The position numbers were made by a program, and so were the translations under genes. Below the pieces are notes generated by a model. It worked only from the letters and a program-made list of their open reading frames with translations, was not told the DNA's origin and ran no database searches. This document shows, piece after piece, positions 1 through 64,000 of a DNA stretch of 64,000 bases. This stretch comes from Candidatus Levybacteria bacterium RIFCSPHIGHO2_02_FULL_40_18. Its GTDB lineage: Bacteria > Patescibacteriota > Microgenomatia > Levybacterales > GWA1-39-11. Location of the stretch: the NCBI GenBank assembly GCA_001782235.1, contig MFOC01000003.1, forward strand, positions 47,851 to 111,850, in the 5' to 3' direction. How positions within the stretch are numbered: position 1 is the first letter of the stretch; the number at the start of each line of letters is the position of its first letter.

Positions 1-685
1 CTCTCAAATAAATCTGGCACTTGCAAATTCGCTGGCACAGGGCATACAACAGGGATCTTCCCCTTCCGCTGAGGTCCAAAGAAATATAACCGCCCTCCTT
101 CAGCAAAGCATAAACTCCGGTCGCAATGCCGTCATTCTTGCCCCCGTAACATCATTAAACTGGCAAAACCTTTCGCAAATCTATAGGTCTTTAATAAATG
201 TAGGTCAGAATGCCGAGCAGTTTGCAATAGCATCTATGAATCAAGCGATTGCTCTTGATCCTTATAATCCTATTCTTCGTGTTCAGCTGGGTGGAATTTT
301 CTATCAACTGGGAAAATTTGATAACGCTCAAAACCAGTTTCGGGTAGCAATAAACTTAAAGCGTGACTTTGCAAATGCATATTATAACCTGGGCCATGCT
401 CTTGAACAGATGGGCGATCTTCAAAGTGCGCTTGAAGCTTATCAGGTAGTAAAACAGCTGTCGCGGGATAACAAACAGAATCTTGAGAGGATTGAAGAAG
501 AAATAAAAACTCTGGAAGCAAAAATTGGTGAAACGGTAAAAGAGGCGGGAGAAATAAGTCCTGAAACAGAACAAACGCCGCTCTCAATCTCAACACCATC
601 GGCAAACCTGCCTCCTCAGAAGCCGCCCATTAAAATCTCTCCGCCGCCCGGAGAGCAATCTGCATCTCCTTCAGCTTCCGACTAG
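1..685 (+). CDS. TPR-repeat protein, 5' partial. The reading frame is open from position 2, so the gene starts upstream of the window.
   Basis: TPR-like helical repeats (AYYNLGHALEQMGDLQSALEAYQ). There is no in-frame stop between nt 2 and the listed ATG at 236. The C-terminal tail is Pro/Ser-rich. Confidence 0.55.
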   Translation, partial: SQINLALANSLAQGIQQGSSPSAEVQRNITALLQQSINSGRNAVILAPVTSLNWQNLSQIYRSLINVGQNAEQFAIASMNQAIALDPYNPILRVQLGGIFYQLGKFDNAQNQFRVAINLKRDFANAYYNLGHALEQMGDLQSALEAYQVVKQLSRDNKQNLERIEEEIKTLEAKIGETVKEAGEISPETEQTPLSISTPSANLPPQKPPIKISPPPGEQSASPSASD

Positions 686-735
686 AATTGACTTCCAGAT
701 ATGATTTCTGTTAAGCTAGTAGCTCTTTCTTTTTT

Positions 736-1872
736 ATGAAGAAATTCATTATCTTGGCCTCCTCTTTTGTTAAAATGGTTTCTGATCTTTCCTCTTATCG
801 CTTTTTAGCAGAAGAAGCAAGAGGTTTCGCAAGATTCGTTAACATATATGGCAAAGATAAAATCTTGATCTTCTCTGAAAACTTTGAAGGAGCAAAATCA
901 GCACTTGTAAAAAGCATTCTGATTAAACGGGGCAGAAGAAATAGAATGTTTCTACATCTTTCTGCGATGACTCTTTTGACTTTGGGCGTACTTGTTTCAC
1001 CCTTTATACAAGATGTTAATCTATTTGGTAAAAACCCAAGCCTTACCTTTGCCCAAAGTGAGAATGAATCTCTTATCACAACCCCTGACGTATTTGACAC
1101 AAAGTTATCGGAAAAGCCGCGCGATACAATAATTATCTATACTGTCCAAAATGGGGATACTCTTTCGGGAGTTGCTAAAAGATTTGGAATTGATGAGGAT
1201 ACAATCAAATGGCAAAATAATTTGCAGTCTGATTATATAAACGTCGGAGATCAACTTGAGATTTTGCCTGTCTCAGGTGTTGCACACAAAGTCGCTCGAG
1301 GAGATACGGTTTATACCATCGCAAAAAGGTACACTGCAAATGCCCAAGCCATAGCTGATTTTCCCTTCAATGATTTTGCAAATCCGCAGACCTTCTCGCT
1401 TGTTGAGGGTCAAATCTTAATAGTCCCTGACGGAGTGCCGCCCAAAGAAACGCCAAGAATCGTTAGAAGACAATTCTTTGCTGCTGGTCCGGTTGAGGTT
1501 GGAGCATCAGGATTTACCTGGCCGGCACGAGGAACAATCAATCAAGGATATTCGTGGTATCACAAGGGAATTGACATAGGCGGAGATATTGGAACACCTA
1601 TTGTCGCTGGACAATCAGGGCGAGTCTCAGAGGTCTACACTAGCGGCTGGAACGGAGGGTATGGAATACACGTTATAATAGCCGGCGACAATGGATATTC
1701 AACTCTATACTCACATATGTCAGGGGTAAATGTCTCGCCGGGTGATAGAGTTGAAGCCGGGAGAAGTCTTATTGGATGGATAGGACTAACAGGTAGAACC
1801 ACGGGGCCTCATGTTCACTTTGAAATTAGAGGACCCGCAGGATTCCTAAATCCCCTTGCAATCATGCAATAG
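736..1872 (+). CDS. LysM-domain M23 family metallopeptidase (peptidoglycan hydrolase)
   Basis: Two LysM motifs (YTVQNGDTLSGVAKRFGI, HKVARGDTVYTIAKRY). The C-terminal M23 signature reads GIDIGGDIGTPIVAGQSG...GYGIHVII...LYSHMSGVNVSPGDRVEAG...TGPHVHFEIR. There is an N-terminal TM segment. Confidence 0.8.
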   Translation: MKKFIILASSFVKMVSDLSSYRFLAEEARGFARFVNIYGKDKILIFSENFEGAKSALVKSILIKRGRRNRMFLHLSAMTLLTLGVLVSPFIQDVNLFGKNPSLTFAQSENESLITTPDVFDTKLSEKPRDTIIIYTVQNGDTLSGVAKRFGIDEDTIKWQNNLQSDYINVGDQLEILPVSGVAHKVARGDTVYTIAKRYTANAQAIADFPFNDFANPQTFSLVEGQILIVPDGVPPKETPRIVRRQFFAAGPVEVGASGFTWPARGTINQGYSWYHKGIDIGGDIGTPIVAGQSGRVSEVYTSGWNGGYGIHVIIAGDNGYSTLYSHMSGVNVSPGDRVEAGRSLIGWIGLTGRTTGPHVHFEIRGPAGFLNPLAIMQ

Positions 1873-2023
1873 CCTCTAGAAATCCTAAATTCTAAGCACT
1901 AAACCCTAAACAAATTACAAATGACGATGATTCAAATCCTAAACGTTTGGGACATTGAAGTTTGGAACATTGAATATTGTTTAGAATTTAGATATTAGAT
2001 ATTAGATATTAGAATTTGAAGAC

Positions 2024-3376
2024 TTATTCTCCTTTACCTAGTAAGGCAAGGAATGCTTTGTTGTCTTCTGTTTTTGAGAGACGCTCAATTAGGACTTCTG
2101 TTCTCTCGTCCGGCCCTAAAACATCTATCATCCGGCGAAGCGTTGTAACTTTTTGCAATGTTTCGCTGGGGAGAATCAGCTCTTCTGCCCGAGTTCCCGA
2201 TCGCTCAACATTAATGGCCGGGAAAATTCGTCTTTCGGCAAGTTTGCGGTCCAAATGAACCTCCATGTTGCCTGTCCCTTTAAATTCTTCAAAAATGAGG
2301 TCGTCCATTCTCGAGCCGGTATCGACAAGTGCCGTACCTATAATAGTAAGCGAGCCTCCTTCTTCACAGTTTCTGGCCGCGCCAAAGAAGCGTTTGGCAG
2401 GGTAAAGCGCTGCCGGATCAAAGCCTCCGGTCAAAGTCCGGCCTGACGGATCAATTGACAAATTATAGGCGCGCGCCAAGCGCGTGATTGAGTCAAGAAG
2501 AATAATAACATCGCGGCCCTGTTCAACCAATCGTTTTGCTCGATCCATGGCTATTTCTGCCACACGGGTTTGGGTCTCGGGGGATTCATCAAAGTTTGAA
2601 GCCGCAACCTCCCCTTTAACGCTTCTTGAAATATCGGTCACCTCTTCCGGTCTCTCGCCTATTAAAACTGCCATCAAATGGACGTCAGGATAGTTCTCAG
2701 ATATTCCTGCCGCAATTTCTTTAAGAATTGTTGTTTTTCCGGCTTTAGGCGGTGAAACAACCATTCCTCGCTGGCCAAAGCCAATTGGGGAAACGATATC
2801 AATTATTCGAGTTGATAAGGGAATCTTCCCGGTGGAAAGCTGGACCTGCTTTTTAGGATAAATAGGTGTCACGTCATCAAAGTGAAGCCGCTTCAAAGAA
2901 GCTTCAGGATCTATCCCGTTAACATGCTCTATCTTAAGCAAGCCAAAGTAGCGCTCATTATCTTTTGGAGGACGCCCTACCCCCTCAACCAAATCTCCCG
3001 GTCGGAGCCAAAATCTCCTAATTTGAGAGGCTGAGATATAAATATCGCGCTCCGAAGCCCTGAATTTTGGCCGCAAAAAACCATGCCCTTCATGCTGAAT
3101 GTCAAGGATGCCTGAGACTGGAACCGTACCCTCTTCTTGAGGGGTGAATTCCCGATCTCTTGAGTATCTCCCTCTTGGTTGGTATGAACTTTCTGATTCC
3201 TCAGCTTGCCCCTCGGATCCTTGGCTAAGAGCGGTGTCCTCAGTAGGCTTCTCTGCGATCTCAGTAGTTACAGGCTCCGGCGAACTAACCATAGGTTCCG
3301 GGGAGGGAATTTCACTGACAAGTGTTTCTTCTGGTTTTAAGACTTTAGGTTTACGAACAACTTTCTTTGTAGGCAT
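2024..3376 (-). CDS. rho: Transcription termination factor Rho with a low-complexity acidic/Pro-rich N-terminal extension
   Basis: Walker [14 protein letters not shown], a Q/R-loop region and a C-terminal [14 protein letters not shown]. An OB-fold segment ([14 protein letters not shown]) is present. The first ~110 aa are disordered ([21 protein letters not shown]...). Confidence 0.85.
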
Positions 3377-3558
3377 AAGTTAGACTTAAGATATTAAGAT
3401 GTAAGATTTAAGATGTAAAACTCAATAGATTCGATAGAATAGAACTAAAAAACTGCGTTTCTTGGAATTGCTTCGGAGGAAAACCTTTTGAAGCAAGTGT
3501 ATTTAATCATGTTTTCAAATCGTTGTCAAGGGCTGGCTTCGCGGGCCCGCATACCCTC

Positions 3559-4032
3559 TCAAAAGATTACAAAGAGTATCAAATAGAGCCATATCAAGGC
3601 TAGAATTTGGGTTATTATGCCCCAAGGCTTGTCAAGCTTGACATTGAGCCTGTGTTGGATTTCATACATGAAAGAAGACCCGGGGAAATCCTTCCCGAAC
3701 ATCCATGAGGGAGCGGTAAGCCAGTCGGGAGCCTGAGCCGCAATAATACACAAGAAAACGAAAGGATAGTTCGCAAGAGCCATAGGCGGCCCTTTCTGCA
3801 AGATTAGACTATATAATATGTAAGACAGGATAAAACCCACCAAAACATCTATTATTGCTTCCCGCCTCAGCCTTTCCTTTGTCTTTTTTCTCCAATGGGT
3901 TCCAGAATCCCAGTGAGGAACAACGTCCGCGACAAAATGTGAGACAAAGGAAGCACCTACGGCCAGAAGAGGATTTCCTGAAAACTTGGCTGCCATCATT
4001 GTACCTATCAAGGCATGAGAAGTAGCCGTCAT
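3559..4032 (-). CDS. Small polytopic membrane protein, possibly a DUF457/YdjM-like membrane-bound metal-dependent hydrolase
   Basis: Several TM helices. His/Asp-rich motif HFVADVVPHWDSGTH. This is a weak family guess. Confidence 0.3.
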   Translation of the reverse strand: MTATSHALIGTMMAAKFSGNPLLAVGASFVSHFVADVVPHWDSGTHWRKKTKERLRREAIIDVLVGFILSYILYSLILQKGPPMALANYPFVFLCIIAAQAPDWLTAPSWMFGKDFPGSSFMYEIQHRLNVKLDKPWGIITQILALIWLYLILFVIF

Positions 4033-4147
4033 ACGTATATGATACCATCAGGACTCAAAAATAGCTAAATCCGGCTTCTGACAGTTTGTTTACTATGGGC
4101 TTGACAAACAAAGAAGGTTATGTTAGAATCCCAAAATCTATTTAAAC

Positions 4148-4837
4148 ATGAGAAAAATTACATCTTTATTTCTATCTTTTATGGCTGTCGCAATTGCGGC
4201 AACCGCAGTTTTTGCTGCCGGTGAATCCAATTGTCAAATAGTTTACGGTGGTGGAGAAGTTTGTCCCCCAAAACAAGTTAAATTCACTATTAATAAGACA
4301 GTTCAAAAGCCCGGAAAAGGTGGCGGAGATTTTGTCGAAAATCTCACTATTAATGATCCGAGATTTGCTCCCGATCAAAATGTAAACTTCAAGATCATAA
4401 TAGAAAACACTGGTGATACTGACGTTTCAAACCTCAATGTAGTTGATTCATTCCCGGAATTCTTATCTTTTGTTGCAGGCGTAGGAAACTCAAACGTTGG
4501 CGCAAAACAAATTAATTTCATTATCGGAACTCTTAAAAAGGGTGAGAAAATGGAATTTGTTATTACTGCAAAAACCGCAGAGGGAGACAAATTGCCTGCA
4601 AACCAAGCTATAACCTGCGTGACAAATAACGTGAAGGCAATGGCCCCTGATGGAGTTACAGCGCAGGACAATGCTCAAGTCTGTATCGAAAAACAAGTGC
4701 TTGGAGCGGAGACTCCTAAAATCTTTGAAAAACCAAAAATAAAAGAACTTCCCCCAACAGGTCCTGAGTTAGGGCTTTTGGCCGCCCTAATTCCAACCGG
4801 ACTTGCTGGAATTTATCTAAGAAGAAAAGCAAAATAA
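4148..4837 (+). CDS. Secreted DUF11 (conserved repeat domain) surface protein with an LPXTG-type cell-wall sorting signal
   Basis: N-terminal signal peptide. A DUF11-like segment (NFKIIIENTGDTDVSNLNVVDSFPEFLSFVAG). The C-terminus has LPPTG, then a hydrophobic stretch, then RRKAK. Confidence 0.6.
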   Translation: MRKITSLFLSFMAVAIAATAVFAAGESNCQIVYGGGEVCPPKQVKFTINKTVQKPGKGGGDFVENLTINDPRFAPDQNVNFKIIIENTGDTDVSNLNVVDSFPEFLSFVAGVGNSNVGAKQINFIIGTLKKGEKMEFVITAKTAEGDKLPANQAITCVTNNVKAMAPDGVTAQDNAQVCIEKQVLGAETPKIFEKPKIKELPPTGPELGLLAALIPTGLAGIYLRRKAK

Positions 4838-5356
4838 TCCGCCAGCCGGCGGACTGCAATTAAGGCAGGAGAAAGCAGTTTCAGACTATTAATTGGCACG
4901 CCCCCAAACAACCTCTAACCCCGTCGAAACAATCCTGAAACTACTCTCCCCGGTCTTAAACCCGCGAATCCCTGAGTTTTGCGAAAGGCAAGCGCGGGAC
5001 CTTTAAAATCGGCATTCTAATTTAAGCTAGCAATTAGAACATGGCTTTAAAAAGCTAAAAGCCAAACGCTGAGAGCTAAAAGCTAAATTAGTTGTTCTTT
5101 GACAAAAGGTATACAGAAGGATGCACCTGAAGATGAACCGAATGGTTCGTCTCAAATGGTGCGTCCCTAATAGGCAACTATCTATTCACGTAGCTAGCTT
5201 TTTAAATTATAGCGAAGATTAGATAGTCTATTTTTTAAAATTAAATCTCCTTACATTCTAGATGTCGGATTCAGCGTACCATGAGTTGAAACTGCGCATG
5301 GTGCGCGGTGTCCGGCATTTAGAGAAACAAAAAGAAAGAAGGAGAAAAGGAGACAA

Positions 5357-5548
5357 ATGAATAATCCCATGAAGGGTTTCCCAAACGAGCTTGAAAGGTT
5401 ATGGGCGAAAAAAGCAATTGAAATCCTGCGAACAGCCGCGCTGTACTTGGTTGTCGCATTGGTTGCAATTGTGATTTTCATCCCAACACTGCTCTATTCC
5501 ATAAAGGAGGTTCTCACCGACCGCAAAAAGCGTAAGAAACGCACCTAG
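5357..5548 (+). CDS. Small single-TM membrane protein with a basic C-terminus (hypothetical)
   Basis: Good RBS (aaggagaaaaggagacaa ATG). A central hydrophobic helix. It lies inside the high-GC island. Confidence 0.3.
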   Translation: MNNPMKGFPNELERLWAKKAIEILRTAALYLVVALVAIVIFIPTLLYSIKEVLTDRKKRKKRT

Positions 5549-5585
5549 ACTTCGGCAAAAACCGAAGAGAAAGACGGAGGAAATC

Positions 5586-5867
5586 GTGACAATACAGGAA
5601 GATTTGGAGAAGGCAATCGAGAGCGCTAAAAATGCACTTGATGCCTGCAAGGTACAGGGAAAGGAGGGAACCGCTTCTTCTCTCGCCGTGATCATAAGCG
5701 AACTTGAGAAAGTCCGCGACCACGTGACAGAGACAGAGCATTATTTCTCCCTACCCCACGAGAACCCGATATGCTCAAGGCATGGAGAGGTAGACCTTAA
5801 CCATCGCTGCAACGTGTTTGTCGGCATGGTTTTTGACTACCTAAGCTACCGCGAGCGGTTCGGATAG
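5586..5867 (+). CDS. Hypothetical protein (93 aa)
   Basis: ORF with an upstream GGAGG. No recognisable domain. It lies inside the high-GC island. Confidence 0.25.
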   Translation: MTIQEDLEKAIESAKNALDACKVQGKEGTASSLAVIISELEKVRDHVTETEHYFSLPHENPICSRHGEVDLNHRCNVFVGMVFDYLSYRERFG

Positions 5868-6046
5868 CCTTTCGGCAAAAACCCAAACGACATCGCAATA
5901 ACTAGCCTTCCCGTAAGGGATTGTAAGTCCGCCGACGCTCTTTGAGCTTTGGCGAGACAAAGGGGGTGGTTATCAAGCCATAAAGCCATCGGCAAGCGAG
6001 GCAGAAATGCCTTGGACCTCAAGCGAACGCGCGTGAGGAAAACCCC

Positions 6047-6484
6047 GTGGAAAGGAAAGGAATGAATCGTTTCAGAAACATCATGGGAGTCGTACTGCTG
6101 CTTTTGGCACTTGCCGCGTTCACGTCTTTCAACAGCGCTGACGTGTCGGCAGGCGGCGGATATCACCATCCAAAGCCATCACCGACGGCAACCAAAACGC
6201 CTAAGGCGACTAAGACACCAACGCAGACATTCACACCGACGGCAACGAATACGCCGGCACCGACGAACACACCGACGCCTACGGCGACGGCTACTCGAAC
6301 ACCGACTGCCACTGCCACAAGGCCACCGCGGGCGAAAGCGACTTCAACGTCGACACCACTTCCCCCGACGGCGACAACTGTGGTGCCGCCTGCTGTCACA
6401 CCAACCCCGCAGGGGCCGCCTGCTCTATTCGGGGGGCCGCCTCCAACAGGGGACGCAGGTCTGGCAGCAACAAGAGGCGACTAA
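6047..6484 (+). CDS. Secreted Thr/Pro-repeat (PT-rich) protein
   Basis: Signal peptide ([14 protein letters not shown]) followed by [32 protein letters not shown] repeats. The alternate-frame Arg-rich ORF 6111..6620 is treated as a frame artefact. Confidence 0.45.
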
Positions 6485-6500
6485 CAAGGAGGAAGCTAAC

Positions 6501-6620
6501 ATGCTTCGAAGGTTGTTCCGCAAGACAAGCGAGCTCGGCCAAACGTTGGTGGAGTACGCCCTCATCATAGCACTGCTCGTGATCGCGGTATTAGCCTTCT
6601 ACCTCACGGACAGGGAATGA
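6501..6620 (+). CDS. flp: Flp/Fap family type IVb pilin (39 aa prepilin)
   Basis: ATG at 6501 is preceded by AAGGAGG (6486-6492). The sequence MLRRLFRKTSELG|QTLVEYALIIALLVIAVLAF matches the Flp motif G-x4-EY plus a hydrophobic helix (class III signal). Confidence 0.6.
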   Translation: MLRRLFRKTSELGQTLVEYALIIALLVIAVLAFYLTDRE

Positions 6621-6660
6621 ACCGTCCCGGGGGGCCATCGACTACTGGAAACTGGCACGG

Positions 6661-6849
6661 ATGCCTTCTACCCTTCAGGATACGCCTGAGGTGCAAACCC
6701 GCAAGGAGGCGGAATTGTCCCACAAACCAAAGCGGCAGCGACCCAAGCGTTCAAAAGACGTAAGGCTTCGTCGCCGTCTGGTGAAAATCAACGGTAACAA
6801 CGGTTCCGAAAAGCGGCGAACCAAGAAAGGCGGCAGACAAGGCGGATAA
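6661..6849 (+). CDS. Very basic Arg/Lys-rich small protein (hypothetical)
   Basis: KPKRQRPKRSKDVRLRRRLVK...KRRTKKGGRQGG. No recognisable family. Coding status is uncertain. Confidence 0.2.
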   Translation: MPSTLQDTPEVQTRKEAELSHKPKRQRPKRSKDVRLRRRLVKINGNNGSEKRRTKKGGRQGG

Positions 6850-7519
6850 GCACCGTAAGATAAACAAACCCTGCCGACATCATGAAACCGAGCGACGAAG
6901 ATTTTCTTTTGACTCTTCCACGAAGAGCAGTAAAGGAGGTACTAAAACTACTCAAAACGCGGCAAGAGCAACGGCGCCAACCTCATACGAACGGTAAGAC
7001 AGCGAAGGAGAAGGAATGGCCTAAAAGACACATTAGTTCCCGATAGCACTGGAAACCCCCGCCATGGAAAAAACCACGAAAACACTGTCTGAATGGTGGA
7101 TGGAAGCCGGTAGATACCGGAGGCTCTTCATCTTCAGGCAGAATATCCACTCCAATAAGCAAGAAGGAGGCAACGGTGCAAGGAAAAGGCCGAAACCACG
7201 GAAGAAGCAAGATCTCGATCAAAAGAGGTCTGGCTAAGACTCGCTACCCTCAGCGCTCTGGAAAACACCAAGCTGAGGCACGAGCCTTACGTGAAGGTCA
7301 CCCAAGCACCCCCTCGGGGAGGACGAATGGCAAAAAGACCGTTCAACGCAACGGGCGGCAAGCGCAAAGCCCGAAAGCCCCCGCCCCCGTGGCACCGTAA
7401 GTCCAAGAGACATCGGAAACGCCACGCGCGCGATCATGGGAACTTCGGGAACGTTCCGAGGAGAAGCCAGCTGTGATAACCATCGATACATAGTTTCATA
7501 GCGCACGGTAAGTGAATCC

Positions 7520-8590
7520 GTGGCAAAAAACGGCAAGTCAAAATCTTCAGAAAGGAAACGCAAAATGCCTGAAGAAACCGGAAATAGGAGTGGCACGCGA
7601 AGGCGAGCTGCTCGAACCACTCAGGCCCCGGCGCCGGCAGCGCCACCAGCCAACGGAGGGCAACCTCCAGCGGCACAGCCTCAAGAGGGAGGAAACATGC
7701 AACGCAGTCTGTTGTGGATACTTGTCATCCTCGCTGCAGTAGCGCTGGCGCTTGCTGCTTTCGCGGTAGGCCTGACCTTGGGTGACAAGGACGACTCGGA
7801 CGGCAGCTCGGCTACAGCCAGCAGTTCGTCAAGCTTAAGCTCCGCACCCGGCACCACCGGCGGCGGCGCCAGCAGCAACAACTCCGCTGACAACGGTCAG
7901 TCAGGCAAGAACGAATCGGAGTCCACGTCAACGGGAAGCTTTCCGACTCTCCCGAGCGATAAGTCCCACGGCGCGTGGAAGATCAAGACCGTAGCCGGCC
8001 TTGAAACATCCGGTGACCGTGTAGTCGCCGAATGGCTTGCGCGTCTGAAGGACCCGGCACCGAGGCTCTGGAAAACGTATCCCAACGTCCCCAACCCGGA
8101 TGTCGCGGACTTCAATGTAGCAGCAGGTGCCGAGTACGGTGTCGCCAACGTCCCGTTCTGTCAGCAGGACACGCGGTGCGACTTCGTGGTACCCGCATGG
8201 CACTACCGCCTGATTACCGCGGACTATGAGTTCCTCGGTCACAAGTGCGGAGGTAAGGGCAACGGATGCCTGCTCCTGCTCATCAACGTGATGGACAAGT
8301 CCTACACGTGGCGCAACCAGATCGCCGACAACGGCTTTTCGGTTCCGGGCAGGTACTGGGACGGTGACAAGCTCGAGTGGGCAGTTTGGGGCCTGGTCAG
8401 CCATGCGAGCGCTAACATGCTCAACTTGCCGACTACTGGCCTCGTGGGTCAGGTACTTAACGCTGGCACGCCCGGCAATGCAGGCGCTAACTGCGGCAAC
8501 GTCAACGGCTGCGGAAGCGTCGAGGTCATGGTCGTGGTGCACGCCGGCGATCGGATCCTGGCCACTGCCGAAACCACCGTTTCGCGGTAA
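7520..8590 (+). CDS. Membrane-anchored exported protein with a Ser-rich linker and a Cys-containing C-terminal domain (hypothetical). The true start may be the internal Met near 7697.
   Basis: Basic N-terminal tail, then TM LLWILVILAAVALALAAFAVGL, a Ser/Gly-rich low-complexity stretch, and a C-terminal globular region with several Cys. Confidence 0.35.
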   Translation: MAKNGKSKSSERKRKMPEETGNRSGTRRRAARTTQAPAPAAPPANGGQPPAAQPQEGGNMQRSLLWILVILAAVALALAAFAVGLTLGDKDDSDGSSATASSSSSLSSAPGTTGGGASSNNSADNGQSGKNESESTSTGSFPTLPSDKSHGAWKIKTVAGLETSGDRVVAEWLARLKDPAPRLWKTYPNVPNPDVADFNVAAGAEYGVANVPFCQQDTRCDFVVPAWHYRLITADYEFLGHKCGGKGNGCLLLLINVMDKSYTWRNQIADNGFSVPGRYWDGDKLEWAVWGLVSHASANMLNLPTTGLVGQVLNAGTPGNAGANCGNVNGCGSVEVMVVVHAGDRILATAETTVSR

Positions 8591-8956
8591 ACGTCGTGAA
8601 CCTCGCCAAGCTACTCTCGATCATTCGAGGAGACCTGATCGAGGAGTGGATCGAAAGGCAGCAGCAGAAACTTGCGGCTCGAGGTCTTGACTGGCTTCCG
8701 AAGGCTGCCTTGGTGATAGTCACCCTGGCAATACTCGTGGCCATAGTCGCCTACGGCGCAAGTCTGCGGCCTTAGGTCTCTCAAGCCTATTAGCCTGGGT
8801 CTGTCGTGATCGACGTCTAAAGCACGCATAATGCTTGTGTGAAATAAGATGATCGTAAACGATTAAGACTCGGAGGGAGTAAAGTTGCACGTGAATGTGA
8901 AAGTTCGTCATTCGACGATTCTGTTCGCTTCGCGCGAACAACTTTCACTCCACCTG

Positions 8957-9010
8957 TATACCTTTACTCTAAAGCTTATAAGGCAATTCCTTATCGGCTT
9001 TAGAGTAAAT
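8957..9010. terminator. Nested inverted repeats (tttactctaaagc ... gctttagagtaaa) at the right edge of the high-GC island. Probable terminator or structured element.
   Basis: A 13-bp perfect inverted repeat with a loop that is itself palindromic (cttataagg/ccttatcg). An upstream arm gtgaaagttcg...cgaacaactttcac lies at 8900-8950. Confidence 0.35.
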
Positions 9011-9084
9011 AGCTAAATAGCTGAACGGCTACATGGTTTTAAAAACTATGCAACCATTTTAACTATTCTAACCATTTAACTTTT

Positions 9085-10143
9085 ATGAGAACAATATCTT
9101 TCATTATTCCTTGCCATAACGAGGAAAAAAGACTAAATAAAACATTTGCCGCCCTACGCCTTGTTCAGGGCGAGCTTCCTCGTGGAATTCGACTTGCCGA
9201 AGTAATATTCGTAGATGACGGCTCAACCGACAAAACTTTTCCAAAGCTTTCAACTCTCGCACAAGAGAACTCTAGTCTTCCTGTATCTATAGTTTCTTAT
9301 AAAAAGAGGCTCGGAAAAGATAAGGCGGCAAGAGAAGGCATAAAGCATTCCGTTTCAAAGTTCAATCTGATTTTAAAACCCGATATGTCAAACCTCAAAA
9401 AAGAACTTGCTAAACTTTATCATAAACCCAAAAGGTTGAGAAGAAAACCCCCATTAGTTTCAGTCATTATGCCCGTCTATAACTCACAAGAGTATATTGA
9501 TAAGGCAGTTCAAAGTGTTTTAAGTCAAACATTTAAGGATTTTGAGCTTATCATTGTTGATGACCATTCAGCTGATAAAAGTTGGAATATAATCAAAAGG
9601 TATGCCCGAAAATCAAAGAAAATTAAATCTCTCAGAAATCGCAAAAAAATAGGGCTTCCAATTTCTGTCAAACGTGCACTTGAGAAAGCTAGGGGGGACT
9701 ATATCACAAAGATTGAAAGCGATGATCTTTGTTATAAAACGCGTTTTGAGAAACAGGTAAGATACCTTAATAAAAATAGACGGACAGTGGCGGTTGGAAC
9801 TCAATATTTATTTATCAATGAAAGAGGGAGAAAGGTTAATAAAAAGGTATCTCCACCTTTATTTGAGAGGATAAACCAATATATCTATCGTTTTCTACCG
9901 GTTCAACAACCTGCGCTCATGATAGCTAAAAAACGTTTGCCTCGCAATTTTGACTTTTACAATTATGACACGGATTCTTTGGAAGACACAGAGTTAGTTT
10001 ACAAACTTTCAAAATATGGAGAAGTTGAAAATCTACCATACACGCTTCTTAGATATAGACTAGATAACGATTATTCATTGCTTGAAACATTAAGAAAAAT
10101 TTACTTTTTGTTCTTCGTTTCACGCATAAAGGAGACCATATGA
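9085..10143 (+). CDS. Glycosyltransferase family 2 protein with two tandem GT-A N-terminal motifs
   Basis: ISFIIPCHNEEKRL...VIFVDDGSTDKT and VSVIMPVYNSQEYIDKAVQSVLSQTFKDFELIIVDDHSADKS. DxD-type (ESDD) motif. Confidence 0.75.
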   Translation: MRTISFIIPCHNEEKRLNKTFAALRLVQGELPRGIRLAEVIFVDDGSTDKTFPKLSTLAQENSSLPVSIVSYKKRLGKDKAAREGIKHSVSKFNLILKPDMSNLKKELAKLYHKPKRLRRKPPLVSVIMPVYNSQEYIDKAVQSVLSQTFKDFELIIVDDHSADKSWNIIKRYARKSKKIKSLRNRKKIGLPISVKRALEKARGDYITKIESDDLCYKTRFEKQVRYLNKNRRTVAVGTQYLFINERGRKVNKKVSPPLFERINQYIYRFLPVQQPALMIAKKRLPRNFDFYNYDTDSLEDTELVYKLSKYGEVENLPYTLLRYRLDNDYSLLETLRKIYFLFFVSRIKETI

Positions 10144-10370
10144 ATAAAGTTCTATTAAATTCACTGGGAGTTGCAGGATTAATAACCTTGTTAGTATTGG
10201 CCTATGTTGGTTTTGCCCTACTTAACCTTGAGAAAAAACGGGCTGAAAACGAAGCTAGATATCAATGCGCTGTTTCCTCAAAATATGAAATCCGCGACGG
10301 AGACGCAAATGTTTCTTTTCCTGTTAAAGAGGTTTATAAGGAATGTCTTCGCGAGAAAGAAATTGACTAA
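10140..10370 (+). CDS. Small single-TM protein (hypothetical)
   Basis: Start overlaps the stop of the GT2 gene (ATGA). N-terminal TM helix. Confidence 0.3.
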   Translation: MNKVLLNSLGVAGLITLLVLAYVGFALLNLEKKRAENEARYQCAVSSKYEIRDGDANVSFPVKEVYKECLREKEID

Positions 10371-10381
10371 TATTAACCCTT

Positions 10382-13300
10382 ATGGAATTTATCAAGCGTT
10401 TTATATTCCCGTTTCTTTTAGTTGTTTTAACAGTTTTTATATCTTTTCTAAACTATACTCCCGGAACCTTTCTTACAGGCTGGGATACTCTTCATCCTGA
10501 GTTTAATTTTGCGCAAAACTTCTCAAATATATTCTTCGGAGTTTTTAGAACCGATCAAGGTTTAGGGGCTGTTGCCGCGCATGCACATATGGCGGAACTT
10601 CCACGCCTAGTCTTATTATGGCTTTTTTCCTTCATCTTTCCTCTCTCATTCCTACGCTACTCTATTATATTTTTGTGTTTCATCCTAGGACCCTTGGGAG
10701 TCTACTTTTTCACGAAACGAGTCCTCAATCTCTACAACAATCTAACAATCGAACAATGGAGCAATTCAATTCCTGCTTTCCTTGCGTCCCTAATCTACAT
10801 CTTTAATCTTGGAACCGTCCAGCATTTTTATGTTCCTTTTGAGATGTTCACAATACAATATGCGGCTCTTCCTTGGCTCTTCTTAACAGCTTTAAGATTT
10901 ATAGAAAAGGGCACGAACTTGGCTCTTTTGTTATTTGCTATCGTAACACTTCTTGCTTCACCCATAGCCTATGCCTCGGTTCTATGGTACGCATACTTTG
11001 CATTTCTACTGTTGTTTCTTATCACATATTCAGTACTAAAACGGCAAAGAAAAGTTCTATTGCGAAGCCTATTCCTCGTCATAACTACCCTCGTCGTCAA
11101 TGCCTATTGGATTCTGCCAAATATGTATTTTTTGGCAAACGGTGCTAGTAATGTTTCCTTGGCCCAAACGAATAAAATTTTTTCAGATGAAGCTTTTCTA
11201 TACAACAAGGAGTATGGAAATATTTTGGATACGGCCATACTTCGAAACTTCTTATTTTCCTGGACGCAATCAAAAGACGTTCATACAACTGAAGACCTCC
11301 TTTCTGCCTGGAAAACGCATCTTAACAATCCTATTACTTTAACTATCGGGTACGCTGTTTTTGTCATAGTCTTGATAGGAATTTTAATCACCTTGATTAG
11401 GAAAAAGTCGATAGGAATAGCGTTTATCCCAGGCTTCCTGTTTTCCCTAATTATGGTTATGAACATGAACCCTCCTTTTGAAACTCTTTTTTCTTTTCTG
11501 CGAGAAACAAGCCCGATCTTTCGTGAAGCTTTAAGATTCCCATTTACGAAATTCTCAATCCTGCTTATGTTTTCTATGAGCTTCTTTTTTGCGGTTTGCT
11601 TGGCGCAAATCTTGAAAGCAGGGCAAAAGATAAAACCAGCCTATCTAAAAAGCGTCCTGCCTTTGGGAATTGCTTTAGTATTTTCAGCAAGTCTTGCATT
11701 TTATGGCGCGCCGATGTTCAAAGGCGAACTTATTAATCGCCAAATGAGAATTGCAATTCCACCTTACTACTTTGAATTATTTGACTATCTTTCCAAAAAA
11801 CCACAAGGTGCGCGCGTTGCCCCCCTACCGCTTCAATCCCTTTGGGGTTGGGAATACTATAACTGGCGCTATCAGGGAGCAGGTTTTATATGGTTTGGAA
11901 TTAAGCAGCCGGTTTTAGCCCGTGACTTTGACCGTTGGAACGCCCCCAACGAGCAGTATTTCCGCGAGATGTCTACTGCTGTCTATTCACGGGACGTAGG
12001 CCAGATTGAGGCCTTAGCTCGCAAATACAGAATTTCATATTTTCTTTTGGATGAAAGCGTTGTTTTTCCGGGCTACAAGCAAAATGCACTTTGGCATTAT
12101 GAGACGCACGATACTTTTAAAAAATCACGCCACATAAAACTTGAGAAACAGTTCGGATATCTTTATCTTTATAAAGTTGATGAATTTTTGACCGGCGAAG
12201 GCTACGTGCAACAACCGCAAAATATAATATCTGTGGCACCGCAAATTACAGGTGGATTTGTTGATCTTGCGACACAAAATCATGGCGATTACATTACTTT
12301 AGAAGAACCGGATTTCACTTATTTTTCGCGCTCTTTTGTTGATCGTTATGATCGAGTAGATCCTGCAAATATCAGTTTCTTAGGAGATAAACTCATCTTA
12401 AGACTTGGTAAGAATAAGGGATATAGCCTTACGGATTCATGGAAGTCTAATGATATTTTTCCCGAGTTTATGAGGAATTCTTATGATTTATCAATTGAAG
12501 AACAGGGCAATCCTTTCATAGTTGATGATGAACAATTCATTTTCTTTCCAGCAACATCAAGTCCTGTTAATGTCTCGGCTTCCCTTGAAGTGCCGGAGAA
12601 CTGTGGAGGAGCTTTACAAAGTTCAAAATCTCGCGTTATAAGACTTACTGACGCGGTTGCCTTCATAGCAAGGAATGGATCATCGTGTGGTTTTATTACA
12701 TTTTCAAGCGCAAAACAGGATTTTGGAAGTATCCTAATAATTGAAGCGAGAAATCTTAAGGGGTTGCCAACAAGACTTTGTATTAGCGAGAATATTACCG
12801 AGAGATGTGGAATTTACACTGCCCTTGACCCTGGAAATTCTTGGAAGAGATATGTTTTCATAATTCCACCCCTACCATCAGGGGGAAGTGGCTATGCAGT
12901 GCATTTCAATACGGTTGGAATCGGCAATGAGGAAAGCGAGAATGAGATCAGGTTCGCACAGCTTATCCAAATTCCTTATTATCGCATCGCAAATCTCTCT
13001 TTTGTTAAGAACGGGTACGTACTCAAAACAAATGGCGTTTCAATTATATCATCGCTTGAGATCAATCCTACTCTCTACACTACTCTTATCTCCGCTAAAA
13101 ATAATGAGGACGGTCTTATTGCCTTGTTCAAGGCCTTTGATCCGGGGTGGCAAGCTTATCAAGTCAATGTCAAATGTCAAATGTCAAATGTCAAATGTTC
13201 GCTTGCTATGGCTCTTCCCTTTTTATTCGGAAGCGAAATTGGCGAGCATGTTGAGGTGAATGGCTGGGCTAACGGCTGGCTCCTAAATTCGATCAATGAT

Positions 13301-13432
13301 CAAAGATCTAAGATCAAAGATCTAATTGTGATCGTCTATCTTCCCCAGTATCTTGAGTATGCTGGATTCGCTATTCTTATAATAACATTTTGTGTATTAT
13401 CGGGTAGAGTTCTTTTAAAGAGGAGTGAATAA
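10382..13432 (+). CDS. Large polytopic membrane protein (1016 aa) with a big extracytoplasmic C-terminal domain. Putative GT-C-type glycosyltransferase (AftD/DUF3367-like).
   Basis: More than 12 predicted TM helices in the first ~480 aa, followed by a ~500 aa soluble domain and a C-terminal TM. The family assignment is by architecture only. Confidence 0.5.
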   Translation: MEFIKRFIFPFLLVVLTVFISFLNYTPGTFLTGWDTLHPEFNFAQNFSNIFFGVFRTDQGLGAVAAHAHMAELPRLVLLWLFSFIFPLSFLRYSIIFLCFILGPLGVYFFTKRVLNLYNNLTIEQWSNSIPAFLASLIYIFNLGTVQHFYVPFEMFTIQYAALPWLFLTALRFIEKGTNLALLLFAIVTLLASPIAYASVLWYAYFAFLLLFLITYSVLKRQRKVLLRSLFLVITTLVVNAYWILPNMYFLANGASNVSLAQTNKIFSDEAFLYNKEYGNILDTAILRNFLFSWTQSKDVHTTEDLLSAWKTHLNNPITLTIGYAVFVIVLIGILITLIRKKSIGIAFIPGFLFSLIMVMNMNPPFETLFSFLRETSPIFREALRFPFTKFSILLMFSMSFFFAVCLAQILKAGQKIKPAYLKSVLPLGIALVFSASLAFYGAPMFKGELINRQMRIAIPPYYFELFDYLSKKPQGARVAPLPLQSLWGWEYYNWRYQGAGFIWFGIKQPVLARDFDRWNAPNEQYFREMSTAVYSRDVGQIEALARKYRISYFLLDESVVFPGYKQNALWHYETHDTFKKSRHIKLEKQFGYLYLYKVDEFLTGEGYVQQPQNIISVAPQITGGFVDLATQNHGDYITLEEPDFTYFSRSFVDRYDRVDPANISFLGDKLILRLGKNKGYSLTDSWKSNDIFPEFMRNSYDLSIEEQGNPFIVDDEQFIFFPATSSPVNVSASLEVPENCGGALQSSKSRVIRLTDAVAFIARNGSSCGFITFSSAKQDFGSILIIEARNLKGLPTRLCISENITERCGIYTALDPGNSWKRYVFIIPPLPSGGSGYAVHFNTVGIGNEESENEIRFAQLIQIPYYRIANLSFVKNGYVLKTNGVSIISSLEINPTLYTTLISAKNNEDGLIALFKAFDPGWQAYQVNVKCQMSNVKCSLAMALPFLFGSEIGEHVEVNGWANGWLLNSINDQRSKIKDLIVIVYLPQYLEYAGFAILIITFCVLSGRVLLKRSE
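13163..13198 (+). repeat. Heptanucleotide tandem repeat (tcaaatg x4 plus a partial copy) inside the 1016-aa membrane protein CDS
   Basis: gtcaatgtcaaatgtcaaatgtcaaatgtcaaatgttc encodes VNVKCQMSNVKCS. The unit length of 7 is not a multiple of 3. Confidence 0.8.
13291..13333 (+). repeat. In-frame palindromic mini-element (aagatctaagatcaaagatctaat) inside the 1016-aa CDS. It is homologous to the insert in pth.
   Basis: gatcaatgatcaaagatctaagatcaaagatctaattgtgatc encodes INDQRSKIKDLIVI. Compare 21459-21495 in pth, which encodes DPRSKIQDLI. Confidence 0.6.
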
Positions 13433-13670
13433 GTAACGAATAGAAGATCACACAAAATATTGTTTGTCAAGAGGGTAATTTAATCTCCCCAAGTTTTCCA
13501 CATTTTCTCTAAGTAATTTAAAACAGTTTGATAATTCAGTCTAAATTGATTATAAAATTACTCTGGGTCTATCATTTTTGGAGCGGAAAAAAGCTATAGG
13601 TTGCATTATTTCGAGATTTTATGCTATACTTTATTCAGTGTCTAAGATTTAAGATTTAAGATTTAAGAAA

Positions 13671-13877
13671 TTGCTTACATCTTACAACTTAAAACTTACA
13701 AACTTGACTATGAAACTTTTAAAGCTCCTCAGGACACAAAAAAAGGCAGGTAACTTAAATATTGCTCGCGCTGGAAAAGTGATTGACTTTTATCAAGATT
13801 CAATTGAAAAAATAGGTAGGGATCAGATTAAAAAGCTGGTCGAAAAGGGTTTGAGCATCCCAGTGTTTACTCTCTGA
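13671..13877 (+). CDS. Small hypothetical protein (68 aa) in a long intergenic region
   Basis: ORF preceded by a TATACT-like box (13626-13631) and a taagatt x3 repeat. No recognisable domain. Confidence 0.25.
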   Translation: MLTSYNLKLTNLTMKLLKLLRTQKKAGNLNIARAGKVIDFYQDSIEKIGRDQIKKLVEKGLSIPVFTL

Positions 13878-14195
13878 CTTGCATCGGGCAGTATAACGCT
13901 GGGATACAAGTGATATCCTTGAGTGCGCGGGGATACAAAAAAGAGCATCGCTTTCGCTACTGTGAAAATAAATCCTTGAGTACGAAAAGCAATGCTCTTT
14001 TAAAAATTAGCTATTAGTCTTTAGGCAGGAAAAGACTAGGCTATGGGGATAAAGCTAGCAAAAGAAAAATCTTTTGTCAAGAAAATCTGACGAAGCAAAA
14101 ATCAGCGATTTAGGCTGTCCATAAAAGATTTTTCATGTCCCAAAAAACATAGCTAAATCCCGATTTGATCGGGATAAATTTGTCTTTTCTAAAAA

Positions 14196-14238
14196 AGGGG
14201 GTAGGAGTGTTGGGCAGGCATTCTTACCCCCTTTTTGT
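14196..14238. terminator. Bidirectional intrinsic terminator, likely terminating the PIN-TRAM gene on the minus strand
   Basis: GC-rich stem gggggtagg...cttaccccc (14196-14231) with T-runs on both sides (aaaaaa upstream, tttttgt downstream). Confidence 0.45.
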
Positions 14239-14308
14239 ATGGAAACCCCTTTTTGTATTAAACTGTGAAAATTAAGCCATTGCCGGCCCAAATTTTCACG
14301 AATTTTTA

Positions 14309-15106
14309 TTAGTTGCCTGCCGTTTTTATTTTGGAGAAGAGGATTTTGCCGGCGTCTGTTTGAATAATTCGCGAGACTTCTACCTGAACGGTTTTGCCAA
14401 CTGAACTCTTCCCTTGTTCCACGACCAACATGGTGCCGTCGGGTAAATACCCTACCCCCTGATTTAGGCCTTTCCCCTCCTGAACTATTTTTACAAAAAA
14501 CTCCTCACCCGGTAATGCTGTGGTTTTAAGAATGTTGGTCATCTCATAAAGATCAATGGCGCGAACATTTGAGATTTTTGCCTTTTTTGCCAAATTATAA
14601 TCGCACGTAACAATTCTGCCTTTAAATTTTTTGGCATGGTCAATAATTGATTCATCTACCGGCTTTATGAGCTCATCGGGTATTATCTTTACCCTTATCC
14701 CTCGGGTCTTTTTGAACTTTTCAAGCGCATCCATTGCGCGCCGGCCTCGCTCCTTTTTGATAGCGTCTTTTGAATCCGATATATTTTTAAGCTCGGTCAG
14801 CACACTCTCTAAAACTATGAAGTTGCCGTAAAGCGCTCCAATTCTTGCCAAATCAAAAGTCCTCATGTCAATAATTGCCGAAGTATCAAGAAAAACCGCA
14901 TTGTCAATTTTTTTATCTTTTCTAACTTTTTTTGTTCGACGGTGCGGGATTGTGCTAACCACAACCTTCCCCACCTCTTCTGCAATTTGACGAATCACGC
15001 GGGGCGGTAACATTAGATTCTCAAGAACCTCTGATCCAACCGCTCTCGCCATCTCCACCCCGCCGGTTTTACGTTTTAAGTTTTTAGTTTTAAGTTTATC
15101 GCTCAT
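14309..15106 (-). CDS. PIN-domain plus TRAM-domain protein (YacL-like)
   Basis: PIN core (AVFLDTSAIIDMR...IVLESVLTELKNI). C-terminal TRAM-like beta segment (EEFFVKIVQEGKG...GKTVQVEVSRIIQTDAGKILFSK). Confidence 0.65.
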   Translation of the reverse strand: MSDKLKTKNLKRKTGGVEMARAVGSEVLENLMLPPRVIRQIAEEVGKVVVSTIPHRRTKKVRKDKKIDNAVFLDTSAIIDMRTFDLARIGALYGNFIVLESVLTELKNISDSKDAIKKERGRRAMDALEKFKKTRGIRVKIIPDELIKPVDESIIDHAKKFKGRIVTCDYNLAKKAKISNVRAIDLYEMTNILKTTALPGEEFFVKIVQEGKGLNQGVGYLPDGTMLVVEQGKSSVGKTVQVEVSRIIQTDAGKILFSKIKTAGN

Positions 15107-15127
15107 AGACTTTTTATTATATCACCT

Positions 15128-16618
15128 TCAACTAGAGGCTGATCCGTCTTTGGCGGAAATAATTACATCCTGTAGAAACTTAAATTTCTCACTTGTTATT
15201 ATATTTTTAAATCCAAATTTTTTGGCTTCTTTCATCCGCTGTTTTATGTTACTCACTTCTTTTAGTTCTCCAAGGAGTCCTATCTCTGCTATGGCAACTG
15301 CGTTGATGGGCTTGTTTTTAAATGATGAAACTAGGGCGAGACAAGCAGCCAAATCTCCCGCAGTCTCGGTGATTCTAAGACCTGAGACAACATTCACATA
15401 AACATCAAAACGATCAAGGGGTATTTTTGCATGTTTTTGCATAACGGCAAGAAGAAGTTCGATTCTTGTTGATGCTATTCCGTTTGACACGCGTCGAGGG
15501 TACGAGAGATTTGATGGAACAACTAATGCTTGGATTTCGCAAAGCAATGGCCGCGTGCCCTCCATAACAACCGTAAGGCAAGATCCGGGCACGCGCTTTT
15601 TATTCTTATCCATGAAAAATCCCGAATCACGAACCTCTACAATTCCCCGCTCTTCCATTGCGAAGATCCCGACCTCCGATGAGTCTCCGAATCTGTTTTT
15701 AAATGCGCGCAAAATCCTTGTCGAGCTGTCGGTTTGCCCCGATTTGATCGGGGTTGATGCGCAAGACTCAAGATATAAAACACAATCAACCATGTGGGAG
15801 AGCGACATGGGGCCTGCAACCTCTCCCTCTTTTGTCACGTGTCCGATGATAAAAACAGGGACTCCATTCTTCTTGGCAAAAGAAACAATCCTTGAGGTCG
15901 CGTGTCTAATCTGAGGAAGGGATCCGGCAAAACCCGGCACATTATCGCTTGCCATTGCTTGAATGGAATCAATAATTAATAGATCTGGATTAATTTTTTG
16001 CGCTGCCACAATTACGCTTTCTAGGTTCCCGTTTGAAAAAATAAAGAGATTGTCGCTCTCCTTGACTCCAATTCTTTCTGCGCGAATCTTAATCTGACCC
16101 TCAGATTCCTCCCCGCTCACATACAACACTCTGTTCTCGGTTTTCGGTTTTCGGTTTTCCGTTCCCTGTTTACCTGTTTTCAGTTTGTCTGTTTTTAAAA
16201 CTGAACGACCGACAACTGACTGACTGGAGTCTGACAACTGAGAACTGAGAACCGATAACTGGGAAGCGCCATGAGTGATGTTTTTTGCAAGTTCAAGAAG
16301 AAGTGTGGATTTTCCAACGCCGGGATCTCCGGACAAAAGGACCGCAGAACCGGCCACAATTCCTCCTCCCAAAACCCTATTGAACTCGGAAAATCCAGTT
16401 GAAATTCGAGAAGCGGCTTCACTTTTTACCTTACCAATTTGTATAGGAACGCTTGATGCAAAATCAAGGCTTGTAGATGTTTTTGAAGGAGCTTCAACTT
16501 TAAACTCGGAAAACGTATTCCATGCCTGACACGAGGGACACCTACCGTACCACTTACTCGATTCATAACCACACGCCGAACAAATAAACGCCGTTCTTTT
16601 CATAAATTCAAAAATCAA
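15128..16618 (-). CDS. radA: DNA repair protein RadA/Sms (Zn finger, RecA-like ATPase and Lon-like domains) carrying an in-frame ~45 aa low-complexity insertion
   Basis: N-terminal CxxC...CxxC. Walker A GDPGVGKSTLLLEL, then ...VLYVSGEES. KNGVPVFIIGHVTKEG. A C-terminal Lon-like region. The segment between Walker A and VLYVSGEE is expanded (ITHGASQLSVLSSQLSDSSQSVVGRSVLKTDKLKTGKQGTENRKPKTENR). Confidence 0.85.
   Translation of the reverse strand: MIFEFMKRTAFICSACGYESSKWYGRCPSCQAWNTFSEFKVEAPSKTSTSLDFASSVPIQIGKVKSEAASRISTGFSEFNRVLGGGIVAGSAVLLSGDPGVGKSTLLLELAKNITHGASQLSVLSSQLSDSSQSVVGRSVLKTDKLKTGKQGTENRKPKTENRVLYVSGEESEGQIKIRAERIGVKESDNLFIFSNGNLESVIVAAQKINPDLLIIDSIQAMASDNVPGFAGSLPQIRHATSRIVSFAKKNGVPVFIIGHVTKEGEVAGPMSLSHMVDCVLYLESCASTPIKSGQTDSSTRILRAFKNRFGDSSEVGIFAMEERGIVEVRDSGFFMDKNKKRVPGSCLTVVMEGTRPLLCEIQALVVPSNLSYPRRVSNGIASTRIELLLAVMQKHAKIPLDRFDVYVNVVSGLRITETAGDLAACLALVSSFKNKPINAVAIAEIGLLGELKEVSNIKQRMKEAKKFGFKNIITSEKFKFLQDVIISAKDGSASS
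16125..16265. repeat. MITE-like imperfect inverted-repeat element inserted in frame within radA
   Basis: The arms ctcggttttcggttttcgg...ctgttttcagtttgtctgttttt | aaaactgaacgaccgacaactgactg...gagaaccgataactgg are inverted copies of each other. A related copy is intergenic at 25945-26090. Confidence 0.5.
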
Positions 16619-16706
16619 AAGTCAAAGGTCAAAAGTTAAAGTAAAAAGTGTTAAAAACTTTTAAATTTTGAATTGCAATTTTGAATTTTGCATTTTGACT
16701 TTTGAC
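16619..16706. promoter_or_regulatory. Palindromic AT-rich spacer between the S1-protein gene and radA. Likely terminator and promoter region.
   Basis: aaaatcaaaagtcaaaggtcaaaagt ... acttttgacttttgac form an inverted repeat around a central aaatttt core. Confidence 0.3.
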
Positions 16707-17975
16707 TTATCTGTAGCCGATAGGTATTGCTTTCAGGATTGGCGAGAGGATAATTACGCGGCGCCTACCATCAAAGTCAACAACAACGGCTTCAACGTCC
16801 TGCCCCACATCATATGTTGTGCCGGAAGGAATTTTGTCCGAGGGAATAAATCCATTGACGCCCCCTCCGGGCCGGAGGCCCTCAGGGCCGGAGGCATCTT
16901 CAATTGCAAGGGTTATTCCGCGGGTTTTAACCTCAGTCACCGTTCCGCGAACCTTCTCTTCGACTTTGTATTTGTTTCGAACGTTTGCAAATACATCTTC
17001 TAGTGTCTTTTTAATTGAAAGATTTACTCTTCTATTCGCTGTGTCAATCTCAAGAACTTCTGCCTTTATTTTACCTCCGACTTTATATGATGCCCCTAAG
17101 TTCTCCACGCGCGCATAGGAAATCTCAGATATGTGAACAAATCCTTCGACAACAGCTTCCCCTTTCCCTCCTGGGCCGGAGGCCTGCTCTCTGAGTCCCG
17201 AGGCTCTCCGAGTCGGGGACCGGGCCGGAGGCTCAATTTTTACGAAAAGTCCGTAAGGTGCAACCTCTGTGATCTCAGCTTCTATAATTTCGCCGGGCTT
17301 AAGAAGCGCTTTTATAGAATCGATATTTGTGAGAAAAAAGGTTGCTTTCTCTGAAAAAACGGCTCGTTTTTTAGAACGATCATATTCAAGTATTTTAACT
17401 TTTATTTTTGCGCCCGGACCAATAGATTCTTGGGAAAGTATCTGTGAGGCCGGCAAAAATCCGCGAACTCCTTCTCCTGTCAATGTAAAATATCCGCCAC
17501 GGGTAGGCTCCGCAACTTCAACCTCAAAAGCTTCATCGCGGCGAGCCAAATCTTCAAACTTATTAAAGATAATATCGTCAAGCATTCGACGCAGGGAAAC
17601 AACCGGAAAACCTTCTTCTGATTCTGGCGAAATAACAGTTGCCGTAACGCGGTCCCCAACCTTAAGATTTGCTAATAGATTCTCCAAGTTTTGCTTATCA
17701 AATTCAATTACTAAAGCGTCTCCCTTAGCCCCGATGTCCATTAAAATCTCTTGTGGGGTGAGTTTTTTGATAATACCTGAAACAGCCTGCCCTTTCTGAA
17801 GAACCTGGAAAAACGAGCCTTGTTTGGCCATTAACTCGCCCATCGAGGAAGCTGGCTTCCGAGACCCTGAGCTTGTCGAACGGGTTAACTCAGCCATCGA
17901 GCCCGCAGGCTTGCCCTGAGCTTGTCGAACGGGTTTAGAAGAGTTTTTTGTTTTCGGTTTTAAGTTGTCTACCAC
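16707..17975 (-). CDS. S1 RNA-binding domain protein (ribosomal protein S1-like, about four S1 repeats). It carries two in-frame GC-rich inserts and an N-terminal tandem duplication.
   Basis: Repeated S1 motifs (GDRVTATVISPE..., GAKIKVKILEYD..., GEIIEAEITEVAPYGLFVKI, GGKIKAEVLEIDTANRRVNLSIK, VRGTVTEVKTRGITLAIED). The N-terminus has a 45-bp tandem duplication (KPVRQAQGKPAGSMAEL / RKPASSMGEL). Confidence 0.6.
   Translation of the reverse strand: MVDNLKPKTKNSSKPVRQAQGKPAGSMAELTRSTSSGSRKPASSMGELMAKQGSFFQVLQKGQAVSGIIKKLTPQEILMDIGAKGDALVIEFDKQNLENLLANLKVGDRVTATVISPESEEGFPVVSLRRMLDDIIFNKFEDLARRDEAFEVEVAEPTRGGYFTLTGEGVRGFLPASQILSQESIGPGAKIKVKILEYDRSKKRAVFSEKATFFLTNIDSIKALLKPGEIIEAEITEVAPYGLFVKIEPPARSPTRRASGLREQASGPGGKGEAVVEGFVHISEISYARVENLGASYKVGGKIKAEVLEIDTANRRVNLSIKKTLEDVFANVRNKYKVEEKVRGTVTEVKTRGITLAIEDASGPEGLRPGGGVNGFIPSDKIPSGTTYDVGQDVEAVVVDFDGRRRVIILSPILKAIPIGYR
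16867..16895. repeat. GC-rich direct-repeat mini-element (gggccggaggc cctca gggccggaggc) inserted in frame in the S1-protein gene. It encodes ASGPEGLRPGG.
   Basis: The 11-mer gggccggaggc occurs twice, separated by cctca. Copies lie at 17171-17233 and 61217-61252. Confidence 0.65.
17171..17233. repeat. Second, expanded copy of the gggccggaggc element in the S1-protein gene. The two 11-mers are separated by 39 bp.
   Basis: ctgggccggaggcctgctctctgagtcccgaggctctccgagtcggggaccgggccggaggctc encodes EPPARSPTRRASGLREQASGPGG. Confidence 0.6.
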
Positions 17976-18048
17976 TCATTAACAACCTCATTTCTTAAAA
18001 GTTTCCCCAATTTTAACACATCCGCCTTTTTTTTGCTATAATTCACTT

Positions 18049-18597
18049 ATGAAGGCTTTAACGATTGAGGATATTAATGAAGAGGCTCGCGGAAAAATCT
18101 ATATTCAAGATTATTCTCAAAAACCTACAATTGATGGTGTAAAAATCATCCCGGTCAAAAACTACATCTCGGAGGACGGAGATTTTTCTGAGATACTCCG
18201 AATGGAAAATGGTAAGGCTCAAGGAATCGAAGGTTTTGAAGTAGTCCAAATGAACCGGTCAAGACTTCCCCCCGGCAGTATTAAAGGCTGGCATTTGCAT
18301 TTTGAGCAAGAGGATATTTTTTATTTACCGCCCTCCGATTCTCTTCTGGTTGGGCTTTGGGATCTTAGACGAGATTCAAAAACAAACGGCACTTCAATGA
18401 AAATAACTCTGGGAGCTGGACAATCGTCTCTGCTCTATATTCCGCGCGGAGTCGCACATGGGATGACAAACGTGTCAAATCAAGACATAGAGTTATTCTA
18501 TTTTGTGAATCTCTTGTTTGACGCAAAAAATCCCGATGAAAGAAGATTACCCTGGGATTCGCTCGGTGCCGACTTCTGGCAACCCAAAAGAGATTAA
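18049..18597 (+). CDS. dTDP-4-dehydrorhamnose 3,5-epimerase (RmlC)-like cupin
   Basis: Cupin motifs KGWHLHF...EDIFYLP...LWDLRRDSKTNGTSMKITL...SLLYIPRGVAHGMTN resemble the RmlC family. Confidence 0.55.
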   Translation: MKALTIEDINEEARGKIYIQDYSQKPTIDGVKIIPVKNYISEDGDFSEILRMENGKAQGIEGFEVVQMNRSRLPPGSIKGWHLHFEQEDIFYLPPSDSLLVGLWDLRRDSKTNGTSMKITLGAGQSSLLYIPRGVAHGMTNVSNQDIELFYFVNLLFDAKNPDERRLPWDSLGADFWQPKRD

Positions 18598-18648
18598 TTT
18601 CCTCTTGAAACCCCACATCCAATTGTTATAATAACTTTTATTCAACTT

Positions 18649-19728
18649 ATGAGTAAAGAACCACTACGACCTAGCACTCCATTTGCCGAGCGGACAGATG
18701 CGATTTACGGAAAAACAACTAGATCGGCTTCTCCTCGACCTAGAGGTTGGGCAGCCAGATGGGCTCGATGGGCTCCTCTGAGAGAAAAGGCAGGCATTAA
18801 TCCAGATGATGAAACAGCAGACATGTATCCAAGCGACGCAAGGACTTATAAGCTACTGTCGGAAGAAGAACCGGTGACATGCAATCAACTTGCACGAACT
18901 CTATATCCTGACTTAGATATTAAAAAAGCAAAGAGTAGTGCTGTCTCCCAAAGCATGGCCAGATTAAGAAAAATGCTACCGAGTCTTATTAATAGATCAG
19001 TTGTTAATGTTGGTACTCCACGCCACGCAGAGTATTTGCTGGTTGAGGCCGGTCGCGAACAGGAAGTAATTGAACGCTATGCGCGAGAAAGAGAAGAAAA
19101 ACAAGCAGAGACTACTCCATCAAGACTAAGGGTTCGGGCAGCTGAATTAAGCCAAAGAATGGACAAGAAATCAAGTAAGACACAACTTAAGGAAGATGAA
19201 ACCGAACTTGAGGAGGGAGTTGAAGCTACGGTTAGCCGGAGCGATGAGGATTTGCAGTGGGCACAAAGGTTTATTGAGGAGTCAGGACTCGATAATAAAA
19301 CCGAAAAGGTGTTTGGTGAGGAAGAAAGTCAAAAATTAATGCCTCGGGAACATGTACAGAAATCCCCATCATTAAAACTTACCCGAGAAGATCAATATTG
19401 GCTTGCAATGTCTATAGTTGATTTCAATGGTCAGTACGTAATAACTGATGAGCTCGGAAAAAAGATAGGTACTGAAACCCTCGACTCTTTCAGGCGTGTT
19501 TTATCAACTAGAGGTTCTTATGTTTATTCGGCCCAAGAAGGCCAGAGAATACGTGTCATTCTTAATCAAGCTTCCAATAATAATACATCATTTATGCGAG
19601 AGAATGGGCATCACGCATGGATTTCTCGTGCGCTTGAGCTTCTTACACCTCAAGACAACTCAAAAAGTCCGGGAGATGTTTTCTGGGAAATATACGAGTA
19701 TATGCACCCAAGGCCTGCTATGCACTAA
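18649..19728 (+). CDS. Hypothetical protein with an N-terminal OmpR/CadC-type winged-helix segment
   Basis: YKLLSEEEPVTCNQLARTLYPDLDIKKAKSSAVSQSMARLRKML resembles a trans_reg_C wHTH. The remainder has no recognisable domain. Confidence 0.3.
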   Translation: MSKEPLRPSTPFAERTDAIYGKTTRSASPRPRGWAARWARWAPLREKAGINPDDETADMYPSDARTYKLLSEEEPVTCNQLARTLYPDLDIKKAKSSAVSQSMARLRKMLPSLINRSVVNVGTPRHAEYLLVEAGREQEVIERYAREREEKQAETTPSRLRVRAAELSQRMDKKSSKTQLKEDETELEEGVEATVSRSDEDLQWAQRFIEESGLDNKTEKVFGEEESQKLMPREHVQKSPSLKLTREDQYWLAMSIVDFNGQYVITDELGKKIGTETLDSFRRVLSTRGSYVYSAQEGQRIRVILNQASNNNTSFMRENGHHAWISRALELLTPQDNSKSPGDVFWEIYEYMHPRPAMH

Positions 19729-19737
19729 TCATCATTT

Positions 19738-20385
19738 TTGTATAATATAAGAGAAATGGAGTTTTTGGTACCGCTTGTTATCTTAATCTTTTCTGCGATG
19801 CTGCATGAAGTAATGCACGGCGTGGTCGCCAATAGGTTGGGTGATCCGACCGCAAAGCTTATGGGGAGACTAACCCTTAATCCCATTCCACACCTTGACC
19901 CGATGATGAGCATTCTCTTACCTGCTCTTTTGGTTTTGTCAGGATCACCGGTTATCTTTGGCGCTGCAAAACCGGTCCCTGTAAACCCAATACATTTCCG
20001 CGATCCAAAAAAAGACATGGCATTGACAGCCCTTGCTGGGCCTTTGACGAATGTGTTTCTTGCCGTATTTACGGCCCAAATTATTAAGCTTATTCCCTCC
20101 GGGGCAGACCCCCTCTGGGGCGGCGCCCTCTCATCCTTCTTATATCTCGTCGTGCTATATAATTTAATGCTTGCAATAATTAATTTAATTCCCATCCCCC
20201 CACTTGACGGAAGCAAGGTTGTAGCGGCAATTATGCCAGATGATTTAGCTAAATCTTACTTATCAATTCAGCAATTTGGTATATTTATTTTATTCTTTTT
20301 GTTGCTCTTCCCCATCGGCGACTTTTCCCTGGGCAGACTCATTAGCAACTTAATTTTCTTCTCGATAAACTTACTTGGAATATGA
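19738..20385 (+). CDS. Site-2 protease family (M50) membrane metalloprotease
   Basis: HExxH motif (LHEVMHGVVA). NLIPIPPLDGSKV motif. Multiple TM helices. Confidence 0.6.
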   Translation: MYNIREMEFLVPLVILIFSAMLHEVMHGVVANRLGDPTAKLMGRLTLNPIPHLDPMMSILLPALLVLSGSPVIFGAAKPVPVNPIHFRDPKKDMALTALAGPLTNVFLAVFTAQIIKLIPSGADPLWGGALSSFLYLVVLYNLMLAIINLIPIPPLDGSKVVAAIMPDDLAKSYLSIQQFGIFILFFLLLFPIGDFSLGRLISNLIFFSINLLGI

Positions 20386-20459
20386 TAATGGAAAATAGTT
20401 ATTGGAAAATGGAGATTAGTAAAACCATTTTCTAATTTCTAATAACCAATTTCATTCAT

Positions 20460-21089
20460 ATGGCGTATTTAGTTTTGGTTCGACATGGACTCTCTGACTA
20501 CAACAAAAAAGGTCTTTGGACCGGCTGGGATAATCCTCCACTCTCAGAAGAAGGATTCGAACAATCCCAAAAAACTGGCGCCGAATTAACTGATATTAAA
20601 TTCGACTTTGCCTACTCTTCTGATCAGATTCGCTCAGTCCAAACAATCGAGGAAATATTTAAAGCCACAAATCAGAATATTCCAATAGTTCAGGACGCAA
20701 CGATTCGAGAGCGCAATTATGGTACTTATACCCGGAAAAACAAGTGGGAAGTACAAAAAGAGATTGGAGATGAAGAGTTTAAAAAACTTCGTCGAGGATG
20801 GGATTATCCTATTCCGAATGGCGAGAGCTTAAAACAAGTCTACGAACGCGAAATTCCATATTTTAGACAGGAGATCGAACCAAAACTCAAGGAAGGCAAA
20901 AATGTGATTATCGCATCTTCCGGCAATGCCCTTCGTGCGCTGGCAAAATATCTCGAAAATATTTCTGATGAACAAATCTCGGAAGTGGAAATAGGCACGG
21001 GCGAAGCCTACGTTTACACTATGAATGAACGTGGAGAGGTAGTTACTAAAGAAATAAGAGGAACGAATCCTAATCGTGGCAAAATATAA
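20460..21089 (+). CDS. gpmA: Histidine phosphatase family enzyme, 2,3-bisphosphoglycerate-dependent phosphoglycerate mutase-like
   Basis: LVRHGLSDYNKKGLWTGWDNPPLSEEG matches the RHG catalytic motif and the GpmA N-terminus (LVRHGESQWN...FTGW). FDFAYSS is also present. Confidence 0.6.
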   Translation: MAYLVLVRHGLSDYNKKGLWTGWDNPPLSEEGFEQSQKTGAELTDIKFDFAYSSDQIRSVQTIEEIFKATNQNIPIVQDATIRERNYGTYTRKNKWEVQKEIGDEEFKKLRRGWDYPIPNGESLKQVYEREIPYFRQEIEPKLKEGKNVIIASSGNALRALAKYLENISDEQISEVEIGTGEAYVYTMNERGEVVTKEIRGTNPNRGKI

Positions 21090-21285
21090 TCTATATAAAA
21101 AATAAAATATAAAATAGTAAATATACATATTAAATATGAAAAATGAGAAGAATCGAGAATTTAAGAATAGATTATATGCGTTAATTTTAAGAACAATAAG
21201 ACTTGTAGAAAGCGGGGGTAAAAGAAAAAATATTTGATTTTTACTATGTATTTTTTATCTTTTATATTTAATATTTAATATTTAT

Positions 21286-21903
21286 ATGAAGTTAATAGTC
21301 GGTCTGGGAAATCCCGGAGAAAAATACCAAAATACCCGCCACAATATTGGTTTTATGGCGCTGGATTCTCTTTTGGAAAAATTCGAGCCGGTCGAAAAAA
21401 CATTTTGGGAAGAAAAAAAGAATCTTAAGTCCAATATTAAACACATTAAGTTTAGTATCCAGGATCCAAGATCTAAGATCCAAGATCTAATCCTTGCCAA
21501 ACCCACTACTTTTATGAATGCCTCGGGATTTGCGGTTTCAAAGGTTTTAAATTATTACAAAATCGAACCGGTCGAGATGATAGTCATTCATGATGATTCG
21601 GATCTGCTTTTAGGGAAAATTCGAGTGCGATTTGGGGGCGGCTCTGGCGGCCACAAGGGTGTCGCTTCAATTATCGAAACTATTCAAACAGACCAATTTT
21701 TGCGCGTAAGGCTTGGGATCGGCCGGTCGGAGGATGAGAAACTTGGTAAAAAAAGACACAAGAAGCTTGACAGATATGTCCTTGGCTCTTTCTCACCGGC
21801 TGAACGCGGGCACGTTAAAACTATGATTCGCGAAGCGACACGTGCAGTCGAGTTAATCCTTGAGCACGGCCTCGAAGTATACATGAGCAAATACAACAAG
21901 TAG
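21286..21903 (+). CDS. pth: Peptidyl-tRNA hydrolase with a short in-frame repeat-element insertion
   Basis: MKLIVGLGNPGEKYQNTRHNIGFMALD is a canonical Pth N-terminus. The insert KFSIQDPRSKIQDLILAKP is encoded by a palindromic repeat. Confidence 0.9.
   Translation: MKLIVGLGNPGEKYQNTRHNIGFMALDSLLEKFEPVEKTFWEEKKNLKSNIKHIKFSIQDPRSKIQDLILAKPTTFMNASGFAVSKVLNYYKIEPVEMIVIHDDSDLLLGKIRVRFGGGSGGHKGVASIIETIQTDQFLRVRLGIGRSEDEKLGKKRHKKLDRYVLGSFSPAERGHVKTMIREATRAVELILEHGLEVYMSKYNK
21459..21495. repeat. In-frame palindromic mini-element (ccaggatccaagatctaagatccaagatctaatcc) inside pth
   Basis: It contains two BglII-type agatct palindromes. A homologous element lies at 13291-13333. Confidence 0.6.
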
Positions 21904-21939
21904 TAACTAACAAATTAACGAAAACAACAAAGTAACAAA

Positions 21940-22302
21940 TTAACGGGACGAGCGAAGTTTTTTCGAAAGTCCACCTAACTGTTTTGTAATACTTTCCGCT
22001 AATTTAATTACTTCATTAAAAGAAGTTTTTTCTATTAAAGCATTGTCAAGCGCAATATCTAGACAAGCTACGGATTCATTTATTGAACCTAATGCATTTT
22101 CTATGTATCGTTTGAAATCCTTATCAGAGTACTTAGCCGAACCTTCTGCGATATTAAGACAAGCTGATAGTATAGCTCTTCTTAGTTGATCTCCAAGCTC
22201 CTAATGTTCTCGAGGAAATAACTTAGTTATCGCTACTATTCTTTTATAAAGCAATTTGCTGTCTTTGTATACCTGAAAATCTAGAAATCTGAAAGTTTTC
22301 AT
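21940..22302 (-). pseudogene. Four-helix-bundle protein (TIGR02436, 23S rRNA IVS-type) with an in-frame TAG at codon 35. The gene is flanked by inverted repeats.
   Basis: Translation reads MKTFRFLDFQVYKDSKLLYKRIVAITKLFPREH*ELGDQLRRAILSACLNIAEGSAKYSDKDFKRYIENALGSINE.... The TAG is at plus-strand 22201-22203, where family members have Tyr/Phe. Flanks: aacaaattaacg (21910-21947) and ggttaatttgttaac (22350-22365). Confidence 0.55.
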
Positions 22303-22379
22303 CTCGTCTTAGCTTAATTCGAACAATATCAAATTGTCAATTTGTCAATTGGTTAATTTGTTAACTGTTGAGCGGAGCT

Positions 22380-25300
22380 TTAGGGGGCGATTTCTCTCCA
22401 TCTTGTGTAAGAGGTTTTATAGAAATCAGTTAATTGCGTTATAAAGTCATATCTTGAGGAAACATAAAGAGAGGGGTAATTGCGATCCTCAAGACATAAG
22501 GACCTATTGTTAACTACGGAGCCTGCCCCACCGGACTGGAATGGCTTAACCGAATTTGCAATTAGTGCTCCACTAATATTGAGTCTTCTGTCCGCAGCTC
22601 CCGATGGACATCCATCACCATCCGCTATAATGTCCCCTTCTGCTGTAAGAATTCCGTTAAGATGGGTGGTTGTAACTGACGGATCGGTTGACCCAATGCT
22701 TTTGTCAACTGTGATATTGCCTTTGGCGGCGATAATCAGAAGACTACCGGAAGGAACAGAAACATTGCTTTGAATAACCACATCTCCATTTACAAGAAGC
22801 AGCACCCTTGCTCCTGCCTGATGTGAATAGGAAGTAAGCGTCAGATCTCCATTATTAAGATGATAAGCGCCGGTTGCAAGATTAGAAATCCCGGTAGTGC
22901 AATTACCGCCGGCACAGCCCGGGATATTATTAGTTGTTACGTTTTGCTGCGCGATTCTGTTCATATAAAATGAATAAGACATGGCGCCATTCCTGTTTCT
23001 TGAGTCTTCCTCATAAGTATACTCATCGTTTACTACCCATCCTTTTGTTGATGCATTGCCTGATCCAAACTCGGAGACAAAATTTGAAGAATAGAAGACT
23101 GACGGATTATTCGTATCTGTTGAGGCATACTTTCCTCCCGGAACGTTATTTGATAAGTTGTTCATGCGAACATCACCTGTTGTTGTCTGAAACCAGGACA
23201 CAACATTTGAAATACAGAAGTCCAACGTATGGTTTGCCGAGAAATCAAAGGGGCCATAGGTAAGTCCTGAGAAGCCGGAGGTATTCCATGAACCTCCGTC
23301 AAATCGCACGGCGCTAATATGGTACTCAGGGACGCTTGATAGCACGGCAGTTTTATCTCCGCAAACGGTTGTATCAGCTAAGCTGTAAGCACCTGTGCCA
23401 TCTGTGCTATCAGAACCCGTTTGAGTACCTCCGCCATCAAAAACTGTGACGGTCGCGCTAGCACCATAAGGCGTTGAGCCACTTGCGCAATTATTCCCGG
23501 CAGTATCTTCTCTCACGGTCCCGCTCAAAATGTTACGCGGGGTAACTGTTAAATCCACGGAGATCGCGGAAGTTCCATTAGGATTAGTTGCGTTAACCTC
23601 CTGCCTTACTACCTGATCAGAGCAGATGTTACTCGGGGCAGTATAAGTTGTTGTGGGACCGCTTCCATCGTTATTCGATCCCGGATTGCTCCCTCCTGGG
23701 ATCGCACCCTCGCTATTATCAGAAGGATCATAGCTTCCGGGGTTGCCCGCATCGCCGTCTGTGTGACATCCAGGATCGTTGGTATCAACTAATCCGTCTA
23801 AATCATTGTCAATTCCATCCTGACACTGAGGAACAACTGTTGGAGGAGGCCAAGAATAGGTTGGAGGTGTAAGACTAACACAGTCTTGCGCGGTTATCGT
23901 GGTACTTTCACCGGCTCCAACAGTTGACGAGGCCGCGGTCAATGCTTCGCAGAGAGGCGGGATTGGGGATTCGGACGGAAATCCGGGCACATAGCTGCCC
24001 GGATTTCCTGTGTTCCCGTCAGTATGACAGTCAGGATCTTGTGAATCTACCCCTTGTGATCCATCGTTATTAATCCCGTCAGAACAGGCAGGATCCTCAC
24101 TTGGGTCAAAGGGGTCATAATCGTTTGGTCCAGGTGTTGGGGTTGGAGTTCCGGGACCCGGAGTCGGCAACGGACACGAGGGACTAACGACTCCGTTAAT
24201 ATCGCAGCCCAACTCGCAGGCATCAATTATCCCATTTCCGTTATTATCTGCGTTATCTTGACACTCAAGATTATCTGTGAGTCCAAAGTTAACCGTTGCA
24301 TTGGGAGGAACCGTAGCCGGCGCTGGGTCTGTCATTGTGGAGGTATAGCCGGAAGGAGGCGTTACGTCTACATTATAATTTCCCGCAGGAATATCTGTGA
24401 AAATATAGTCTCCTGAAGAATCTGTAGTTTGTGGACCAATCCCGGGAATTGTGACCGCTACGCCGCTCATTCCATTTTCCCCTGTATCGCGCGCTCCGTT
24501 TGCGTTTACATCGTCAAAGACGTTTCCCGAGATTATGGAGGTGGTTGACCCATAGGTGCAGGCCTGACCGGCATTATATAGCGACCAGATTTCGGATGCG
24601 TTCAAAATCCTTTGCCAAACGCCTACTTCATCTATCCTGCCCGGAAAATAATTAGCGCTTCCGTTATCCTGGCTCCCTATTGCCGAGCTTGCGGATGGGG
24701 AATTTGGTGTTGTTGACGCGCTGAAAGATATGGATCCCGTGGTCGTCATATGATTGCCGTTAATATAGATGTCAACCGTGTCCGCAGAATAATTTATAAC
24801 GCAGGTAACATTGTACCAGCTCCCGGTTGAAATGCCGCTGTTCGTTGTAGTAACCCTTTGGAGACTTTCTCCATCCGCTGATCTTCCTCCGCATGTCATT
24901 TGTCCCAGGCTTGGAGTTCCAAAAGTAATATAGGCTCGCGAATTGCTCGTCGGCGTTCCCCCATTGTTGATCGAAAATGCGACAATCTCGCTGACTGAGG
25001 TTACTGATGTTAGGTTTATCCAAACGGACATAGTGAGTGCGGAGACATTCTGGGCTATCGTTCTATTGGCTCCCACGTTAACCCAGTCTGACGATCCGTT
25101 AAAGCTTCTCGCATAGTTGAGCTTGCCCGCGGCAGTAGGAGACGCTCCGTTTGCCGTTGCATCGTTTCCGTTTTCCGTTGCGTCAGCAAGGTTTGAACCC
25201 GCTGTCTCATCCATTTTCCAAAATGCTGCGGCCGTGACGGGACATGTTGCGTTTGAGACCGGGGTGGGCGTTGGAGTTGGAATCGAAGTAGGAGTTGGCG

Positions 25301-25922
25301 TGGGAGTCCGGGTCGGGGTTGGTGTGGAGGTTGGTGGTGCCAGATTCACAAAAATCGCGAATGCGCAGTCCCCGGAAGAAGACGCGTCAGTCATTTCTAC
25401 ACGTCTGGTTGAGGCAATATAGCGGACGTCGCATTCAGGATCAAGACCTGAACTTGTATTTGTTGAGAGCCTCCAATCGGAAGAAAGGCTTGACATGACG
25501 TAACAGCCCGCTTCAAGACTACCGCCCCAGGGAGGAGATGCCGTAATTGAACAGGTAGGAGTAGAAAGAGAAACGTTGTAATTCCCTCTGTCTCCTGTGA
25601 TGGTCGCATCCGACTCGCCTTCCCATCCCGCAAATGCAACATCGGTCGCAGCAGCAGGAACCGTTCCTATCGTACACCAGGCCGTCGAACCTGCATAAGT
25701 ACCATTCCCATTGCCGAGCCATTTCCAGCCGGATCCCGATGGGGAACCTGTTTCAATGCTACAACCGGGTGCGGGGGTGGGGGTAGGAGCCTGGGTCGGG
25801 GTTGGTGTGGGAGTGGAATATTGGGCGTAGGTCTTGCCTAGCCCAGAGGAAACAAAGAAAGCAAAGAACGCGAATAAAAATACCCAAGCAAACCCCGCAC
25901 TACCTCTTAAAAAGGATCTCAC
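22380..25922 (-). CDS. Giant secreted surface protein or adhesin (1180 aa) with PT-rich linkers, a LamG/concanavalin-like domain, SdrD-B/Cna-B-like domains and Cys/Asp-rich repeats
   Basis: Signal peptide. TPTPTPTQAPTPTP linkers. LamG-like segment (SFNGSSDWVNVG...GRIDEVGVWQRILNASEIWSLYNAG). B-type domain ISGNVFDDVNANGARDTGENGMSGVAVTI...YIFTDIPAGNYNVDV. Repeated DPxCxxDG motifs. Confidence 0.6.
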   Translation of the reverse strand: MRSFLRGSAGFAWVFLFAFFAFFVSSGLGKTYAQYSTPTPTPTQAPTPTPAPGCSIETGSPSGSGWKWLGNGNGTYAGSTAWCTIGTVPAAATDVAFAGWEGESDATITGDRGNYNVSLSTPTCSITASPPWGGSLEAGCYVMSSLSSDWRLSTNTSSGLDPECDVRYIASTRRVEMTDASSSGDCAFAIFVNLAPPTSTPTPTRTPTPTPTSIPTPTPTPVSNATCPVTAAAFWKMDETAGSNLADATENGNDATANGASPTAAGKLNYARSFNGSSDWVNVGANRTIAQNVSALTMSVWINLTSVTSVSEIVAFSINNGGTPTSNSRAYITFGTPSLGQMTCGGRSADGESLQRVTTTNSGISTGSWYNVTCVINYSADTVDIYINGNHMTTTGSISFSASTTPNSPSASSAIGSQDNGSANYFPGRIDEVGVWQRILNASEIWSLYNAGQACTYGSTTSIISGNVFDDVNANGARDTGENGMSGVAVTIPGIGPQTTDSSGDYIFTDIPAGNYNVDVTPPSGYTSTMTDPAPATVPPNATVNFGLTDNLECQDNADNNGNGIIDACELGCDINGVVSPSCPLPTPGPGTPTPTPGPNDYDPFDPSEDPACSDGINNDGSQGVDSQDPDCHTDGNTGNPGSYVPGFPSESPIPPLCEALTAASSTVGAGESTTITAQDCVSLTPPTYSWPPPTVVPQCQDGIDNDLDGLVDTNDPGCHTDGDAGNPGSYDPSDNSEGAIPGGSNPGSNNDGSGPTTTYTAPSNICSDQVVRQEVNATNPNGTSAISVDLTVTPRNILSGTVREDTAGNNCASGSTPYGASATVTVFDGGGTQTGSDSTDGTGAYSLADTTVCGDKTAVLSSVPEYHISAVRFDGGSWNTSGFSGLTYGPFDFSANHTLDFCISNVVSWFQTTTGDVRMNNLSNNVPGGKYASTDTNNPSVFYSSNFVSEFGSGNASTKGWVVNDEYTYEEDSRNRNGAMSYSFYMNRIAQQNVTTNNIPGCAGGNCTTGISNLATGAYHLNNGDLTLTSYSHQAGARVLLLVNGDVVIQSNVSVPSGSLLIIAAKGNITVDKSIGSTDPSVTTTHLNGILTAEGDIIADGDGCPSGAADRRLNISGALIANSVKPFQSGGAGSVVNNRSLCLEDRNYPSLYVSSRYDFITQLTDFYKTSYTRWREIAP

Positions 25923-25944
25923 ACTTTAATATTATGCAAGCAAA

Positions 25945-26090
25945 AGGTCAGTTGTCAATTGTCAGTTCTCGGTTGTCGGTTGTCAGATAGCTGTTTATCT
26001 GTTCTCTGTTTGTCAGTTTTTAAACAGACTGACTGAAGACCGACAGACTATAATCCGAAAACAGAAAACGGAGAACCGATAACGGTATCG
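25945..26090. repeat. Intergenic copy of the MITE-like inverted-repeat element also found inside radA
   Basis: cagttctcggttgtcggttgtcag...ctgtttgtcagtttttaaacagactgactgaagaccgacag...gagaaccgataacgg shares its blocks with 16125-16265. Confidence 0.45.
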
Positions 26091-26136
26091 CCCGTGATAC
26101 TTGTGATACTTCTGATACTCGTGGTACCCTTGGATT

Positions 26137-27333
26137 ATGACGATTATTATTTTCTCAGCTCTCCTCTCCCTTGCCGTATTTCTTGAGGGTATCGGAATCC
26201 CATACGATAGAAAAATCCCCCTCTACCTATTGCTCTCCCTGCCCTATGTTTTATTTATTTTAAACAGGAAATGGAAAATCGAACTCCCCCGAACTTTAAA
26301 AATTTTATTTGGTGGTTTTTTGTTTTTTTCTCTTGTTTCGACGCTTCTCTCTCCCAATGTTCGAACTTCAATTGAATACTTGTTTCTTTATACATCCGCG
26401 TTTTTATTTTTCGTTTATATCATAAATAATAAAGAACAGATTGAACGATTTATGCTTCCGTTAATCTTTGCTTTTTCCGCACTTTTTGTAATTTACTCGC
26501 TTGCCTTACCCGCGCTTATCCGCACTTTTCCCTTCCTCGAACCACAATTCGGCTACCAAGTGGTCTTTTCAAAATTCTTCTCTCACAATCACCTCGGCGA
26601 CTTCCTTCTTCTACCATTGGTAATGCTTTTCTATTATTTGCTTTCAAATCGAAACTCAACTAATAATCGATCTATTATCTATTATCTATTATCTATTATC
26701 TTATTCCTTCCCTACTTTCTCTTCTCTTTCTCCCGAAGTGCTTATCTTGCGCTGTTTCTGACACTTGTTCTTATGGTTGCGGGGCTCGTTCGAACAAAAA
26801 TGTTTAAATTCAGCCTGCCTGCCGTGATTCTTTTAGTTTTCTCCCTTCTCCTGCCGCTTTTGTTTATCTTCTCGGTCGTACAAAGATATGATTACAGCCT
26901 GTCCAGCAGGATAAGTTATCTTCTAACAAACCGATATGGTCTTGAGTATAAAGAAGAAAGTGGAAACAGGCTTGAATATTTAAGTCAAAGTTTTCTTTCA
27001 ATTCGCAAGAACCCTCTTTTTGGAACGGGGCCTGGGAATTTTATCGAGGCCTCGAATAAATTTAAGGGGAATTATTCGACTCCCACAGAAACTGCCCACA
27101 ATGTCTTTCTTGAGATGCTTGTTGAGAACGGGGTTTTGGCCGGGATTGTGTTCGTTTTTTTGATTTTCGAACTTCTTCGCCGCTCCCAAAGAAACGTATA
27201 TTTCTACATGGCACTTGGGCTCCTTATCAATTTCCAGACCGACTACACATACAGAATCTACTTCCTTTTTGTACTGTTTTTCATACTGTTAGGACTAGCC
27301 TACAAAGAAGGTTCAATTGATGATAGACTGTAG
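26137..27333 (+). CDS. O-antigen ligase/polymerase (Wzy_C) family membrane protein
   Basis: At least 10 TM helices. The conserved loop NKFKGNYSTPTETAHNVFLEMLVENGVLAGIVFVFL is typical of O-antigen ligase domains. Confidence 0.55.
   Translation: MTIIIFSALLSLAVFLEGIGIPYDRKIPLYLLLSLPYVLFILNRKWKIELPRTLKILFGGFLFFSLVSTLLSPNVRTSIEYLFLYTSAFLFFVYIINNKEQIERFMLPLIFAFSALFVIYSLALPALIRTFPFLEPQFGYQVVFSKFFSHNHLGDFLLLPLVMLFYYLLSNRNSTNNRSIIYYLLSIILFLPYFLFSFSRSAYLALFLTLVLMVAGLVRTKMFKFSLPAVILLVFSLLLPLLFIFSVVQRYDYSLSSRISYLLTNRYGLEYKEESGNRLEYLSQSFLSIRKNPLFGTGPGNFIEASNKFKGNYSTPTETAHNVFLEMLVENGVLAGIVFVFLIFELLRRSQRNVYFYMALGLLINFQTDYTYRIYFLFVLFFILLGLAYKEGSIDDRL
26671..26705 (+). repeat. Heptanucleotide tandem repeat (tctatta x4) inside the O-antigen-ligase-like CDS
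   Basis: tctattatctattatctattatctattatcttatt encodes SIIYYLLSIIL. Confidence 0.8.
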
Positions 27334-27370
27334 AAGCTAGAATGTAGAATTTGAAGTTAGAAAGTAGATA

Positions 27371-27733
27371 TTAGAAAGTTTTCCAGTTGTTTCGTAAATT
27401 ATTGAGTTTACCGCCTAGGTAAGAGTAGCGCTTAAGTAAATCTTCGCATAAATTCTTGTTCCAATAGTTTAAATCTCGCGCGGTCTCGATATGCACCTCC
27501 ATTTCGTTTGCTGAACCAATCGCTGCATCAAGGTGTCTTTTAAATTCCTTTTCAAATCTCCTTTTGGCCCAACCCTCAGCTATGTTTGATGGACAAGACT
27601 TTGATGCTCTTCTCATTTGAGAAGCAAGGTCGTTTCTCTCATATACCGGAAGCTTTTTAACTTCTTTATGAACTATTATCATTAGCTCGTAGCTTTCTTT
27701 ATAAACCTCGAGGTCTCTGAATGTCTTTATCAC
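27371..27733 (-). CDS. Four-helix-bundle protein (TIGR02436, 23S rRNA intervening-sequence protein family). Intact copy flanked by inverted word repeats.
   Basis: EVYKESYELMIIVHKEVKKLPVYERNDLASQMRRASKSCPSNIAEGWAKR. Flanks: gaatttgaagttagaaag (27334-27370) and its inverted counterpart cttcaaattccagcttctaat (27760-27800). Confidence 0.65.
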   Translation of the reverse strand: MIKTFRDLEVYKESYELMIIVHKEVKKLPVYERNDLASQMRRASKSCPSNIAEGWAKRRFEKEFKRHLDAAIGSANEMEVHIETARDLNYWNKNLCEDLLKRYSYLGGKLNNLRNNWKTF

Positions 27734-27816
27734 CCACTTATACTAACAATTCTTACTTCTACTAATCAAGCTTCAAATTCCAGCTTCTAATTTCCAGTTT
27801 CTAACATCAAATGAAG

Positions 27817-28566
27817 TTAATATTGATAATACAGCGAATAAACCGTCAGCTCGGAGTCCGGGGCAACGTCAACAAAAGCGTTTAGTAATTTTCCGGAACC
27901 AAAGAAAGAATCGGCAAGCTGTACTACTCTTGTAGGTAAGCCTGGGGTTGAAACAAATACGTTTTTCCCGTCCGCAGATACAATCAGCCCGAATTTCCTG
28001 AAATCCTCCCCATCTTTACTTTGTGCAATAACGGTGTAAGTTGATTTCCCTTGGCTCCTATATTCAAACACCCAATTGCTGCCTTTATTGTTCGGGTCGA
28101 TGTATCTGAATAAATGAAGCGCCTTATAGCTTTCGTCTGTGTACTTTTTTGAGTTATTGAACGTTATACCACTCCCATCCTTTGAGTTATTCACGCTCAA
28201 TTCCACATCAATTCTTAAAAGTTGTCTTACCTGTACGGAACTGCTTGCGATAGGTTCAAAGAGCATCTCCTCTCCTTTGTTTGTATACTTCTGAAGATTG
28301 TTGGACTGGACAACCGCCATTGTCTTGATAGCCTGATTCTGAGCCGGACTGCCGGTTTCAGATGTACCTCCGAGATTGGAGGATCCAAGATTGCCGGACT
28401 CTTGTTTGGGCAGAAATGAGAGCGCGGGAACAATATCTGAGACAGGTATAATATTGAAGTAATTAAGAGTGGCAAGAATTCCAGCTACAAGAAGTAAGGC
28501 TATTAAGATCTCCGTGAGTCCCGCGCCAAGTATTGAAAGTGAGTTCTTCTTTGAAGAATCGTCCAT
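27817..28566 (-). CDS. Exported or membrane-anchored hypothetical protein. The N-terminus is weakly type-IV-pilin-like.
   Basis: N-terminus SILGAGLTEILIALLLVAGILATL resembles a prepilin helix (G-x-T-E-I-L...). The rest is unassigned. Confidence 0.3.
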   Translation of the reverse strand: MDDSSKKNSLSILGAGLTEILIALLLVAGILATLNYFNIIPVSDIVPALSFLPKQESGNLGSSNLGGTSETGSPAQNQAIKTMAVVQSNNLQKYTNKGEEMLFEPIASSSVQVRQLLRIDVELSVNNSKDGSGITFNNSKKYTDESYKALHLFRYIDPNNKGSNWVFEYRSQGKSTYTVIAQSKDGEDFRKFGLIVSADGKNVFVSTPGLPTRVVQLADSFFGSGKLLNAFVDVAPDSELTVYSLYYQY

Positions 28567-28637
28567 AAAACCATGGTAGGCAAAAGTCTAAGTATTGTCA
28601 ATACCCTATGATCACATCCTATGTTAAACTAACTTAA

Positions 28638-28850
28638 ATGAATCTCAAAGGAATTTTAATTCTTGCTGTGCTACTTACCACCGTTAAATCCGCAATTTTA
28701 ATTAGCGCAAATCTCCTTAAACCTAAGCTCAAATACAACCTCATTTTAATCTCTGTTGATACACTTCGCCCTGACCACATGGGGATCTACGGTTATCCCA
28801 AAAATACCACCCCCAACATAGACACTCCTAATTTCTCTGTGATAATATGA
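28638..28850 (+). pseudogene. Truncated 5' fragment of a sulfatase-like gene (a duplicate of the N-terminus of 29481..30899)
   Basis: MNLKGILILAVLLTTVKSAILISANLLKPKLKYNLILISVDTLRPDHMGIYGYPKNTTPNID matches MKVKLRRIVILAILLISVISAILIGANLLKPKPKYNLILISVDTLRADHMGVYGYPKNTTPNID over about 200 bp, then diverges and stops. Confidence 0.6.
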
Positions 28851-28854
28851 GTTT

Positions 28855-29382
28855 ATGGCTAAAAAATCTAAAAGAGAAAAAGTCTATGCTTTCATCGATA
28901 GCCAGAATTTAAATCTTGGAACTAGCAAAGACATTTATCGCGGCAAGAAAAGAGTTTATAGGGGTTGGAAAATAGACTTTGGGAAATTCAGAAAATATCT
29001 ATCTGATAAATTTCGCATTGAAAAGGCATTCTTGTTTATTGGTTATATTAAGCAAAATGAGAAAATGTATCGTAGGTTAAGGTCTTACGGATATGATCTG
29101 GTTTTCAAACCAACTGTCAGAGATAATCAAGGAAAAGCAAAGGGGAATGTTGACGCAGAACTGGTTTTATATGCCGCAAAAATCGAATTCGACAACTATG
29201 ACAAGGCAATAATTGTTTCAGGAGATGGCGACTTTTATTGTCTGCACGAATATTTAAAGAAGAATAAAAAATTACTGCGAATCATTATCCCTAATGTTAA
29301 GTCAGAATCCTCTTTGTTAAAAACGTTCCAAGAGTATAAGACTTTTATTATTTACGATAGGCAAAAACTGGAGCTTAGGTGA
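28855..29382 (+). CDS. NYN-domain (LabA-like, DUF88) putative RNase
   Basis: VYAFIDSQNLNLG...DAELVLYAAKIEFDNYDKAIIVSGDGDFYCL matches the NYN/LabA acidic-residue pattern. Confidence 0.55.
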   Translation: MAKKSKREKVYAFIDSQNLNLGTSKDIYRGKKRVYRGWKIDFGKFRKYLSDKFRIEKAFLFIGYIKQNEKMYRRLRSYGYDLVFKPTVRDNQGKAKGNVDAELVLYAAKIEFDNYDKAIIVSGDGDFYCLHEYLKKNKKLLRIIIPNVKSESSLLKTFQEYKTFIIYDRQKLELR

Positions 29383-29480
29383 TAAAAGTGGGAGGCGTTG
29401 CTCTATGACACGTAGTCATAGGTTCGTATTCCCCCTCGTGATTGTTTACATAATAACACGAGCTGATTAAAAAATCAAGA

Positions 29481-30899
29481 ATGAAAGTTAAATTAAGGCG
29501 AATAGTAATTCTTGCCATCCTACTTATCAGTGTTATATCCGCAATTTTAATCGGCGCAAATCTTCTCAAACCAAAACCCAAATACAACCTCATTTTAATC
29601 TCTGTTGACACGTTAAGAGCAGACCACATGGGAGTTTATGGCTACCCCAAAAACACTACCCCCAACATTGACAAATGGGCCAAAAATGCCACGGTATTCA
29701 CAAACGCCTATACGATTTTTCCTCTAACTTTTCAGTCATTTTATACCCTATTCACAGGTACAGATGAAGTATTAAAGAATGATTCTTTAGGCTACAGTTC
29801 TTCGGTTACAGAGATTACCCAAGCCTCATCCCCCACCCTTCCTCAAATCTTACAAAAAGCCGGCTTTAAAACTGCAGCATTTGTAACTAATCCAGTGCTT
29901 GATCCACTTGCTACAAACACATTTAAAAACGGATTTAATACTTTTAACAGGTATGATGTGACGGGATTGTCTGAGGGAATAAACCGGGAAAATTCAGGCG
30001 AGTTATTCTTGAAAATCTTTAATTATGATTATGATAATTCAAAAAAAATAACCTCTGATGCCATTTCATGGCTCGCTAAAAACAAGGATTACAGATTTTT
30101 TGCTTGGCTTCATTATACTAATCCTCACCAGCCTTATATTCCCCCGCAGGACGTCGCGTGTCGCTTCAATAAAAGTCTATGTGATAAAGAGTATTTTCAA
30201 GAACTTTCAACGAGCGGAATTCCAAGATGCACTGAAGGAGAAAAAATTCTTGAAGGGGAAGATCTTACAGCCAAAATGGCTCTCTACGATGCAGAAATAG
30301 CTTCATTGGATGAATATATTGGGAAAGTTTTCAAGCAAATTAGCGATCTTGGCCTTGATAAAAATAGCATAATTGTCTTCTATGGTGATCACGGTGAAAG
30401 CTTTGAGCACGGAATTATGAGCCATGGGTATTCATTATATAATACGGACGTAAAAATACCCCTAATAGTAAGGTATCCCGAGGTCACACCAGGGAAAAAA
30501 AGCCAACTTATCGACAACACGGATATCTTACCTACACTTCTTTCAGTACTTGGTGTTAGATTCGACAGGAACAAATTAACGGGGGAAGATTTTGCAAATG
30601 TATTAACAAGCGGCGTGAAGAAAGGCAAAAAAGAGGTTTTTTTCATGACTCCAAGGGATTTTACAAACAAATACGGTGTGACTAATGGGGAAAGTAAATA
30701 CATCTTTTCAAAAGGTGTATACTGCGTTCCCAGAGAGGGAAAGGAAGAACTTTATAATATAGGCGAGGATAAACAAGAGATAAAGAGTATTTTTAAATCA
30801 TCAAATACCCCTCTAAAGGACAGCTTGTTCAAATATTTTGATTTAAAAGGCGATGAGCGCGATGAAGAAATAGATAAACTCAAATCCATTGGGTACTAA
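29481..30899 (+). CDS. Sulfatase-like (PF00884, alkaline phosphatase superfamily) exported hydrolase or transferase
   Basis: N-terminal TM anchor. ISVDTLRADHMGVYGY metal-binding motif. FYGDHGESFEHG. No obvious Cys-x-Pro-x-Arg formylglycine motif was found. Confidence 0.7.
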   Translation: MKVKLRRIVILAILLISVISAILIGANLLKPKPKYNLILISVDTLRADHMGVYGYPKNTTPNIDKWAKNATVFTNAYTIFPLTFQSFYTLFTGTDEVLKNDSLGYSSSVTEITQASSPTLPQILQKAGFKTAAFVTNPVLDPLATNTFKNGFNTFNRYDVTGLSEGINRENSGELFLKIFNYDYDNSKKITSDAISWLAKNKDYRFFAWLHYTNPHQPYIPPQDVACRFNKSLCDKEYFQELSTSGIPRCTEGEKILEGEDLTAKMALYDAEIASLDEYIGKVFKQISDLGLDKNSIIVFYGDHGESFEHGIMSHGYSLYNTDVKIPLIVRYPEVTPGKKSQLIDNTDILPTLLSVLGVRFDRNKLTGEDFANVLTSGVKKGKKEVFFMTPRDFTNKYGVTNGESKYIFSKGVYCVPREGKEELYNIGEDKQEIKSIFKSSNTPLKDSLFKYFDLKGDERDEEIDKLKSIGY

Positions 30900-31897
30900 T
30901 TCGCACCACACGGAATCAATTTATTTTTCATTAAGTAGTCAAATATATCCCGAGCTATCAACTTATGCCCTTTTTTGTTCGGGTGATCATCGAGCAAGAG
31001 GTATTCATCCCAAGAAGGATTGTTACTTCTGTAAAAATAAGTTGTCTTCCTATTTCCGCTAAATTCCGTTATGGCATCTATGTATTGGCTATTGTCCAGT
31101 GAATAATTGCCCAACCCATAGAATACTAGTGAGCCATTATAGTATTTATCAAATTCTTCTAATTTATGCATTTGAAAGTCGAGCGTTTCTCCCTCATCCC
31201 ATTTTTTACGAAATTCATTTATAGCGTAGGTATAAAGAGAAAACCCATAGTTAGAAGAGGCTGGTGTTACCCCCCGTCTTACTAGTTCAGCTGCGCCATT
31301 AGAGAGAGAGGGTCCCAATTCTTCCTCAATATAGCTAAAGTCATTATCGAGAACCATCCAAACAAGCAAGTTCGGATTATATTTTATTCCTCGTATTTTA
31401 AATCGTTCAACTTCATATTGAATATCATAAGCCTGTTCTCCTAAATTTATAACTTCGAATTTCTTATATTTACTACAGCTTAAATTGCTATTTAAAAGAT
31501 CCTCTAATTTTTCTGGCCAAATGTCCGCAGTACTCACATGGAGCCCGTAGGTAAATGAATCTCCCAAAGTTATTATTCTGAATACATTGCTAGCTTTTTT
31601 AATAGAGTAATTAAACCTATCTTTTAATGCGTCTTTATTTACTCCGTTCTCAACCAATCCTGTCCATGAAAATTCGTATGTCAATTTTCTGTCTGGAGCA
31701 GGCTCATGAAAATACTTGAGACCATTAACTTTTGGAAATATCTGGAATTCTTTCTTTATTGGGTTTACTGAGATAGAGGATCCTAAAACCGAACCTCCAG
31801 TGTAAATCTTATAGACTAATATTCCAATTATTATCAATTGGAACAAGATAATATAAGCAGTTATCCTCTTTTTCATCCTACACACAAAGTATAACAA
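30896..31897 (-). CDS. SGNH/GDSL-type hydrolase (membrane-anchored)
   Basis: ITLGDSFTYG GDS(L) block near the N-terminus. C-terminal DDHPNKKGH (DxxH). Confidence 0.5.
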   Translation of the reverse strand: MLYFVCRMKKRITAYIILFQLIIIGILVYKIYTGGSVLGSSISVNPIKKEFQIFPKVNGLKYFHEPAPDRKLTYEFSWTGLVENGVNKDALKDRFNYSIKKASNVFRIITLGDSFTYGLHVSTADIWPEKLEDLLNSNLSCSKYKKFEVINLGEQAYDIQYEVERFKIRGIKYNPNLLVWMVLDNDFSYIEEELGPSLSNGAAELVRRGVTPASSNYGFSLYTYAINEFRKKWDEGETLDFQMHKLEEFDKYYNGSLVFYGLGNYSLDNSQYIDAITEFSGNRKTTYFYRSNNPSWDEYLLLDDHPNKKGHKLIARDIFDYLMKNKLIPCGAN

Positions 31898-31934
31898 AAG
31901 TCTTTATGATCGCACAGAAACGTGGGCTTGTAAT

Positions 31935-33350
31935 TTATGCTGTGGGTAATAACGCTCTCCTTTGGGTGTAGAGCGCAGGTTTTGGAGTCAAATCATCCTG
32001 ATAAGGAGTCGGTTCTGCATTTTTAGCATAGGTTGGAAACTTCGGATCGTTTTGATGAACGGAAAATCTGTCGCCTAATTGAAAATCAACGAACCCTTTA
32101 CAAGCTCCTGAGCTAACTATAGCTTTCGTCACGTTCTCATAAATATCTGCTTGTTTCATAAATCTTTCTCCTCTTGTTCCTAGAAGATTTCTTATGTTAA
32201 CGGCAAATTCCGTTATATAAACCGGGAGTCCATAGCTTTTCAAGGCAGCGGGTATTTGATCCAAAGGCGGAAGATTCGATGCTTCTGTATATGCCTCTAT
32301 TCCAACTCCATCAATTAAATTTCTTGAAGAAAGACGATCAGCTACATCTTTGGTCATTTTATAATTATTACCAAAAACTCCATGGGTAAATGTATGATTA
32401 TCATAATCATTGATAATCAATCTTGCCTCAGGTAGAATTCTTCTTGCCTCTCCAAAAAATTCATCTACGTACCCTATCCCTTTCTTCTGGAAGAAAATGT
32501 CATTTTTTGCTCCAACCTCATTTGTAACTACAACAATAGGAGGTTCCGTAAGGTTGGCGTTTTTTACTTCAGTCAAGACAGCTTGGATAGTCTCTTTACC
32601 TCTTAACATTAGTTCATCTGCTGATAAATTCCTCCAACTATTGGGGATATCTGAAAACCAAATTAGCGGATGAATTAGGACTCTCTTTCCATTTTGCTTG
32701 GCAAGTCTTAAGAGCCCGCGTAAAGTTGTAAAGTCGAAAGAACCGTCTGGTGATCGAAGCGAAGATGAACCTGCATAGATACCAACCATTCCATATTCTC
32801 TGTTTAATACTCTTTGAATATTTTCAAAGTCTCCAGGACCCATGTTATTTCCCCCAGCAAAAGCGCCCATTAGAATGTCAGATTTTTGTCCTATATTTCG
32901 AAGTGTTGCCTCCTTCCAAGTGTTCCATTTTGCGTTTTGGTCTTTTTCAGTAATAACTAGAGGAATTCTTGTTGCAGAATCTAAACCTACTACAAAGGGG
33001 GTTCCTTTAAAATCTGTAAATTGACCATATGAGATTTCGATTGCTTCAGGATTGAGTCCGAATGCCCCGGCATAAGGATTCTTCGCTTCCAGCAATAGGG
33101 ATTTGTTTGGGAAAGGCAGGTCCGGAAAACCTTCAATTGAAGGTTCCGCAGTGGCTGATGGGGACGGTTCTGCAGTTGGAGAACTTGGTTTGCCATCAGG
33201 GCCGCAGGCGGCAAGAATTGTGCCCAATACTACTCCCTCACTTAAGAAGATTAACAATCTTCTTTTTGTCGGATCTTGAACCCCTTGCTCGCGAAACTCT
33301 TGATCCTCTAGTTCTCTTGGAGTTAAATCTTGTTGCTCAGGCATACGCAT
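31935..33350 (-). CDS. Exported glycoside hydrolase-like TIM-barrel protein (clan GH-A-like)
   Basis: Lipoprotein-like N-terminus (LGTILAACG). Candidate acid/base VVVTNEVG and nucleophile YITEFAVN in a GH5/GH10-like arrangement. Confidence 0.4.
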   Translation of the reverse strand: MRMPEQQDLTPRELEDQEFREQGVQDPTKRRLLIFLSEGVVLGTILAACGPDGKPSSPTAEPSPSATAEPSIEGFPDLPFPNKSLLLEAKNPYAGAFGLNPEAIEISYGQFTDFKGTPFVVGLDSATRIPLVITEKDQNAKWNTWKEATLRNIGQKSDILMGAFAGGNNMGPGDFENIQRVLNREYGMVGIYAGSSSLRSPDGSFDFTTLRGLLRLAKQNGKRVLIHPLIWFSDIPNSWRNLSADELMLRGKETIQAVLTEVKNANLTEPPIVVVTNEVGAKNDIFFQKKGIGYVDEFFGEARRILPEARLIINDYDNHTFTHGVFGNNYKMTKDVADRLSSRNLIDGVGIEAYTEASNLPPLDQIPAALKSYGLPVYITEFAVNIRNLLGTRGERFMKQADIYENVTKAIVSSGACKGFVDFQLGDRFSVHQNDPKFPTYAKNAEPTPYQDDLTPKPALYTQRRALLPTA

Positions 33351-33455
33351 ATGCTTTCCTCCTGCCTATTTAAAACTATAAGCTACCCAATTTTCTCATT
33401 TTTAAACCTGCTTGTCAATAGAAAATAAGGCTTACGACAAACTCTTACTATTTCT

Positions 33456-34412
33456 TTATATCTTCAGTTTTCTAAGAGTTTTGTCTTGAAATAGTCGGTA
33501 AAAACAGATTGAAAAAAGATATAGAAAAAAGGCTGCATATTGAAAAATCGAATTAAAAATAAATCTATGCACTACAATATTTAATTTTTGGGTGTCTTTC
33601 TTGTAGTTGACTAACTTTTGAAGCCCGCTAGCAATATCGGATACTGTTTCATTGGAAGCCAGTTTCTCGCTTGTCAAAAAATTTAAAAAGGCACCTGCCG
33701 CCTCCTTTTTTCCCATAGAGCTTGAATTTCTTGCGAACTCAAACCAAGCTGAAGATGGATGTTTTCTATAATAACCGTAAATGGCGTTTCTATAGGCAAT
33801 TGCTCCATGCGGAAGTAGCGAAAGCCATGTAGGAATATCAACAAACGGGTAAGTCCTGCTGTTTTTAAATCCCCCAATTCGCCTAAGTGCCGCCTTCCGG
33901 ATCACAACAGTTACGGGAATAATATTGCATATGATGTTAAAAAGATCGATAAATTTTTTATCTTTATTAGTTTCACAAAGTATATCCACCCTTTTTTTGT
34001 AAGAGTATACGAAACACTGAATATTATTTTGATTAACTATGACCGCGTCCCCAAAAGAAAAGACTACGCTTTTATCTCTAAAATCTTTCAGCTGTTTTTT
34101 TAGCTTGTCTGCCGGCCAAAAATCATCCCCCTCAAGGATGGCTATGTATTCTCCTTTTGCCCGGGCCAGCGCCTGATTGTAGGTTCTACTCAAACCTTTT
34201 ATTCCCCATCTGGTTCTATGTTTTATGAGTTTTAACTTTTTATTTTCGGTCGTATATCTTCGAACTATTTCGGCAGTTTCATCTGTCGAACAGTCATCCA
34301 CAATAATCATCTCCCAATCTTTATAGCTTTGATTTAAAACTGATCTTATACAATAGGAGATAAACCTTCCATGATTATAGGTAGGAGTTATTATCGTAAC
34401 CTTAGCTTTCAT
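33456..34412 (-). CDS. Glycosyltransferase family 2
   Basis: VTIITPTYNHGRFISYCIRSVLNQSYKDWEMIIVDDCSTDET. EGDDFW DxD motif. Confidence 0.8.
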   Translation of the reverse strand: MKAKVTIITPTYNHGRFISYCIRSVLNQSYKDWEMIIVDDCSTDETAEIVRRYTTENKKLKLIKHRTRWGIKGLSRTYNQALARAKGEYIAILEGDDFWPADKLKKQLKDFRDKSVVFSFGDAVIVNQNNIQCFVYSYKKRVDILCETNKDKKFIDLFNIICNIIPVTVVIRKAALRRIGGFKNSRTYPFVDIPTWLSLLPHGAIAYRNAIYGYYRKHPSSAWFEFARNSSSMGKKEAAGAFLNFLTSEKLASNETVSDIASGLQKLVNYKKDTQKLNIVVHRFIFNSIFQYAAFFLYLFSICFYRLFQDKTLRKLKI

Positions 34413-35538
34413 TAATGCTATTTAGTAAATCCACATATTGATCCAGCATTTTCTTTTCAGAAAAGTCTTTTACCCTTTCAATCGATAGGTTAGAGTATTT
34501 TAAATACTCTTTTCGATCTTCCAAGAGTTTGTTCAAATTATTTTTAATAGCTTTTTTATCTCCTACAGGGACAAGAATTCCATATTTTCCGTTACCCAAA
34601 ATTTCTTTAGGACCGAATGGCGCATCTGTTGAAACTATTGGCAAACCATAAGACATTGCCTCAATGATTCCATAGCCGAACCCCTCTCTTTTCGAAGAAG
34701 ACACGTAAATATCTGCTTTTGATAAAACGTCCTTCACGGAATTTTTCCATCCTAAGAAACTTACCATGGAATCAAGACCTTTGCTGTGGGCTAGATTTTT
34801 CAGCTCCAGTTTTAACGGGCCGTCACCGACTATCCAAAGACGAGCCTGGTTTTTGTCTTTAATCACTCCTGAAAACGCATTTATCAAGATTCCATAATCT
34901 TTCTGCTCAACTAATCTCCCAAGAGTAACTATTGTTTTACGGTCCCAAGATCTTGGGTTTTTACGTTTTCCCAAAGTAATTCCGTAATTAATAATGTCTA
35001 TTTTCCTATTTATTTTGAACCCTCGTTTAAAATTTTTCCCTAAATCTTTCGATATAAAAACCAGTCTGTCCGCTTTATTATAAAAGAACGTAATTAACCT
35101 CGAGATAAAAAGTCGCAGAATATGACTGCTTTTTGCACTAAGCGTATCCTCCAAGTTTATATGGGTGGTTAGAATAACATTAAATCTTCCAAGAAAAATA
35201 GCCTTTATAATCGAGACTATTAAATTTGCATGAACATCTACACTGAGAACTAGCTGTGGACTTAACTTGTTAATTTCTCGTTTTATTTTAAATATCTCAG
35301 TAAAAAAATTATAGCTATGAGAAAGGTTCAATTCATATTTTTGAGGATAATAATTACTCGAATGAAGAAATTTGATTTTGGATTTTTTTACTCTTCTATA
35401 GGATGGTTTTTCAAGAACTAAAGCTTTTATTTCAATATTAGGATCGACATCTTGTATTTTTAGAAGGCTCAAAAGGAATGTTCCTGTTCCACCATCTATG
35501 CTTTTTGCAACTACTAAAATTTTCTTTTTTTTATTCAT
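34402..35538 (-). CDS. Glycosyltransferase family 4 (GT-B, group 1)
   Basis: C-terminal REGFGYGIIEAMSYGLPIVSTD (E-x7-E motif). Confidence 0.8.
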   Translation of the reverse strand: MNKKKKILVVAKSIDGGTGTFLLSLLKIQDVDPNIEIKALVLEKPSYRRVKKSKIKFLHSSNYYPQKYELNLSHSYNFFTEIFKIKREINKLSPQLVLSVDVHANLIVSIIKAIFLGRFNVILTTHINLEDTLSAKSSHILRLFISRLITFFYNKADRLVFISKDLGKNFKRGFKINRKIDIINYGITLGKRKNPRSWDRKTIVTLGRLVEQKDYGILINAFSGVIKDKNQARLWIVGDGPLKLELKNLAHSKGLDSMVSFLGWKNSVKDVLSKADIYVSSSKREGFGYGIIEAMSYGLPIVSTDAPFGPKEILGNGKYGILVPVGDKKAIKNNLNKLLEDRKEYLKYSNLSIERVKDFSEKKMLDQYVDLLNSINES

Positions 35539-35541
35539 ATT

Positions 35542-36822
35542 ATGCTCTGTTATAATTACTCCATGTTGAAAAAAGAATGGGCGATATCAACCTTTATAAT
35601 TGCAGTATTCCTATTAAGAATTCCCCCTCTATATTTTACCGGCATTAAGAATATATTTCTCACCACACATTCTATAGTGGTTTTAACAATTCCCCTGATT
35701 TTTCTTTACTTGTTTTCCCAAAGATTATACTATAAAAAGAGACTACCCTATTTAAATACTCCCGAAGCTTTATTTGTAGTTATTTTTTTTGCAACACAAT
35801 CTTTGTCTATATTTGGGGCTTCAAATGTTGAAATTTTCCTTCAGAGATACGTAAAGATTATTTTTGGGATTATTGTCTTTATTGCGGTTAAAGAACTCGT
35901 TGCAATAGATAAAAAGATAATCTACAAAGTCCCTATAGCAATTATAGCGGGCGGTTTAATAACATTTGGACTACAGTTGATACTCTTTTTTGCACCTGAT
36001 GTCTATTTCCAATTAGGAGAAACTCTGATTTATAAAAACGTTTACAGCATTACTATTACTAACTTCTCCGTAGGAAAAATCTTTGATGACTCTTTCCTTC
36101 AAACGGTTACCCCCTTTATTATTTATTACCTTGCTTCCAGTAAAAATAAACTTATAATTCCTGTTTTGGTTTCTGCAATGGTGGGAATGGGAATGGTAGA
36201 TTTTGCTTCTAACTTTAGATATAGGGTCATAGCATATGTTGTCTCTCTTGCATCTTCTCTTGGCCTTATTTTTAGGTTCAAAAGAAATTTAATAATTGTT
36301 ATCGGTATAGTTTTTTTAATATTTTTAGTGCTACCTAATGTCGATAAATACTTGAGGCAAAATGTGGGTTTCAGTTTCGTTGATAGAATATTACTGGAGA
36401 GTGAAACTAGAGATATTGCTAGCATCGAATGGCGGCTTAGTGCTTTTGAACAGTCGATACAAATGGCAAGCACGAATATTTTTGGGGTGGGACTTGGTAA
36501 TTTTTTTGATAAATCTCAATTTGTAAACATCCCAAAAACTAACTTTCCCAACTATACTATCACTATTGAAGCTTTGAAAGCCGGGCCTCACAATATATTC
36601 TTTCAGATATTGGCAGAGACAGGACTTCCGGGATTAACATCGCTTGTGATTCTACTTGCATATTTTGTCCGTAAAGACCTGCATATAATCAAAGATAAAA
36701 TGAGCGGGATAAAAACCGCTTATGTGCTTGGTTTTTGGACTCTAATTTTGATAGGTCAGTTTTTCCCAACAAATAATTTTACTTTTTTTACACTTTTCTT
36801 CCTTTTTAGAGGCGCTCTATAG
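35542..36822 (+). CDS. O-antigen ligase/polysaccharide polymerase-like membrane protein (second paralogue)
   Basis: Multi-TM. KAGPHNIFFQILAETGLPGLTSLVILLAYF ligase loop. The true start may be an internal Met, because the listed start abuts the divergent GT4 start. Confidence 0.55.
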   Translation: MLCYNYSMLKKEWAISTFIIAVFLLRIPPLYFTGIKNIFLTTHSIVVLTIPLIFLYLFSQRLYYKKRLPYLNTPEALFVVIFFATQSLSIFGASNVEIFLQRYVKIIFGIIVFIAVKELVAIDKKIIYKVPIAIIAGGLITFGLQLILFFAPDVYFQLGETLIYKNVYSITITNFSVGKIFDDSFLQTVTPFIIYYLASSKNKLIIPVLVSAMVGMGMVDFASNFRYRVIAYVVSLASSLGLIFRFKRNLIIVIGIVFLIFLVLPNVDKYLRQNVGFSFVDRILLESETRDIASIEWRLSAFEQSIQMASTNIFGVGLGNFFDKSQFVNIPKTNFPNYTITIEALKAGPHNIFFQILAETGLPGLTSLVILLAYFVRKDLHIIKDKMSGIKTAYVLGFWTLILIGQFFPTNNFTFFTLFFLFRGAL

Positions 36823-36863
36823 GCTTTGCTGTTCTGAATCCATACAGTACACTACAATATCTA

Positions 36864-36977
36864 ACTCTCTTTTGGCTTTTGAGGGCACTTATTGAAAAAT
36901 CACCAAAGTTAAGATCGCGTGATTCATTCAATCTTACTGACAATGTAATTATCAAAGACAAAGTTGGGGGTTGAAAT
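36864..36977. repeat. 114-bp direct repeat R1 (left boundary of a 5.6 kb cassette). Its last ~55 bp are a 3' gene remnant that, on the minus strand, encodes ...STPNFVFDNYIVSKIE*
   Basis: About 95% identical to 42610-42723. The core tactgacaatgtaattatcaaagacaaagttgggggttgaaa is also related to 47548-47599 and 48606-48660. Confidence 0.7.
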
Positions 36978-37017
36978 GCTTATATTTCTACCGGAACATA
37001 GTGTTATTATTAATGCG

Positions 37018-37191
37018 TGGCTAAAATAATTTACTACACAACAGCAGAAGGCGAAAATCCGGTTAGCTACTTCTTCGACTCTTTAACCAAACGACAACAG
37101 AGTAAAATACTCCGAATAATAGAGGTTATTGAAAACTATGGTTTAATGAGCGTAATTCCACATATTAAAAAACTTTCAGGGAGGTAAAACC
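37018..37191 (+). pseudogene. Truncated phage Gp49-like (HigB/RelE-type) toxin N-terminal fragment
   Basis: GTG-initiated ORF VAKIIYYTTAEGENPVSYFFDSLTKRQQSKILRIIEVIENYGLMSVIPHIKKLSGR* resembles the Gp49/DUF891 N-terminus but ends before the conserved LYELR block. Confidence 0.35.
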
Positions 37192-37245
37192 CTAGACTTC
37201 TTCTTGGCTTCGTAATTCCTTTTATATCTGACTAATTTGATATAA

Positions 37246-38271
37246 TTGTCTACGCAAAAACATAATTTTTTTATGTTTGCAACTTTTATGGAGAAAGAGG
37301 CTATAAAATCGTCCTTTTTACCTTATCCTGACATTCCTCCTATTATCGAACTTGACCCATTCCTAGCAACCTTGCGTAAAATAGAAAAAATTACTCCCCT
37401 TTATGACGGGGTCGCTCATTGTCTATTTCGAGTTCAAGCTGATGGAAAAAGCTTTTTTTTGAAAATCAGAGGTGATCACTTTCCAAGAATACCTGAGATA
37501 ATTACAAATCCAGAAGATATTAAAAATGAATATAAAGCGCTTAGCATATACGGTTCTTTGCTGCCGGATAATTTTCCTCAAGTCGTCTCATTCAATAATA
37601 ATGCTCATTATCTAATAACATCAGATGCTACATTTAATGGTGAGCTTTTCTTAGAAACTTTAGTAAGAGGAGATGTTACAAGAGAAATAGCCTTTAGTCT
37701 CGGACGCACGTTAAGAAGTATTCACGATTCCACAGGTCAACATACGGAAGACCTAAGAAGCGAGGGAGATAGTTTTCATTATGATCAAAAGTTACTGCAT
37801 AGATTTGGATTCCTTCGAAATGTTGGCCTTGATGAAATGGTCCAGAGATTAAGACAAGAAGAAAGGCAATTAGTTTTGGGAGACCCCGCTCCTAAAAATA
37901 TTGGAATGAATAATGATGGATCACTTTTTGTATTTTTTGATTTAGAGGATGCGCATCAAGGAAATCCTGTGTTTGATTACGGTTACTTACTCGGTCACAT
38001 TATATTACATAACTGCCTAATGCCTGGAAAAGCAATGGATTTAATTCAAGGGTATACCGGCGGTTATAACGGTCATGCTTATGACGAGGATATGGTTAAA
38101 AAAATAGCGCTGGGAACGATAAGATATCGCTTGGCAGGACGGATTCCTTATGAAGCACCAAATATTCCCTTTGACTTAAGGTCGGATATTTTAGGTAGCA
38201 TTGAAAACTTTCTTTCAGTCGATCTAGGCAAGGTGAATTGGGACTTTATTTTAGCTAATATACCACAATGA
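37246..38271 (+). CDS. Phosphotransferase (APH/choline-kinase-like) family kinase
   Basis: VLGDPAPKNIGMNNDGSLFVFFDLEDAHQGNPVFDYGY matches the Brenner motif and D-x-E region of APH-type kinases. Confidence 0.5.
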   Translation: MSTQKHNFFMFATFMEKEAIKSSFLPYPDIPPIIELDPFLATLRKIEKITPLYDGVAHCLFRVQADGKSFFLKIRGDHFPRIPEIITNPEDIKNEYKALSIYGSLLPDNFPQVVSFNNNAHYLITSDATFNGELFLETLVRGDVTREIAFSLGRTLRSIHDSTGQHTEDLRSEGDSFHYDQKLLHRFGFLRNVGLDEMVQRLRQEERQLVLGDPAPKNIGMNNDGSLFVFFDLEDAHQGNPVFDYGYLLGHIILHNCLMPGKAMDLIQGYTGGYNGHAYDEDMVKKIALGTIRYRLAGRIPYEAPNIPFDLRSDILGSIENFLSVDLGKVNWDFILANIPQ

Positions 38272-39710
38272 ATAATCTGAACTTAATGCTTATTGGAGTA
38301 GGACCACATGCAAGAAGAATATACTATCCCATTTGTAAAAAGGAAGAAAGTCTTGGGGTTAAAATAATTTGCGGAGTTGATTTAGTTGAGAAAAAGGATG
38401 AAATTGAAAGGTTTCTTGATCTAAAAGAGGACAAGCTACCTATGCTTTATATCTCAAACAATACATACACTAAGGCATTACCGAACGAAGAAAGAGAGAA
38501 GCTAAATAAACTTGTTAAAAAATATAAGATTAATGGTGTTATCATCTCGACGGATCCTTTGGCTCATCTACGATATGCACTATGGGCAATTGATCAGGGC
38601 CTTCACATCTTGATGGATAAACCAATTTCAGCTGTTCCTTACGCCTCAACTGATGAACATGCTGCGGAGGATATTGTTTCTGATTTTTATCTTTTAAAAA
38701 ATCGCCATGAGAAAAAGGGAGCCAAAAAAATTGTTAGCATAATGACTCAAAGGCGATTCCACCCAGCATATACAAAAATTCGTGAACTAGCCGAAGATGT
38801 TTTTAAAAAAACTAATTGCCCAATTACATCTGTTCAGACTTTTCATTCTGATGGTCAGTGGCGTCTTCCATCTGAAATAGTGGATATTGACTACCATTCA
38901 TTTAATCATGGTTTTGGTGAGCTGTTACATTCTGGGTATCACTCATTAGACATTATTTGCTGGTTATTAAGTTCGACTCGAGGAACAAAGAAAGAAATAA
39001 ATAATGTGGATATTTTCTCACAGATAGTACGTCCTACAGATTTTATCTCACAAATAAACTTTCCCGATTATAAAAATTTGTTTGCAGACTTTCCAAAGGT
39101 CAACAAATACTCTGAGAAGGATTTCAGAAATATAACCAAAAAATATGGAGAGATAGACGTTTTTGTTAATTTTGCATTTAAACATAACTCAGACGTAATA
39201 ACTTTAGGCAGCTCGAACTTAGTGCATAATGGTTTTTCCCAACGTGGGTGGCTTATGCCTAAAAAAGATATGTACAAGGGGAACGGAAGAGTTAGACAAG
39301 AAACTATATTTATTGAACAAGGCCCTTTTCAGTCAATCTCCCTAGTTTCATATCAATCAAGCGAGATTAACAAAGACTCAAACAGTGGCATTTTTGATGT
39401 GGGTGGAGAGTACCATTTGGATATTCATGTTTTTAGAAATAGCAGTTTTTACCCAAAATGGAAAACCTATGAAAAATTATCGATTAAAGACTTATCGAAA
39501 AGTACGTTGGAGGGATATTCAAGAGGCCATCAAGAAGACGCAAGAAGAAATGCAATAATTGACTTTATAGAATCTGCAAAAGGTAAGAGACTAAGCCAAG
39601 TATCGAATTTATTGGATCATGAATTTGGTGTTAAACTTATTAGCGGAGCGTACCTTTCAATGGCAAGAAAGATTCACTCCAAGAACCCAGTTGTAAATAT
39701 TTCTCTTTAG
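38268..39710 (+). CDS. NAD(P)-binding oxidoreductase, Gfo/Idh/MocA-like (divergent, 480 aa)
   Basis: N-terminal Rossmann-like LMLIGVGPHARRIYYPI. Start overlaps the upstream stop (ATGA). Confidence 0.35.
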   Translation: MNNLNLMLIGVGPHARRIYYPICKKEESLGVKIICGVDLVEKKDEIERFLDLKEDKLPMLYISNNTYTKALPNEEREKLNKLVKKYKINGVIISTDPLAHLRYALWAIDQGLHILMDKPISAVPYASTDEHAAEDIVSDFYLLKNRHEKKGAKKIVSIMTQRRFHPAYTKIRELAEDVFKKTNCPITSVQTFHSDGQWRLPSEIVDIDYHSFNHGFGELLHSGYHSLDIICWLLSSTRGTKKEINNVDIFSQIVRPTDFISQINFPDYKNLFADFPKVNKYSEKDFRNITKKYGEIDVFVNFAFKHNSDVITLGSSNLVHNGFSQRGWLMPKKDMYKGNGRVRQETIFIEQGPFQSISLVSYQSSEINKDSNSGIFDVGGEYHLDIHVFRNSSFYPKWKTYEKLSIKDLSKSTLEGYSRGHQEDARRNAIIDFIESAKGKRLSQVSNLLDHEFGVKLISGAYLSMARKIHSKNPVVNISL

Positions 39711-39716
39711 AACTAG

Positions 39717-40406
39717 ATGAAGTTTAAAATACTAAATGAGTCTAACCTCAAAAAGGCATCTGGCCTTGTTATTATTGTTGACGTTCTTCGTGCATTCACT
39801 ACTATTTGTTACGTTTTCTCAAATAAAGCAGATAAGGCAATTCTTGTAAAAGGCCCTGAAGAGGGTTTGTTGTTAAAGAGAGAGAATCCTAACTATGTTT
39901 TAATTGGTGAGCGTGGAGGTTTTAAACTTCCAGGATACGACTATGGAAACTCTCCTTACGAGCTAAAGAAGGTTAACTTTTCAGGCAAAACTATTGTTAT
40001 GACAACTTCTCAGGGAACTGCATTTTTCTACAGACTTAGTAAACACTCAGAGTGTAAAGAGCTTATTACTGGAAGTTTTGTCAATGCGTCTTCCATAGTT
40101 AATTATATTAAGCAAAATAAGTATAAAACTATAACATTTGTTTGTACAGATAATTCATATCAAAACAATGAGGATTATATGTGCGTTAAGTATTTAATCA
40201 GTTGTCTAAAAGGAAAACCCCTTAACTTTCAAGAAATAAAAAAGGATTTAACGAAACATCCCGTTGCCGAAAGGTTTATTAAAAAACCCTTAACAAAGCA
40301 TGCTCCGTATGATTTCGAGTTGTCTTTGCAATTGAATAAATTTAGTTTTATAATAAAGGCGAACATGTCAACCAAGCGCATAATTTTAGAACAGATAACT
40401 CTATGA
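39717..40406 (+). CDS. 2-phosphosulfolactate phosphatase (ComB) family protein
   Basis: LVIIVDVLRAFTTICYVF N-terminal motif and ~230 aa length are typical of PF04029. Confidence 0.45.
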   Translation: MKFKILNESNLKKASGLVIIVDVLRAFTTICYVFSNKADKAILVKGPEEGLLLKRENPNYVLIGERGGFKLPGYDYGNSPYELKKVNFSGKTIVMTTSQGTAFFYRLSKHSECKELITGSFVNASSIVNYIKQNKYKTITFVCTDNSYQNNEDYMCVKYLISCLKGKPLNFQEIKKDLTKHPVAERFIKKPLTKHAPYDFELSLQLNKFSFIIKANMSTKRIILEQITL

Positions 40407-41869
40407 GCGCTGAAAATAGGCAAGGGGCTCCAGATAGATTTACGCTCCGTAAAGAATACTTCGGAGGTTTAGTACTTGATTCCCATACTCCTAAAAACGA
40501 ATTTCTTAAGCCTCAAGAATATGAATTTTTAAGCCGACTGAAAGAAGCAGAAGGAGTGTTTTTTGATGCAGTCTTAGAAAGCAACCCAGACCTTACACAA
40601 AGAGTTAATGCGTTTGCTGAGACTGGATTTGTTGAAAAAGGGCCAAATGGAGAAATTATTTTAACAAATATTAGACTAGTCCCTCCACCAGATCAAATAC
40701 GCCATGGGGTCCTTACTGCCCCGATACGTGTTTATGATATGTATACTCGAAGATGTAATCTTGCCTGTGAACACTGCTATGCGGCTAGTAATCCATTTAT
40801 AAAAGAGGACAGACGTACTCTTGAGCAGACTGCTGATATTATGAAGAAATTTTACGATGCTGGAACTATCGAGTGGCGTTTTACAGGAGGAGAACCAACC
40901 GTATACCCTGACTTATTCGATGCAATAGATGTCGCTCAAGGGTTGGGCATGAATGTAAGCATGAATTCAAACGGATGGTGGAGTGAAAAAACTGCACAAA
41001 AGATACTTGAATCTGGAATTAGTGAAATGGTAATTAGTATTGAAGGTGAACCTGGAACAAACGATTTAAGAAGGAAAGTAGGTTCTTACAATCACGTAAT
41101 AGATGCACTTGATAAGGTAGCACATCATAATAGATTTTACTCTGATAAAAAGATAGATGTCGTAATAAATACGGCGGTCGGTAGGGACAATATAAACGAT
41201 GCAGAATTTGTCGTCCGTTTGGCTGCTAAATATGGACATAACGTAAACTTTCTTCCATTAAAACCAAGCGGGAGGGCAAGACATGGTCTCCAATCTGTAA
41301 TGTTAAGTACCAGAGAATGGATGGAATTCTCGAGAAAGGTTCAACAGTTAAGAACTGATCCAGAGATACAAGCCTCGGGTATTAAGCTCACTCATAGATA
41401 CAAGGATCTTTTTTGTCCAACAGCACCTGACCAATCTGGAAAACCTTATCCGTTTAATTATGCAGAATGTGGAGCAACAACAACTGCTATAAGCATGTTC
41501 CCTGATGGAAGAGTTTTTGCTTGTCCCTTTGTGATTGAGTTTGATGTTAGAAATGAATTTGTAGGACCAAATATGATCACTTCGTCAGTTGAAGAAGCTT
41601 GGAATCACGTAAACATTGATAAATTCAGGACAGCAGAAAAAACTCAAGGTTGCACCGATTGTAGCCATTTATCGAAAAGGTGCAGGGGAGCTTGCAAGGC
41701 AACAGTTTTGGGATATGGCGGTGAAATAAAGGATGGAAAATTGGTTGGAGAAGACCCATATTGTTACGTTTCTTTAATAGATGAAGAGGACACAATGATA
41801 CAAGAAAGTAAGGCTCGAGGCCGTCAAATGTTACCATTTATACAGCTTGATGACATCCCCACACTATAA
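40403..41869 (+). CDS. Radical SAM/SPASM-domain enzyme with an N-terminal RRE-like (wHTH) domain. Putative peptide-modifying maturase.
   Basis: CNLACEHCY (CxxxCxxC) at about residue 118. FTGGEPTVYPD. C-terminal auxiliary-cluster cysteines (CPFVIEFD...CTDCSHLSKRCRGACKA...CYVS). The ~100 aa N-terminus YFGGLVLDSHTP...LSRLKEAEG resembles RRE domains. Confidence 0.75.
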   Translation: MSAENRQGAPDRFTLRKEYFGGLVLDSHTPKNEFLKPQEYEFLSRLKEAEGVFFDAVLESNPDLTQRVNAFAETGFVEKGPNGEIILTNIRLVPPPDQIRHGVLTAPIRVYDMYTRRCNLACEHCYAASNPFIKEDRRTLEQTADIMKKFYDAGTIEWRFTGGEPTVYPDLFDAIDVAQGLGMNVSMNSNGWWSEKTAQKILESGISEMVISIEGEPGTNDLRRKVGSYNHVIDALDKVAHHNRFYSDKKIDVVINTAVGRDNINDAEFVVRLAAKYGHNVNFLPLKPSGRARHGLQSVMLSTREWMEFSRKVQQLRTDPEIQASGIKLTHRYKDLFCPTAPDQSGKPYPFNYAECGATTTAISMFPDGRVFACPFVIEFDVRNEFVGPNMITSSVEEAWNHVNIDKFRTAEKTQGCTDCSHLSKRCRGACKATVLGYGGEIKDGKLVGEDPYCYVSLIDEEDTMIQESKARGRQMLPFIQLDDIPTL

Positions 41870-42348
41870 AAAGGGTATCCTCTTCGATATTTGCAACCAG
41901 AATAGAAAACACAACTTGAAATGAAGGTTTGGCGCCTTACAGCTGAAAACCCCTATCTTTTAAAACGCAATGGCTGAACTAGACGCAGTATATGGGGGAT
42001 GTATATCGATTGGCTACTAAAAACATCCCAGATACTGGTGGAAGCATTAGCATTACTCTTTCTCCCTCCAATTGGAGCAGCAGGTCTGCACCTCAAACTA
42101 AAAGCTAGCCTCTAAACAATTTCACTACTAAAAGGGCGGGGCAGAGCGGTTTTGTCTCTTCCAGGTCTTTCCAGCTCATTCCAATTACTTCTTAGACAAA
42201 TTCCAACGACCATCCCATTAAAGAACCTCTCTCCTATCTTTTTTAGACCTAGAGCTTTGACGGCGAAAACTTGACATAATAGCTTTGTCATTCTTGCATT
42301 CTCTTCAGTCTCCTCTACAGAGAATAGTCAGATCTTAATGCTACAAGA

Positions 42349-42720
42349 GTGACTTTTATGACATCGATCCTTCTATCTAAGGCAAGGAGAAGATTAGCGG
42401 CAAAAGACCCTCACAATGTGTTCGCAAGCACTTTTGCAGAAACGGGATTTCTAGGGCTTGGTTCTCTAGTTTTATTACTTTTGTATTTTCTTCAAAAAGA
42501 CATCGGAATCATGAAGAGCAGTAACGATCTATCGAAAACATTTGTTGTTTCTTTCTGGACACTTTTTGTTTTTGCGCTTCTTAACCCTTCCTCATCGATT
42601 ATCTACCAGACTCTCTTTTGGCTTTTGAGGGCACTTATTGAAAAATCACCAAAGTTAAGATCGCGTGATTCATTCAATCTTACTGACAATGTAGTTGTCG
42701 AAGACAAAGGTGGGGGTTGA
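42349..42720 (+). pseudogene. C-terminal fragment of an O-antigen-ligase paralogue that runs into repeat R2
   Basis: DPHNVFASTFAETGFLGLGSLVLLLLYFLQKD...FWTLFVFALL is about 50% identical to the C-terminus of 35542..36822 and lacks the N-terminal ~300 aa. Confidence 0.5.
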
Positions 42721-42723
42721 AAT
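42610..42723. repeat. 114-bp direct repeat R2 (right boundary of the cassette). The minus strand encodes ...STPTFVFDNYIVSKIE*
   Basis: Near-identical to R1 (36864-36977). Confidence 0.7.
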
Positions 42724-43033
42724 ACTCAACTTCTTACCGCCATTTCAGATACTACGATTAGCAACGTAATAATCAATCAATCTCCTAATCATGGCTTGAT
42801 AAGAAGCGCTCTTAATTCTGGCTGCTTTTTTAAAGAAGTCAACGCTCTTTTTACTCAAAGCAAGTGTTACTTTTACTTTTTCCTCGCGCAAAACAAGATC
42901 TTCGGGTTTTGGTAAAAAATCCCTTATGGCTTTTGCCTCAAAGGGTTCATTTGTGTATTTTATTTTGGGGCCATTATTTATTTTGCTGGTGTTGGTTCAA
43001 AAGGTAAAAGAATATATCAAACCATAGATTAAC

Positions 43034-44308
43034 CTAGCGAGGTCTTGCTTTCTTAGGAGGTTGCATAGTTATTGGGCCTCTAACTAGGGTTAGAAAATTT
43101 TCTTGATTAAAATATTGATTAGCAACCCTTTTAACATCTTCGGCAGTTACCTTTTCTATTTCCTTTTTTATATAATCTGTACTTAAAATTCGCCCTTCTG
43201 TGGCATACGTTGTAGCGTGCCATTGGGCAATAGAGTCGGGGGTCTCAAGAGAATAATACATATTTGAGATGTCTAAAATCTTGGCAACATTAATTTCATT
43301 TTTTTCAATTTTCCCCTCTCTTAACTTTGCTAATTCTTCATGAATGCATGTAAGGGCACGATCTACATTAACAGGAGAAAAACCACCATAAGCAATAAGC
43401 ATCCCTGTATCTTTAAACGTCCAATTCCAAACCCATGTGCTATACGCTATCCCGAGTTCATAAACTAGTTTATTAAATAAACGCGAGCTTGTACCCCCAC
43501 CAAGAATATCTGCAATAACCCGCATAGCGAATCTATCCGGGTGGAGATAGTGTATCCCAGTCACTGTGCCTATCATTAATAGAGCTTGTTGACTATTTGA
43601 ACGTATTTTTTTGATTTTTTTTATGGGAGGCAAAAAGGCAACTTTCTCAATCTCTCTTTTGCTCTTTATAGTTCCCTTGCCGAAATATCTTTGAATATAT
43701 TGATTGAGTTCACGGATATTAAATTTACCCACTATAGAAATCGTCATATTTGATGGATAATAAAAGTTATTAAGGTAATCTCTTAATTGGCTAGGGTCGA
43801 TATTTTTGATGGTAGATCTTTCTCCTAAGGTTGACCTTCCCAAGGCCTGCTCCTTTCCCCAACAGTATTCCATAAACAAATCCCATATCTCTATTTCAGG
43901 AGTATCCTCTTTCCTCTGAATTTCCTCGAGAATTATGCTCTTTTCCCTCTCAACGGATGTTTTATCAAAAGCTGGATTGAATAATATCTCCGAAAGGTAA
44001 TAGAGCCCTTTCTCAAGATATTCTTTGGGAACCTTCACATTATAGGCAATATATTCTTTATCAGTCCACGCTCCGCTTTTCCCTCCGATAGATTCTATAA
44101 CCTGAGCTAATTCTTTTGCTGTCGGATATTTTCTTGTTCCTTCAAATAACATATGCTCTAGAAAATGAGCATGCCCAGCAGATATCTTTGATTCATATCT
44201 TGGTCCGGCATTAACCGCAACATAAATCGCAATTGAATTAACCCAAGGCACCTGTTGAGTAATTACAGTTAACCCATTGCTCAATTTTTGAATCTTAGCC
44301 TTTTCCAT
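43034..44308 (-). CDS. M16 (insulinase/pitrilysin) family zinc peptidase. Candidate leader peptidase of the adjacent RiPP locus.
   Basis: HxxEH zinc motif (GHAHFLEHMLFEGT). About 420 aa with two M16 halves. Confidence 0.7.
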   Translation of the reverse strand: MEKAKIQKLSNGLTVITQQVPWVNSIAIYVAVNAGPRYESKISAGHAHFLEHMLFEGTRKYPTAKELAQVIESIGGKSGAWTDKEYIAYNVKVPKEYLEKGLYYLSEILFNPAFDKTSVEREKSIILEEIQRKEDTPEIEIWDLFMEYCWGKEQALGRSTLGERSTIKNIDPSQLRDYLNNFYYPSNMTISIVGKFNIRELNQYIQRYFGKGTIKSKREIEKVAFLPPIKKIKKIRSNSQQALLMIGTVTGIHYLHPDRFAMRVIADILGGGTSSRLFNKLVYELGIAYSTWVWNWTFKDTGMLIAYGGFSPVNVDRALTCIHEELAKLREGKIEKNEINVAKILDISNMYYSLETPDSIAQWHATTYATEGRILSTDYIKKEIEKVTAEDVKRVANQYFNQENFLTLVRGPITMQPPKKARPR

Positions 44309-44309
44309 T

Positions 44310-45065
44310 TTATTTACCGAGTGCTATCATATATAAAGGGTATTCCCTAATATTCTCAATATCAAGCAGGGATATAATTTGAGATTCAATAAATCCACCA
44401 ATTGGGCAACTTCTTAAACCTAATTCAGTTGCCAGAAGACATATATTTTGGGATAAGTGTCCGGCCTCAATTAACATATACCTGAACTCCCGATCTCCAT
44501 ATTTTATTCGACTCCTATCAGGGATGCCTGTAATTATTATTAAAAAATTTGCATCTAATATCCACTTTTCATTACCCGTACAGGCAAGAACCCATTCCCC
44601 CATGTCTTCTATCAGTAATGCCTCTAGCGCGTTCTCTTTTACATTATAATGATACAATCCCTGCTTTAAACTTTTTACGCCTAATGGAATTAGATATACT
44701 TCTAACGGATATCTCGCTCCCGCAGAGGGGTATGACCGTCTTGAATCATCCATATCTTTTGGCTCAAAAATAAGCCCGGCAACTGTGTATATTAAACTAG
44801 ATAATAACTTGAATGATATATCTTTTTTAATAAACAATCTTGTTGATCGCCTGCTTGATAATGATTTTATTTTTTTAGATAACGCTTTTTCAAGGACAAT
44901 TTTCGGCATACGAGGATAGGTTTTAAAATGAATTGTTATCCACTCTTGGGGAATGACTTCAACACTGTCCTCAAAACTTATGTTTTTAGACTGTTCATAA
45001 AAAACATCAGAGGCGTTTGCTTGTCCGTTAATAAATTCCGCAATTTTCTTTTTCAGTTTTTTCAT
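44310..45065 (-). CDS. SagB-type (nitroreductase-fold, FMN) dehydrogenase, azoline oxidase-like
   Basis: ARYPLEVYLIP...GLYHYNVKENALE...FRYMLIEAGHLSQNICLLATELGLRSCPIGGF are diagnostic SagB/McbC-type motifs. Confidence 0.7.
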   Translation of the reverse strand: MKKLKKKIAEFINGQANASDVFYEQSKNISFEDSVEVIPQEWITIHFKTYPRMPKIVLEKALSKKIKSLSSRRSTRLFIKKDISFKLLSSLIYTVAGLIFEPKDMDDSRRSYPSAGARYPLEVYLIPLGVKSLKQGLYHYNVKENALEALLIEDMGEWVLACTGNEKWILDANFLIIITGIPDRSRIKYGDREFRYMLIEAGHLSQNICLLATELGLRSCPIGGFIESQIISLLDIENIREYPLYMIALGK

Positions 45066-46396
45066 AAAAAGGGATGGGGAATATTATTCAGCTTTTCCTC
45101 TGTCTTGGGCTTGTATCCCATTTTTTCGGGAGAATCAAACAATCTCATTTTGCCAAAATATTTATACCGTTCATCCAGATAAATAGGTTGTAATTCGGGC
45201 GAAACTACCTTAACCACGTGGACTGGATAATCTTTAAATATTGAACTTGTAATTTCTGCGAAGTAGAAATTTACTCCTTTATCTTTTAGGATTTTGGCGA
45301 TTTTATATAAGCTCTCTTGTGCTTCTGTAGTTCTAGAATTGAGTTTGATATTAATTAAATCGCTATTAAGCCAGAAATTTAGATTTTTAATCATTTGTGG
45401 AGAAAACCAATAATATGCTCTGTCCTCTATGGTTCTGATGTCACTTCTTGATTTGTACCTTTTTAGGTTTCTACCAAGAATGACTTTGTCCCTGGTCCAT
45501 GATCTTGTCATCAAGGACTCTTCTATAGCTCCTACTATTACGTTTCTTTTGTCTAGCCCTGCCTTTAAACCAACTGATATTGACGGACCCAATCCTGTTC
45601 TATCTATAATTATTGCACAGACTGAAAAAATTGATAAATCATTGGTAATATTAATCAAATAAACTTCGAGTTGGTACCTTTCTATTTTATTAATAATATC
45701 ATTAATATATAAATCCCTAATACAATTAAGATTTATTCTTCTGCACGGAATTTTATTGAGGTATGCTACCATGAATGAATCTCTTTCGATTAACTCACAA
45801 ATTCCTCTATATATCGCTGTTTCTAGAGTGTCAGCACATGCAGCTCCTGAAGATGTTCCAAATTGAAGCATAGGCTCCATTCTCTCCCATTTATAAGGTA
45901 CATAAATTAATTGCGCTGGCAACAAAAAGTTATTTCCAATAAAAACATTTTTTGATTCGACCCATGAGTAATTTGCATATAAATATTCTTCTTTTTTTAA
46001 TTTTAATCTTTTGATTTGGGGATCTGAGAAAGATAAAAACAAGAGAGGACTAAGCATTTTACTTTTCTCATATTTCTTATTTTTTATAAGAGGTCTCTCT
46101 CTGTCATCTGAAAGAGAAAATCTCTCTATTAATTCGCCAAATAGCTTTTGCAATGCAGATGTTTGTGAAAATGATGTTCCACTAGCAATAGCATCTTCTG
46201 TTCCCTTATTCTTTCTCTCTTTAAATGAAGTATTATATTGAAAAATTTTAGGCTCATCATTATAAAAAGGGGCTCTATGAAAACCATGGAATATATGAGG
46301 ATATTTTTTAAGGAGATCAAAACCTATATCAATTATATCTTGTGAGTTTTTACCCATAAAGGAATACTTAAGCCTGTTTTGGGGCAGATAATCCAA
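45062..46396 (-). CDS. YcaO-domain protein (ATP-dependent cyclodehydratase or amide-activating enzyme)
   Basis: ASGTSFSQTSALQKLFGELIERFS and FGTSSGAACADTLETAIYRGICELIERDSFMVAYLNK (ATP-binding E-x2-ER motifs). Ends ...NIPHPFL. Translationally coupled to the downstream dehydrogenase (4-nt overlap). Confidence 0.8.
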   Translation of the reverse strand: MDYLPQNRLKYSFMGKNSQDIIDIGFDLLKKYPHIFHGFHRAPFYNDEPKIFQYNTSFKERKNKGTEDAIASGTSFSQTSALQKLFGELIERFSLSDDRERPLIKNKKYEKSKMLSPLLFLSFSDPQIKRLKLKKEEYLYANYSWVESKNVFIGNNFLLPAQLIYVPYKWERMEPMLQFGTSSGAACADTLETAIYRGICELIERDSFMVAYLNKIPCRRINLNCIRDLYINDIINKIERYQLEVYLINITNDLSIFSVCAIIIDRTGLGPSISVGLKAGLDKRNVIVGAIEESLMTRSWTRDKVILGRNLKRYKSRSDIRTIEDRAYYWFSPQMIKNLNFWLNSDLINIKLNSRTTEAQESLYKIAKILKDKGVNFYFAEITSSIFKDYPVHVVKVVSPELQPIYLDERYKYFGKMRLFDSPEKMGYKPKTEEKLNNIPHPFL

Positions 46397-46404
46397 GCGT
46401 TATT

Positions 46405-46620
46405 TTATTTACCTTCTCGTATCTCAACGGTTATTCTGCAACGTTGAGTGCAATGTCCAGGAACAGGAGAACGACAAGGACCGGGAGGGGGATTAGGAGG
46501 AAGCGGCGGCGGAGTTCCGCATCTCGAAACCATAGATTCTCCTTTCAATTCACTTGGAAGCCCTGATGTGAATTCCTTCGCATCAGCAATGACTCTTTCA
46601 ACTGTCTCTATATTTGACAT
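46405..46620 (-). CDS. Candidate RiPP precursor peptide (71 aa) with a Pro/Cys-rich C-terminal core
   Basis: MSNIETVERVIADAKEFTSGLPSELKGESMVS | RCGTPPPLPPNPPPGPCRSPVPGHCTQRCRITVEIREGK. Near-consensus SD (taAGGAGGTGAtaacta ATG). Ends 9 nt upstream of the YcaO start. Confidence 0.5.
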   Translation of the reverse strand: MSNIETVERVIADAKEFTSGLPSELKGESMVSRCGTPPPLPPNPPPGPCRSPVPGHCTQRCRITVEIREGK

Positions 46621-46936
46621 TAGTTATCACCTCCTTATTTAAGGAATACTTGTTACTAAGGTGATCTGCAATTATAGGAAGACTCTCTTCTAAAGGCAGC
46701 TGTGTACTTATTTGCCTTGCTCATGAAGTAACTAAAATATATCACAATTTAGAAACACTTGTCAATTTTTCGTTCTGTGTAAACACATATGAGACACTTT
46801 CCATTAGAATAACTCATCAGGAAAGTAGGTGTTTGTTTTGCTGGTGTTGGTTCAGAAGGTAAAAGAATATATCAAACCATAACTTAATATACGATCTTTC
46901 TTTCTTTCTTTTTGGGGAATTATGGGCGTAATCTAA

Positions 46937-47230
46937 TTACTCGGCGATACCGTCGTAGATAAATTTCTTAATCAGTGCCTGATATGGAATATCCATTTTG
47001 TGAGCCTCTACTTTAACCCTATCGATTAAACCAACCGGTAGGCGAATTGTAATAGGCTTAGTAGTAAGTTTTAAATTTGGGAAAATTACATGCCTTGCAG
47101 TTGAATAATCTACATACTCTGTTGAGTCTACTTTTTGCCAGAACTCTCTTTCCTCTTTTTCTGTTTTAAATTTTGGTATTGGCTTTAGCTTTTTTTTCTT
47201 CATACAACCTCCTTTCTTTTTTATTTGCAA
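46937..47230 (-). CDS. brnA: BrnA-like antitoxin (RHH/CopG-type). Probable true start at the internal Met MKKKKLKPIPKF.
   Basis: EEREFWQKVDSTEYVDYSTARHVIFPNLKLTTKPITIRLPVGLIDRVKVEAHKMDIPYQALIKKFI matches the BrnA family pattern. Confidence 0.55.
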   Translation of the reverse strand: MQIKKKGGCMKKKKLKPIPKFKTEKEEREFWQKVDSTEYVDYSTARHVIFPNLKLTTKPITIRLPVGLIDRVKVEAHKMDIPYQALIKKFIYDGIAE

Positions 47231-47519
47231 GTCTTGCAGAAATTATCCTTATCTTGTTATCTCTTTTTGTAAATACCGTGAACAACGTTCTGTTATCATT
47301 TGACTTACCTATTCCTATAAATCTTCCTTCCTCCTTAGAATGTTTTATGTCATCTTGGAAAAAAAGATATTTATCAACAAATACTTCCTCTGCTTCTCTT
47401 GGAGTAATTCCGTGTTTTTGATAGCTTTTGTCAACATTCCACTTATCCCATTCAAATCCGGTAATCTTACTCAAATCCGTCACTGTACATATATTACATG
47501 TACAAGTACGTGTTGTCAA
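47166..47519 (-). CDS. brnT: BrnT-like toxin (DUF497 ribonuclease)
   Basis: FEWDKWNVDKSYQKHGITPREAEEVF...IRIISARLANKKERRLYEE matches DUF497 motifs. Confidence 0.6.
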   Translation of the reverse strand: MTTRTCTCNICTVTDLSKITGFEWDKWNVDKSYQKHGITPREAEEVFVDKYLFFQDDIKHSKEEGRFIGIGKSNDNRTLFTVFTKRDNKIRIISARLANKKERRLYEEKKAKANTKI

Positions 47520-47547
47520 GCACTAAACCTCTGTGGACGTCACAGTT

Positions 47548-47599
47548 ACTCAATTTTACTGACGATGTAGTTGTCGAAGACAAAGGTGGGGGTTGAAAC
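47548..47599. repeat. R3, a third copy of the conserved 3' gene-end element (minus strand STPTFVFDNYIVSKIE*) abutting the AbiEii gene
   Basis: cagttactcaattttactgacgatgtagttgtcgaagacaaaggtgggggttgaaaca. Confidence 0.6.
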
Positions 47600-47618
47600 A
47601 CTTATTGTTTCCTTTTGT

Positions 47619-48260
47619 TCACTCTAATTTTCCCTTCATATAGGTTTCGACCTCTTGTTTCAAGGTCGAAGTAATTTGTTCGTAAGAGTAATTTTCTCCT
47701 ATAAATTCTATCGGCGTTTGTTCAAGGTCTTCAAAATATACGAGTTGCTCAAGAAATTGAACCTCAACAAAAAAACTACCGCATTTTTTTACTGCGAATT
47801 TTACTATATCGTCAAGTGTCAACAGTCTCTTTTTTAGAACAACAAAAATATCAACATAATCGCGCCAGGTTGCTCGTCTTCCGATGGTGTACGCTTTGTC
47901 AGCTGCTATATCCTTTACACTTGCTAAAGCAAGGTACGGTGTTTCTACTCGCGGGAACGCGGGTTTGAAATCCTGCACAACAAATGTTATGCCAATATTG
48001 CTTTTAAGAATAGTAAAGGTTACTTGCTCGGAAGTATTCCATTTGTAGATAACTTTCCCGAATTTCTCCCTTATTTTATTTTCTAATGATTTTTTAATTG
48101 GATCGTCTACAAATATATCAAAGTCATAAGAAGTTCGATGCCCTATTTGAAGTGCAAGGGCGGTTCCGCCGGCAAGATATCCTTCATCTCGGAAGTCTAC
48201 TAGCTTCTTTAATATCTCTCTGCGGTCATGGTCTAATATCTCGAGGAATATTTTTGACAT
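47619..48260 (-). CDS. Nucleotidyltransferase, AbiEii/AbiGii toxin family (DUF1814)
   Basis: RREILKKLVDFRDEGYLAGGTALALQIGHRTSYDFDIFV is the conserved AbiEii N-terminal block. Confidence 0.6.
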   Translation of the reverse strand: MSKIFLEILDHDRREILKKLVDFRDEGYLAGGTALALQIGHRTSYDFDIFVDDPIKKSLENKIREKFGKVIYKWNTSEQVTFTILKSNIGITFVVQDFKPAFPRVETPYLALASVKDIAADKAYTIGRRATWRDYVDIFVVLKKRLLTLDDIVKFAVKKCGSFFVEVQFLEQLVYFEDLEQTPIEFIGENYSYEQITSTLKQEVETYMKGKLE

Positions 48261-48537
48261 ATAAGAGTTCGCTCATATCACGATCTTCAAGATTTAGGAG
48301 TATATTTTTAACGAAATAAAAGCGTGCTTTTCGATAATCTTTAAATGCCGTGGTTGTGAAAGTTTTTATAATCTGTGAGGCTCCATATTTCTCAAACAAC
48401 CAAAGGATTTCATCCAATCCTCCGTAAGATAGTATCTGATGAATAATATAGTTCTTATCCCGTTCAGAATTGAGCTTACGCACACCACTGGACCATAAAA
48501 CGCTTTGAAGTTTCTGAGGAATTTTTTTTTGCTGCAT
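48226..48537 (-). CDS. Hypothetical small protein upstream of AbiEii. Possible cognate antitoxin-like partner.
   Basis: Overlaps the AbiEii start. No confident domain. Confidence 0.25.
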   Translation of the reverse strand: MQQKKIPQKLQSVLWSSGVRKLNSERDKNYIIHQILSYGGLDEILWLFEKYGASQIIKTFTTTAFKDYRKARFYFVKNILLNLEDRDMSELLYVKNIPRDIRP

Positions 48538-48605
48538 GAGGATATTATATCAATACTGGTAGGCTCTGACAATCGCCGAAATACGTAAAAAGCCTCTGCC
48601 TAGAT

Positions 48606-49418
48606 CTATTCAATCCTGCTCACGAGGTAGTTGTCGAAGACAAAGTTTGGAGTAGAGATACTCATATTTCTGCCCGGAACAATCAGTTGGTCTTCGCCCA
48701 GCACCCATTGACCGTTCAGATTCTTGACTTTCACCTTTGCCTCAACCTCGATTCTCATTCTCGGCTCTGCAATAATTGAAAACACTCCGCCTGAAGCTGC
48801 ATTCATAAGACTTGCTGTATCTATGCCGGTCTTATCGACTACCTCAAAAATTTTGTCCTCGCCGTCAAAATATGTATCCCCTATTTTTATAGCATCAAAT
48901 TCAAACGGATATGCATTACTTTTGATAAGACGAACGGTTTTTTCAGTCAATCTTTCTTCAAGCGGCTTACTGCTTAAACCGATAACCGTGCCGGTAACTT
49001 CGGCTTTTGGAAATTGGATTTCGATTGCCGAACCCACAGATAAGGCGGCCCTGTTAAAAGTGTAACTTCCTGTTTTTTGGTTGCCTGAAACCGCAAGTTT
49101 TAAGGTAAGATAAATGTCGAATTGGTCGCTTCCGTACCAGCGGTAAACCTTTTTTGAAAGGACTTCCGCCTCAGGGTTTCCTAAAAGGCCGAGCGCTACG
49201 TCTCCCTTATTTATCGCGTCAACCTGCCAAATTGAGGGTCGCTGTGTTTGGGCCCACCAAAGTCCCTGCCCTACCTTAACCTTTGCGTAAACATAGGTTG
49301 GTTTTGAAAGAAAAAGTCTCGCGCCAGCCACAAATCCTACGAACAAAATTGCGGCAAAAAAAATGACCAGAAAGGGGTTTTTACGTAAGAATCTTACAAC
49401 TTTTTTGAAATTCATCAA
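48606..49418 (-). CDS. Exported hypothetical protein (N-terminal TM/signal). Only intact member of the family whose 3' end is the R element (ends ...PNFVFDNYLVSRIE*).
   Basis: N-terminal hydrophobic helix LVIFFAAILFVGFVAGARLF. C-terminal peptide matches the R1-R3 remnants. Confidence 0.4.
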   Translation of the reverse strand: MMNFKKVVRFLRKNPFLVIFFAAILFVGFVAGARLFLSKPTYVYAKVKVGQGLWWAQTQRPSIWQVDAINKGDVALGLLGNPEAEVLSKKVYRWYGSDQFDIYLTLKLAVSGNQKTGSYTFNRAALSVGSAIEIQFPKAEVTGTVIGLSSKPLEERLTEKTVRLIKSNAYPFEFDAIKIGDTYFDGEDKIFEVVDKTGIDTASLMNAASGGVFSIIAEPRMRIEVEAKVKVKNLNGQWVLGEDQLIVPGRNMSISTPNFVFDNYLVSRIE

Positions 49419-49591
49419 TTGGTATTATAATATAATAAGGTGATGGAGACAATAAAACAACTTGCGACGTTGATTAAAAAAACCGACAAAATATATATTA
49501 TTCCCGTGATTCTCTTTTTGATAATAATTGCTCTCCTTATAATTAGCGCGAGTATCTCTCCTGTCCCGGTATTTATTTATCCTTTGATTTA

Positions 49592-49792
49592 ATGGGACAA
49601 CAACTCATATTTTTAAAACGAGCTAACAAAATCTTAAACAGGACTTTTGTATCGATTATTCTTGTAATCTTCTATATCCTAATTATTGGAATTGCAAGAG
49701 TTATTTACACAATTTCGCAAAACAAAAGCGCAAGACAAACCACTTACTGGCAGGAGTCAAAAAAGCGTATAAACCTTGCCTCCGCGTACTAA
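49592..49792 (+). CDS. Small membrane protein upstream of the carbamoyltransferase (hypothetical)
   Basis: One TM helix FVSIILVIFYILIIGIARVIY. The stop overlaps the next start. Confidence 0.25.
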   Translation: MGQQLIFLKRANKILNRTFVSIILVIFYILIIGIARVIYTISQNKSARQTTYWQESKKRINLASAY

Positions 49793-51479
49793 TATGTATA
49801 TTTTGGGTATTTCTTCCTATTACCATGATAGCGCGGCGGCGCTTTTAAAAGACGGCAAAATTGTTGCGGCGGCTGAGGAGGAGCGCTTTACCAGAATAAA
49901 ACATGACAATTCTTTCCCCTCAAAAGCTATAGATTTTTGTCTTAAGAATGCGGGGATATCAAAAATCGATTTAGAGTACGTTGCTTATTATGAAAAGCCA
50001 TTGCTTAAGTTTGAACGTATACTCGAGACTTTTGTTGCAACATGGCCTTTTTCCCTCAAGCCTTTTATTAAAGCCATACAGGAGTGGCTTGGCGAGAAAA
50101 TAAAAGTTGAGCAAAAGATTAGAAAAAAGCTTGACTTTAAAGGCAAAATATACTTTGTCCCACATCACCTGTCTCACGCAGCTGCCGCTTTTTATCCCTC
50201 ACCTTTTAAAAAGTCGGCAATATTAACGGTAGACGGCGTTGGCGAATACCAAACTATAGGAATCTGGAAAGGAATGGGAAATAAAATAAAACCAATAAAG
50301 GAAATTAACTTCCCTCATTCTCTTGGGCTCTTATACTCAACTTTTACAGCATTTTTAGGATTTCGCGTGAATGATGATGAATACAAAGTTATGGGGATGG
50401 CAGCATACGGTAAGCCTTCCTTTAAAAACAGTATCTATGAATTAATTGATATAAAAGATGACGGTAGTCTTCAGCTCGATTTGTCATATTTTGGATATCG
50501 AGAGTCTTTTCAAATGTGGAATAAGAAGTTTGAGCAATTATTTGGAGAGCCGCGAAACTTAAAAGCACCAATAACACAGCGCCACAAAGACATAGCAGCA
50601 AGTATTCAAACCGTGACAGAGGAAATATATTTTAAGATCTTAAAAAACTTATATTTAACTTCGAAAATCAATAATTTATGTATTGGCGGAGGAGTTGCTC
50701 TTAACGCCCTTGCTAACGGCAAAATCTATAAAAATACGCCTTTCAAAAAGGTTTTCATACTTGGACCCTCAGGTGACAGCGGTGGAGCAGTGGGAAGCGC
50801 GCTTGAAGTCTACAATAGGCTCTCTAAAAAGGCAAAAAGACGCTTTATAACTCATTTAAAATTTGGCTCGAAATATAAAGATAACGAAATTGAAATGATT
50901 CTTAAAGCAAAAAAATTAACATATAAGAAGTGTTCCTCCAAAACGCTTATCAAAAAAACGGCTAAATTACTTTCAGAAGGCAGAATTATTGGATGGTTTC
51001 AGGACAGGATGGAGTTTGGACCAAGGGCGCTAGGCAGTCGATCCATTCTTTCTGCTCCCTTCCCCTTCTCCATGAAGGAAGAGGTTAATGTTGTCAAAAG
51101 AAGGGAACAATTTAGACCTTTTGCAGGTTCAATATTGTTAGAAAAAGCGGTTAATTACTTTAAAATCCCAAAAACCCAAAACGAATTCCCGTTTATGAAC
51201 TTTTGTTTTCCTGTTCGAGAAATAAAAATAAAAGATATTCCAGCAATAACGCATGAGGACAGAACCTGCCGCATTCAAACTGTAAGTAAAAACGATGGTG
51301 CTTATTATTCTTTGATTAGGGAATTCGAAAGGTTAACCAGCATTCCCGTTATACTCAATACAAGTTTTAATCTTCGCGGCGAACCAATAGTTGAGAATCC
51401 CGAACAAGCAATTAATGACTATACAAAGACAAAAATTGATTCTCTTGTAATAGGCAGTTTTATCGTGTATAAGAAATGA
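49776..51479 (+). CDS. Carbamoyltransferase (NodU/CmcH/NovN family)
   Basis: MYILGISSYYHDSAAALLKDGKIVAAAEEERFTRIKHD. HHLSHAAAAF. C-terminal YrdC-like domain. Confidence 0.85.
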   Translation: MPPRTNMYILGISSYYHDSAAALLKDGKIVAAAEEERFTRIKHDNSFPSKAIDFCLKNAGISKIDLEYVAYYEKPLLKFERILETFVATWPFSLKPFIKAIQEWLGEKIKVEQKIRKKLDFKGKIYFVPHHLSHAAAAFYPSPFKKSAILTVDGVGEYQTIGIWKGMGNKIKPIKEINFPHSLGLLYSTFTAFLGFRVNDDEYKVMGMAAYGKPSFKNSIYELIDIKDDGSLQLDLSYFGYRESFQMWNKKFEQLFGEPRNLKAPITQRHKDIAASIQTVTEEIYFKILKNLYLTSKINNLCIGGGVALNALANGKIYKNTPFKKVFILGPSGDSGGAVGSALEVYNRLSKKAKRRFITHLKFGSKYKDNEIEMILKAKKLTYKKCSSKTLIKKTAKLLSEGRIIGWFQDRMEFGPRALGSRSILSAPFPFSMKEEVNVVKRREQFRPFAGSILLEKAVNYFKIPKTQNEFPFMNFCFPVREIKIKDIPAITHEDRTCRIQTVSKNDGAYYSLIREFERLTSIPVILNTSFNLRGEPIVENPEQAINDYTKTKIDSLVIGSFIVYKK

Positions 51480-51483
51480 CAGG

Positions 51484-52077
51484 ATGCCCTATCTTCTTCA
51501 AAGAATTATTGCTCTTTTCTTTCTACTATTATCCACGCCACTTCTTGTACTGCTCTTTTTAGCCGTTAAATGGGATTCAAGTGGGCCTTTTATTTTTAAG
51601 CAAAAACGCGCAGGAAAGAACAAAAAACCTTTTACTATGTACAAGATTCGGACAATGGTTGAAGGGGCTGAAAAGCTTCAATCGAGGTACGCGAAACTAA
51701 ATGAAGCAAGCGGGCCGGTTTTTAAAATTCGAAATGATCCGCGCTACACAAGGGTCGGAAAAATCTTAGCTCGAATCGCAATCGATGAACTCCCTCAGCT
51801 TTGGAATGTGGTCAAGGGTGAAATGGCGCTTGTCGGACCCCGCCCCCTTCCTTTATACGAGGCGAACAAAGTTCCGAAGAAATTCGAACAAAGGTTCTCA
51901 GTTCTTCCCGGAATGACCTCACCTTGGATCATTAAGGGTGGTCATGGTTTGAAATTCGATCAATGGATGAAGCTCGATTTGGAGTATGTAAAGAAAAAAT
52001 CCCTTTTATTTGAGCTTAAAATTCTTGCGCAGACAGCATTATTAATAATAAGGGTCGCAATGAATTCGGGGCGATGA
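51484..52077 (+). CDS. Bacterial sugar transferase (polyprenyl-phosphate glycosyl-1-phosphate transferase, small WbaP C-terminal type)
   Basis: PFIFKQKRAGKNKKPFTMYKIRTM...GPVFKIRNDPRYTRVGKILARIAIDELPQLWNVVKGEMALVGPRPLP. Confidence 0.8.
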   Translation: MPYLLQRIIALFFLLLSTPLLVLLFLAVKWDSSGPFIFKQKRAGKNKKPFTMYKIRTMVEGAEKLQSRYAKLNEASGPVFKIRNDPRYTRVGKILARIAIDELPQLWNVVKGEMALVGPRPLPLYEANKVPKKFEQRFSVLPGMTSPWIIKGGHGLKFDQWMKLDLEYVKKKSLLFELKILAQTALLIIRVAMNSGR

Positions 52078-52087
52078 GACTTAGTTT

Positions 52088-52492
52088 CTAATTTTTCTTA
52101 TCTTCAAGCGGCGAAATATCTATCGATTGTTTTTGGTAAGAAAGTGCTACATCAAAATGATCAAAGAATCCTTTTTGGCCTAAGATACCATGCCCAAATT
52201 CACTTATCTCTGCAAAAATTACTTTGGCTACATAAGTCTTGTCACTTATTCTTATTTCTATCTCTCCCCAGAAACCCTTAACTTGCTTCTTGCCTACTCC
52301 GACAAACAGAATTCTATCCTTTTTTGATAGAGTTAAACCTAGTTTCTTGGCAATTTCTAAACTGAAAATGCAATAGTCAGCGCCGGAATCTATCAAGCCA
52401 GAATATAAAATAACGGTTGTAGAAGATTTAATAATTATGGGAATAATAGGTCTTCTAATTTTTGAAGTAATCTCAAGATATGAAAAAGTCAT
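52088..52492 (-). CDS. Retropepsin-like (clan AA) aspartyl protease
   Basis: LIDSGADYCIF contains the D-S-G-A active-site signature. About 130 aa. Confidence 0.5.
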   Translation of the reverse strand: MTFSYLEITSKIRRPIIPIIIKSSTTVILYSGLIDSGADYCIFSLEIAKKLGLTLSKKDRILFVGVGKKQVKGFWGEIEIRISDKTYVAKVIFAEISEFGHGILGQKGFFDHFDVALSYQKQSIDISPLEDKKN

Positions 52493-52740
52493 TTACTGAA
52501 AGCAAAGGGGCCAACTATGGGGAGGACCTTCTTTGGTATCTGAGTCACCAGAGGCAGATCAAAACCCTTTTCTTTTGCCTTTTTTAAAACTTCATCGAGA
52601 GTTTTGGATGAGGCAACAACCTTATTACTATTTGGTCCCGCCAAAGCTACCCACTTACCTTTATAATCTCTATACACTTTTTTCATGTCAACCGTTTTCA
52701 TGTTTAATTTTATTATAGCAGACACTTTACTTCCGTTCAA
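52489..52740 (-). CDS. DUF5678-like small protein paired with the retropepsin-like protease
   Basis: YKGKWVALAGPNSNKVVASSKTLDEVLKKAKEKG pattern. 4-nt overlap with the downstream protease. Confidence 0.35.
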   Translation of the reverse strand: MNGSKVSAIIKLNMKTVDMKKVYRDYKGKWVALAGPNSNKVVASSKTLDEVLKKAKEKGFDLPLVTQIPKKVLPIVGPFAFSK

Positions 52741-52868
52741 GGGAAAATCTCCGGTATTGCATAATGAATTTCAACTATTTTGATTTAATAAATCTCTGTG
52801 GTATGATATTGCAAATCTCGCCGAAGCTCACATAGCAAAGGCGGACTAAAATCTCCCGAATTTAAAAA

Positions 52869-53672
52869 ATGGATGAAATTTACGTAAATATAGCCGATTT
52901 CAATATACTAATCAAAATCCAGCCGCAGGAAACTACCAACAATCCGCCTTACGATTTCATCAGAAACAGACTGTTAACCGATTTGGTTTCTTATTTAGGT
53001 CAATTTATAATTTTAGAAAAGCCTGGAAAAGTTGATTTTGAAATTAATTTTATTGAAGCATGGAACTTACAAATACTGCGAGTCAAAAGTGACAATATCA
53101 GTTACATTCCTCTTTATGAAGAAATTTCGTCGTCTAAGTTTTTAACCTATTTTTTAAACAGCATCTATCAATTCCAGTTAATCTTAAAATACGCTGTCCA
53201 TGAACTTTTGGACAAATCCAGTGGGTTTTTAATCCACTCTTCCGCCGTCAAAATCAACAACAAGGCTTACTTCTTCTTAGGCAAGTCTGCGGCTGGTAAA
53301 TCGACCATTGCCACAATGCTTGCTGACAGATACCCAAAAATCGCAGATGATACAAGTCTTGTTAAAAAAGAGGGTAATCAATTTTTTTTCTACCAAACTC
53401 CATTTTTTGACAAAAATTGGGTCAATAAACACTCCGAGAGATTAAAAATGGGCAAAATGTTTTTTTTAAAAAAAGCCAATTTCTTTAAAGTAGAGAAAAT
53501 CGAAGATAAAGAGCAAATTCTCAACTATTTCTTGAAGGGTTATGTCGTTAACCTCAACAAAATCTCAACCAAAAATGTACTAAAATTTGTCAATAAATTC
53601 GACAACTTCTACATGCTTTACTTTGCAAAAAACCCGGAGAAAACAATAAGACTAATTGAATCCCTTAAATGA
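52869..53672 (+). CDS. HPr-kinase/phosphorylase-like P-loop protein (the RiPP-associated HprK-like kinase type)
   Basis: FLGKSAAGKSTIATMLADR P-loop in the C-terminal half. 267 aa. Overlaps the start of the PqqD-like gene. Confidence 0.4.
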   Translation: MDEIYVNIADFNILIKIQPQETTNNPPYDFIRNRLLTDLVSYLGQFIILEKPGKVDFEINFIEAWNLQILRVKSDNISYIPLYEEISSSKFLTYFLNSIYQFQLILKYAVHELLDKSSGFLIHSSAVKINNKAYFFLGKSAAGKSTIATMLADRYPKIADDTSLVKKEGNQFFFYQTPFFDKNWVNKHSERLKMGKMFFLKKANFFKVEKIEDKEQILNYFLKGYVVNLNKISTKNVLKFVNKFDNFYMLYFAKNPEKTIRLIESLK

Positions 53673-53920
53673 TCAAACTCAAAAAAGGCATAGTCTCTCA
53701 AAAAGTCGGTCAAAAAACCACCATTTTTGACGGCGAGAAGTCAGTTCTTTATACTTTTAACGAAACGGCATCATTCATATTTGACCAGCTCAAAAAAGAG
53801 GCAAAATTGGAAAAAATTGTAGATTTGATGGCAAAAAAATTTAATGTCAAAAAAGAGACTGCAAAAAACGACGTTGAAGAATTTGTCAAAACCTTAAAAG
53901 CTAAAAAAATTGTTTCCTAG
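53669..53920 (+). CDS. PqqD-family protein, RiPP recognition element (RRE)
   Basis: LYTFNETASFIFDQLKKEAKLEKIVDLMAKKFNVKKETAKNDVEEFVKTLKAKKIV matches the PqqD fold pattern (L..N.TA..IW..L.G..T..EI...L...Y.V..E.A..DV..F...L). Confidence 0.55.
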   Translation: MIKLKKGIVSQKVGQKTTIFDGEKSVLYTFNETASFIFDQLKKEAKLEKIVDLMAKKFNVKKETAKNDVEEFVKTLKAKKIVS

Positions 53921-55362
53921 TAGCCGATTGACCTAAGATCACCTGCGCTGTCATCTTCGGTAGAAAACTGTCCGGGTACTTCATTGCTCTTCCATTCAAT
54001 TGGCAGGTTGTAATCGGAAAGATATTCTAAAAGGTCATCCCGGAGTTTTCCCAGTTCCTTTGTCCTTTCGCCGGCCAAATTTTTTGTCTCGTTGGGATCG
54101 GCCACAAGGTCATACAGCTCTTCGTGCCAACTTTCAAGAAGACAGGACTGCGGCAAGGAATAGATATACTTTAAATTGTCCCTGACAATTGCAAACTTGG
54201 AAAAATAGCTGTTGGCAAAAATAGCCCTTTTTCTGGGCGCCGGTATTATTTTGGAGAATTTACCGAATTGTCCTGCAAAACTCTTTCCGTCGAAACTGCC
54301 CTTTTTATAATCAATGCCCAGAAAATCCAAAATGGTCGGCAAAATGTCAACATCTTGTATCAAAACGTCTGATTTTTCCCCCGATCTGCCCTTGGCTGGA
54401 TCAAAAATTATAAGCGGAATCTTGATCGATGAATCGTAAAGAACCTGCCTGTGGTTGAAATAATAGTTGTGATCAAATCCTTCTCCGTGGTCGCCGTATA
54501 AAACCACCAGGGTGTTTTTATCAAGACCCAGCTCTTTAAGATTATCCAAAATTTTACCTACCAGTCTGTCGGCCGCAGCAACCTCGCCATCGTAAAGAGC
54601 CTCCATAAGCTCTATCCTGTCTTGAGGAACCGGATTATTTTGGCAGGATTGATACTGGGCCCGAAGTTCTTCAAGTTCCTCAAGGTTTTTGCCAGAAATT
54701 TCATCGCAGAATTTACTGTTAAATTTGCACCTCAAACCCCCGGGGGCAAAGTAGGGTGCGTGGGGATCGACAAGATGCACCCAGAGAAAAAACCGCCCTC
54801 CATCCTTGCTGCTTTTCAAAATGTCGGCAGAACTTAAAATAAATTTCTCGTAATCTGCCCTTTCGGTCATAGTAAACCTTTCGTTATATTCCGCCTTTGC
54901 GCCATTGTAGTAAAACGATTTGAACTCATGGGTATTGAATACCTCAAACCCCTGATCCAAAGCACTGCCGATGGTGGAATAACCCGCGGTAAAAAACCCG
55001 TTTTGGGCAAGAATACTTGTCAAAGTTTTGTTGTTCTCACTGACCAGAAGACCTGAATTTGAAATAATTCTGGTCTTTGCCGGATCCTTGCCGGTAAAAA
55101 GAGCCGCCATCGAAGGATGAGTCATGGGAACGGCTGTAGCGGCGTTGGTAAAGACTGCTGCGCTTTTTGCCCACTTGTCAATATTGGGAGTCGTATCTTT
55201 TCCATAGCCATATACGCCCATATGGTCAGGGCGTAGGGTATCAATTGAAATTAGAAGAAGATTTTTAGGGTGAGTTGGGGTAAATACGAATTTCCAAACG
55301 AGAGCGAGAAACAAAAAAAGTGTTGAATATATTACTATCCGCCTAAATTTAACTTTGAGCAT
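53917..55362 (-). CDS. Sulfatase-like (PF00884) exported hydrolase or transferase, paralogue of 29481..30899
   Basis: LLISIDTLRPDHMGVYGYGKDTTPNIDKWAKSAAVFTNA. YGDHGEGF. The nucleophile region reads ATAVPMTHPSMAALFTG, with Thr where sulfatases have the formylglycine Cys. Confidence 0.7.
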   Translation of the reverse strand: MLKVKFRRIVIYSTLFLFLALVWKFVFTPTHPKNLLLISIDTLRPDHMGVYGYGKDTTPNIDKWAKSAAVFTNAATAVPMTHPSMAALFTGKDPAKTRIISNSGLLVSENNKTLTSILAQNGFFTAGYSTIGSALDQGFEVFNTHEFKSFYYNGAKAEYNERFTMTERADYEKFILSSADILKSSKDGGRFFLWVHLVDPHAPYFAPGGLRCKFNSKFCDEISGKNLEELEELRAQYQSCQNNPVPQDRIELMEALYDGEVAAADRLVGKILDNLKELGLDKNTLVVLYGDHGEGFDHNYYFNHRQVLYDSSIKIPLIIFDPAKGRSGEKSDVLIQDVDILPTILDFLGIDYKKGSFDGKSFAGQFGKFSKIIPAPRKRAIFANSYFSKFAIVRDNLKYIYSLPQSCLLESWHEELYDLVADPNETKNLAGERTKELGKLRDDLLEYLSDYNLPIEWKSNEVPGQFSTEDDSAGDLRSIGY

Positions 55363-55366
55363 AAAT

Positions 55367-56620
55367 TTATCTTACCATCTTTATGCTTTTTACGCGATTT
55401 AAGAAAACCCAAATTATCGTATAAATCACCTGTTTGTCTAAAAAAACCATTACCTTTCTAAAAAAGGGCTCCGGCGATAAATAGAATAAATTTTTAAAAC
55501 GCTCAATTCCCGAATTAATCCTTTGTTCTTCATCAAATATATTTAGCTTATAAAGCATTTTTCGAACTCTGGCAAAACTGCTATCAGGTCTAATGTCATT
55601 CAGAAAATCACGATCAAAATTTAGTCCGTAGTATTTTTGCAAGATAAGAAAAACAGGATATATGAAATTCATAAGCTTATATTCTTTAGCGAGTTTTGCA
55701 ATTTTAGAAAAATTTTGTTGTTCTTTTGAAATAATGCTCTTCATAAAATCATATCTATAAGCCCCTTTAAAATTATGATGGTAAAGATGAAGGGCTAGAT
55801 AAATTAATAAGTTTTCAGAAGAAAGAATTGGAAATTTATGACTCCAAACACTAACATCTCTTTTTTCTCTTAGAAATTTTCCACTTAAACTATTCAAAAG
55901 ACTCTGCGGGTAAAGAGCATTAAGTTCCCCAAGTTGTGTCATCATAAATACAACCTCAAGATGAATATCGAAAAAGATTGGAAATCCTTTAACTATTTTC
56001 AAGAAATTAACTTCCGGACTTTTATTTTTAAGTCTTCCCAGAGTCTCGGACAATGATGAGTCGAATTCTTTGAAGCCTAATTTTCGTAAAATCGTCTTTG
56101 CGCGAGAAAAAAATTTTGGGCTAATTAAAATGTCGCAGTCGGCATAAATGCGTCTCGGGTGCTTGCCCTCATGGTAAAGGTGGAGAGGCAGACCTTTGAG
56201 AAAAACGAATTTTATTCCTGTCTTCTCAAGCGTTCTTTTAACTTTTACTATTTCGCCAAAATATAGTGTTGATTGAATAAGATAAAGGTCGTCGATGCTA
56301 AATTCGTTCCTTCCCCTTTTTATTTTATATACAACACCGATTACGTTTTTTGGGTAAATCTTCCCATCGGAAGTTTGATTATTCTCCCCTTTTGTTATTA
56401 AGTACTTATCTGTTTTGTAAACCACTCTGTGGGTGAAGATCCTGTCGCCCTGCCTGCCGGCAGGCAGGCCTTTTCGCACGCAGACAATATCATTAACGGC
56501 AATTCTGTCAAATCGTTTTTTTGCAAGATAAACGACGTCGCCGTCCCAAAGTAGCGGGAACATACTCTCACCGTAAGTCTTAAACGCAGAAATCTTTGAA
56601 ATATTTGCAACCTTAATCAC
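55367..56620 (-). CDS. Fusion protein: N-terminal S24/S26-type peptidase-like domain plus an uncharacterised nucleotidyltransferase (PF14907-like) domain
   Basis: N-terminus YGESMFPLLWDGDVVYL is LexA/signal-peptidase-like (GxSMxP). The remaining ~300 aa resemble the uncharacterised nucleotidyltransferase family found in RiPP clusters. Confidence 0.4.
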   Translation of the reverse strand: MIKVANISKISAFKTYGESMFPLLWDGDVVYLAKKRFDRIAVNDIVCVRKGLPAGRQGDRIFTHRVVYKTDKYLITKGENNQTSDGKIYPKNVIGVVYKIKRGRNEFSIDDLYLIQSTLYFGEIVKVKRTLEKTGIKFVFLKGLPLHLYHEGKHPRRIYADCDILISPKFFSRAKTILRKLGFKEFDSSLSETLGRLKNKSPEVNFLKIVKGFPIFFDIHLEVVFMMTQLGELNALYPQSLLNSLSGKFLREKRDVSVWSHKFPILSSENLLIYLALHLYHHNFKGAYRYDFMKSIISKEQQNFSKIAKLAKEYKLMNFIYPVFLILQKYYGLNFDRDFLNDIRPDSSFARVRKMLYKLNIFDEEQRINSGIERFKNLFYLSPEPFFRKVMVFLDKQVIYTIIWVFLNRVKSIKMVR

Positions 56621-56687
56621 TAAGATATTTTAACACGCAGGCAAGCCCGTAATTGTTTCATGTTGTACTAAAGTCTTAAAGAAAAAT

Positions 56688-56891
56688 CTAGGAGGCACTA
56701 TTGGTCATAAGGCACAGAGCACAGGTGGTAGAACCACATGAGGCACAGGTGATAAGAGTGTTACATGAACCTTGCGCATACACAGACGATCCGAAGAGTT
56801 CTTCCGCTGAATCGATAAACCTGCTACTTAAAAAGAAGTTTATCTTGACTCTTTGCTCTTTTATCGCAGGCTTGCTGTATTTTTTTTTCAT
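56688..56891 (-). CDS. Candidate RiPP precursor peptide (67 aa) with a Cys/Ser/Thr-rich core
   Basis: MKKKYSKPAIKEQRVKINFFLSSRFIDSAEELFGSSVYA | QGSCNTLITCASCGSTTCALCLMTNSAS. The start overlaps the stop of the upstream 168-aa gene (ATGA). Confidence 0.55.
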   Translation of the reverse strand: MKKKYSKPAIKEQRVKINFFLSSRFIDSAEELFGSSVYAQGSCNTLITCASCGSTTCALCLMTNSAS

Positions 56892-57394
56892 AGTTTTATT
56901 ATCTCTATTTCAAGTCTATTGTATGATGGATCGGCAAACAAGTCAATTGTTTCCTCTATTATCAACTCATCTCCCGGCTTAAGGTCTGAAAAAATCATGG
57001 GAATATTCACTCCAAGTATTTTTTTATATATTTTAAGGGCTTCAAGATCCGTTTTTCTAAAAAGCATATAGATGCCAGAGCCGCTCTTGCCGCCAACAGG
57101 ACTAATGAATAAACCCTTTTCATACTCTAATCTCCCTTTTATTCCCGGAGTGCCTAATGCTTCCTTAACTATTCCTCTGTATTCACTTTTCACAACTGAC
57201 GAGGCTAAAATATCCTTATTGGCATTGAGGTAATTAAGAACACTGTAATTAATATCGCTTGATGAGACTCTACTGACTTGATTTTGCCGTGCGGCTTCCT
57301 TAGATGAGGGTTGATAGAGAAATAAATATCCAACTTCTATTATAGTAAGTATAAAAAGCGTGATTGAGACAGCAATTATAATTCTTGTTAACAC
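56888..57394 (-). CDS. Membrane-anchored hypothetical protein (168 aa) in the YcaO locus
   Basis: N-terminal TM RIIIAVSITLFILTIIEVGYLFLY. No recognisable domain. Confidence 0.4.
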   Translation of the reverse strand: MLTRIIIAVSITLFILTIIEVGYLFLYQPSSKEAARQNQVSRVSSSDINYSVLNYLNANKDILASSVVKSEYRGIVKEALGTPGIKGRLEYEKGLFISPVGGKSGSGIYMLFRKTDLEALKIYKKILGVNIPMIFSDLKPGDELIIEETIDLFADPSYNRLEIEIIKL

Positions 57395-57429
57395 GTTGAT
57401 TCCAGTTTAGGACTTAGCGACTCTTGGTG

Positions 57430-58209
57430 TCAATGGCCTCCGGCTTTATTTCCAACACCAAGCATGTAAACCACGGTTTCATCAAGGCCGTCAACGTCAA
57501 GCAATCTATTTACATTATCGTCCATATATCCGCCCACGCCGCAAATTCCTAAACCTAGTGCACTTGCGAGTAAATAAAAGTTCTGCGCCAAATGTCCCGC
57601 CTCCACCAAAACGTGTCGGTACCCTCTGTCCCCATATTTTATGGTATTTCTTTTAAAAATTGCGGTAATTATTATCAAACATCCTGCGTTTTTTGCAAAG
57701 GGAACCGATGTAAGCAATTTTAGATTTTTTTTCTTAAAATCAGTCAGCTTTTCAAGACTGTTCGTCTTAACATAATAGTGGTACACACCTTTTGGCAAAT
57801 CCATATTTAAAGATAAGATATAAACTTCAAGCGGGAAACGTGCGCCACCTGAGGGATAAAATCTTCTTTGGGCAAAATCCGAATTTTTGTTAAGTCCTGC
57901 GCTGTAGTATAAAAAGCTATTCAATTCCCCAAGACCTATCGGCTCTTTTGAAAATTCACGTGTCGATTTTCTATCTCTAAGCGCTTGCGCAAACGTAACT
58001 CTTTTGCTAAATGTGGGTTTTGGGAGTCTTATTTCTTCAAATCTGGCATATCCCTTATAGTAAATTGTCCCCCATTCCTTGGGCCAAGATGGCCTGGGCA
58101 GATTTCTGGCCAGTTTTTTAATCTTGGTTTTTGAGTGGAATTTCTCAAACTCGGCAGTGGGCTTTCCCAGAAGGCCGGCGATATTCTTTACACGTGTGGT
58201 TTTTTTCAT
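57430..58209 (-). CDS. SagB-type (nitroreductase-fold) dehydrogenase
   Basis: ARFPLEVYILSLNMDLPKGVYHYYVKTNSLEKL...YRHVLVEAGHLAQNFYLLASALGLGICGVGGY. Confidence 0.75.
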   Translation of the reverse strand: MKKTTRVKNIAGLLGKPTAEFEKFHSKTKIKKLARNLPRPSWPKEWGTIYYKGYARFEEIRLPKPTFSKRVTFAQALRDRKSTREFSKEPIGLGELNSFLYYSAGLNKNSDFAQRRFYPSGGARFPLEVYILSLNMDLPKGVYHYYVKTNSLEKLTDFKKKNLKLLTSVPFAKNAGCLIIITAIFKRNTIKYGDRGYRHVLVEAGHLAQNFYLLASALGLGICGVGGYMDDNVNRLLDVDGLDETVVYMLGVGNKAGGH

Positions 58210-59480
58210 AAAAACGGATGAGGTATCGGATTCGGCCCCTCGTATTTTTTGCCGAAAAAGTCAGCTATCTCTCTGAGTCTTTTTGGGTTGATAACACGGC
58301 CTTTTTCAACCTCTCTCAAGTACAGCGGCTGAAGCTGGGGCATAACGACCTTATATGCCCAAAAGCCCAGCTGCTTAAATATTCCCGGTGTGATATCGAC
58401 AGCATATAAATCAAGACTATGACTTTTAAGAATACTTATAGCCAAATCTAGCTCTGCCTTTTTTGATTGTCCACCAAAGCTTTTGGGCATATGATGAGAT
58501 TTTGAGCTGGAAAGAAGAAATTGGATGTATTTTAAAGTTTTGGGATAGATCCAATACGCCGCTCTTTCGGAAAAAACATCGGTTCCTTTGAGGTTATCCC
58601 CAACTAGAATGGAACCGTTTTTCAGCATCCGCTTTACAAAATTTCTGACCATAAAAGACTCTCCTATTGCGCCCAGAACTGCGTCAATTTGGGAAAACCC
58701 TGCCTTTGCGCCCGCAGACACCGCGGGACCAAAACCGCTTCTGTCAATTAAAACTGCACAATAAACGGGAATGCCAAGATCGCAGGTAATATCTAAAACA
58801 TAAAGCTCAAGTTTATATCTGGCGCACTTTTCCAAAACCAATTTGACAGCTTTATTGCCCAAAGCTTCAAGGTCAACTTTTGGGGGGGTAATTTTGTTAA
58901 GATAGATTGTCATAAAACTATCTCTTTCTATTACTTCGTAGATGCCATTTAGTAGCGCCTGCTCCCTGCTTCTTCCAATTGCACCCCCTGTGCTAATGCT
59001 TGGAAAGTCTAAAAGCGGTTCCCCTTTGTTATTTCTTAAGAAGTGAAGGAAGATTAATTGTGCAGGTATATAACACTTCTTGCCGGTCATCAAATTTACT
59101 GCCCCAACCCAGCCAAATTTTCTATCTATCAGTTCTGGCCTTTTTGTAAAAATTGTCGGATTGACGAAAAACCTAGGATTATCGCTGAATCTGCCATATC
59201 TTATCGAGTCTTGACTATAGGCATCGAGGCAGAACCTCTCCATTGCCTCAAATAAAGACTTAAAAAGCGCGTCTTTGGGAGAATTGATTGAAAAGCCCAA
59301 ACCGGAAAAGAAAGCACTGCCGACAATGAGTTTTTTTTTGTGCCTCCTGCCTATTTTAAATACGCATTGATAATTAAGGAATTTAGGCTCATCATAGAAC
59401 TCAGCAACTCGTGTTATTTGGGGGCTAAGTTCCAATTCATTAAGTTTATCAAGTATCGAATAAAAGTCCGAAAGCTTCAT
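58206..59480 (-). CDS. YcaO-domain protein (second copy)
   Basis: STGGAIGRSREQALLNGIYEVIERDSFMTIYLNK. GPNPIPHPFL C-terminus. 4-nt overlap with the dehydrogenase. Confidence 0.8.
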   Translation of the reverse strand: MKLSDFYSILDKLNELELSPQITRVAEFYDEPKFLNYQCVFKIGRRHKKKLIVGSAFFSGLGFSINSPKDALFKSLFEAMERFCLDAYSQDSIRYGRFSDNPRFFVNPTIFTKRPELIDRKFGWVGAVNLMTGKKCYIPAQLIFLHFLRNNKGEPLLDFPSISTGGAIGRSREQALLNGIYEVIERDSFMTIYLNKITPPKVDLEALGNKAVKLVLEKCARYKLELYVLDITCDLGIPVYCAVLIDRSGFGPAVSAGAKAGFSQIDAVLGAIGESFMVRNFVKRMLKNGSILVGDNLKGTDVFSERAAYWIYPKTLKYIQFLLSSSKSHHMPKSFGGQSKKAELDLAISILKSHSLDLYAVDITPGIFKQLGFWAYKVVMPQLQPLYLREVEKGRVINPKRLREIADFFGKKYEGPNPIPHPFL

Positions 59481-59617
59481 CAGATTGCCATATATATTAT
59501 CAATTAAAAGTTGACCTGTAAAGAATGAATAAAATCAATGGCCTTTTGAAAGAGTTCTTAAATGCATAAGTTTTACCAAGGATAAAAGCTTTTAAGGGCC
59601 TGGCTAAAACTCAGGCG

Positions 59618-59716
59618 AAACTTGTTAAAAGCAGGCGCTATTCTTTGCGGCCAGCGGATTTCACCCTCCCCATAGCGTCTGCTTTTAAAGAGGAAATTGT
59701 TGGGAAACACACCGCT
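59618..59716. repeat. About 95-bp direct repeat A. It is a 3' fragment of a paralogue of the 60465..61793 gene. The minus strand encodes ...FPNNFLFKSRRYGEGEIRWPQRIAPAFNKF...
   Basis: About 90% identical to 60511-60609, which is the genuine 3' end of 60465..61793. Confidence 0.6.
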
Positions 59717-60142
59717 TCATTCTAAACTCCTCAGGTACTGCAAAAATTGCGCAGGCCTCATAGTTATAATGTTTAAATCTTCTTTTATCTTATCGGTGTT
59801 GAAATCTTTTTGATTATAAGTGATGAGAAATTTAGCTTTTGACTTATATGCTCCCGCTACGATATGCGCGTCATTTGAATCTTCAACAAAGTTATTATAT
59901 TTTTCCCTTATTTTCTTAAGTGAACTTTTAATCTCAATCTTTAAGAATCTTCTCTCAATAAGCTCTTTCAGGTCTTGCTCTTTTATATTCAGTTCTTTTG
60001 ACACCCTTTTTAACTCCTCCAAAGATATATTTGAAATAAAACGATTGGCACCGCTTTTATGAATAAGGGAATAGGCAGCGCCTGTTTTTGACAGAAGAGA
60101 AGAAATTACAACATCTGAATCAATAAAGACTGTTGGGGTCAT
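59717..60142 (-). CDS. PIN-domain (VapC-like) putative toxin
   Basis: N-terminal VFIDSDVVISSLL with the conserved Asp. About 140 aa. Confidence 0.55.
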   Translation of the reverse strand: MTPTVFIDSDVVISSLLSKTGAAYSLIHKSGANRFISNISLEELKRVSKELNIKEQDLKELIERRFLKIEIKSSLKKIREKYNNFVEDSNDAHIVAGAYKSKAKFLITYNQKDFNTDKIKEDLNIITMRPAQFLQYLRSLE

Positions 60143-60146
60143 TTAT

Positions 60147-60410
60147 TTAAGCCGCCCGGGCTTTTTTAAGATATTGCCGCACGCGCGGTATAACTTTCAT
60201 GTCTTCTTGTTCTTTAGAAAATAAATCATAGTCAAGCCCTGTGATCATAAATGATACGGAACTTGCGGGAATTCTATACACACGGCCAAGTTTTTTAGCA
60301 ACAATCTCCCCTCGAGCGATAAGCTCATAAACCGTATTTTTTGATAATTGAAGGGCCTCGGCAATTTGTTCGGGGGTATACATTTTTACAATATTAGCAT
60401 TACTTATCAT
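60147..60410 (-). CDS. HTH (excisionase/MerR-type) DNA-binding protein. Putative antitoxin of the PIN protein.
   Basis: YTPEQIAEALQLSKNTVYELIARGEIVAKKLGRVYRI. 4-nt gap to the downstream PIN gene. Confidence 0.5.
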   Translation of the reverse strand: MISNANIVKMYTPEQIAEALQLSKNTVYELIARGEIVAKKLGRVYRIPASSVSFMITGLDYDLFSKEQEDMKVIPRVRQYLKKARAA

Positions 60411-60464
60411 GACTATACTATACTAAACTCAACTAAACTTGTCAATAGTCAACTCCAGACCTTT

Positions 60465-61793
60465 TTACCTGGGGTAAAGTTTGCCAAGGATTTGATGCAG
60501 GTTATATGTAAACTTATTAAAAGCAGGCGCTATTCTTTGAGGCCATTTGATTTCATCCTCCCCGTAGCGTCTGCTTTTAAAGAGGAAATTGTTGGGAAAC
60601 GCACCGGTTTGTTTTGTGGTATATGGACTTACAATGTCCCATACAACCTCACCTTTGTTGGTTACTTCGAATATATGTCCCCTAGTCCCGTCAGTGATTA
60701 GCGTATTTCCATTTGAAAGTCTTTGCGCGCCCCCTACGATTGGCGCATAAAATTTAATTTTGTCAATTGGCCCCTCTCCTGCATCAAACTGCCATACAAC
60801 TTTGTTTGTTTTGGGGTTCACTTCAACTGCCCTTGATCCGAAACTCGGAAATGGCGCCGGGAGCCTATCATACCCGTTATCAAATACAAGAATGTTTCCG
60901 TTTTCAAGCAATGTCGGGTCATGCTGAAGGCTGAACATTCCTTTTGGAGATCGCCAGATTATTCCCCCGTCTTCTTTTCGAATTATATAAACAGTACTAG
61001 TTGTCCGCATGCTTAAAAGATACGCAGGTGTGCCATCGATAGGATTTTTTTCCATATACTTCAACCCGTTAGTGTAGGTCCATCCGTACCGAGGCAGAAG
61101 CGGGGCAATTACGTCCATTTGCGGATCCATATGCTCATATGAGTGCCAAGACCAAACAGTCTCTCCTTTTCGATTTATCTCGACTATATTATCCGACCAA
61201 ATGAGACCGCCTTCCCCGCCGGGCCGGAGACCCTCTGGGCCGGAGGCCATCTCTGTACCATCAACGCCACCTTGAATTTGCCTTGCGATCTCAGGTGGTG
61301 TTTTCTCCCAGAGAGCAAAAGCAAGGTTTCCGTTAGGCAGTATTGCGACATCATGATGCATTGCCTCATTCTTATATTCCCAAACCACATTCGATTTCCA
61401 GTCAAGTTCTTGAATAATTCCGGTATTGCCTCCCGGAGGGAAAAACTGGCTATATTTTGGCTGCTCCATTACCGAGAGTAATTTCCCGTCAGGCTCAAGA
61501 ACCGAGTACAGAACCTGATGATTGGTTGTCCATGTATGTACGGGGTAGCCCGCCATATCGAGTAAATAAACTTTGCCCTCGATTTTTGAATCGCTTAAAA
61601 GACGGTTATATGGAGAAATTAACGTGTAGCCCGGAAAGACCTTTTCCTCATCGAGAATCGGCAGTGATTTAAAGATGCTGTATGAATTGTCTATGGGTTT
61701 GAAAACGAATATGAAAGTCAGTATGTAAACTGCGCCTAAAATCAATAGAATATAAAGAAGTTTTTGAGGAGGATTAAAACCTTTGTTTTCCAC
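60465..61793 (-). CDS. Membrane-anchored beta-propeller protein, arylsulfotransferase (ASST)-like. It carries an in-frame GC-rich insert.
   Basis: N-terminal TM. Repeated hydrophobic-Gly blades (NGNILVFDNGYDR, NGNTLITDGTRGHIFEVTNKGEVVWD). Insert EMASGPEGLRPGGEGG at 61217-61252. Confidence 0.4.
   Translation of the reverse strand: MENKGFNPPQKLLYILLILGAVYILTFIFVFKPIDNSYSIFKSLPILDEEKVFPGYTLISPYNRLLSDSKIEGKVYLLDMAGYPVHTWTTNHQVLYSVLEPDGKLLSVMEQPKYSQFFPPGGNTGIIQELDWKSNVVWEYKNEAMHHDVAILPNGNLAFALWEKTPPEIARQIQGGVDGTEMASGPEGLRPGGEGGLIWSDNIVEINRKGETVWSWHSYEHMDPQMDVIAPLLPRYGWTYTNGLKYMEKNPIDGTPAYLLSMRTTSTVYIIRKEDGGIIWRSPKGMFSLQHDPTLLENGNILVFDNGYDRLPAPFPSFGSRAVEVNPKTNKVVWQFDAGEGPIDKIKFYAPIVGGAQRLSNGNTLITDGTRGHIFEVTNKGEVVWDIVSPYTTKQTGAFPNNFLFKSRRYGEDEIKWPQRIAPAFNKFTYNLHQILGKLYPR
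61217..61252. repeat. Third copy of the gggccggagRc x2 GC-rich in-frame mini-element
   Basis: ccgccgggccggagaccctctgggccggaggccatc. Confidence 0.6.
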
Positions 61794-61866
61794 GTTTTAA
61801 TACTAGATTATAATTTTTCGGTTTGCAATAGTATTTTTGTGCACGCGCAGATATATGGGGAAATTG

Positions 61867-61945
61867 GCAAAAAAATAGGGGGGTGCATGAAGAGTTTTAT
61901 CGCCAAAAAGGCTAGTTCGTAAACGAACACTCAACGCACACCCCC
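61867..61945 (-). terminator. Probable intrinsic terminator for the minus-strand gene 62009..62800
   Basis: GC stem ggggggtgc...gcacaccccc encloses an inner hairpin gttcgtaaacgaac. On the minus strand it is followed by tattttttt. Confidence 0.4.
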
Positions 61946-62008
61946 AAAAGGATTGCGAAACTAATCAGCGCGATCGCTGGGTCGTAAAAGAAAGGTTACC
62001 GGCGGCGG

Positions 62009-62800
62009 TCAGGCTGCTGGTATGCAGAGCTTGAAGTTACCCTTCGAGGTAACTTGGCCTTGGAACGTGATCTGTCCATCGAGCGAGCCATCGGCCTGTT
62101 GGGTGAATACCACCAGGGGAAAACCACCCGAGAAAGATAGTAAACCACCCGGGACAATCAGAAGTTTCCAGTTCGTAATCGCGATCTTGTTGCCGTTGAA
62201 GAAGTACGTTACCTTCGAAGACGCGATGTCGTTGATGACGACTACGGACTTGCCGATGCCTTGATCTTTGGCAGGACCACCTGGAATAACGCCTGTGCTC
62301 TTCCACTCGCCTTCATAAACTCCTTCCGGAGCCTGTACACTGGTTATGACCTTGAGGTCGTCCTTGGTAAGCGAGGGGATCGTCTGCGGGACGCTACAGG
62401 TGGTGGTACCGACGGGCGGGTATGCTGAACAGGCTCCCGGCGTGATCTGGAACAGACCTGTCATGCCGACGCCGTTCTTGAACTGGTTGACGAGACGGAA
62501 GGTGTACTTGACGCCCGGCTTGAAATCTCCGATGAAGATACTGTTGTCCGTGACGCCGACGTCGTAACGCTTGTACGCGCCTCCTGACGATACCTCAAAC
62601 CACTGTTTGGTGGCGGCGGGGTTACGAACCCAGCTGAAGCTAACGTCGACAAGTCCGTCAGCCTGACATTGTTCCCATACGCCGATTCCGGATCCCTCTG
62701 CGCTGGCCGTCTCGACCGGGTTACCGGGCAAGATGCTTGTGCCGAATGCGGCGATGGCAATCGCTGCGACGACAACCAAAAACTTGTACTTGTTGAACAC
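62009..62800 (-). CDS. Secreted hypothetical protein encoded in a second high-GC island
   Basis: Signal peptide FLVVVAAIAIAAFGTSIL. About 58% GC against AT-rich flanks. No recognisable domain. Confidence 0.4.
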   Translation of the reverse strand: MFNKYKFLVVVAAIAIAAFGTSILPGNPVETASAEGSGIGVWEQCQADGLVDVSFSWVRNPAATKQWFEVSSGGAYKRYDVGVTDNSIFIGDFKPGVKYTFRLVNQFKNGVGMTGLFQITPGACSAYPPVGTTTCSVPQTIPSLTKDDLKVITSVQAPEGVYEGEWKSTGVIPGGPAKDQGIGKSVVVINDIASSKVTYFFNGNKIAITNWKLLIVPGGLLSFSGGFPLVVFTQQADGSLDGQITFQGQVTSKGNFKLCIPAA

Positions 62801-63631
62801 TTGAGTGGTCCTCCGTTACTACTTCCGTAGCGGACTATAAGTATTGTTGATTCGGACGGGCTACAACCTCCTATCAGGACTATTTCGCGCAAAGCGATGT
62901 CCTACTTGCTTCCTTAGCAGTTTGCGTAGATTGATCATGATGCCCTCCTTGTTCTTACGCTCCTGTTCGACCATCCTTCTTTTGTTTTAATTTTCCTTTC
63001 TATAATTATGTATTTCTACCGGTTTCTACCCTTCCGCAAACAAACCAACAGTTTGTTTGAAGAGCGGTAGAAACAAAGCCTCATACATCCGCCAGCTGGC
63101 GGAGAAGCTTTTTGAAATACACTTTCACAATCAGTTATTAATGTGCAATTTACAATTCAACCCATGCTTGTAGGATGATATGTAAACTTCAATTCAGCAT
63201 TATATCAGAAATTTATAAAACTTCTTACAATAATCAAATAATCCCTAATGGAAAAACTCAGAAGCCTGGGTTATTAGTAAATCGTAAAGATTCTAGTGTA
63301 ATCTCACTTACAAAATTTTTGTAGCGGAAAGTACTGATATGAGCATTGCGAATTGATTTAATCTTTCATAGAATGAACATTAAAAAGTTCACATCAAATT
63401 ACGGATTCATAGAATGGCCTGACATAAATTTTGATGAAATTAAAGATTATTATGTTGAGAACAAGACGGCACGAGTTCTTTATAAGGGGGTGATTGCTTT
63501 GCTTTTTACTCCTCAAATTATCCTCCAGGCTTTTTTGATAATTTTAAAATTCAAAGCATAATATGAGATATTTATGCAATTCACCATAAACGCTTGACAT
63601 TTATCTATTCTAATCTTTTCGAACATAATAT

Positions 63632-64000
63632 CTACTCATAATTAGTCCACTCCTTTAAGAATTTATTGAGAAAATTTTGAGTGAATTTATGCTTTTCTTT
63701 CGCAATTTTCCTCCCGGTCTTAGTATTCATTTTGTCCTTCAGCAATAAGAGTTTTTCGTAAAAATGATTAATAGCGGTGAAACTTTTTTTGTAATCGCCA
63801 AAACTTTTATGGAGGACCGGTTTAACGGTCGGATCGAAAAGCGAGTGTTTAAAATATGCGCTTGTTGCAAATACGCGGGCCAACCCTATTGCACCAAGCG
63901 CATCAAGGCGGTCTGCGTCCTGAACTATTTTTCCTTCTCTGCTTCTCATTTTATTAGGTACATTTGCTCCCTTAAAAGACACATTATCAACAATATGCTC
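63632..64000 (-). CDS. HD-domain phosphohydrolase, 5' partial (continues beyond the window end)
   Basis: IVQDADRLDALGAIGLARVF is an HD-domain C-terminal motif. The ORF is open to the window edge. Confidence 0.45.
   Translation of the reverse strand, partial: EHIVDNVSFKGANVPNKMRSREGKIVQDADRLDALGAIGLARVFATSAYFKHSLFDPTVKPVLHKSFGDYKKSFTAINHFYEKLLLLKDKMNTKTGRKIAKEKHKFTQNFLNKFLKEWTNYE

What the first reader, a model, noticed from the sequence alone, without database searches (positions are those of the whole stretch)
36864..42723. 5.6 kb cassette bounded by 114-bp direct repeats carrying rSAM/SPASM (with RRE-like N-terminus), kinase, oxidoreductase and ComB-like phosphatase. No obvious precursor.
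R1 (36864-36977) and R2 (42610-42723) are about 95% identical. Between them are four co-directional, overlapping genes. The rSAM/SPASM enzyme has a ~100-aa N-terminal wHTH-like extension typical of peptide-binding RREs, which suggests a sactipeptide or ranthipeptide-type maturase. I could not find a convincing precursor. The only candidates are tiny ORFs at 41966-42014 (MAELDAVYGGCISIGY) and 41986-42100 (Cys-free). The neighbouring genes (APH-like kinase, Gfo/Idh/MocA-like oxidoreductase, ComB-like phosphatase) might instead indicate a small-molecule or sugar pathway. The left end is followed by a decayed Gp49/HigB-like toxin fragment. The right repeat is fused to an O-antigen-ligase 3' pseudogene. 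Both point to acquisition by recombination.
Basis: partly seen in the sequence, partly recalled or inferred. Interest (0 to 1): 0.7.

Follow-up and report, generated by a model that had tools for sequence, protein, structure and literature searches.

The report
Conserved radical-SAM nucleotide-linked gene cassette
The repeat-flanked four-gene block is real, but it is probably not a peptide-antibiotic cluster: it is one copy of an uncharacterised enzyme module, widespread in ultra-small (CPR) bacteria, whose conserved neighbours and gene fusions point to chemistry on a nucleoside, nucleotide or other phosphorylated sugar.

Summary
R1 (36864-36977) and R2 (42610-42723) are 109/114 identical and are the only two copies in the window. 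They enclose four co-directional genes: APH-like kinase, divergent Gfo/Idh/MocA-like oxidoreductase ("GFO"), ComB-like phosphatase and radical-SAM/SPASM enzyme. The organism is a Candidatus Levybacteria (CPR).

The rSAM N-terminus does fold like an RRE, with weak MftB similarity.

The four genes form a conserved module. In about 15 lineages it sits head-to-head with a class II ribonucleotide reductase gene. HIT, NTP-transferase, UMP-kinase or PRTase genes are sometimes added. The GFO enzyme is the hub. Orthologues keeping all ~95 invariant residues also occur as thymidylate-kinase-GFO-NUDIX trios, and as fusions to HD, NUDIX, HAD or P-loop-kinase domains.

Best reading (about 0.5): a phosphorylate / redox-plus-radical / dephosphorylate pathway on a nucleoside, nucleotide or phospho-sugar. 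The logic resembles cordycepin biosynthesis. The substrate and the role of the RRE-like domain are unknown.

The repeats are a local homologous-recombination scar at a Wzy gene tail, not a feature of the module.

The parts
35542..36822 (+). Intact Wzy_C / O-antigen-ligase-like gene (Wzy-1). Its stop codon lies 41 nt before R1.
   Evidence: Pfam Wzy_C 49 bits. ORF.
36864..36977 (+). Direct repeat R1. It is an orphan copy of the last ~37 codons plus stop of a second, Wzy-2-type gene.
   Evidence: 109/114 identical to R2. Only two copies in the window. Its reading frame matches the tail of ORF 42349-42720.
37017..37187 (+). 56-codon remnant resembling the N-terminal half of a HigB/Gp49-type toxin.
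   Evidence: tblastn to L010 5572-5733, E 8e-7, next to an HTH antitoxin. tblastx E 3.9e-5. No Pfam hit.
37273..38271 (+). APH-family kinase. The ATG at 37273 is used by gene callers; the longest ORF starts at TTG 37246.
   Evidence: Pfam APH 3e-8. Invariant D213/N218/D232 in 15 orthologues. Promoter-like site at 37237-37266.
38268..39710 (+). 480-aa divergent Gfo/Idh/MocA-like NAD(P) oxidoreductase (GFO). It is the invariant hub of the module.
   Evidence: Pfam 21.8 bits. G10-x-G12 and D117-K118-P119 are invariant; 95 residues are invariant in all. 281 representatives at E<1e-30.
39717..40406 (+). ComB-like (2-phosphosulfolactate-phosphatase family) phosphohydrolase.
   Evidence: Pfam PF04029 141 bits. 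NCBIfam equivalogs are all below cutoff.
40403..41869 (+). Radical SAM / SPASM enzyme. RRE-like domain at residues 13-93 (nt 40439-40681). CX3CX2C at residues 118-125 (nt 40754-40777). Seven-Cys SPASM at residues 356-454 (nt 41468-41764). A C-terminal tail of ~30 aa is specific to this sub-lineage.
41870..42348 (.). Lineage-specific spacer. About 55 nt after the stop are shared with the closest relative; the rest is unrelated.
   Evidence: Homology with L098 ends near 41923. Homology with L008 ends at 41869. No Rfam match.
42349..42720 (+). 3-prime fragment (last ~100 codons) of a Wzy-2-type O-antigen-ligase gene.
   Evidence: BLASTP to Wzy-1 residues 349-401, 53% identity, E 3e-14.
42610..42723 (+). 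Direct repeat R2, the native 3-prime end of the Wzy-2 fragment.

Best explanation
The four genes are one copy of a conserved, uncharacterised small-molecule module. It is not a peptide (RiPP) cluster.

The hub is the 480-aa GFO-like NAD(P) oxidoreductase. Across genomes this enzyme always travels with a kinase (APH-type or thymidylate-kinase/P-loop type) and a phosphohydrolase (ComB, NUDIX, HD or HAD). In this branch it also travels with the RRE-like rSAM/SPASM enzyme.

Inferred mechanism:
1. The kinase phosphorylates a hydroxyl of a nucleoside, nucleotide or nucleotide-linked/phospho-sugar.
2. The rSAM enzyme and the oxidoreductase together carry out a radical plus NAD(P)-dependent redox change at the sugar ring. 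This would be deoxygenation, keto formation or epimerisation, with GFO acting as dehydrogenase or ketoreductase.
3. The ComB-like enzyme removes the phosphate.

Shown versus inferred. The shown parts are the family assignments, the conserved gene order, the non-orthologous replacement of kinase and phosphatase, the domain fusions, and the linkage to nucleotide genes. The substrate, the order of steps and the product are inferred.

Origin in this genome. In this Levybacteria genome the module has left its ancestral position next to nrdJ. It lies in a glycan-synthesis locus between two copies of a Wzy gene tail. The simplest explanation is a single homologous (Campbell-type) crossover of a circular DNA that carried the module plus a Wzy-2 3-prime fragment.
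For: 1. Conserved order. APH-GFO-ComB-rSAM, or subsets, occur in 34 non-identical loci from Patescibacteria, Omnitrophota and others, with unrelated outer flanks. GFO is present with the rSAM in 32/34 loci (adjacent in nearly all), ComB in 27 and APH in 22.

2. RNR linkage. A class II RNR gene (Pfam Ribonuc_red_lgC 6e-62; TIGR02504 315 bits) lies next to the cassette in 18/34 loci plus L095 and L096. In most it is divergent, 0-90 nt from APH. The linkage spans almost the whole main clade of the rSAM tree.

3. Extra nucleotide genes in or next to cassettes: HIT in 5 loci, NTP_transferase, archaeal-type UMP kinase (199 bits, above cutoff), and an orotate-PRTase-like gene.

4. GFO without the rSAM. 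Orthologues at 45-50% identity keep all ~95 invariant residues. They occur as Tmk-GFO-NUDIX operons (L092, L097, L093) and as rSAM-APH-GFO-NUDIX (L094).

5. Fusions. HD+GFO (P0258), GFO+NUDIX (P0315, P0330), GFO+HAD (P0378), GFO+P-loop kinase (P0342).

6. Paralogous rSAMs. They are fused to NUDIX (L024, P0103), or are clustered with ATP-adenylyltransferase-like (DUF4922/ATP_transf) genes and with a ~200-aa ORF I read as MazG-like from its sequence (no Pfam hit).

7. No peptide. No conserved small ORF was found in any set of loci.

8. Precedent. A kinase + phosphohydrolase + oxidoreductase trio makes 3'-deoxyadenosine in Cordyceps (PMC8869658).

9. Recombination origin. R2 is contiguous with its Wzy fragment, while R1 is an orphan after a complete paralogous Wzy gene. 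Mismatches are confined to the last 30 nt. No integrase or transposase lies inside. GC content equals the flanks. Other cassette loci lack flanking repeats.
Against: 1. The rSAM looks like a peptide maturase. It has a full two-cluster SPASM domain, an RRE-type N-terminal domain with an invariant R-x-E-Y-F-G-G motif, and its best structural matches are SuiB, SkfB and CteB.

2. No substrate is identified. Tmk, NUDIX, HD and HAD are generic, and in tiny CPR genomes adjacency to housekeeping genes such as nrdJ or tmk may partly reflect inherited synteny.

3. Gfo/Idh/MocA enzymes usually act on sugars or cyclitols. This locus and L093 lie near glycan genes, so a free or NDP-sugar substrate is equally compatible.

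4. Homology of GFO to the cordycepin oxidoreductase Cns1 was not tested.

5. No empty integration site was found.
Confidence: 0.5

Rival explanations
1. This is a RiPP or peptide-derived cofactor pathway of the mycofactocin/PQQ type. The fused MftB-like RRE would present an unlinked or very short precursor peptide to the MftC-like rSAM/SPASM enzyme. The kinase, oxidoreductase and phosphatase would then tailor the excised product.
For: - MftB HMM hit in 19/25 N-terminal domains.
- MftC is the best NCBIfam match to the core (110 bits).
- Complete 7-Cys SPASM.
- Top Foldseek hits are RiPP maturases.
Against: - No conserved small ORF in 34 cassette loci or 10 paralogous clusters.
- No peptidase or transporter is linked.
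- MftC, MftB, PapB, StsB and SkfB cut-offs are all missed.
- The same GFO/kinase/phosphatase set functions without any rSAM.
- ORFs under 12-15 aa and distant precursors were not excluded.
Confidence: 0.2
2. This is a cell-envelope sugar pathway. The cassette would make a modified sugar or NDP-sugar that the surrounding glycosyltransferase / Wzy locus adds to a surface polymer.
For: - In the window the cassette sits among GT2, GT4, two Wzy_C genes, Bac_transf and a carbamoyltransferase.
- L093 is near GT2, a flippase and Wzy. L096 is next to a GlmU-like gene. L010, L040 and L096 add an NTP_transferase plus a second APH, an arrangement I recall from AmgK/MurU.
- Gfo/Idh/MocA enzymes often oxidise NDP-sugars at C3 (own knowledge).
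Against: - The glycan context is not conserved. The ancestral neighbour is nrdJ.
- L008, the 81% relative, lies between a MarR/efflux pair and purA.
- No glycosyltransferase is recurrently linked.
Confidence: 0.15
3. This is a protein maturase. The rSAM would use its RRE-like domain to bind a protein, for example the tail-less NrdJ-like reductase, and would modify it or generate a radical on it.
For: - Tight divergent pairing with an NrdJ-like gene that scores below the NrdJ equivalog cutoff (315 vs 400). By my reading of the L039 sequence it ends right after the barrel, with no C-terminal Cys pair.
- SPASM enzymes such as anSME and QhpD act on proteins (own knowledge).
Against: - It does not explain the kinase, oxidoreductase and phosphatase.
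- The window, L008, L004 and the whole GFO-rSAM subclade lack an adjacent RNR.
- By my reading, the RNR keeps motifs resembling the three catalytic-Cys motifs of class I/II RNRs (sequence; not aligned to a reference).
- The GFO C-terminus is equally conserved with and without the rSAM.
Confidence: 0.05
4. The repeats mark a self-mobile element, such as an integrative cassette or transposon.
For: - Direct repeats flank the block.
- TA-gene debris lies at the left end.
- The cassette occurs in many genomic contexts.
Against: - No recombinase lies between the repeats.
- The repeats are a gene tail, not att or TSD-like sequence.
- Other loci have no flanking repeats.
- Homology with relatives stops at the gene boundaries.
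Confidence: 0.05

Closest known systems
Mycofactocin MftB-MftC pair (RRE chaperone + rSAM/SPASM maturase)
   Same: It gives the best NCBIfam hits for both the core (MftC, 110 bits) and the N-terminal domain (MftB, 19/25 members). The N-terminal domain shares a beta-hairpin motif of the R-x-E-x-F-G-G type. The 7-Cys SPASM is complete.
   Different: Here the two are fused in one protein. Both scores are far below the equivalog cut-offs. No MftA-like peptide and no MftD/E/F genes are present. The partners are a kinase, a GFO oxidoreductase and a phosphatase.
RRE-containing rSAM/SPASM RiPP maturases SuiB, CteB, SkfB
   Same: They have the closest solved folds over nearly the full length (Foldseek E 4e-18 to 5e-15; 459 aligned columns for SuiB). 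The N-terminal domain aligns to the SuiB RRE.
   Different: Sequence identity is 13-18%. No precursor, leader peptidase or exporter is present. The operon partners and neighbours are nucleotide-type enzymes.
Cordycepin pathway Cns3 (kinase) / Cns2 (HD phosphohydrolase) / Cns1 (oxidoreductase) of Cordyceps
   Same: The enzyme logic is the same: kinase + phosphohydrolase + NAD(P) oxidoreductase acting on a nucleoside sugar. Cns1 and Cns2 act as an obligate pair, and an HD+GFO fusion (P0258) exists in this family.
   Different: Homology to the Cns proteins was not tested. The kinase and phosphatase folds differ (APH, ComB). There is an additional rSAM enzyme. The product is unknown.
Radical-SAM sugar or nucleotide dehydratases with a partner reductase or kinase (AprD4/AprD3; viperin with CMPK2) - from my own knowledge
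   Same: An rSAM enzyme is paired with an NAD(P)H reductase or a nucleotide kinase to deoxygenate a sugar ring. The rSAM core matches pVip models partially (PADLOC 73 bits over profile positions 7-152 of 257).
   Different: Viperin has no SPASM or RRE-like domain. The NCBIfam viperin score is 58 against a cutoff of 180. No AprD-type homology was shown.

Membership tests
Sactipeptide/ranthipeptide-type rSAM/SPASM RiPP cluster | CX3CX2C radical SAM core plus full SPASM domain | tested here: met
   Pfam Radical_SAM 69 bits and SPASM 25 bits. C118/C122/C125 and seven SPASM Cys residues are invariant in 37 sequences.
Sactipeptide/ranthipeptide-type rSAM/SPASM RiPP cluster | RiPP recognition element (PqqD-like) that binds a leader peptide | tested here: inconclusive
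Sactipeptide/ranthipeptide-type rSAM/SPASM RiPP cluster | Adjacent, conserved precursor peptide gene | tested here: not met
   No conserved intergenic ORF of 12-100 aa in 34 loci. The candidate ORFs lie in DNA not shared with L098 or L008.
Sactipeptide/ranthipeptide-type rSAM/SPASM RiPP cluster | Sequence membership in a curated maturase family | tested here: not met
   Score vs cutoff: StsB 62 vs 625, PapB 61 vs 340, SkfB 55 vs 300, MftC 110 vs 265.
Mycofactocin system | MftA peptide plus MftD/MftE/MftF genes | tested here: not met
   None of these appear among the recurrent neighbours. The 16-aa ORF ending in GY is not conserved.
Gfo/Idh/MocA oxidoreductases | N-terminal Rossmann GxGxxA and (E/D)-K-P motif, plus a C-terminal substrate domain with a catalytic His/Asp | tested here: met
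   Pfam score 21.8 vs cutoff 24 for this protein; several relatives pass. The family profile hits PDB Gfo/Idh/MocA chains only over the Rossmann part (E 6.5e-4). G10, G12, D117-K118-P119, H225 and D228 are invariant.
ComB (2-phosphosulfolactate phosphatase) proper | Equivalog-level similarity and a coenzyme M / sulfolactate gene context | tested here: not met
   Pfam domain family match 141 bits, but the best equivalog scores 113 vs a cutoff of 235. No ComA/ComC-type gene appears among the recurrent neighbour families.
Prokaryotic viperin (pVip) defence | Viperin-specific C-terminal nucleotide-binding region; membership score | tested here: not met
   The PADLOC pVip match covers only profile positions 7-152 of 257. 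NCBIfam viperin_w_prok scores 58 vs a cutoff of 180. The protein carries a SPASM domain instead.
Cordycepin-type nucleoside deoxygenation module | Kinase + phosphohydrolase + NAD(P) oxidoreductase acting on a nucleoside | tested here: inconclusive
   The three enzyme classes are present, co-vary, and occur fused. Homology to Cns1-3 was not tested, and the substrate and product cannot be tested with these tools.
Integrative mobile element | Own recombinase and att-type repeats | tested here: not met
   No integrase or transposase lies between the repeats. The repeats are a Wzy gene tail. Such repeats are absent at other cassette loci.

The most novel reading that the evidence does not exclude
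The module makes a sugar-modified (deoxy, keto or epimerised) nucleoside or nucleotide by a new route. In this route, an rSAM/SPASM enzyme with a repurposed RRE-like domain and a dedicated NAD(P) ketoreductase replace or supplement ribonucleotide-reductase-type chemistry. The product would be one of two things:
- A B12-independent back-up supply of deoxynucleosides for CPR bacteria. This would explain the conserved head-to-head pairing with nrdJ.
- A chain-terminating antiviral nucleoside. This would explain the operon with a TIR-STAND protein in L094.
Probability: 0.15. Interest if true: 0.9.

Novelty: new variant of a known kind. Interest (0 to 1): 0.6.

Why it matters
CPR bacteria cannot make nucleotides de novo, and most of their conserved proteins have no known function. 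All four genes here are annotated 'hypothetical' in GenBank, and I found no paper describing the combination.

The analysis turns an isolated curiosity into a defined, testable module:
- A very conserved oxidoreductase family, with 281 representative clusters at E<1e-30.
- Interchangeable kinase and phosphatase partners, with informative domain fusions.
- A recurrent link to ribonucleotide reductase.

If the substrate is a nucleotide, this would be the first SPASM/RRE-type radical SAM enzyme working in nucleotide metabolism. It could also reveal a new way of making deoxy- or antiviral nucleosides. If instead a hidden peptide exists, it would be a new peptide-derived cofactor system in CPR.

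Tried and rejected
1. Empty-site search. Exact look-ups of the flanking Wzy and M16 proteins returned only contigs identical to the window, all carrying the cassette.

2. Link to the neighbouring YcaO/SagB/M16 operon. Rejected: none of the loci scanned by tblastn has YcaO, SagB or M16 homologues near the cassette, and none appears among the recurrent neighbour families.

3. Rejected: they are not conserved in L098 or L008.

4. Conserved small ORFs. All apparent clusters were alternative frames of the big genes, low-complexity sequence, or apparently tRNA-derived sequence.

5. Riboswitch or other RNA. No Rfam hit at E<=1 in 30-48 kb. The intergenic gaps to nrdJ are too short for a B12 riboswitch.

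6. Defence-system models. PADLOC hits only the generic rSAM core.

7. Phage origin. No GFO relative in IMG/VR, and one weak hit in GenBank phages.

8. PDB sequence searches for GFO and APH. Uninformative, giving only the Rossmann region and weak PsiK / MTR-kinase hits.

9. Compositional anomaly of the insert. None found.

10. GFO as the rSAM's protein substrate. Its C-terminal tail and all invariant residues are the same with or without an rSAM.

11. Whether Cns1 belongs to the Gfo/Idh/MocA family. I could not confirm this from the papers held.

Full report
**1. Observation**

R1 (36864-36977) and R2 (42610-42723) align without gaps. 109 of 114 positions are identical, and the first 84 nt are identical. 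A 50-nt core occurs exactly twice in the window, with none in 100 shuffles. Nine contigs of the same organism, from different samples and assemblers, are 100% identical through the region. Two of them end inside R1, as expected at a repeat. Exact protein look-ups name the organism as Candidatus Levybacteria (CPR, Rifle aquifer). All four cassette proteins are deposited as 'hypothetical protein'.

**2. Gene content**

Four co-directional genes lie between the repeats, with junctions of a 4-nt overlap, a 6-nt gap and a 4-nt overlap:
- An APH-family kinase (37273-38271; Pfam 34 bits).
- A 480-aa protein with only a weak Gfo/Idh/MocA Rossmann match (38268-39710). It has invariant GxG and D-K-P motifs.
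- A ComB-family phosphohydrolase (39717-40406; 141 bits, but below every ComB equivalog cutoff).
- A Radical_SAM + SPASM protein (40403-41869).

The ORF ending in R2 (42349-42720) is the last quarter of a Wzy_C gene (53% identity to residues 349-401 of the intact Wzy_C gene 35542-36822). R1 is an orphan copy of that tail, placed 41 nt after the stop of the intact paralogue. The 56-codon ORF after R1 resembles the N-terminal half of a HigB/Gp49-type toxin, but only through one weak match.

**3. The radical SAM enzyme**

About 100 homologues at 42-89% identity cover 92% or more of the protein. The conserved region includes the N-terminal domain, which carries an invariant R16-x-E18-Y19-F20-G21-G22...D26 motif. 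CX3CX2C and seven SPASM cysteines are also invariant. No NCBIfam equivalog is reached; the best is MftC at 110 bits against a cutoff of 265.

The AlphaFold model (pLDDT 88.9) places three strands, three helices and a hairpin before the barrel. Full-length Foldseek hits are led by the RiPP maturases SuiB, SkfB and CteB.

Evidence on the isolated N-terminal domain (pLDDT 84.5) is mixed:
- Foldseek gives nothing below E 0.1. SuiB is first.
- Pfam PqqD does not match.
- The MftB HMM matches 19 of 25 members below threshold.

So an RRE-type fold is supported. Peptide binding is not shown.

**4. Precursor search**

Small ORFs around 13 loci, and then 34 loci, gave no conserved family. This held even for intergenic ORFs only, at E<0.05. 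All clusters were shadows of the large genes, low-complexity sequence, or apparently tRNA-derived sequence. Ten paralogous multi-rSAM clusters also gave none.

Nucleotide homology with the 81% relative L008 stops exactly at the rSAM stop codon. Homology with the 89% relative L098 stops about 55 nt later, near 41923. ORFs shorter than 12-15 codons and unlinked precursors are not excluded.

**5. Comparative genomics**

The block is a conserved module. GFO is present with the rSAM in 32 of 34 non-identical loci (adjacent in nearly all), ComB in 27 and APH in 22.

Clustering all neighbours revealed a fifth recurrent gene: a 570-594-aa class II ribonucleotide reductase (NrdJ-like). It lies next to the cassette in 18 of 34 loci, and again in L095 and L096. 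In most it is transcribed divergently, 0-90 nt from APH. On a tree of the rSAM proteins this linkage covers almost the entire main clade. The window, L008 and L001 form the one subclade without it, and the 64-kb window has no RNR.

Occasional insertions within or beside the cassette are listed below:
- HIT.
- A sugar-1-phosphate nucleotidyltransferase with a second APH kinase and a methyltransferase.
- An archaeal-type UMP kinase.
- An orotate-PRTase-like protein with a HAD phosphatase.

No peptidase, transporter or glycosyltransferase recurs.

**6. The oxidoreductase is the hub**

A profile search found more than 1800 GFO relatives, against 399 hits (about 100 of them close) for the rSAM. An exhaustive search found 281 representative clusters at E<1e-30.

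GFO orthologues occur in three settings:
- Without any rSAM, in thymidylate-kinase-GFO-NUDIX operons (L092, L097) or GFO-Tmk-like-NUDIX (L093).
- In L094 as an rSAM-APH-GFO-NUDIX operon directly behind a TIR-STAND-TPR protein.
- As single polypeptides joining GFO to an HD phosphohydrolase, NUDIX (twice), a HAD phosphatase, a P-loop kinase or a beta-eliminating lyase.

The rSAM-free orthologues are 45-50% identical to the window protein and keep all ~95 invariant residues. Paralogous rSAMs of the same clade are fused to NUDIX. Others sit with ATP-adenylyltransferase-like genes and with a ~200-aa ORF I read as MazG-like, which has no Pfam hit.

Non-orthologous replacement of both the kinase and the phosphatase around a constant oxidoreductase is the strongest clue to the chemistry.

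**7. Mechanism (inferred)**

A hydroxyl of a nucleoside, nucleotide or phospho/NDP-sugar is phosphorylated. The sugar ring then undergoes NAD(P)-dependent and, in this branch, radical-SAM-dependent redox chemistry. Finally the phosphate is removed.

The same three-enzyme logic (kinase, phosphohydrolase, oxidoreductase) converts adenosine to 3'-deoxyadenosine in Cordyceps, where the phosphohydrolase and oxidoreductase are an obligate pair (PMC8869658). An rSAM dehydratase plus ketoreductase pair (AprD4/AprD3) and viperin are further precedents from my own knowledge.

The nature of the substrate is the weakest link. The nrdJ, Tmk, NUDIX, HIT, PyrH and PRTase associations favour a nucleotide. The Gfo/Idh/MocA fold and some glycan-locus contexts would also fit an NDP-sugar. 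What the RRE-like domain does in such a pathway is unexplained.

**8. Origin of the repeat-flanked arrangement**

The evidence is as follows:
- R2 is continuous with its Wzy fragment, while R1 is orphaned.
- The five mismatches all lie in the last 30 nt.
- There is no recombinase gene and no GC anomaly.
- Three other cassette loci examined (L008, L006, L041) have no repeats flanking the module.

The simplest history is one homologous crossover between a resident Wzy-2 tail remnant and a circular DNA. That DNA would have carried the toxin remnant, the module, the spacer and a Wzy-2 3-prime fragment. This moved the module away from its ancestral nrdJ neighbourhood. The history is inferred, because no cassette-less allele was found.

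**9. Verdict**

The RiPP interpretation is not supported, although the RRE-like fold is real. The small-molecule alternative is favoured and sharpened to a nucleotide- or phospho-sugar-directed module centred on a new Gfo/Idh/MocA-like family. No description was found in the literature held. I rate it a new variant of known kinds of enzymes with unknown product, of moderate-to-high interest.

Noticed in passing
window 43034-46620 (- strand): This looks like a complete azoline (TOMM-type) RiPP operon immediately right of R2. It comprises YcaO (45062-46396), a SagB-type nitroreductase (44310-45065) and an M16 peptidase (43034-44308). It is preceded by a 71-aa ORF (46405-46620) with a Pro/Cys-rich C-terminal half (...SRCGTPPPLPPNPPPGPCRSPVPGHCTQRC...), a likely precursor. 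It is not linked to the cassette in other genomes.
   Followed up: partly
window 52869-56891: A second RiPP-like locus. It contains an ScmC-like protein (52869-53672; PF27840 in precomputed hits, though my Pfam scan gave no hit), PqqD (53669-53920; 58 bits), a sulfatase-like gene (53917-55362, - strand), an NTP_transf_5 protein (55367-56620, - strand) and a 67-aa Cys-rich ORF (56688-56891, - strand; ...GSCNTLITCASCGSTTCALCLMTNSAS).
   Followed up: partly
L039 2056-3771; L041, L043, L049, L051, L052, L089, L096 and others: A class II RNR (NrdJ-like, 570-594 aa) scores below the NrdJ equivalog cutoff. By my reading of the sequence it ends right after the barrel, with no C-terminal Cys pair. It is conserved head-to-head with the cassette in about 15 distinct lineages. 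Its reductant and its relation to the cassette are unknown.
   Followed up: partly
L094 1-12576: Outside CPR-like composition, an operon encodes a TIR_2 + STAND ATPase + TPR protein (1057 aa), then rSAM, APH, GFO and NUDIX. A second GFO paralogue is followed by another TIR-NTPase-like protein. This hints at a defence-island role for the module.
   Followed up: no
L019 7703-14263; L020; L021; L024 7175-15450: Distant relatives of the rSAM (24-44% identity) sit in a different conserved cluster. It contains a B12-binding rSAM, a 330-aa rSAM/SPASM, one to four RRE-like rSAM/SPASM paralogues, a DUF4922/ATP-adenylyltransferase-like protein, and either a NUDIX domain (fused in L024) or a ~200-aa ORF I read as MazG-like (no Pfam hit). 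These occur in Berkelbacteria, Buchananbacteria, Bathyarchaeota and DPANN archaea. No conserved small ORF was found.
   Followed up: partly
P0258, P0315, P0330, P0342, P0378, P0331: Natural fusions of the GFO-like enzyme to HD, NUDIX, P-loop kinase, HAD and beta-eliminating-lyase domains. These are useful Rosetta-stone constructs for finding the substrate.
   Followed up: partly
window 36893, 36947, 42411 (ends of contigs L034, L033, L031): Several public assemblies of this organism break inside R1 or just before R2. This may be plain repeat-induced fragmentation, or it may reflect population heterogeneity for the cassette.
   Followed up: no
window 46937-48537: A cluster of toxin-antitoxin and abortive-infection genes (BrnT/CopG-like, AbiEii, DUF6922) lies between the YcaO operon and the glycan genes. 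Together with the HigB remnant at 37017-37187, it marks the region as a variable island.
   Followed up: no
L006 9390-9488 and 10685-10783: A 99-nt direct repeat (91% identity) flanks the Fic gene just downstream of the cassette in L006. It is unrelated in sequence to R1/R2.
   Followed up: no
window 41785-41869 (rSAM residues ~462-488): A C-terminal extension of about 30 aa ending ...GRQMLP(F/L)I..DDIPTL is conserved only in the window's subclade (window, P0001, P0003, L008). It is predicted to be disordered. Its function is unknown.
   Followed up: no

Follow-up and report, generated by a model that had tools for sequence, protein, structure and literature searches.

Clusters of a YcaO, a nitroreductase and a peptidase gene have been reported earlier from CPR genomes, including Microgenomates_ANG_785, as predicted sources of linear azole-containing peptides (LAPs) (Sharrar et al. 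2020, mBio 11:e00416-20, PMC7298704). The accessible part of that report counts 110 of them across another 93 CPR genomes, with the nitroreductase beside the YcaO in 89 cases. It is confined to prediction, and its example precursor, 84 aa long with Ser and Cys highlighted, is encoded beside the YcaO.

Several other systems resemble these clusters in part. In McbBCD, the microcin B17 synthetase and canonical LAP/TOMM enzyme, a D-type YcaO and a B-type FMN dehydrogenase are joined by the E1/RRE scaffold McbB; the leader-containing precursor is encoded beside the enzymes, its core is Gly/Ser/Cys-rich and the leader protease is TldD/E (M103). Cyanobactin heterocyclases are fusions, about 775 aa long, in which an N-terminal E1-like/RRE region precedes the YcaO domain. 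PttP1/PttP2, which remove the leaders of class III lanthipeptides, are heteromeric M16 zinc peptidases. Haloarchaea carry plasmid-borne YcaO and SagB/ThcOx clusters of the 'haloazolisin' type, whose products are uncharacterised, and bottromycin YcaOs stand alone with no C or F partner (Cox et al. 2015, PMC4603692).

A four-gene YcaO operon in Candidatus Levybacteria

We analysed a 64-kb stretch of DNA, here called the window, from Candidatus Levybacteria (Patescibacteria/CPR). An earlier note on this DNA had described a compact four-gene YcaO RiPP operon, which both the ORF positions and the family assignments bear out. The four ORFs are co-directional on the minus strand and lie where the note had placed them:

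46736..46765, minus strand: promoter-like site TTGACA-18 nt-TATATT with TG extension (consensus match, 11/12)
46627..46636, minus strand: Shine-Dalgarno sequence AAGGAGGTGA, 6 nt before the precursor ATG (read from the sequence)
46405..46620, minus strand: precursor ORF, 71 aa, no Pfam or NCBIfam match
45062..46357, minus strand: YcaO cyclodehydratase (D protein), 431 aa, PF02624 and TIGR03604
44310..45065, minus strand: SagB-type FMN-dependent azoline dehydrogenase (B protein), 251 aa, TIGR03605 and PF00881
43034..44308, minus strand: M16B-type zinc peptidase, 424 aa, Peptidase_M16 and M16_C, putative leader peptidase

The strong Shine-Dalgarno sequence claimed ahead of the 71-aa ORF is present at 46636-46627. 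Two of the three junctions are also as described: the dehydrogenase start lies on the YcaO stop in a 4-nt overlap (ATGA), and 1 nt separates the dehydrogenase and M16 genes. However, the gap between the precursor stop and the YcaO, given as 9 nt, is 8 nt with a TTG start and 47 nt with an ATG start. The YcaO start is ambiguous (TTG at 46396 yields 444 aa, ATG at 46357 yields 431 aa), with the ATG preferred by NCBI annotation and orthologues, and the protein is 100% identical to a 431-aa Candidatus Levybacteria protein. About 115 nt upstream of the precursor ATG, the promoter-like site ranks first among 21 sigma-70-like consensus matches in 42600-47700, a total not above shuffled expectation, and it is to be read as a consensus match only.

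The gene order precursor, YcaO, SagB, M16 was found in about 20 of 24 related loci. When flanks of up to 7 kb (shorter at contig ends) were compared across the 24 loci, only the YcaO, SagB and M16 families recurred; there was no fourth family, and no transporter or immunity gene was linked to the operon. Some copies are decaying, the M16 gene being split into two ORFs in locus L001 and the dehydrogenase gene being split in locus L004. In this organism, 24 contigs recovered from different samples carry the same arrangement. We conclude that the conserved four-gene operon of this uncultured Levybacteria genome is genuine.

The operon has the make-up of the reported CPR cluster type, namely a YcaO, an adjacent nitroreductase, a peptidase and a small precursor in a CPR genome, and it shares composition and lineage with the clusters described there. 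Because that type was reported by Sharrar et al. 2020 (PMC7298704), we regard the window operon as a partner-less, M16-coupled version of it. The cluster type was thus flagged before by genome mining, and our analysis refines rather than overturns that work. The accessible part of the report does not mention a DAKEF leader, a Pro/Cys-rich core family, the absence of C/F proteins, an M16 assignment or flanking repeats.

Enzymes and precursor of the operon

A LAP locus is recognised by a YcaO D protein with conserved acidic nucleotide/Mg2+-binding motifs, a SagB-type FMN dehydrogenase with a catalytic Lys-Tyr, an adjacent precursor made up of a leader and a core with Cys/Ser/Thr, and an RRE-bearing E1-like C or Ocin-ThiF-like F protein, adjacent or fused. 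We found the first three in the operon, the 71-aa ORF being the precursor, but not the fourth.

The YcaO matches PF02624 over its full length (E 3e-44) and scores 215 bits with TIGR03604 (SagD), just short of that model's cutoff of 219 bits; its second-best NCBIfam match is the McrA thioamidation YcaO at 70 bits. No variation was seen among 25 homologues at E75, E78, R79, E188, E191, R192 and D193 or in the C-terminal HPFL, and ExxER, ExxERD and a C-terminal IPHPFL were found in 24 of 24 family members, with ELIERD aligning to ELVERD of LynD. We take the conserved acidic residues to be ATP/Mg ligands, an assignment reportedly made by Dunbar et al. 2014. The earlier note had asked whether the ATP-binding residues might be lost, and the acidic nucleotide/Mg motifs are retained. 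A Pro-rich C-terminal PxPxP motif belongs to azoline-forming YcaOs (PMC12338566). Here the C-terminus reads N-N-I-P-H-P-F-L against N-P-T-P-M-P-F in LynD, which keeps two of the three prolines with Asn in place of the first; N-x-I-P-H-P-F-L is nearly invariant in the clade. The motif is xxPxPF and not the full PxPxP.

By both profile and fold, the closest solved YcaO domains are those of the azoline-forming LynD, MusD and TruD. These were the best PDB matches by sequence profile (E 1e-26 to 2e-29), and the AF2 model (pLDDT 88), which shows a YcaO domain only, led Foldseek to LynD (E 2e-23, TMq 0.77). The P-x-P-F ending aligns and TMq is 0.76-0.77 over the three, in alignments that cover only about residues 406-783 of LynD and MusD (target-normalised TM-score 0.45-0.52). 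Since the window protein has 431 aa and the fused polypeptide of about 775 aa is absent, we did not place it in the cyanobactin heterocyclase (PatD/TruD/LynD) class. The nearest cultured relatives are the haloarchaeal YcaOs (about 28% identity), which likewise lie next to a SagB-type dehydrogenase. In the one locus examined, on a Halorubrum plasmid, a 'TOMM precursor leader peptide-binding protein' is encoded adjacently, a gene missing from the CPR operon, and the 5 kb around the YcaO show no M16 peptidase.

The dehydrogenase matches TIGR03605 (SagB, E 7e-36) as well as PF00881, and its K188-Y189 align on the catalytic K201-Y202 of McbC, in agreement with the SagB-type assignment made before; the motif KY..R.YR was found in 20 of 22 family members. 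The operon shares with McbBCD a D-type YcaO and a B-type dehydrogenase with the same Lys-Tyr, but has no E1/RRE scaffold like McbB. The peptidase (Peptidase_M16 7.5e-31, M16_C 3e-33) carries the active-site motif H48-F-L-E-H52 and a distal E129, so that the HxxEH protein recognised in the earlier note is of the active type by motif and its role as leader peptidase is putative. HxxEH is kept in 22 of 23 M16 orthologues, and in 23 loci the peptidase gene completes the set of three conserved enzymes. Unlike the heteromeric PttP1/PttP2 of the lanthipeptide context, this is a single M16B gene in a YcaO operon, and its product would take the part that TldD/E has in microcin B17.

The precursor has a leader with the motif D13-A-K-E-F17, a Pro/Cys-rich core with Cys34, Cys49, Cys57 and Cys61, and a tail xEGK. 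With 11 Pro and 4 Cys in 39 residues the core is proline-dominated, as had been stated, and differs from that of microcin B17. It had also been judged atypical; however, Pro/Cys-rich cores proved to be the rule in this CPR family. We found homologous small ORFs directly upstream of the YcaO in loci L001, L004 and L005, and P0122, P0124 and P0126 are further members of the family. The 71-aa ORF is thus conserved in orthologous loci, in keeping with a genuine adjacent precursor. When 18 precursors were aligned, the D and F of the leader motif were invariant and the K, C34, C49 and C61 were conserved in at least 90%. In the same alignment the Ser/Thr positions of related cores were unconserved whereas the Cys positions were conserved, and Cys is the one constant feature across all related cores. 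The number of core Cys is 4 in the window precursor and up to 9 in the relatives seen, and GPCRxPxPGxCxQRC is common to the precursors of close relatives. Between L001 and L004 the core differs by 7 synonymous and 3 non-synonymous changes, and nucleotide identity is 80% in the precursor ORF against 56% upstream. The precursor core is under purifying selection between these two loci.

A predicted thiazole pathway and its rivals

We propose that the four genes probably form a self-contained, minimal LAP-type RiPP operon, in which the cysteines of a proline-rich peptide are most likely turned into thiazoles. The enzyme assignments come from homology and conserved motifs, and from these we infer chemistry, timing and recognition. 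The 71-aa precursor would be translated from its strong Shine-Dalgarno sequence, and its DAKEF-containing leader would steer it to the modifying enzymes. With ATP, the YcaO would activate the amide carbonyl of the residue preceding each Cys (often Pro or Gly) and convert Cys34, Cys49, Cys57 and Cys61 into thiazolines by cyclodehydration. These would be oxidised to thiazoles by the translationally coupled SagB-type flavoprotein, at -20 Da per site and up to about -80 Da in total, and the M16B peptidase would take off the leader during or after modification. The predicted product is rich in proline and carries three or four thiazoles, each isolated and several forming prolyl-thiazole units. Against this reading stand the incomplete PxPxP motif, the SagD score just short of its cutoff, the small number of Cys in the core, the lack of a linked transporter or immunity gene and the ambiguous YcaO start.

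Leader recognition is where this pathway departs from the canonical one. Characterised azoline-forming D proteins generally need a C or F partner with an RRE; since that partner is absent here, we assume that a D protein can act alone on a substrate that bears a leader. The YcaO, the dehydrogenase or the M16 peptidase itself may recognise the leader in place of an RRE-bearing E1-like/Ocin-ThiF protein. As the earlier note had observed, the operon contains no E1-like, Ocin-ThiF or TfuA gene. A Pfam scan found none in the window ORFs that it covered, which comprised nearly all those of at least 90 aa outside the GC-rich stretch 5400-8700 and several smaller ones. No C/F-type RRE domain was found in the four operon proteins with Pfam or NCBIfam. 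A C-protein query found no partner in the window or in the CPR loci, while its positive control found partners beside distant YcaOs.

Our view is limited to 64 kb of the genome, so a canonical LAP pathway might still draw on an RRE protein encoded elsewhere, either a C/F protein beyond the window or the PqqD-like ORF at 53669-53920. The latter is a genuine family member (E 1e-15) 7 kb from the operon, and the earlier note had suggested that it might act in trans. However, this gene and its neighbours (ScmC/HPr-kinase-like, NTP_transf_5 and sulfatase) have homologues only at three loci of the other YcaO type, that of the first operon (L033, L049 and L086), and none in any locus of the present type. 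Together with the lack of a fourth recurring family in the 24 loci and the empty C-protein search, this makes an RRE elsewhere unlikely, although it is the strongest of the rival readings.

The earlier note had put thioamide or amidine products on a level with azoles. The YcaO might then carry out thioamidation or form amidines or macroamidines on the proline-rich backbone, leaving the nitroreductase-fold protein another role. Partner-less YcaOs with other chemistry are known, as in bottromycin (PMC4603692), the core has few Cys (4 in about 39 residues), and a thioamidation YcaO is the second-best model match. That match falls far below the 215 bits of the TOMM SagD model, and the top structural matches are heterocyclases. 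Neither a TfuA nor a sulfur-delivery gene, as YcaO-TfuA thioamidation would call for, was found in the operon or its recurrent neighbours. By description, bottromycin differs further in its follower peptide, its macroamidine/thiazoline chemistry and its lack of a SagB-type dehydrogenase. The dehydrogenase here, whose translation is coupled to that of the YcaO, retains the Lys-Tyr pair with which McbC oxidises azolines, and the feature conserved in the cores is Cys. The conserved motifs of YcaO, dehydrogenase and peptidase therefore favour Cys-to-thiazole chemistry, and we consider the other chemistries improbable. Least probable of all is that the small ORF is no substrate, the enzymes modifying another protein, or that the cassette has lost its function and is decaying as a hitchhiker in an island of toxin-antitoxin genes: split genes show that copies do decay and the operon, unlike microcin B17, has no export or immunity genes, but all four window ORFs are intact with complete catalytic motifs, the small ORF always lies directly upstream and co-varies with the YcaO clade, its core is under purifying selection and the arrangement recurs in contigs from different samples.

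Flanking repeats and wider meaning

Two pairs of direct repeats lie around the operon:

46832..46887, no strand: D1b, the upstream copy of the inner repeat, 56 nt long and 211 nt ahead of the precursor ATG
42977..43032, no strand: D1a, the downstream copy of the inner repeat, with 93% identity to D1b
42674..42726, no strand: outer direct repeat D2a, 53 nt, coinciding with the 3' end of a truncated O-antigen-ligase-like ORF
47550..47602, no strand: outer direct repeat D2b, 94% identical to D2a

D1a begins 1 nt after the M16 stop, and the D1 pair scores 85 bits by BLAST, whereas none of 380 mismatched-locus controls exceeded 33 bits. D2a and D2b enclose the operon together with a BrnT/BrnA toxin-antitoxin pair and a BrnA-like fragment. 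Unexpectedly, long direct repeats also bracket the operon in six other loci.

The bracketing repeats suggest a mobile cassette, in which the promoter and four genes would be a discrete insertion into a toxin-antitoxin-rich region. We also considered an integron gene cassette. Such a cassette would have attC sites that fold as imperfect hairpins, along with an IntI tyrosine recombinase. Of the flanking repeats, only one D2 copy folds better than shuffled sequences. The Pfam scan of window ORFs detected no integrase domain; the start of an array could lie outside the window. The locus was not assigned to this class.

A wider reading joins these observations in one claim, which we put forward as possible but doubtful. 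The operon would be an autonomous, RRE-independent azole module (a D protein with no C/F, a B protein and an M16 leader peptidase) that moves between CPR, and possibly DPANN, genomes as a promoter-bearing cassette, inserts into toxin-antitoxin-rich regions with target or att duplications of 26-78 nt, and makes chemically new poly-proline/prolyl-thiazole peptides recognised through the DAKEF leader motif.

If a lone YcaO heterocyclises a leader-bearing substrate with no RRE partner, no smaller LAP pathway would be known. Such an enzyme would also show how a leader can be recognised without an E1-like/Ocin-ThiF scaffold, knowledge that engineering could use. From the Pro/Cys-rich cores we predict polyproline-like peptides containing prolyl-thiazole, and we know of no characterised LAP of this kind. 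CPR hosts are ultra-small and episymbiotic and encode very little secondary metabolism, and for that reason a conserved, apparently mobile cassette for a peptide toxin or signal would be of ecological interest.

The four-gene YcaO operon

Four ORFs are packed tightly on the minus strand between 43034 and 46620.

Genes of the operon and the basis of each assignment
46405-46620, minus strand, small ORF of 71 aa (ORF reading)
45062-46357 (ATG start) or 45062-46396 (TTG start), minus strand, YcaO (PF02624, TIGR03604)
44310-45065, minus strand, nitroreductase-fold protein of 251 aa (SagB family model TIGR03605)
43034-44308, minus strand, M16 peptidase of 424 aa (Peptidase_M16 and M16_C)

The YcaO matched PF02624 (E 3e-44) and scored 215 bits against TIGR03604 (SagD), slightly below the 219-bit cutoff, and the dehydrogenase matched TIGR03605 (SagB) with an E of 7e-36. 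The 71-aa ORF had no matches among Pfam and NCBIfam models. The sequence AAGGAGGTGA lies 6 nt 5' of its ATG. The spacing from the small ORF to YcaO is 8 nt if the TTG start is used and 47 nt if the ATG start is used; the ATG is the NCBI choice and agrees with the N-termini of orthologues. The YcaO stop overlaps the SagB start in an ATGA, and the SagB stop and M16 start are 1 nt apart. The top sigma-70-like site of the region, TTGACA-18-TATATT with a TG, is found at 46765-46736, and no intrinsic terminator was found 3' of the operon. The ORFs, families and junctions read from the sequence confirm the earlier observation of a four-gene operon.

A protein of Candidatus Levybacteria bacterium RIFCSPLOWO2_01_FULL_40 has the same sequence as the YcaO (100% identity), which identifies the host as a CPR/Patescibacteria organism. 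We found the same operon context in 24 contigs from several samples. The four-gene order is also present in L001, L004 and L005, the loci that carry the closest YcaO relatives (49-56% identity). No YcaO relatives were found in the phage genomes searched. Sharrar et al. 2020 (PMC7298704) reported "YcaO, nitroreductase, and peptidase" together with a neighbouring 84-aa precursor in a Microgenomates cluster, as well as 110 LAP clusters in 93 further CPR genomes, thus the cluster type is already on record as a prediction.

Pairs of YcaO and SagB, with 35-38% identity to the window YcaO, were also observed in DPANN archaea (L022, L024, L030 and L031), in MAGs of Aenigmatarchaeota, Woesearchaeota and Nanoarchaeota. 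These pairs have small Cys/Gly-rich ORFs upstream and no M16 gene. In the Bathyarchaeota locus L025 an E1-like ORF lies upstream of YcaO. This suggests a YcaO/SagB core shared across domains, in CPR and DPANN.

The precursor family

A homologous small ORF was found directly 5' of YcaO in each of L001, L004 and L005, and the protein databases contained the further members P0122, P0124 and P0126. This close subfamily has the leader motif D-(A/S)-K-E-F, the core C-G-x-P-x-P-x-P-C-R-P-P-x-P-x-x-C-x-Q-R-C-R and an xEGK-like C-terminal tail. Between L001 and L004 the precursor core has 7 synonymous and 3 non-synonymous codon differences and the leader 6 and 16; nucleotide identity is 80% in the ORF compared to 56% over the 250 nt upstream.

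A word-indexed homologue search with the 71-aa ORF returned 2 matches only, since small ORFs are seldom called. The larger family was recovered by profile search and by inspecting the upstream DNA of YcaO homologues, including distant relatives (31-44% identity) from Roizman-, Davies-, Gottesmanbacteria and other Patescibacteria. The remaining profile matches were long Pro-rich proteins, which we judged to be low-complexity noise. Across 18 aligned precursors the D and F of the DAKEF leader motif are invariant and the K is kept in at least 90%, as are the core cysteines C34, C49 and C61. An FxxxB-type leader motif, inspected by eye, was inconsistent across the family.

Pro and Cys dominate the cores of the family, and P-C dipeptides are very frequent, as in L010 (TPCKPPPCGAPPPPCGVPPPCRKPPPC...). 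The proline-rich core had been called unusual; since the ORFs upstream of YcaO in relatives have Pro/Cys-dominated cores, it is instead the norm of the clade and not an oddity of this locus. The conserved reactive core residue is Cys, and the Ser/Thr positions of the window peptide vary across the family. Judged by sequence, the 71-aa ORF is a real precursor. We found no paper describing the DAKEF/Pro-Cys family in a literature search.

Bracketing repeats and neighbourhood

An inner pair of direct repeats brackets the operon and its promoter region, the downstream copy beginning 1 nt past the M16 stop. An outer pair lies around this unit plus a BrnT/BrnA module and a BrnA-like fragment. Bracketing repeats of unrelated sequence (26-78 nt, 82-100% identity) are also present at five orthologous operons, and the window and L001 each have a second pair outside the first. 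At the L004 operon the bracketing repeat is a short element that also parts the neighbouring toxin-antitoxin cassettes.

Direct repeats at the operon and at orthologous loci
Window, inner pair (D1): 46832-46887 and 42977-43032, 56 nt, 93% identical
Window, outer pair (D2): 47550-47602 and 42674-42726, 53 nt, 94% identical
L001: 4721-4779 and 8617-8675
L008: 6583-6639 and 10383-10439
L013: 5632-5709 and 10316-10393
L017: 6499-6534 and 10372-10407
L021: 5521-5546 and 9154-9179
L004, elements of 25-35 nt: 248, 845, 2709 and 6466

Upstream and downstream repeats of the same locus matched with 51-108 bits, whereas 380 mismatched-locus controls gave at most 33 bits. The bracketing repeats suggest a mobile cassette. 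Most simply, the operon would be a discrete insertion that was moved horizontally, either with an att or long target duplication or as a cis-mobilisable element. A classical transposon is unlikely because a terminal inverted repeat would have no space between the M16 coding sequence and the downstream repeat, which lie within 1 nt of each other. A tRNA-targeting island is unsupported, since neither Rfam nor tRNA scans, run on the region and on the full window, detected an RNA gene. An integron attC reading was rejected because the repeats form no hairpins and Pfam detected no integrase in those window ORFs that were scanned. An exact-match scan of JGI metagenome contigs for D1 gave 0 matches, and an empty site was not found.

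On the plus strand, a 123-aa ORF at 42349-42720 resembles an O-antigen-ligase-type membrane protein cut down to its C-terminal part; the window has full-length Wzy_C genes at 26137-27333 and at 35542-36822. The final 47 nt of the 123-aa ORF lie inside the outer repeat copy D2a and occur again in D2b (47550-47602), which would fit insertion of an element into the 3' end of the gene. A plus-strand operon (37246-41869) directly adjoins the cassette region; it encodes an APH-like kinase, a 480-aa protein, a ComB-like 2-phosphosulfolactate phosphatase and, at 40403-41869, a radical SAM/SPASM enzyme.

Both RiPP operons of the window are embedded among dense toxin-antitoxin modules (46937-47519, 47619-48537, 59717-60410 and 42745-42891), which comprise BrnT/BrnA, AbiEii/DUF6922, a PIN/HTH_17 pair and a truncated BrnA-like ORF. 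The orthologous operons of L001 and L004 also adjoin toxin-antitoxin pairs (DUF4258/DUF2283, HicB-like and DUF6883/DUF4926). The stretch at ~5400-8700 has ~57% GC, compared to ~38% for the genome, and its AT skew is strong. The ORFs in it are fragments rich in Pro, Thr and Ala, and Rfam gave no match; the stretch is possibly foreign DNA or the product of a chimeric assembly.

Leader recognition and predicted chemistry

Characterised LAP systems (McbBCD and others) have a C/F partner, but the window operon is without one. We clustered all ORFs of at least 80 aa across 24 loci, with flanks of up to 7 kb (shorter near contig ends), and found that only YcaO, SagB and M16 families were present in more than 3 loci. 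Two C-type sequences were used as positive-control queries, a "TOMM precursor leader peptide-binding protein" adjoining a haloarchaeal relative and an E1-like ORF upstream of a Bathyarchaeota YcaO. Both matched C-type domains in many distant loci (L043-L087), where these directly adjoin YcaO on its upstream side or form one protein with it, and neither had a match in the window or the CPR-type loci even at E ≤1. The enzymes, at 431, 251 and 424 aa, have the sizes of bare catalytic folds, thus none has room for an RRE. An AF2 model of the YcaO (pLDDT 88, pTM 0.91; best match LynD, E 2e-23, TMq 0.77) has the YcaO fold throughout and no extra domain. Leader recognition in this operon must be non-canonical, and one of its three enzymes would read the DAKEF motif.

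The PqqD-family ORF at 53669-53920 is real, and the earlier note had asked if this RRE gene is required in trans. Homologues of it and of its neighbours (ScmC/HPr-kinase-like, NTP_transf_5 and sulfatase) were restricted to loci with the window's other YcaO type (YcaO1). The gene therefore most likely belongs to the first YcaO cluster, and we consider a role as trans partner of the present operon unlikely.

Genes of the first YcaO cluster (52869-59480, minus and plus strands)
58206-59480, YcaO
57430-58209, SagB
56888-57394, 168-aa ORF
56688-56891, 67-aa Cys/Ser/Thr-rich candidate precursor, ...GSCNTLITCASCGSTTCALCLMTNSAS
55367-56620, NTP_transf_5 protein
53917-55362, sulfatase
53669-53920, PqqD/RRE gene
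52869-53672, ScmC/HPr-kinase-like protein

L033, L049 and L086 also have homologues of the cluster's accessory genes close to YcaO1-type genes.

YcaO residues E75, E78, R79, E188, E191, R192 and D193 are invariant in 25 homologues; from motif conservation we take the acidic residues to be ATP ligands, and the second acidic motif aligns with ELVERD of LynD. The C-terminus, N-x-I-P-H-P-F-L in 24 of 24 family members, aligns with the P-T-P-M-P-F end of LynD. A PxPxP motif is associated with azoline-forming YcaOs, and this C-terminus retains two of its three prolines. A profile comparison placed MusD, TruD and LynD closest among the solved structures (E 2e-29 to 1e-26), and the thioamide-forming M. 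jannaschii YcaO ranks behind these cyanobactin enzymes (4e-20). Dehydrogenase residues K188-Y189 align onto K201-Y202 of McbC, for which abstraction of the azoline alpha-proton has been demonstrated (PMC6395948). The KY..R.YR motif is present in 20 of 22 dehydrogenase family members. HxxEH is present in 22 of 23 M16 members, and the window M16 has E129 at the spacing expected of the distal zinc ligand from pitrilysin.

Since the motifs of all three enzymes are intact and YcaO and SagB are translationally coupled, conversion of Cys to thiazoline and then thiazole is the best-supported chemistry. Thioamide or amidine formation by the YcaO is much less likely: no TfuA was found among the window ORFs scanned, the thioamidation model scores 70 bits compared to 215 bits for the SagD model, and the dehydrogenase would be left without a role. 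The interpretation first offered is supported in part: a YcaO RiPP operon with a genuine precursor stands; the suggested thioamide or amidine chemistry and a trans role of the PqqD gene are unlikely.

The operon differs from the characterised LAP systems further in its Pro/Cys-rich core and in having no linked transporter or immunity gene. Its peptidase is M16B; in a 2023 review the peptidases given for LAPs are M103 TldD/E, and M16 appears there solely under class III lanthipeptides. Taken together, homology, conserved motifs and comparative genomics suggest that the operon probably encodes a partner-less LAP-type pathway leading to a proline-rich, thiazole-containing peptide.

Follow-up and report, generated by a model that had tools for sequence, protein, structure and literature searches.

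How did the last few dozen nucleotides of one gene come to stand at four places within a single stretch of DNA? In the 64-kb window (the whole stretch that was analysed), the peptide STP[NT]FVFDNY[IL]VS[KR]IE followed by a stop closes four minus-strand sites, namely an intact gene, here called G, and three orphan tails, R1, R2, and R3. The initial annotation had listed four minus-strand sites with nearly the same C-terminal peptide, and all are present within a few bases of where it placed them, with translations of the R1, R2, R3, and G tails that agree with its own. A codon-degenerate search of the window for P[NT]FVFDNY.VS[KR]IE and a stop returns exactly four matches (36924-36968, 42670-42714, 47546-47590, and 48606-48650) and none in 100 shuffles of the sequence; a pattern of this type has no match in a collection of metagenome contigs, which does not include the source organism. 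The 42-nt core that had been proposed is found exactly in R2 (42681-42722) and R3 (47557-47598), again with no match in 100 shuffles. By repeat search, the sites form a 72-nt family of four copies, in which the R1/R2 pair extends to 130 nt at 92% identity. The copies are 74-86% identical to the R1 copy, G is 76-81% identical to an orphan used as reference, and the orphans score E = 4e-11 to 3e-8 against a profile of the family C terminus. A 9-nt stretch, CTTTGTCTT, at positions -39..-31 is common to all four copies. Successive copies lie 5746, 4876, and 1060 nt apart and consist of coding sequence, the end of a gene, whereas CRISPR arrays are non-coding with regular spacings of 25-75 nt; the earlier dismissal of a CRISPR array is borne out. 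Independent assemblies from different samples and assemblers (k=141 included), covering 38606-59415 and 27542-44822, are 99.99-100% identical to the window where aligned, and the layout is therefore not an assembly artefact. No presence/absence variants were found among contigs encoding the exact G protein or the exact WzyA protein described below; all share one layout.

Gene G (48606-49418, minus strand) encodes a membrane-anchored, all-beta protein of 270 residues with a weak match to DUF4330. The reference copy of the repeat is its last ~75 nt (48606-48680), and its C-terminal end translates as …PGRNMSISTPNFVFDNYLVSRIE and a stop. In the AlphaFold model (pLDDT 86) the C terminus forms the last beta-strands; comparison of the model with the PDB gave no fold match at E <= 0.001. 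The protein has 140 homologues, and the match at 100% identity comes from Candidatus Levybacteria RIFCSPHIGHO2_02_FULL. One G-type gene is present at each of ~94 distinct related loci, and tandem copies occur at none of them. The idea that the orphans are scars of a family of several target genes does not survive this count. G is a single-copy envelope gene, and each orphan is the tail of a different functional allele of it, all stacked at this locus.

The orphans separate three modules: an AbiE toxin-antitoxin (TA) pair, a BrnT TA pair with a YcaO RiPP cluster, and a radical-SAM cluster. The positions of the orphans at module junctions, noted from the start, are confirmed for the AbiEii stop (R3), the BrnA-like ORF (R2), and the RelE-like fragment (R1). 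R3, a gene tail of ~60 nt ending in …TISVSTPTFVFDNYIVSKIE (47546-47605, minus strand), starts ~15 nt past the AbiEii stop and is directly followed by the BrnT promoter. R2, of ~70 nt and ending in …GKKLSISTPTFVFDNYIVSKIE (42670-42740, minus strand), starts right after the stop of the BrnA-like ORF and has an in-frame stop just upstream. Both are identified by pattern, profile, translation, and alignment. R1, of ~85 nt and ending in …GRNISISTPNFVFDNYIVSKIE (36924-37008, minus strand; profile, translation, and alignment), adjoins the truncated RelE-like ORF at the start of the radical-SAM module and differs from G by a 1-nt deletion near its 5' edge.

Module 3 (47619-48537, minus strand) comprises a DUF6922 antitoxin-like gene and the AbiEii toxin, both assigned through Pfam, with its own predicted promoter at 48572-48544. 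Module 2 (42745-47519, minus strand throughout), delimited with Pfam and the repeat search, holds a BrnT/CopG-type TA pair (46937-47519), a 71-aa precursor (46405-46620), the YcaO protein with a nitroreductase-family (SagB-like) protein and an M16 peptidase (43034-46396), and the BrnA-like ORF (42745-42891). Its RiPP part is flanked by a 56-nt direct repeat (42977-43032 and 46832-46887, 93%), to which no gene end was matched. Module 1 (37017-41869, plus strand) has Pfam matches to an APH-family kinase, a 2-phosphosulfolactate-phosphatase-like protein, and a radical-SAM/SPASM enzyme, and a match below the curated cutoff to a GFO/IDH/MocA-like oxidoreductase. Its truncated first ORF has no Pfam match and owes the RelE/HigB-like label to the look of its N-terminal sequence. 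The modules are made up of several genes and bring their own strong promoter-like sites; the inserts measure 1.0, 4.9, and 5.7 kb, with direct repeats of 53-130 nt and no mobility genes. Pfam scans of ~60 ORFs over the 64-kb window contained no integrase, resolvase, or transposase family, and the repeat search found no terminal inverted repeats at the module ends. G+C is uniform across the window (0.30-0.41).

What lies on the opposite strand at R2 and R1 points to the ancestral neighbour of G. The initial annotation had taken ~60 bp common to R1 and R2 for a 3' untranslated region; it is instead coding sequence, the 3' end of a Wzy_C gene that runs convergently on the plus strand. Beyond R2 lies a C-terminal fragment of such a gene, WzyB (42349-42720, plus strand), which converges on R2 and is overlapped by it at its end by ~50 nt. 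Homology is detectable from ~42406, with no Wzy homology in 41870-42405, and ~480 nt of non-coding DNA separate the fragment from module 1. The fragment aligns to residues 348-424 of WzyA, the product of a complete Wzy_C gene (Pfam; 35542-36822, plus strand), and is 58% identical to the Wzy encoded near G, one WecG gene away, in an uninterrupted relative (L136). WzyA itself is 28% identical to the Wzy of L136, and WzyA and the GT4 protein reach just 28-29% against their L136 counterparts; WzyA is a non-orthologous replacement of the ancestral WzyB. Immediately past the WzyA stop, with no cargo between, starts the orphan 3' end of a WzyB-type gene (36824-36974, plus strand; ~50 codons, …AVLNPYSTLQYLTLFWLLRALIEKSPKLRSRDS…), recognised by comparison with the WzyB fragment; an 84-nt block (36864-36947) is identical to 42610-42693. 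Together with R1, this tail is a junction relic (J1). In relatives, the common layout has G convergent with, and often overlapping, a Wzy or glycosyltransferase gene, and in L136 and many others, which are different species at 57-63% protein identity, a single G tail abuts a convergent gene. In the ancestral layout, G accordingly converged with a slight overlap on a Wzy or glycosyltransferase neighbour, and the WzyB fragment with R2 is a relic of that junction, R2 having kept its native neighbour. A protein search for the donor lineage of the WzyB/R2 junction gave the self match alone. The cargo-free Wzy orphan is predicted by imprecise allele replacement and not by cassette insertion.

The differences among the tails are biased in a way that a single duplication followed by drift would not produce. 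Summed over G/R3, R3/R2, and R2/R1, 17 differences are synonymous or stop-preserving and 6 are non-synonymous, with ~20% synonymous expected; the excess has P = 2e-4 for G/R3, 8e-3 for R3/R2, and 7e-3 for R2/R1. The copies diverged with the protein sequence under constraint, and the tails are therefore those of different functional alleles. Orphans at G in two other Microgenomates (L073 and L052) show 3:2 each, in the same direction and not significant alone. Neighbouring copies also share perfect blocks, at -39..-21 (19 nt) for G/R3, -52..-19 (34 nt) for R3/R2, and -23..+60 (84 nt) for R2/R1, the last overlapping the other two by just 3 nt. Under random placement of mismatches, runs this long have p ~0.01-0.025 each. 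Perfect blocks flanked by divergence are what would be expected of exchange products, at nominal significance; the G/R3 block spans the most conserved residues, FVFDNY, which weakens this evidence.

The same layout recurs on unrelated sequences. On the minus strand at 59573-60615, an intact arylsulfotransferase gene ends with a stop at 60465; next come a predicted HTH-type antitoxin-like ORF and a PIN toxin (59717-60410), and then an orphan arylsulfotransferase 3' end (59573-~59720) that runs in frame to a stop (100-nt repeat, 91%). Pfam covers the PIN and arylsulfotransferase assignments, and the antitoxin label comes from the ORF sequence only. Beyond the 100 nt at 91%, identity falls to roughly half, by eye, over the last ~47 nt. 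On the plus strand at 28638-29673, an orphan sulfatase 5' end (28638-28850) precedes an NYN-domain gene (28855-29382) and an intact sulfatase starting at 29481 (174-nt repeat, 81%; Pfam). The uneven divergence of both remnants indicates homologues rather than decaying duplicates. The 56-nt repeat on either side of the RiPP genes counts as a further instance in the window. At G itself, L073 carries RHH and PIN cargo with a 56-nt remnant (93%) and L052 a DUF4143 ATPase with a 42-nt remnant (90%); these are two lineages among 73 G loci with at least 0.8 kb of downstream sequence. Across the five cases at G (R1-R3, L073, and L052), orphan lengths cluster tightly at 42-85 nt. Close AbiE homologues elsewhere also have flanking repeats, of 58 nt in L127 and 82 nt (93%) in L128; those of L124 and L125 may be just the flanks of tandem paralogues. 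AbiE homologues at 75-79% identity in other genomes lie in other contexts and lack the G tail.

We favour, with a probability of roughly one half, a series of imports that needed no recombinase, were anchored by homology, and took place where a variable glycan locus borders on G. Each orphan would then be the displaced 3' end of a G allele, earlier or foreign, and would mark a seam of a recombination hot spot. That hot spot would lie between conserved genes (G, a carbamoyltransferase, and a sugar transferase) on one side and, on the other, a variable block of Wzy and other glycan genes encoding glycosyltransferases. DNA of related Levybacteria or Microgenomates would have recombined in several times, anchored in G or, from the other side, in Wzy, and each incoming piece would have consisted of a complete gene copy and the donor's downstream DNA. 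The distal joint would fall within the final 60-85 nt of the gene copy already in place, or an existing orphan might serve as a short right-hand homology arm; the resident tail would be left behind with its own downstream neighbour. First in the series would be the radical-SAM cluster; the BrnT TA pair would follow together with the YcaO RiPP genes, and AbiE would come last. Host RecA-type recombination, probably following DNA uptake, would be sufficient, and a dedicated recombinase dispensable. The route by recombination, the sequence of imports, and a role for transformation are our inferences; no donor haplotype or same-species empty site was found, and hence the direction and order of events are unobserved. 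Of the roles suggested earlier for the tails, that of homology arms for cassette exchange fits the evidence best, and the locus then shows recombination scars of a fairly ordinary sort, arranged with unusual tidiness. Several features count against an import reading of this kind. For RecA-dependent exchange, 42-85 nt is a short homology arm, and the 9-nt CTTTGTCTT could be a recombinase core. The clustering of orphan lengths, unlike a random illegitimate joint, implies a preferred joint or a reusable short arm, and a site-specific system would fit it too.

Such a system would involve tandem accretion by site-specific recombination, with the tail as att site and the modules as integrase-less, cis-mobilisable units whose recombinase resides elsewhere or belonged to a lost helper. 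We regard it as possible but doubtful. The duplicated segment stops at the stop codon with the reading frame restored, each module has one copy, always in direct orientation, and the shared CTTTGTCTT and the clustered 42-85 nt are as an att site would have them. In known systems of this kind, the tail brought in by the element usually departs from the native one at synonymous positions, as the tails do here. Yet the 64-kb window holds no recombinase, and none is found among the 25 most frequent of the 43 families matched by 52 ORFs that lie shortly downstream of G in relatives; a G-like tail or gene is absent from viral contigs; and the closest AbiE modules elsewhere lack the G tail and are flanked by local, unrelated repeats. 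These same observations tell against the initial annotation's term integration site, if an integrase is meant. The perfect blocks of neighbouring copies lie at differing positions, the Wzy orphan has no cargo, and the layout is present on at least three unrelated sequences in the window, which would call for several separate site-specific systems. Inspection by eye gave no convincing match to a dif/Xer-like site. A somewhat less probable account is true insertion with long target duplication, in which each module entered at a staggered break that copied 40-85 nt of the resident tail, and ordinary recombination later turned over the G allele, giving the copies their allelic look. The architecture fits the published class (PMC2853133), and the L073 and L128 repeats are 93% identical. 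Against it, R1, R2, and R3 also differ synonymously from one another, so that the allele would have had to turn over three separate times; R1 and R2 have 60 nt in common past the tail as well as the Wzy remnant; the arylsulfotransferase and sulfatase remnants are unevenly diverged, like homologues; and the cargo-free Wzy orphan is left unaccounted for.

Two further explanations do without insertion at a tail. A tandem array of G paralogues in the ancestor, mostly deleted or overwritten by modules and surviving as the orphans, would agree with the tandem arrangement of other families here, such as the sulfatases, and could account for the sulfatase remnant. With more than one G copy at 0 of ~94 distinct related loci, and with three remnants all trimmed to a near-equal short length, it is very unlikely. 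Still less credible is a functional non-coding element needed by each module, be it a terminator, a small RNA, a regulatory site, or an attC-like hairpin. Sequence and orientation are indeed conserved at each module end, but eight copies gave no significant or shared structure (z-scores -1.8 to +0.2), terminator-like sites occur at no copy, the substitutions follow the reading frame of G, and the modules have their own promoters.

Two known processes come closest: insertion with long target duplication and homology-facilitated illegitimate recombination. In the former (Nobusato et al. 2000; Furuta, Abe & Kobayashi 2010; PMC2853133), a selfish module of <20 kb without mobility genes is bounded by direct repeats of >30 bp. 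The published cases are restriction-modification modules, mostly in naturally competent species, and the repeats span tens to hundreds of bp and sometimes overlap a gene 3' end (PMC2853133). Small addiction-type modules, direct repeats, and the lack of an integrase or transposase are found here as well. The cargo differs, being TA pairs, RiPP genes, and a radical-SAM cluster where restriction-modification was known, and a single gene tail has accumulated three events. The repeats described in the literature hardly differ from the target in the empty site, whereas those here are 76-93% identical, with mostly synonymous, allelic differences. Homology-facilitated illegitimate recombination anchors one end by homology and joins the other illegitimately, adding cargo beside the anchor, and is a candidate here; this process is not known to confine its joints to a range as narrow as 42-85 nt.

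Integrases can also insert elements at the 3' end of a protein-coding gene and supply an element-borne tail, as with phage 21 and e14 in icd and with ICESt1, ICESt3, and CIMEs in fda. CIMEs have no integrase of their own, and tandem accretion yields arrays of att sites. A displaced orphan tail at the far end of the insert and synonymous differences between tails are found in those systems and here; the present locus differs in having no integrase in the window, no helper element seen, and a variable crossover position, and its layout is also present on unrelated sequences. Capsule and O-antigen cassettes switch through conserved flanking genes by a clean double crossover, without duplication of an arm. 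Here too a variable glycan block (Wzy, GT4, and GT2, non-orthologous to those of L136) is bounded by a conserved arm gene, but the seams are imprecise and non-glycan cargo (TA pairs, RiPP, and radical-SAM clusters) has accumulated. Integron arrays have IntI with attI, attC sites that form imperfect hairpins, and mostly promoterless single-ORF cassettes; here the window shows no integrase, the copies fold no better than shuffles, and the modules have several genes and promoter-like sites. The inverted ends and transposase of transposons and insertion sequences (IS) are likewise absent, unlike in the genuine IS of a relative (L014).

CPR/Patescibacteria have tiny genomes with few recognisable mobile elements, and their acquisition of accessory genes is poorly understood. 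The locus offers a readable record of it, with three stacked imports at one tail and at least three similar seams within 64 kb, and no recombinase near any of them. If the pattern were genome-wide, imprecise homology-anchored recombination would be a main route to defence, addiction, and natural-product modules, and insertion with long target duplication would be widened from restriction-modification to toxin-antitoxin systems. An orphan tail beside an intact copy of the same gene is also a simple signature of recently imported cargo in uncultivated genomes. A bolder idea, which we put forward tentatively and think unlikely, is that CPR gene termini act as portable homology arms, the gene serving as left arm and the orphan tail (40-130 nt) as right arm of a unit moved by RecA. 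Such a gene-module-tail unit could enter any genome that has the gene, whatever lies downstream. It would amount to a recombinase-free cassette system, integron-like in function, that builds ordered arrays and carries TA pairs and small biosynthetic clusters between naturally transformable genomes that have diverged.

Among the related loci, weak profile matches in L006 and L065 proved not to be gene tails, and a perfect 46-nt repeat in L014 is part of an ordinary IS whose ends are inverted. Beside the TA pair of L073 and L014, the sequence TGATAGAATTTGGGTATGA has a promoter-like look and stands on opposite sides in the two genomes.

Four minus-strand sites end in a common C-terminal peptide and stop codon, as the initial annotation had proposed and as ORFs and translations bear out: the intact 270-aa gene G (48606–49418) and three orphan copies of its 3′ tail, R3 (47546 to ~47605), R2 (42670 to ~42740), and R1 (36924 to ~37008). 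The 42-nt core suggested there matches R2 and R3 exactly, with 0 matches in 100 shuffles, and a codon-degenerate pattern for the 14-residue peptide and stop matches only the sites of G, R1, R2, and R3 (0 in shuffles). A repeat search returned a 72-nt family of four copies with spacings of 5746, 4876, and 1060 nt; R1 and R2 pair as a 130-nt repeat (92%), and the orphans score E = 4e-11 to 3e-8 against a profile of the last 34 residues of the G family. The four-copy structure is not an assembly artifact, because independent contigs obtained with more than one assembler and from different samples, k = 141 assemblies among them, are 99.99–100% identical to the window over all aligned parts, a comparison covering window positions 38606–59415 and 27542–44822. 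Two independent contigs end within the 84-nt block common to R1 and R2, L134 at window 36947 and L135 at 36919. Such ends are consistent with a repeat-induced break, the behavior expected of a genuine repeat; alternatively, they could reflect population variation at the R1/R2 seam. In a JGI contig (L131), the first 167 nt (1–167) have no counterpart in the window, alignment starting at window 30077 within a sulfatase gene; the unmatched stretch may come from a strain variant or from a chimeric end of the contig.

Differences among G and the orphans follow the G reading frame. Summed over G/R3, R3/R2, and R2/R1, 17 changes are synonymous or stop-preserving and 6 are non-synonymous (conservative), whereas chance would give ~20% synonymous (P = 2e-4, 8e-3, and 7e-3, respectively). 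By this excess, each orphan diverged while it was the end of a working gene; the orphans are the tails of different alleles and not the decayed products of a single duplication. Each neighboring pair also contains one perfect block with divergence on either side (19 nt for G/R3, 34 nt for R3/R2, and 84 nt for R2/R1), with nominal p of about 0.01–0.025 each under random mismatch placement. The blocks form the kind of mosaic that exchange products would leave.

The 60 nt that R1 and R2 share downstream had been taken for a 3′ UTR, a reading that does not hold, as the plus strand there encodes the C terminus of a Wzy_C protein. A WzyB fragment of ~100 codons remains at R2 (ORF 42349–42720, plus strand), overlapping it by ~50 nt, and a Wzy remnant of ~50 codons remains at R1 (36824–36974, plus strand), beginning directly after the stop of the complete Wzy gene, WzyA (35542–36822), with no cargo between. 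G is single-copy in 113 related loci, where it is commonly convergent with a Wzy or glycosyltransferase gene, frequently overlapping by a few bases. The relative L136 retains an uninterrupted order of G, convergent WecG (60-nt overlap with G), Wzy, and GT4. The Wzy of L136 shares 58% identity with the WzyB fragment and just 28% with WzyA, and the GT4 of L136 shares just 29% with that of the window. This layout and these identities show R2 with the WzyB fragment and R1 with the Wzy remnant to be two relics of the ancestral convergent junction, and WzyA/GT4/GT2 to be a non-orthologous replacement set. Read antisense, the last 50–60 nt of G also extend the C terminus of the gene that converges on it (WzyB at window 42670–42720; WecG at L136 8799–8858), and substitutions follow the frame of G, not the antisense frame.

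The G protein, from Candidatus Levybacteria RIFCSPHIGHO2_02_FULL, is membrane-anchored and all-beta, with a weak DUF4330 match; in its confidently predicted structure (pLDDT 86) the conserved C terminus forms the last beta-strands, and a fold search found no solved structures resembling the model. The gene sits in a cell-envelope glycan locus, with a carbamoyltransferase and a sugar transferase on one side and Wzy_C, GT4, and GT2 on the other. Between WzyA and G lie three modules, each of which, read in the orientation of G, terminates in a G tail. Module 3 (47619–48537) carries DUF6922 and AbiEii. In module 2 (42745–47519), genes for a precursor, YcaO, a nitroreductase-family protein, and an M16 peptidase lie between a BrnT/CopG TA pair and a BrnA-like ORF. 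Module 1 (37017–41869) opens with a truncated RelE-like ORF and also encodes a kinase, a ComB-like phosphatase, a radical-SAM/SPASM enzyme, and a putatively GFO/IDH/MocA-like oxidoreductase, its Pfam match lying below the cutoff. The region's strongest promoter-like sites directly follow the G stop and R3 or precede the precursor gene, so that the modules look like self-contained transcription units.

Within module 2, the 71-aa ORF upstream of YcaO (46405–46620, minus strand) has a C-terminal half rich in Pro, Cys, Ser, and Thr (…CGTPPPLPPNPPPGPCRSPVPGHCTQRC…) and no Pfam family match, and is a plausible candidate RiPP precursor. A 56-nt direct repeat (93%; 42977–43032 and 46832–46887), for which no gene end was found as origin, flanks the precursor/YcaO/nitroreductase-family/M16 RiPP cluster. 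A second YcaO cluster on the other side of G (52869–59480) contains YcaO, nitroreductase, NTP_transf_5, and sulfatase, to which precomputed annotation of identical contigs adds ScmC and PqqD; it is this cluster, not that of module 2, that is syntenic in relatives.

Among 73 loci with enough downstream sequence, two other Microgenomates lineages show the gene–cargo–tail layout at G: an RHH+PIN pair followed by a 56-nt tail copy (93%) in L073, and a DUF4143 ATPase followed by a 42-nt copy (90%) in L052. TA genes (PIN, RHH, HicB, HEPN, Fic, and AbiEii) are frequent directly downstream of G in relatives, and close AbiE homologs carry local-sequence repeats on both sides (58 nt in L127, 82 nt in L128). 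Remnants of an arylsulfotransferase and a sulfatase gene in the window diverge unevenly along their length, in a homolog-like manner. The gene/cargo/remnant layout is general and not tied to the sequence of G: in the 64-kb window it also shows at these two genes, with the 56-nt repeat around the RiPP cluster and the cargo-free Wzy orphan after WzyA as further cases.

At the sulfatase seam (28638–29673), the orphan is a sulfatase 5′ end forming a 70-aa ORF that has its own ATG; an NYN-domain gene begins 4 nt downstream, ahead of the intact sulfatase, and the repeat measures 174 nt (81%). At the arylsulfotransferase seam (59573–60615), a PIN toxin and an HTH-type antitoxin-like ORF separate the gene from an orphan 3′ end corresponding to its last ~150 nt, which still runs in frame to a stop; over the first 100 nt the orphan is 91% identical to the gene, and its tail is much more diverged. 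A promoter-like motif, TGATAGAATTTGGGTATGA, precedes the RHH+PIN pair in L073 (10802–10848) and follows it in the related L014 (11485–11520); lying on opposite sides, it indicates that the joints of this shared TA pair differ slightly between the two genomes.

The best-supported account is import, repeated and anchored by homology, where the conserved block meets the variable glycan block. Each time, a complete gene copy with its donor's downstream sequence would replace the resident copy, the distal joint falling within the last 60–85 nt of the resident gene or an existing orphan serving as the short arm on the right; the resident tail and its own neighbor would thereby be left stranded. We infer the recombination route, the event order, and the role of DNA uptake. 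Such import accounts for the allelic divergence, mosaic blocks, retained WzyB neighbor, cargo-free Wzy orphan, lack of enzymes, and recurrence on unrelated sequences; the 42–85 nt length of all five G orphans is not explained by it alone. That clustering, together with a 9-nt CTTTGTCTT common to the copies, would suit a trans-acting site-specific recombinase, the main rival, which we consider unlikely. Among ~60 ORFs across the 64-kb window, Pfam scans revealed neither an integrase nor a resolvase or transposase. Capsule-locus switching and integrase-driven tail replacement (icd, fda) serve as analogies; the latter is defined by a recombinase, which the scans looked for and did not find. No inverted repeats were found at module ends, the fold of the G-tail repeat is neither significant nor common to the copies, and window composition is uniform. 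Both the G tail and the G gene are absent from the viral contigs searched, and the tail is absent from the closest AbiE modules in other genomes (75–79% identity).

Insertion with long target duplication is the closest documented phenomenon. It involves restriction-modification modules without mobility genes and repeats >30 bp that sometimes overlap a gene 3′ end, mostly in competent species and by an unknown mechanism (PMC2853133), and a review reports it for restriction-modification systems only, not classical TA systems (PMC3874152). The G locus differs in its cargo, the allelic nature of its copies, and its three stacked events. Genuine long target duplication with later allele turnover, the next rival, seems rather improbable. 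The closest known process is homology-facilitated illegitimate recombination (PMC3240628). The locus is a real, neatly preserved recombination record and not a new kind of element; its significance would be higher if population data show orphan tails reused as portable homology arms.

The enzyme-free seams of the window contrast with L014 14187–15885, an ordinary IS with inverted ends AAAAGCGGACATTTCTA, a 46-nt perfect direct repeat, a solo end copy, and a 438-aa ORF judged by eye to be a putative transposase. Short-period coding repeats also occur within window ORFs, with periods of 18 nt (6180–6302) and 12 nt (25267–25810), the latter in a 1180-aa Laminin_G/SdrD-like ORF that is presumably a surface protein.
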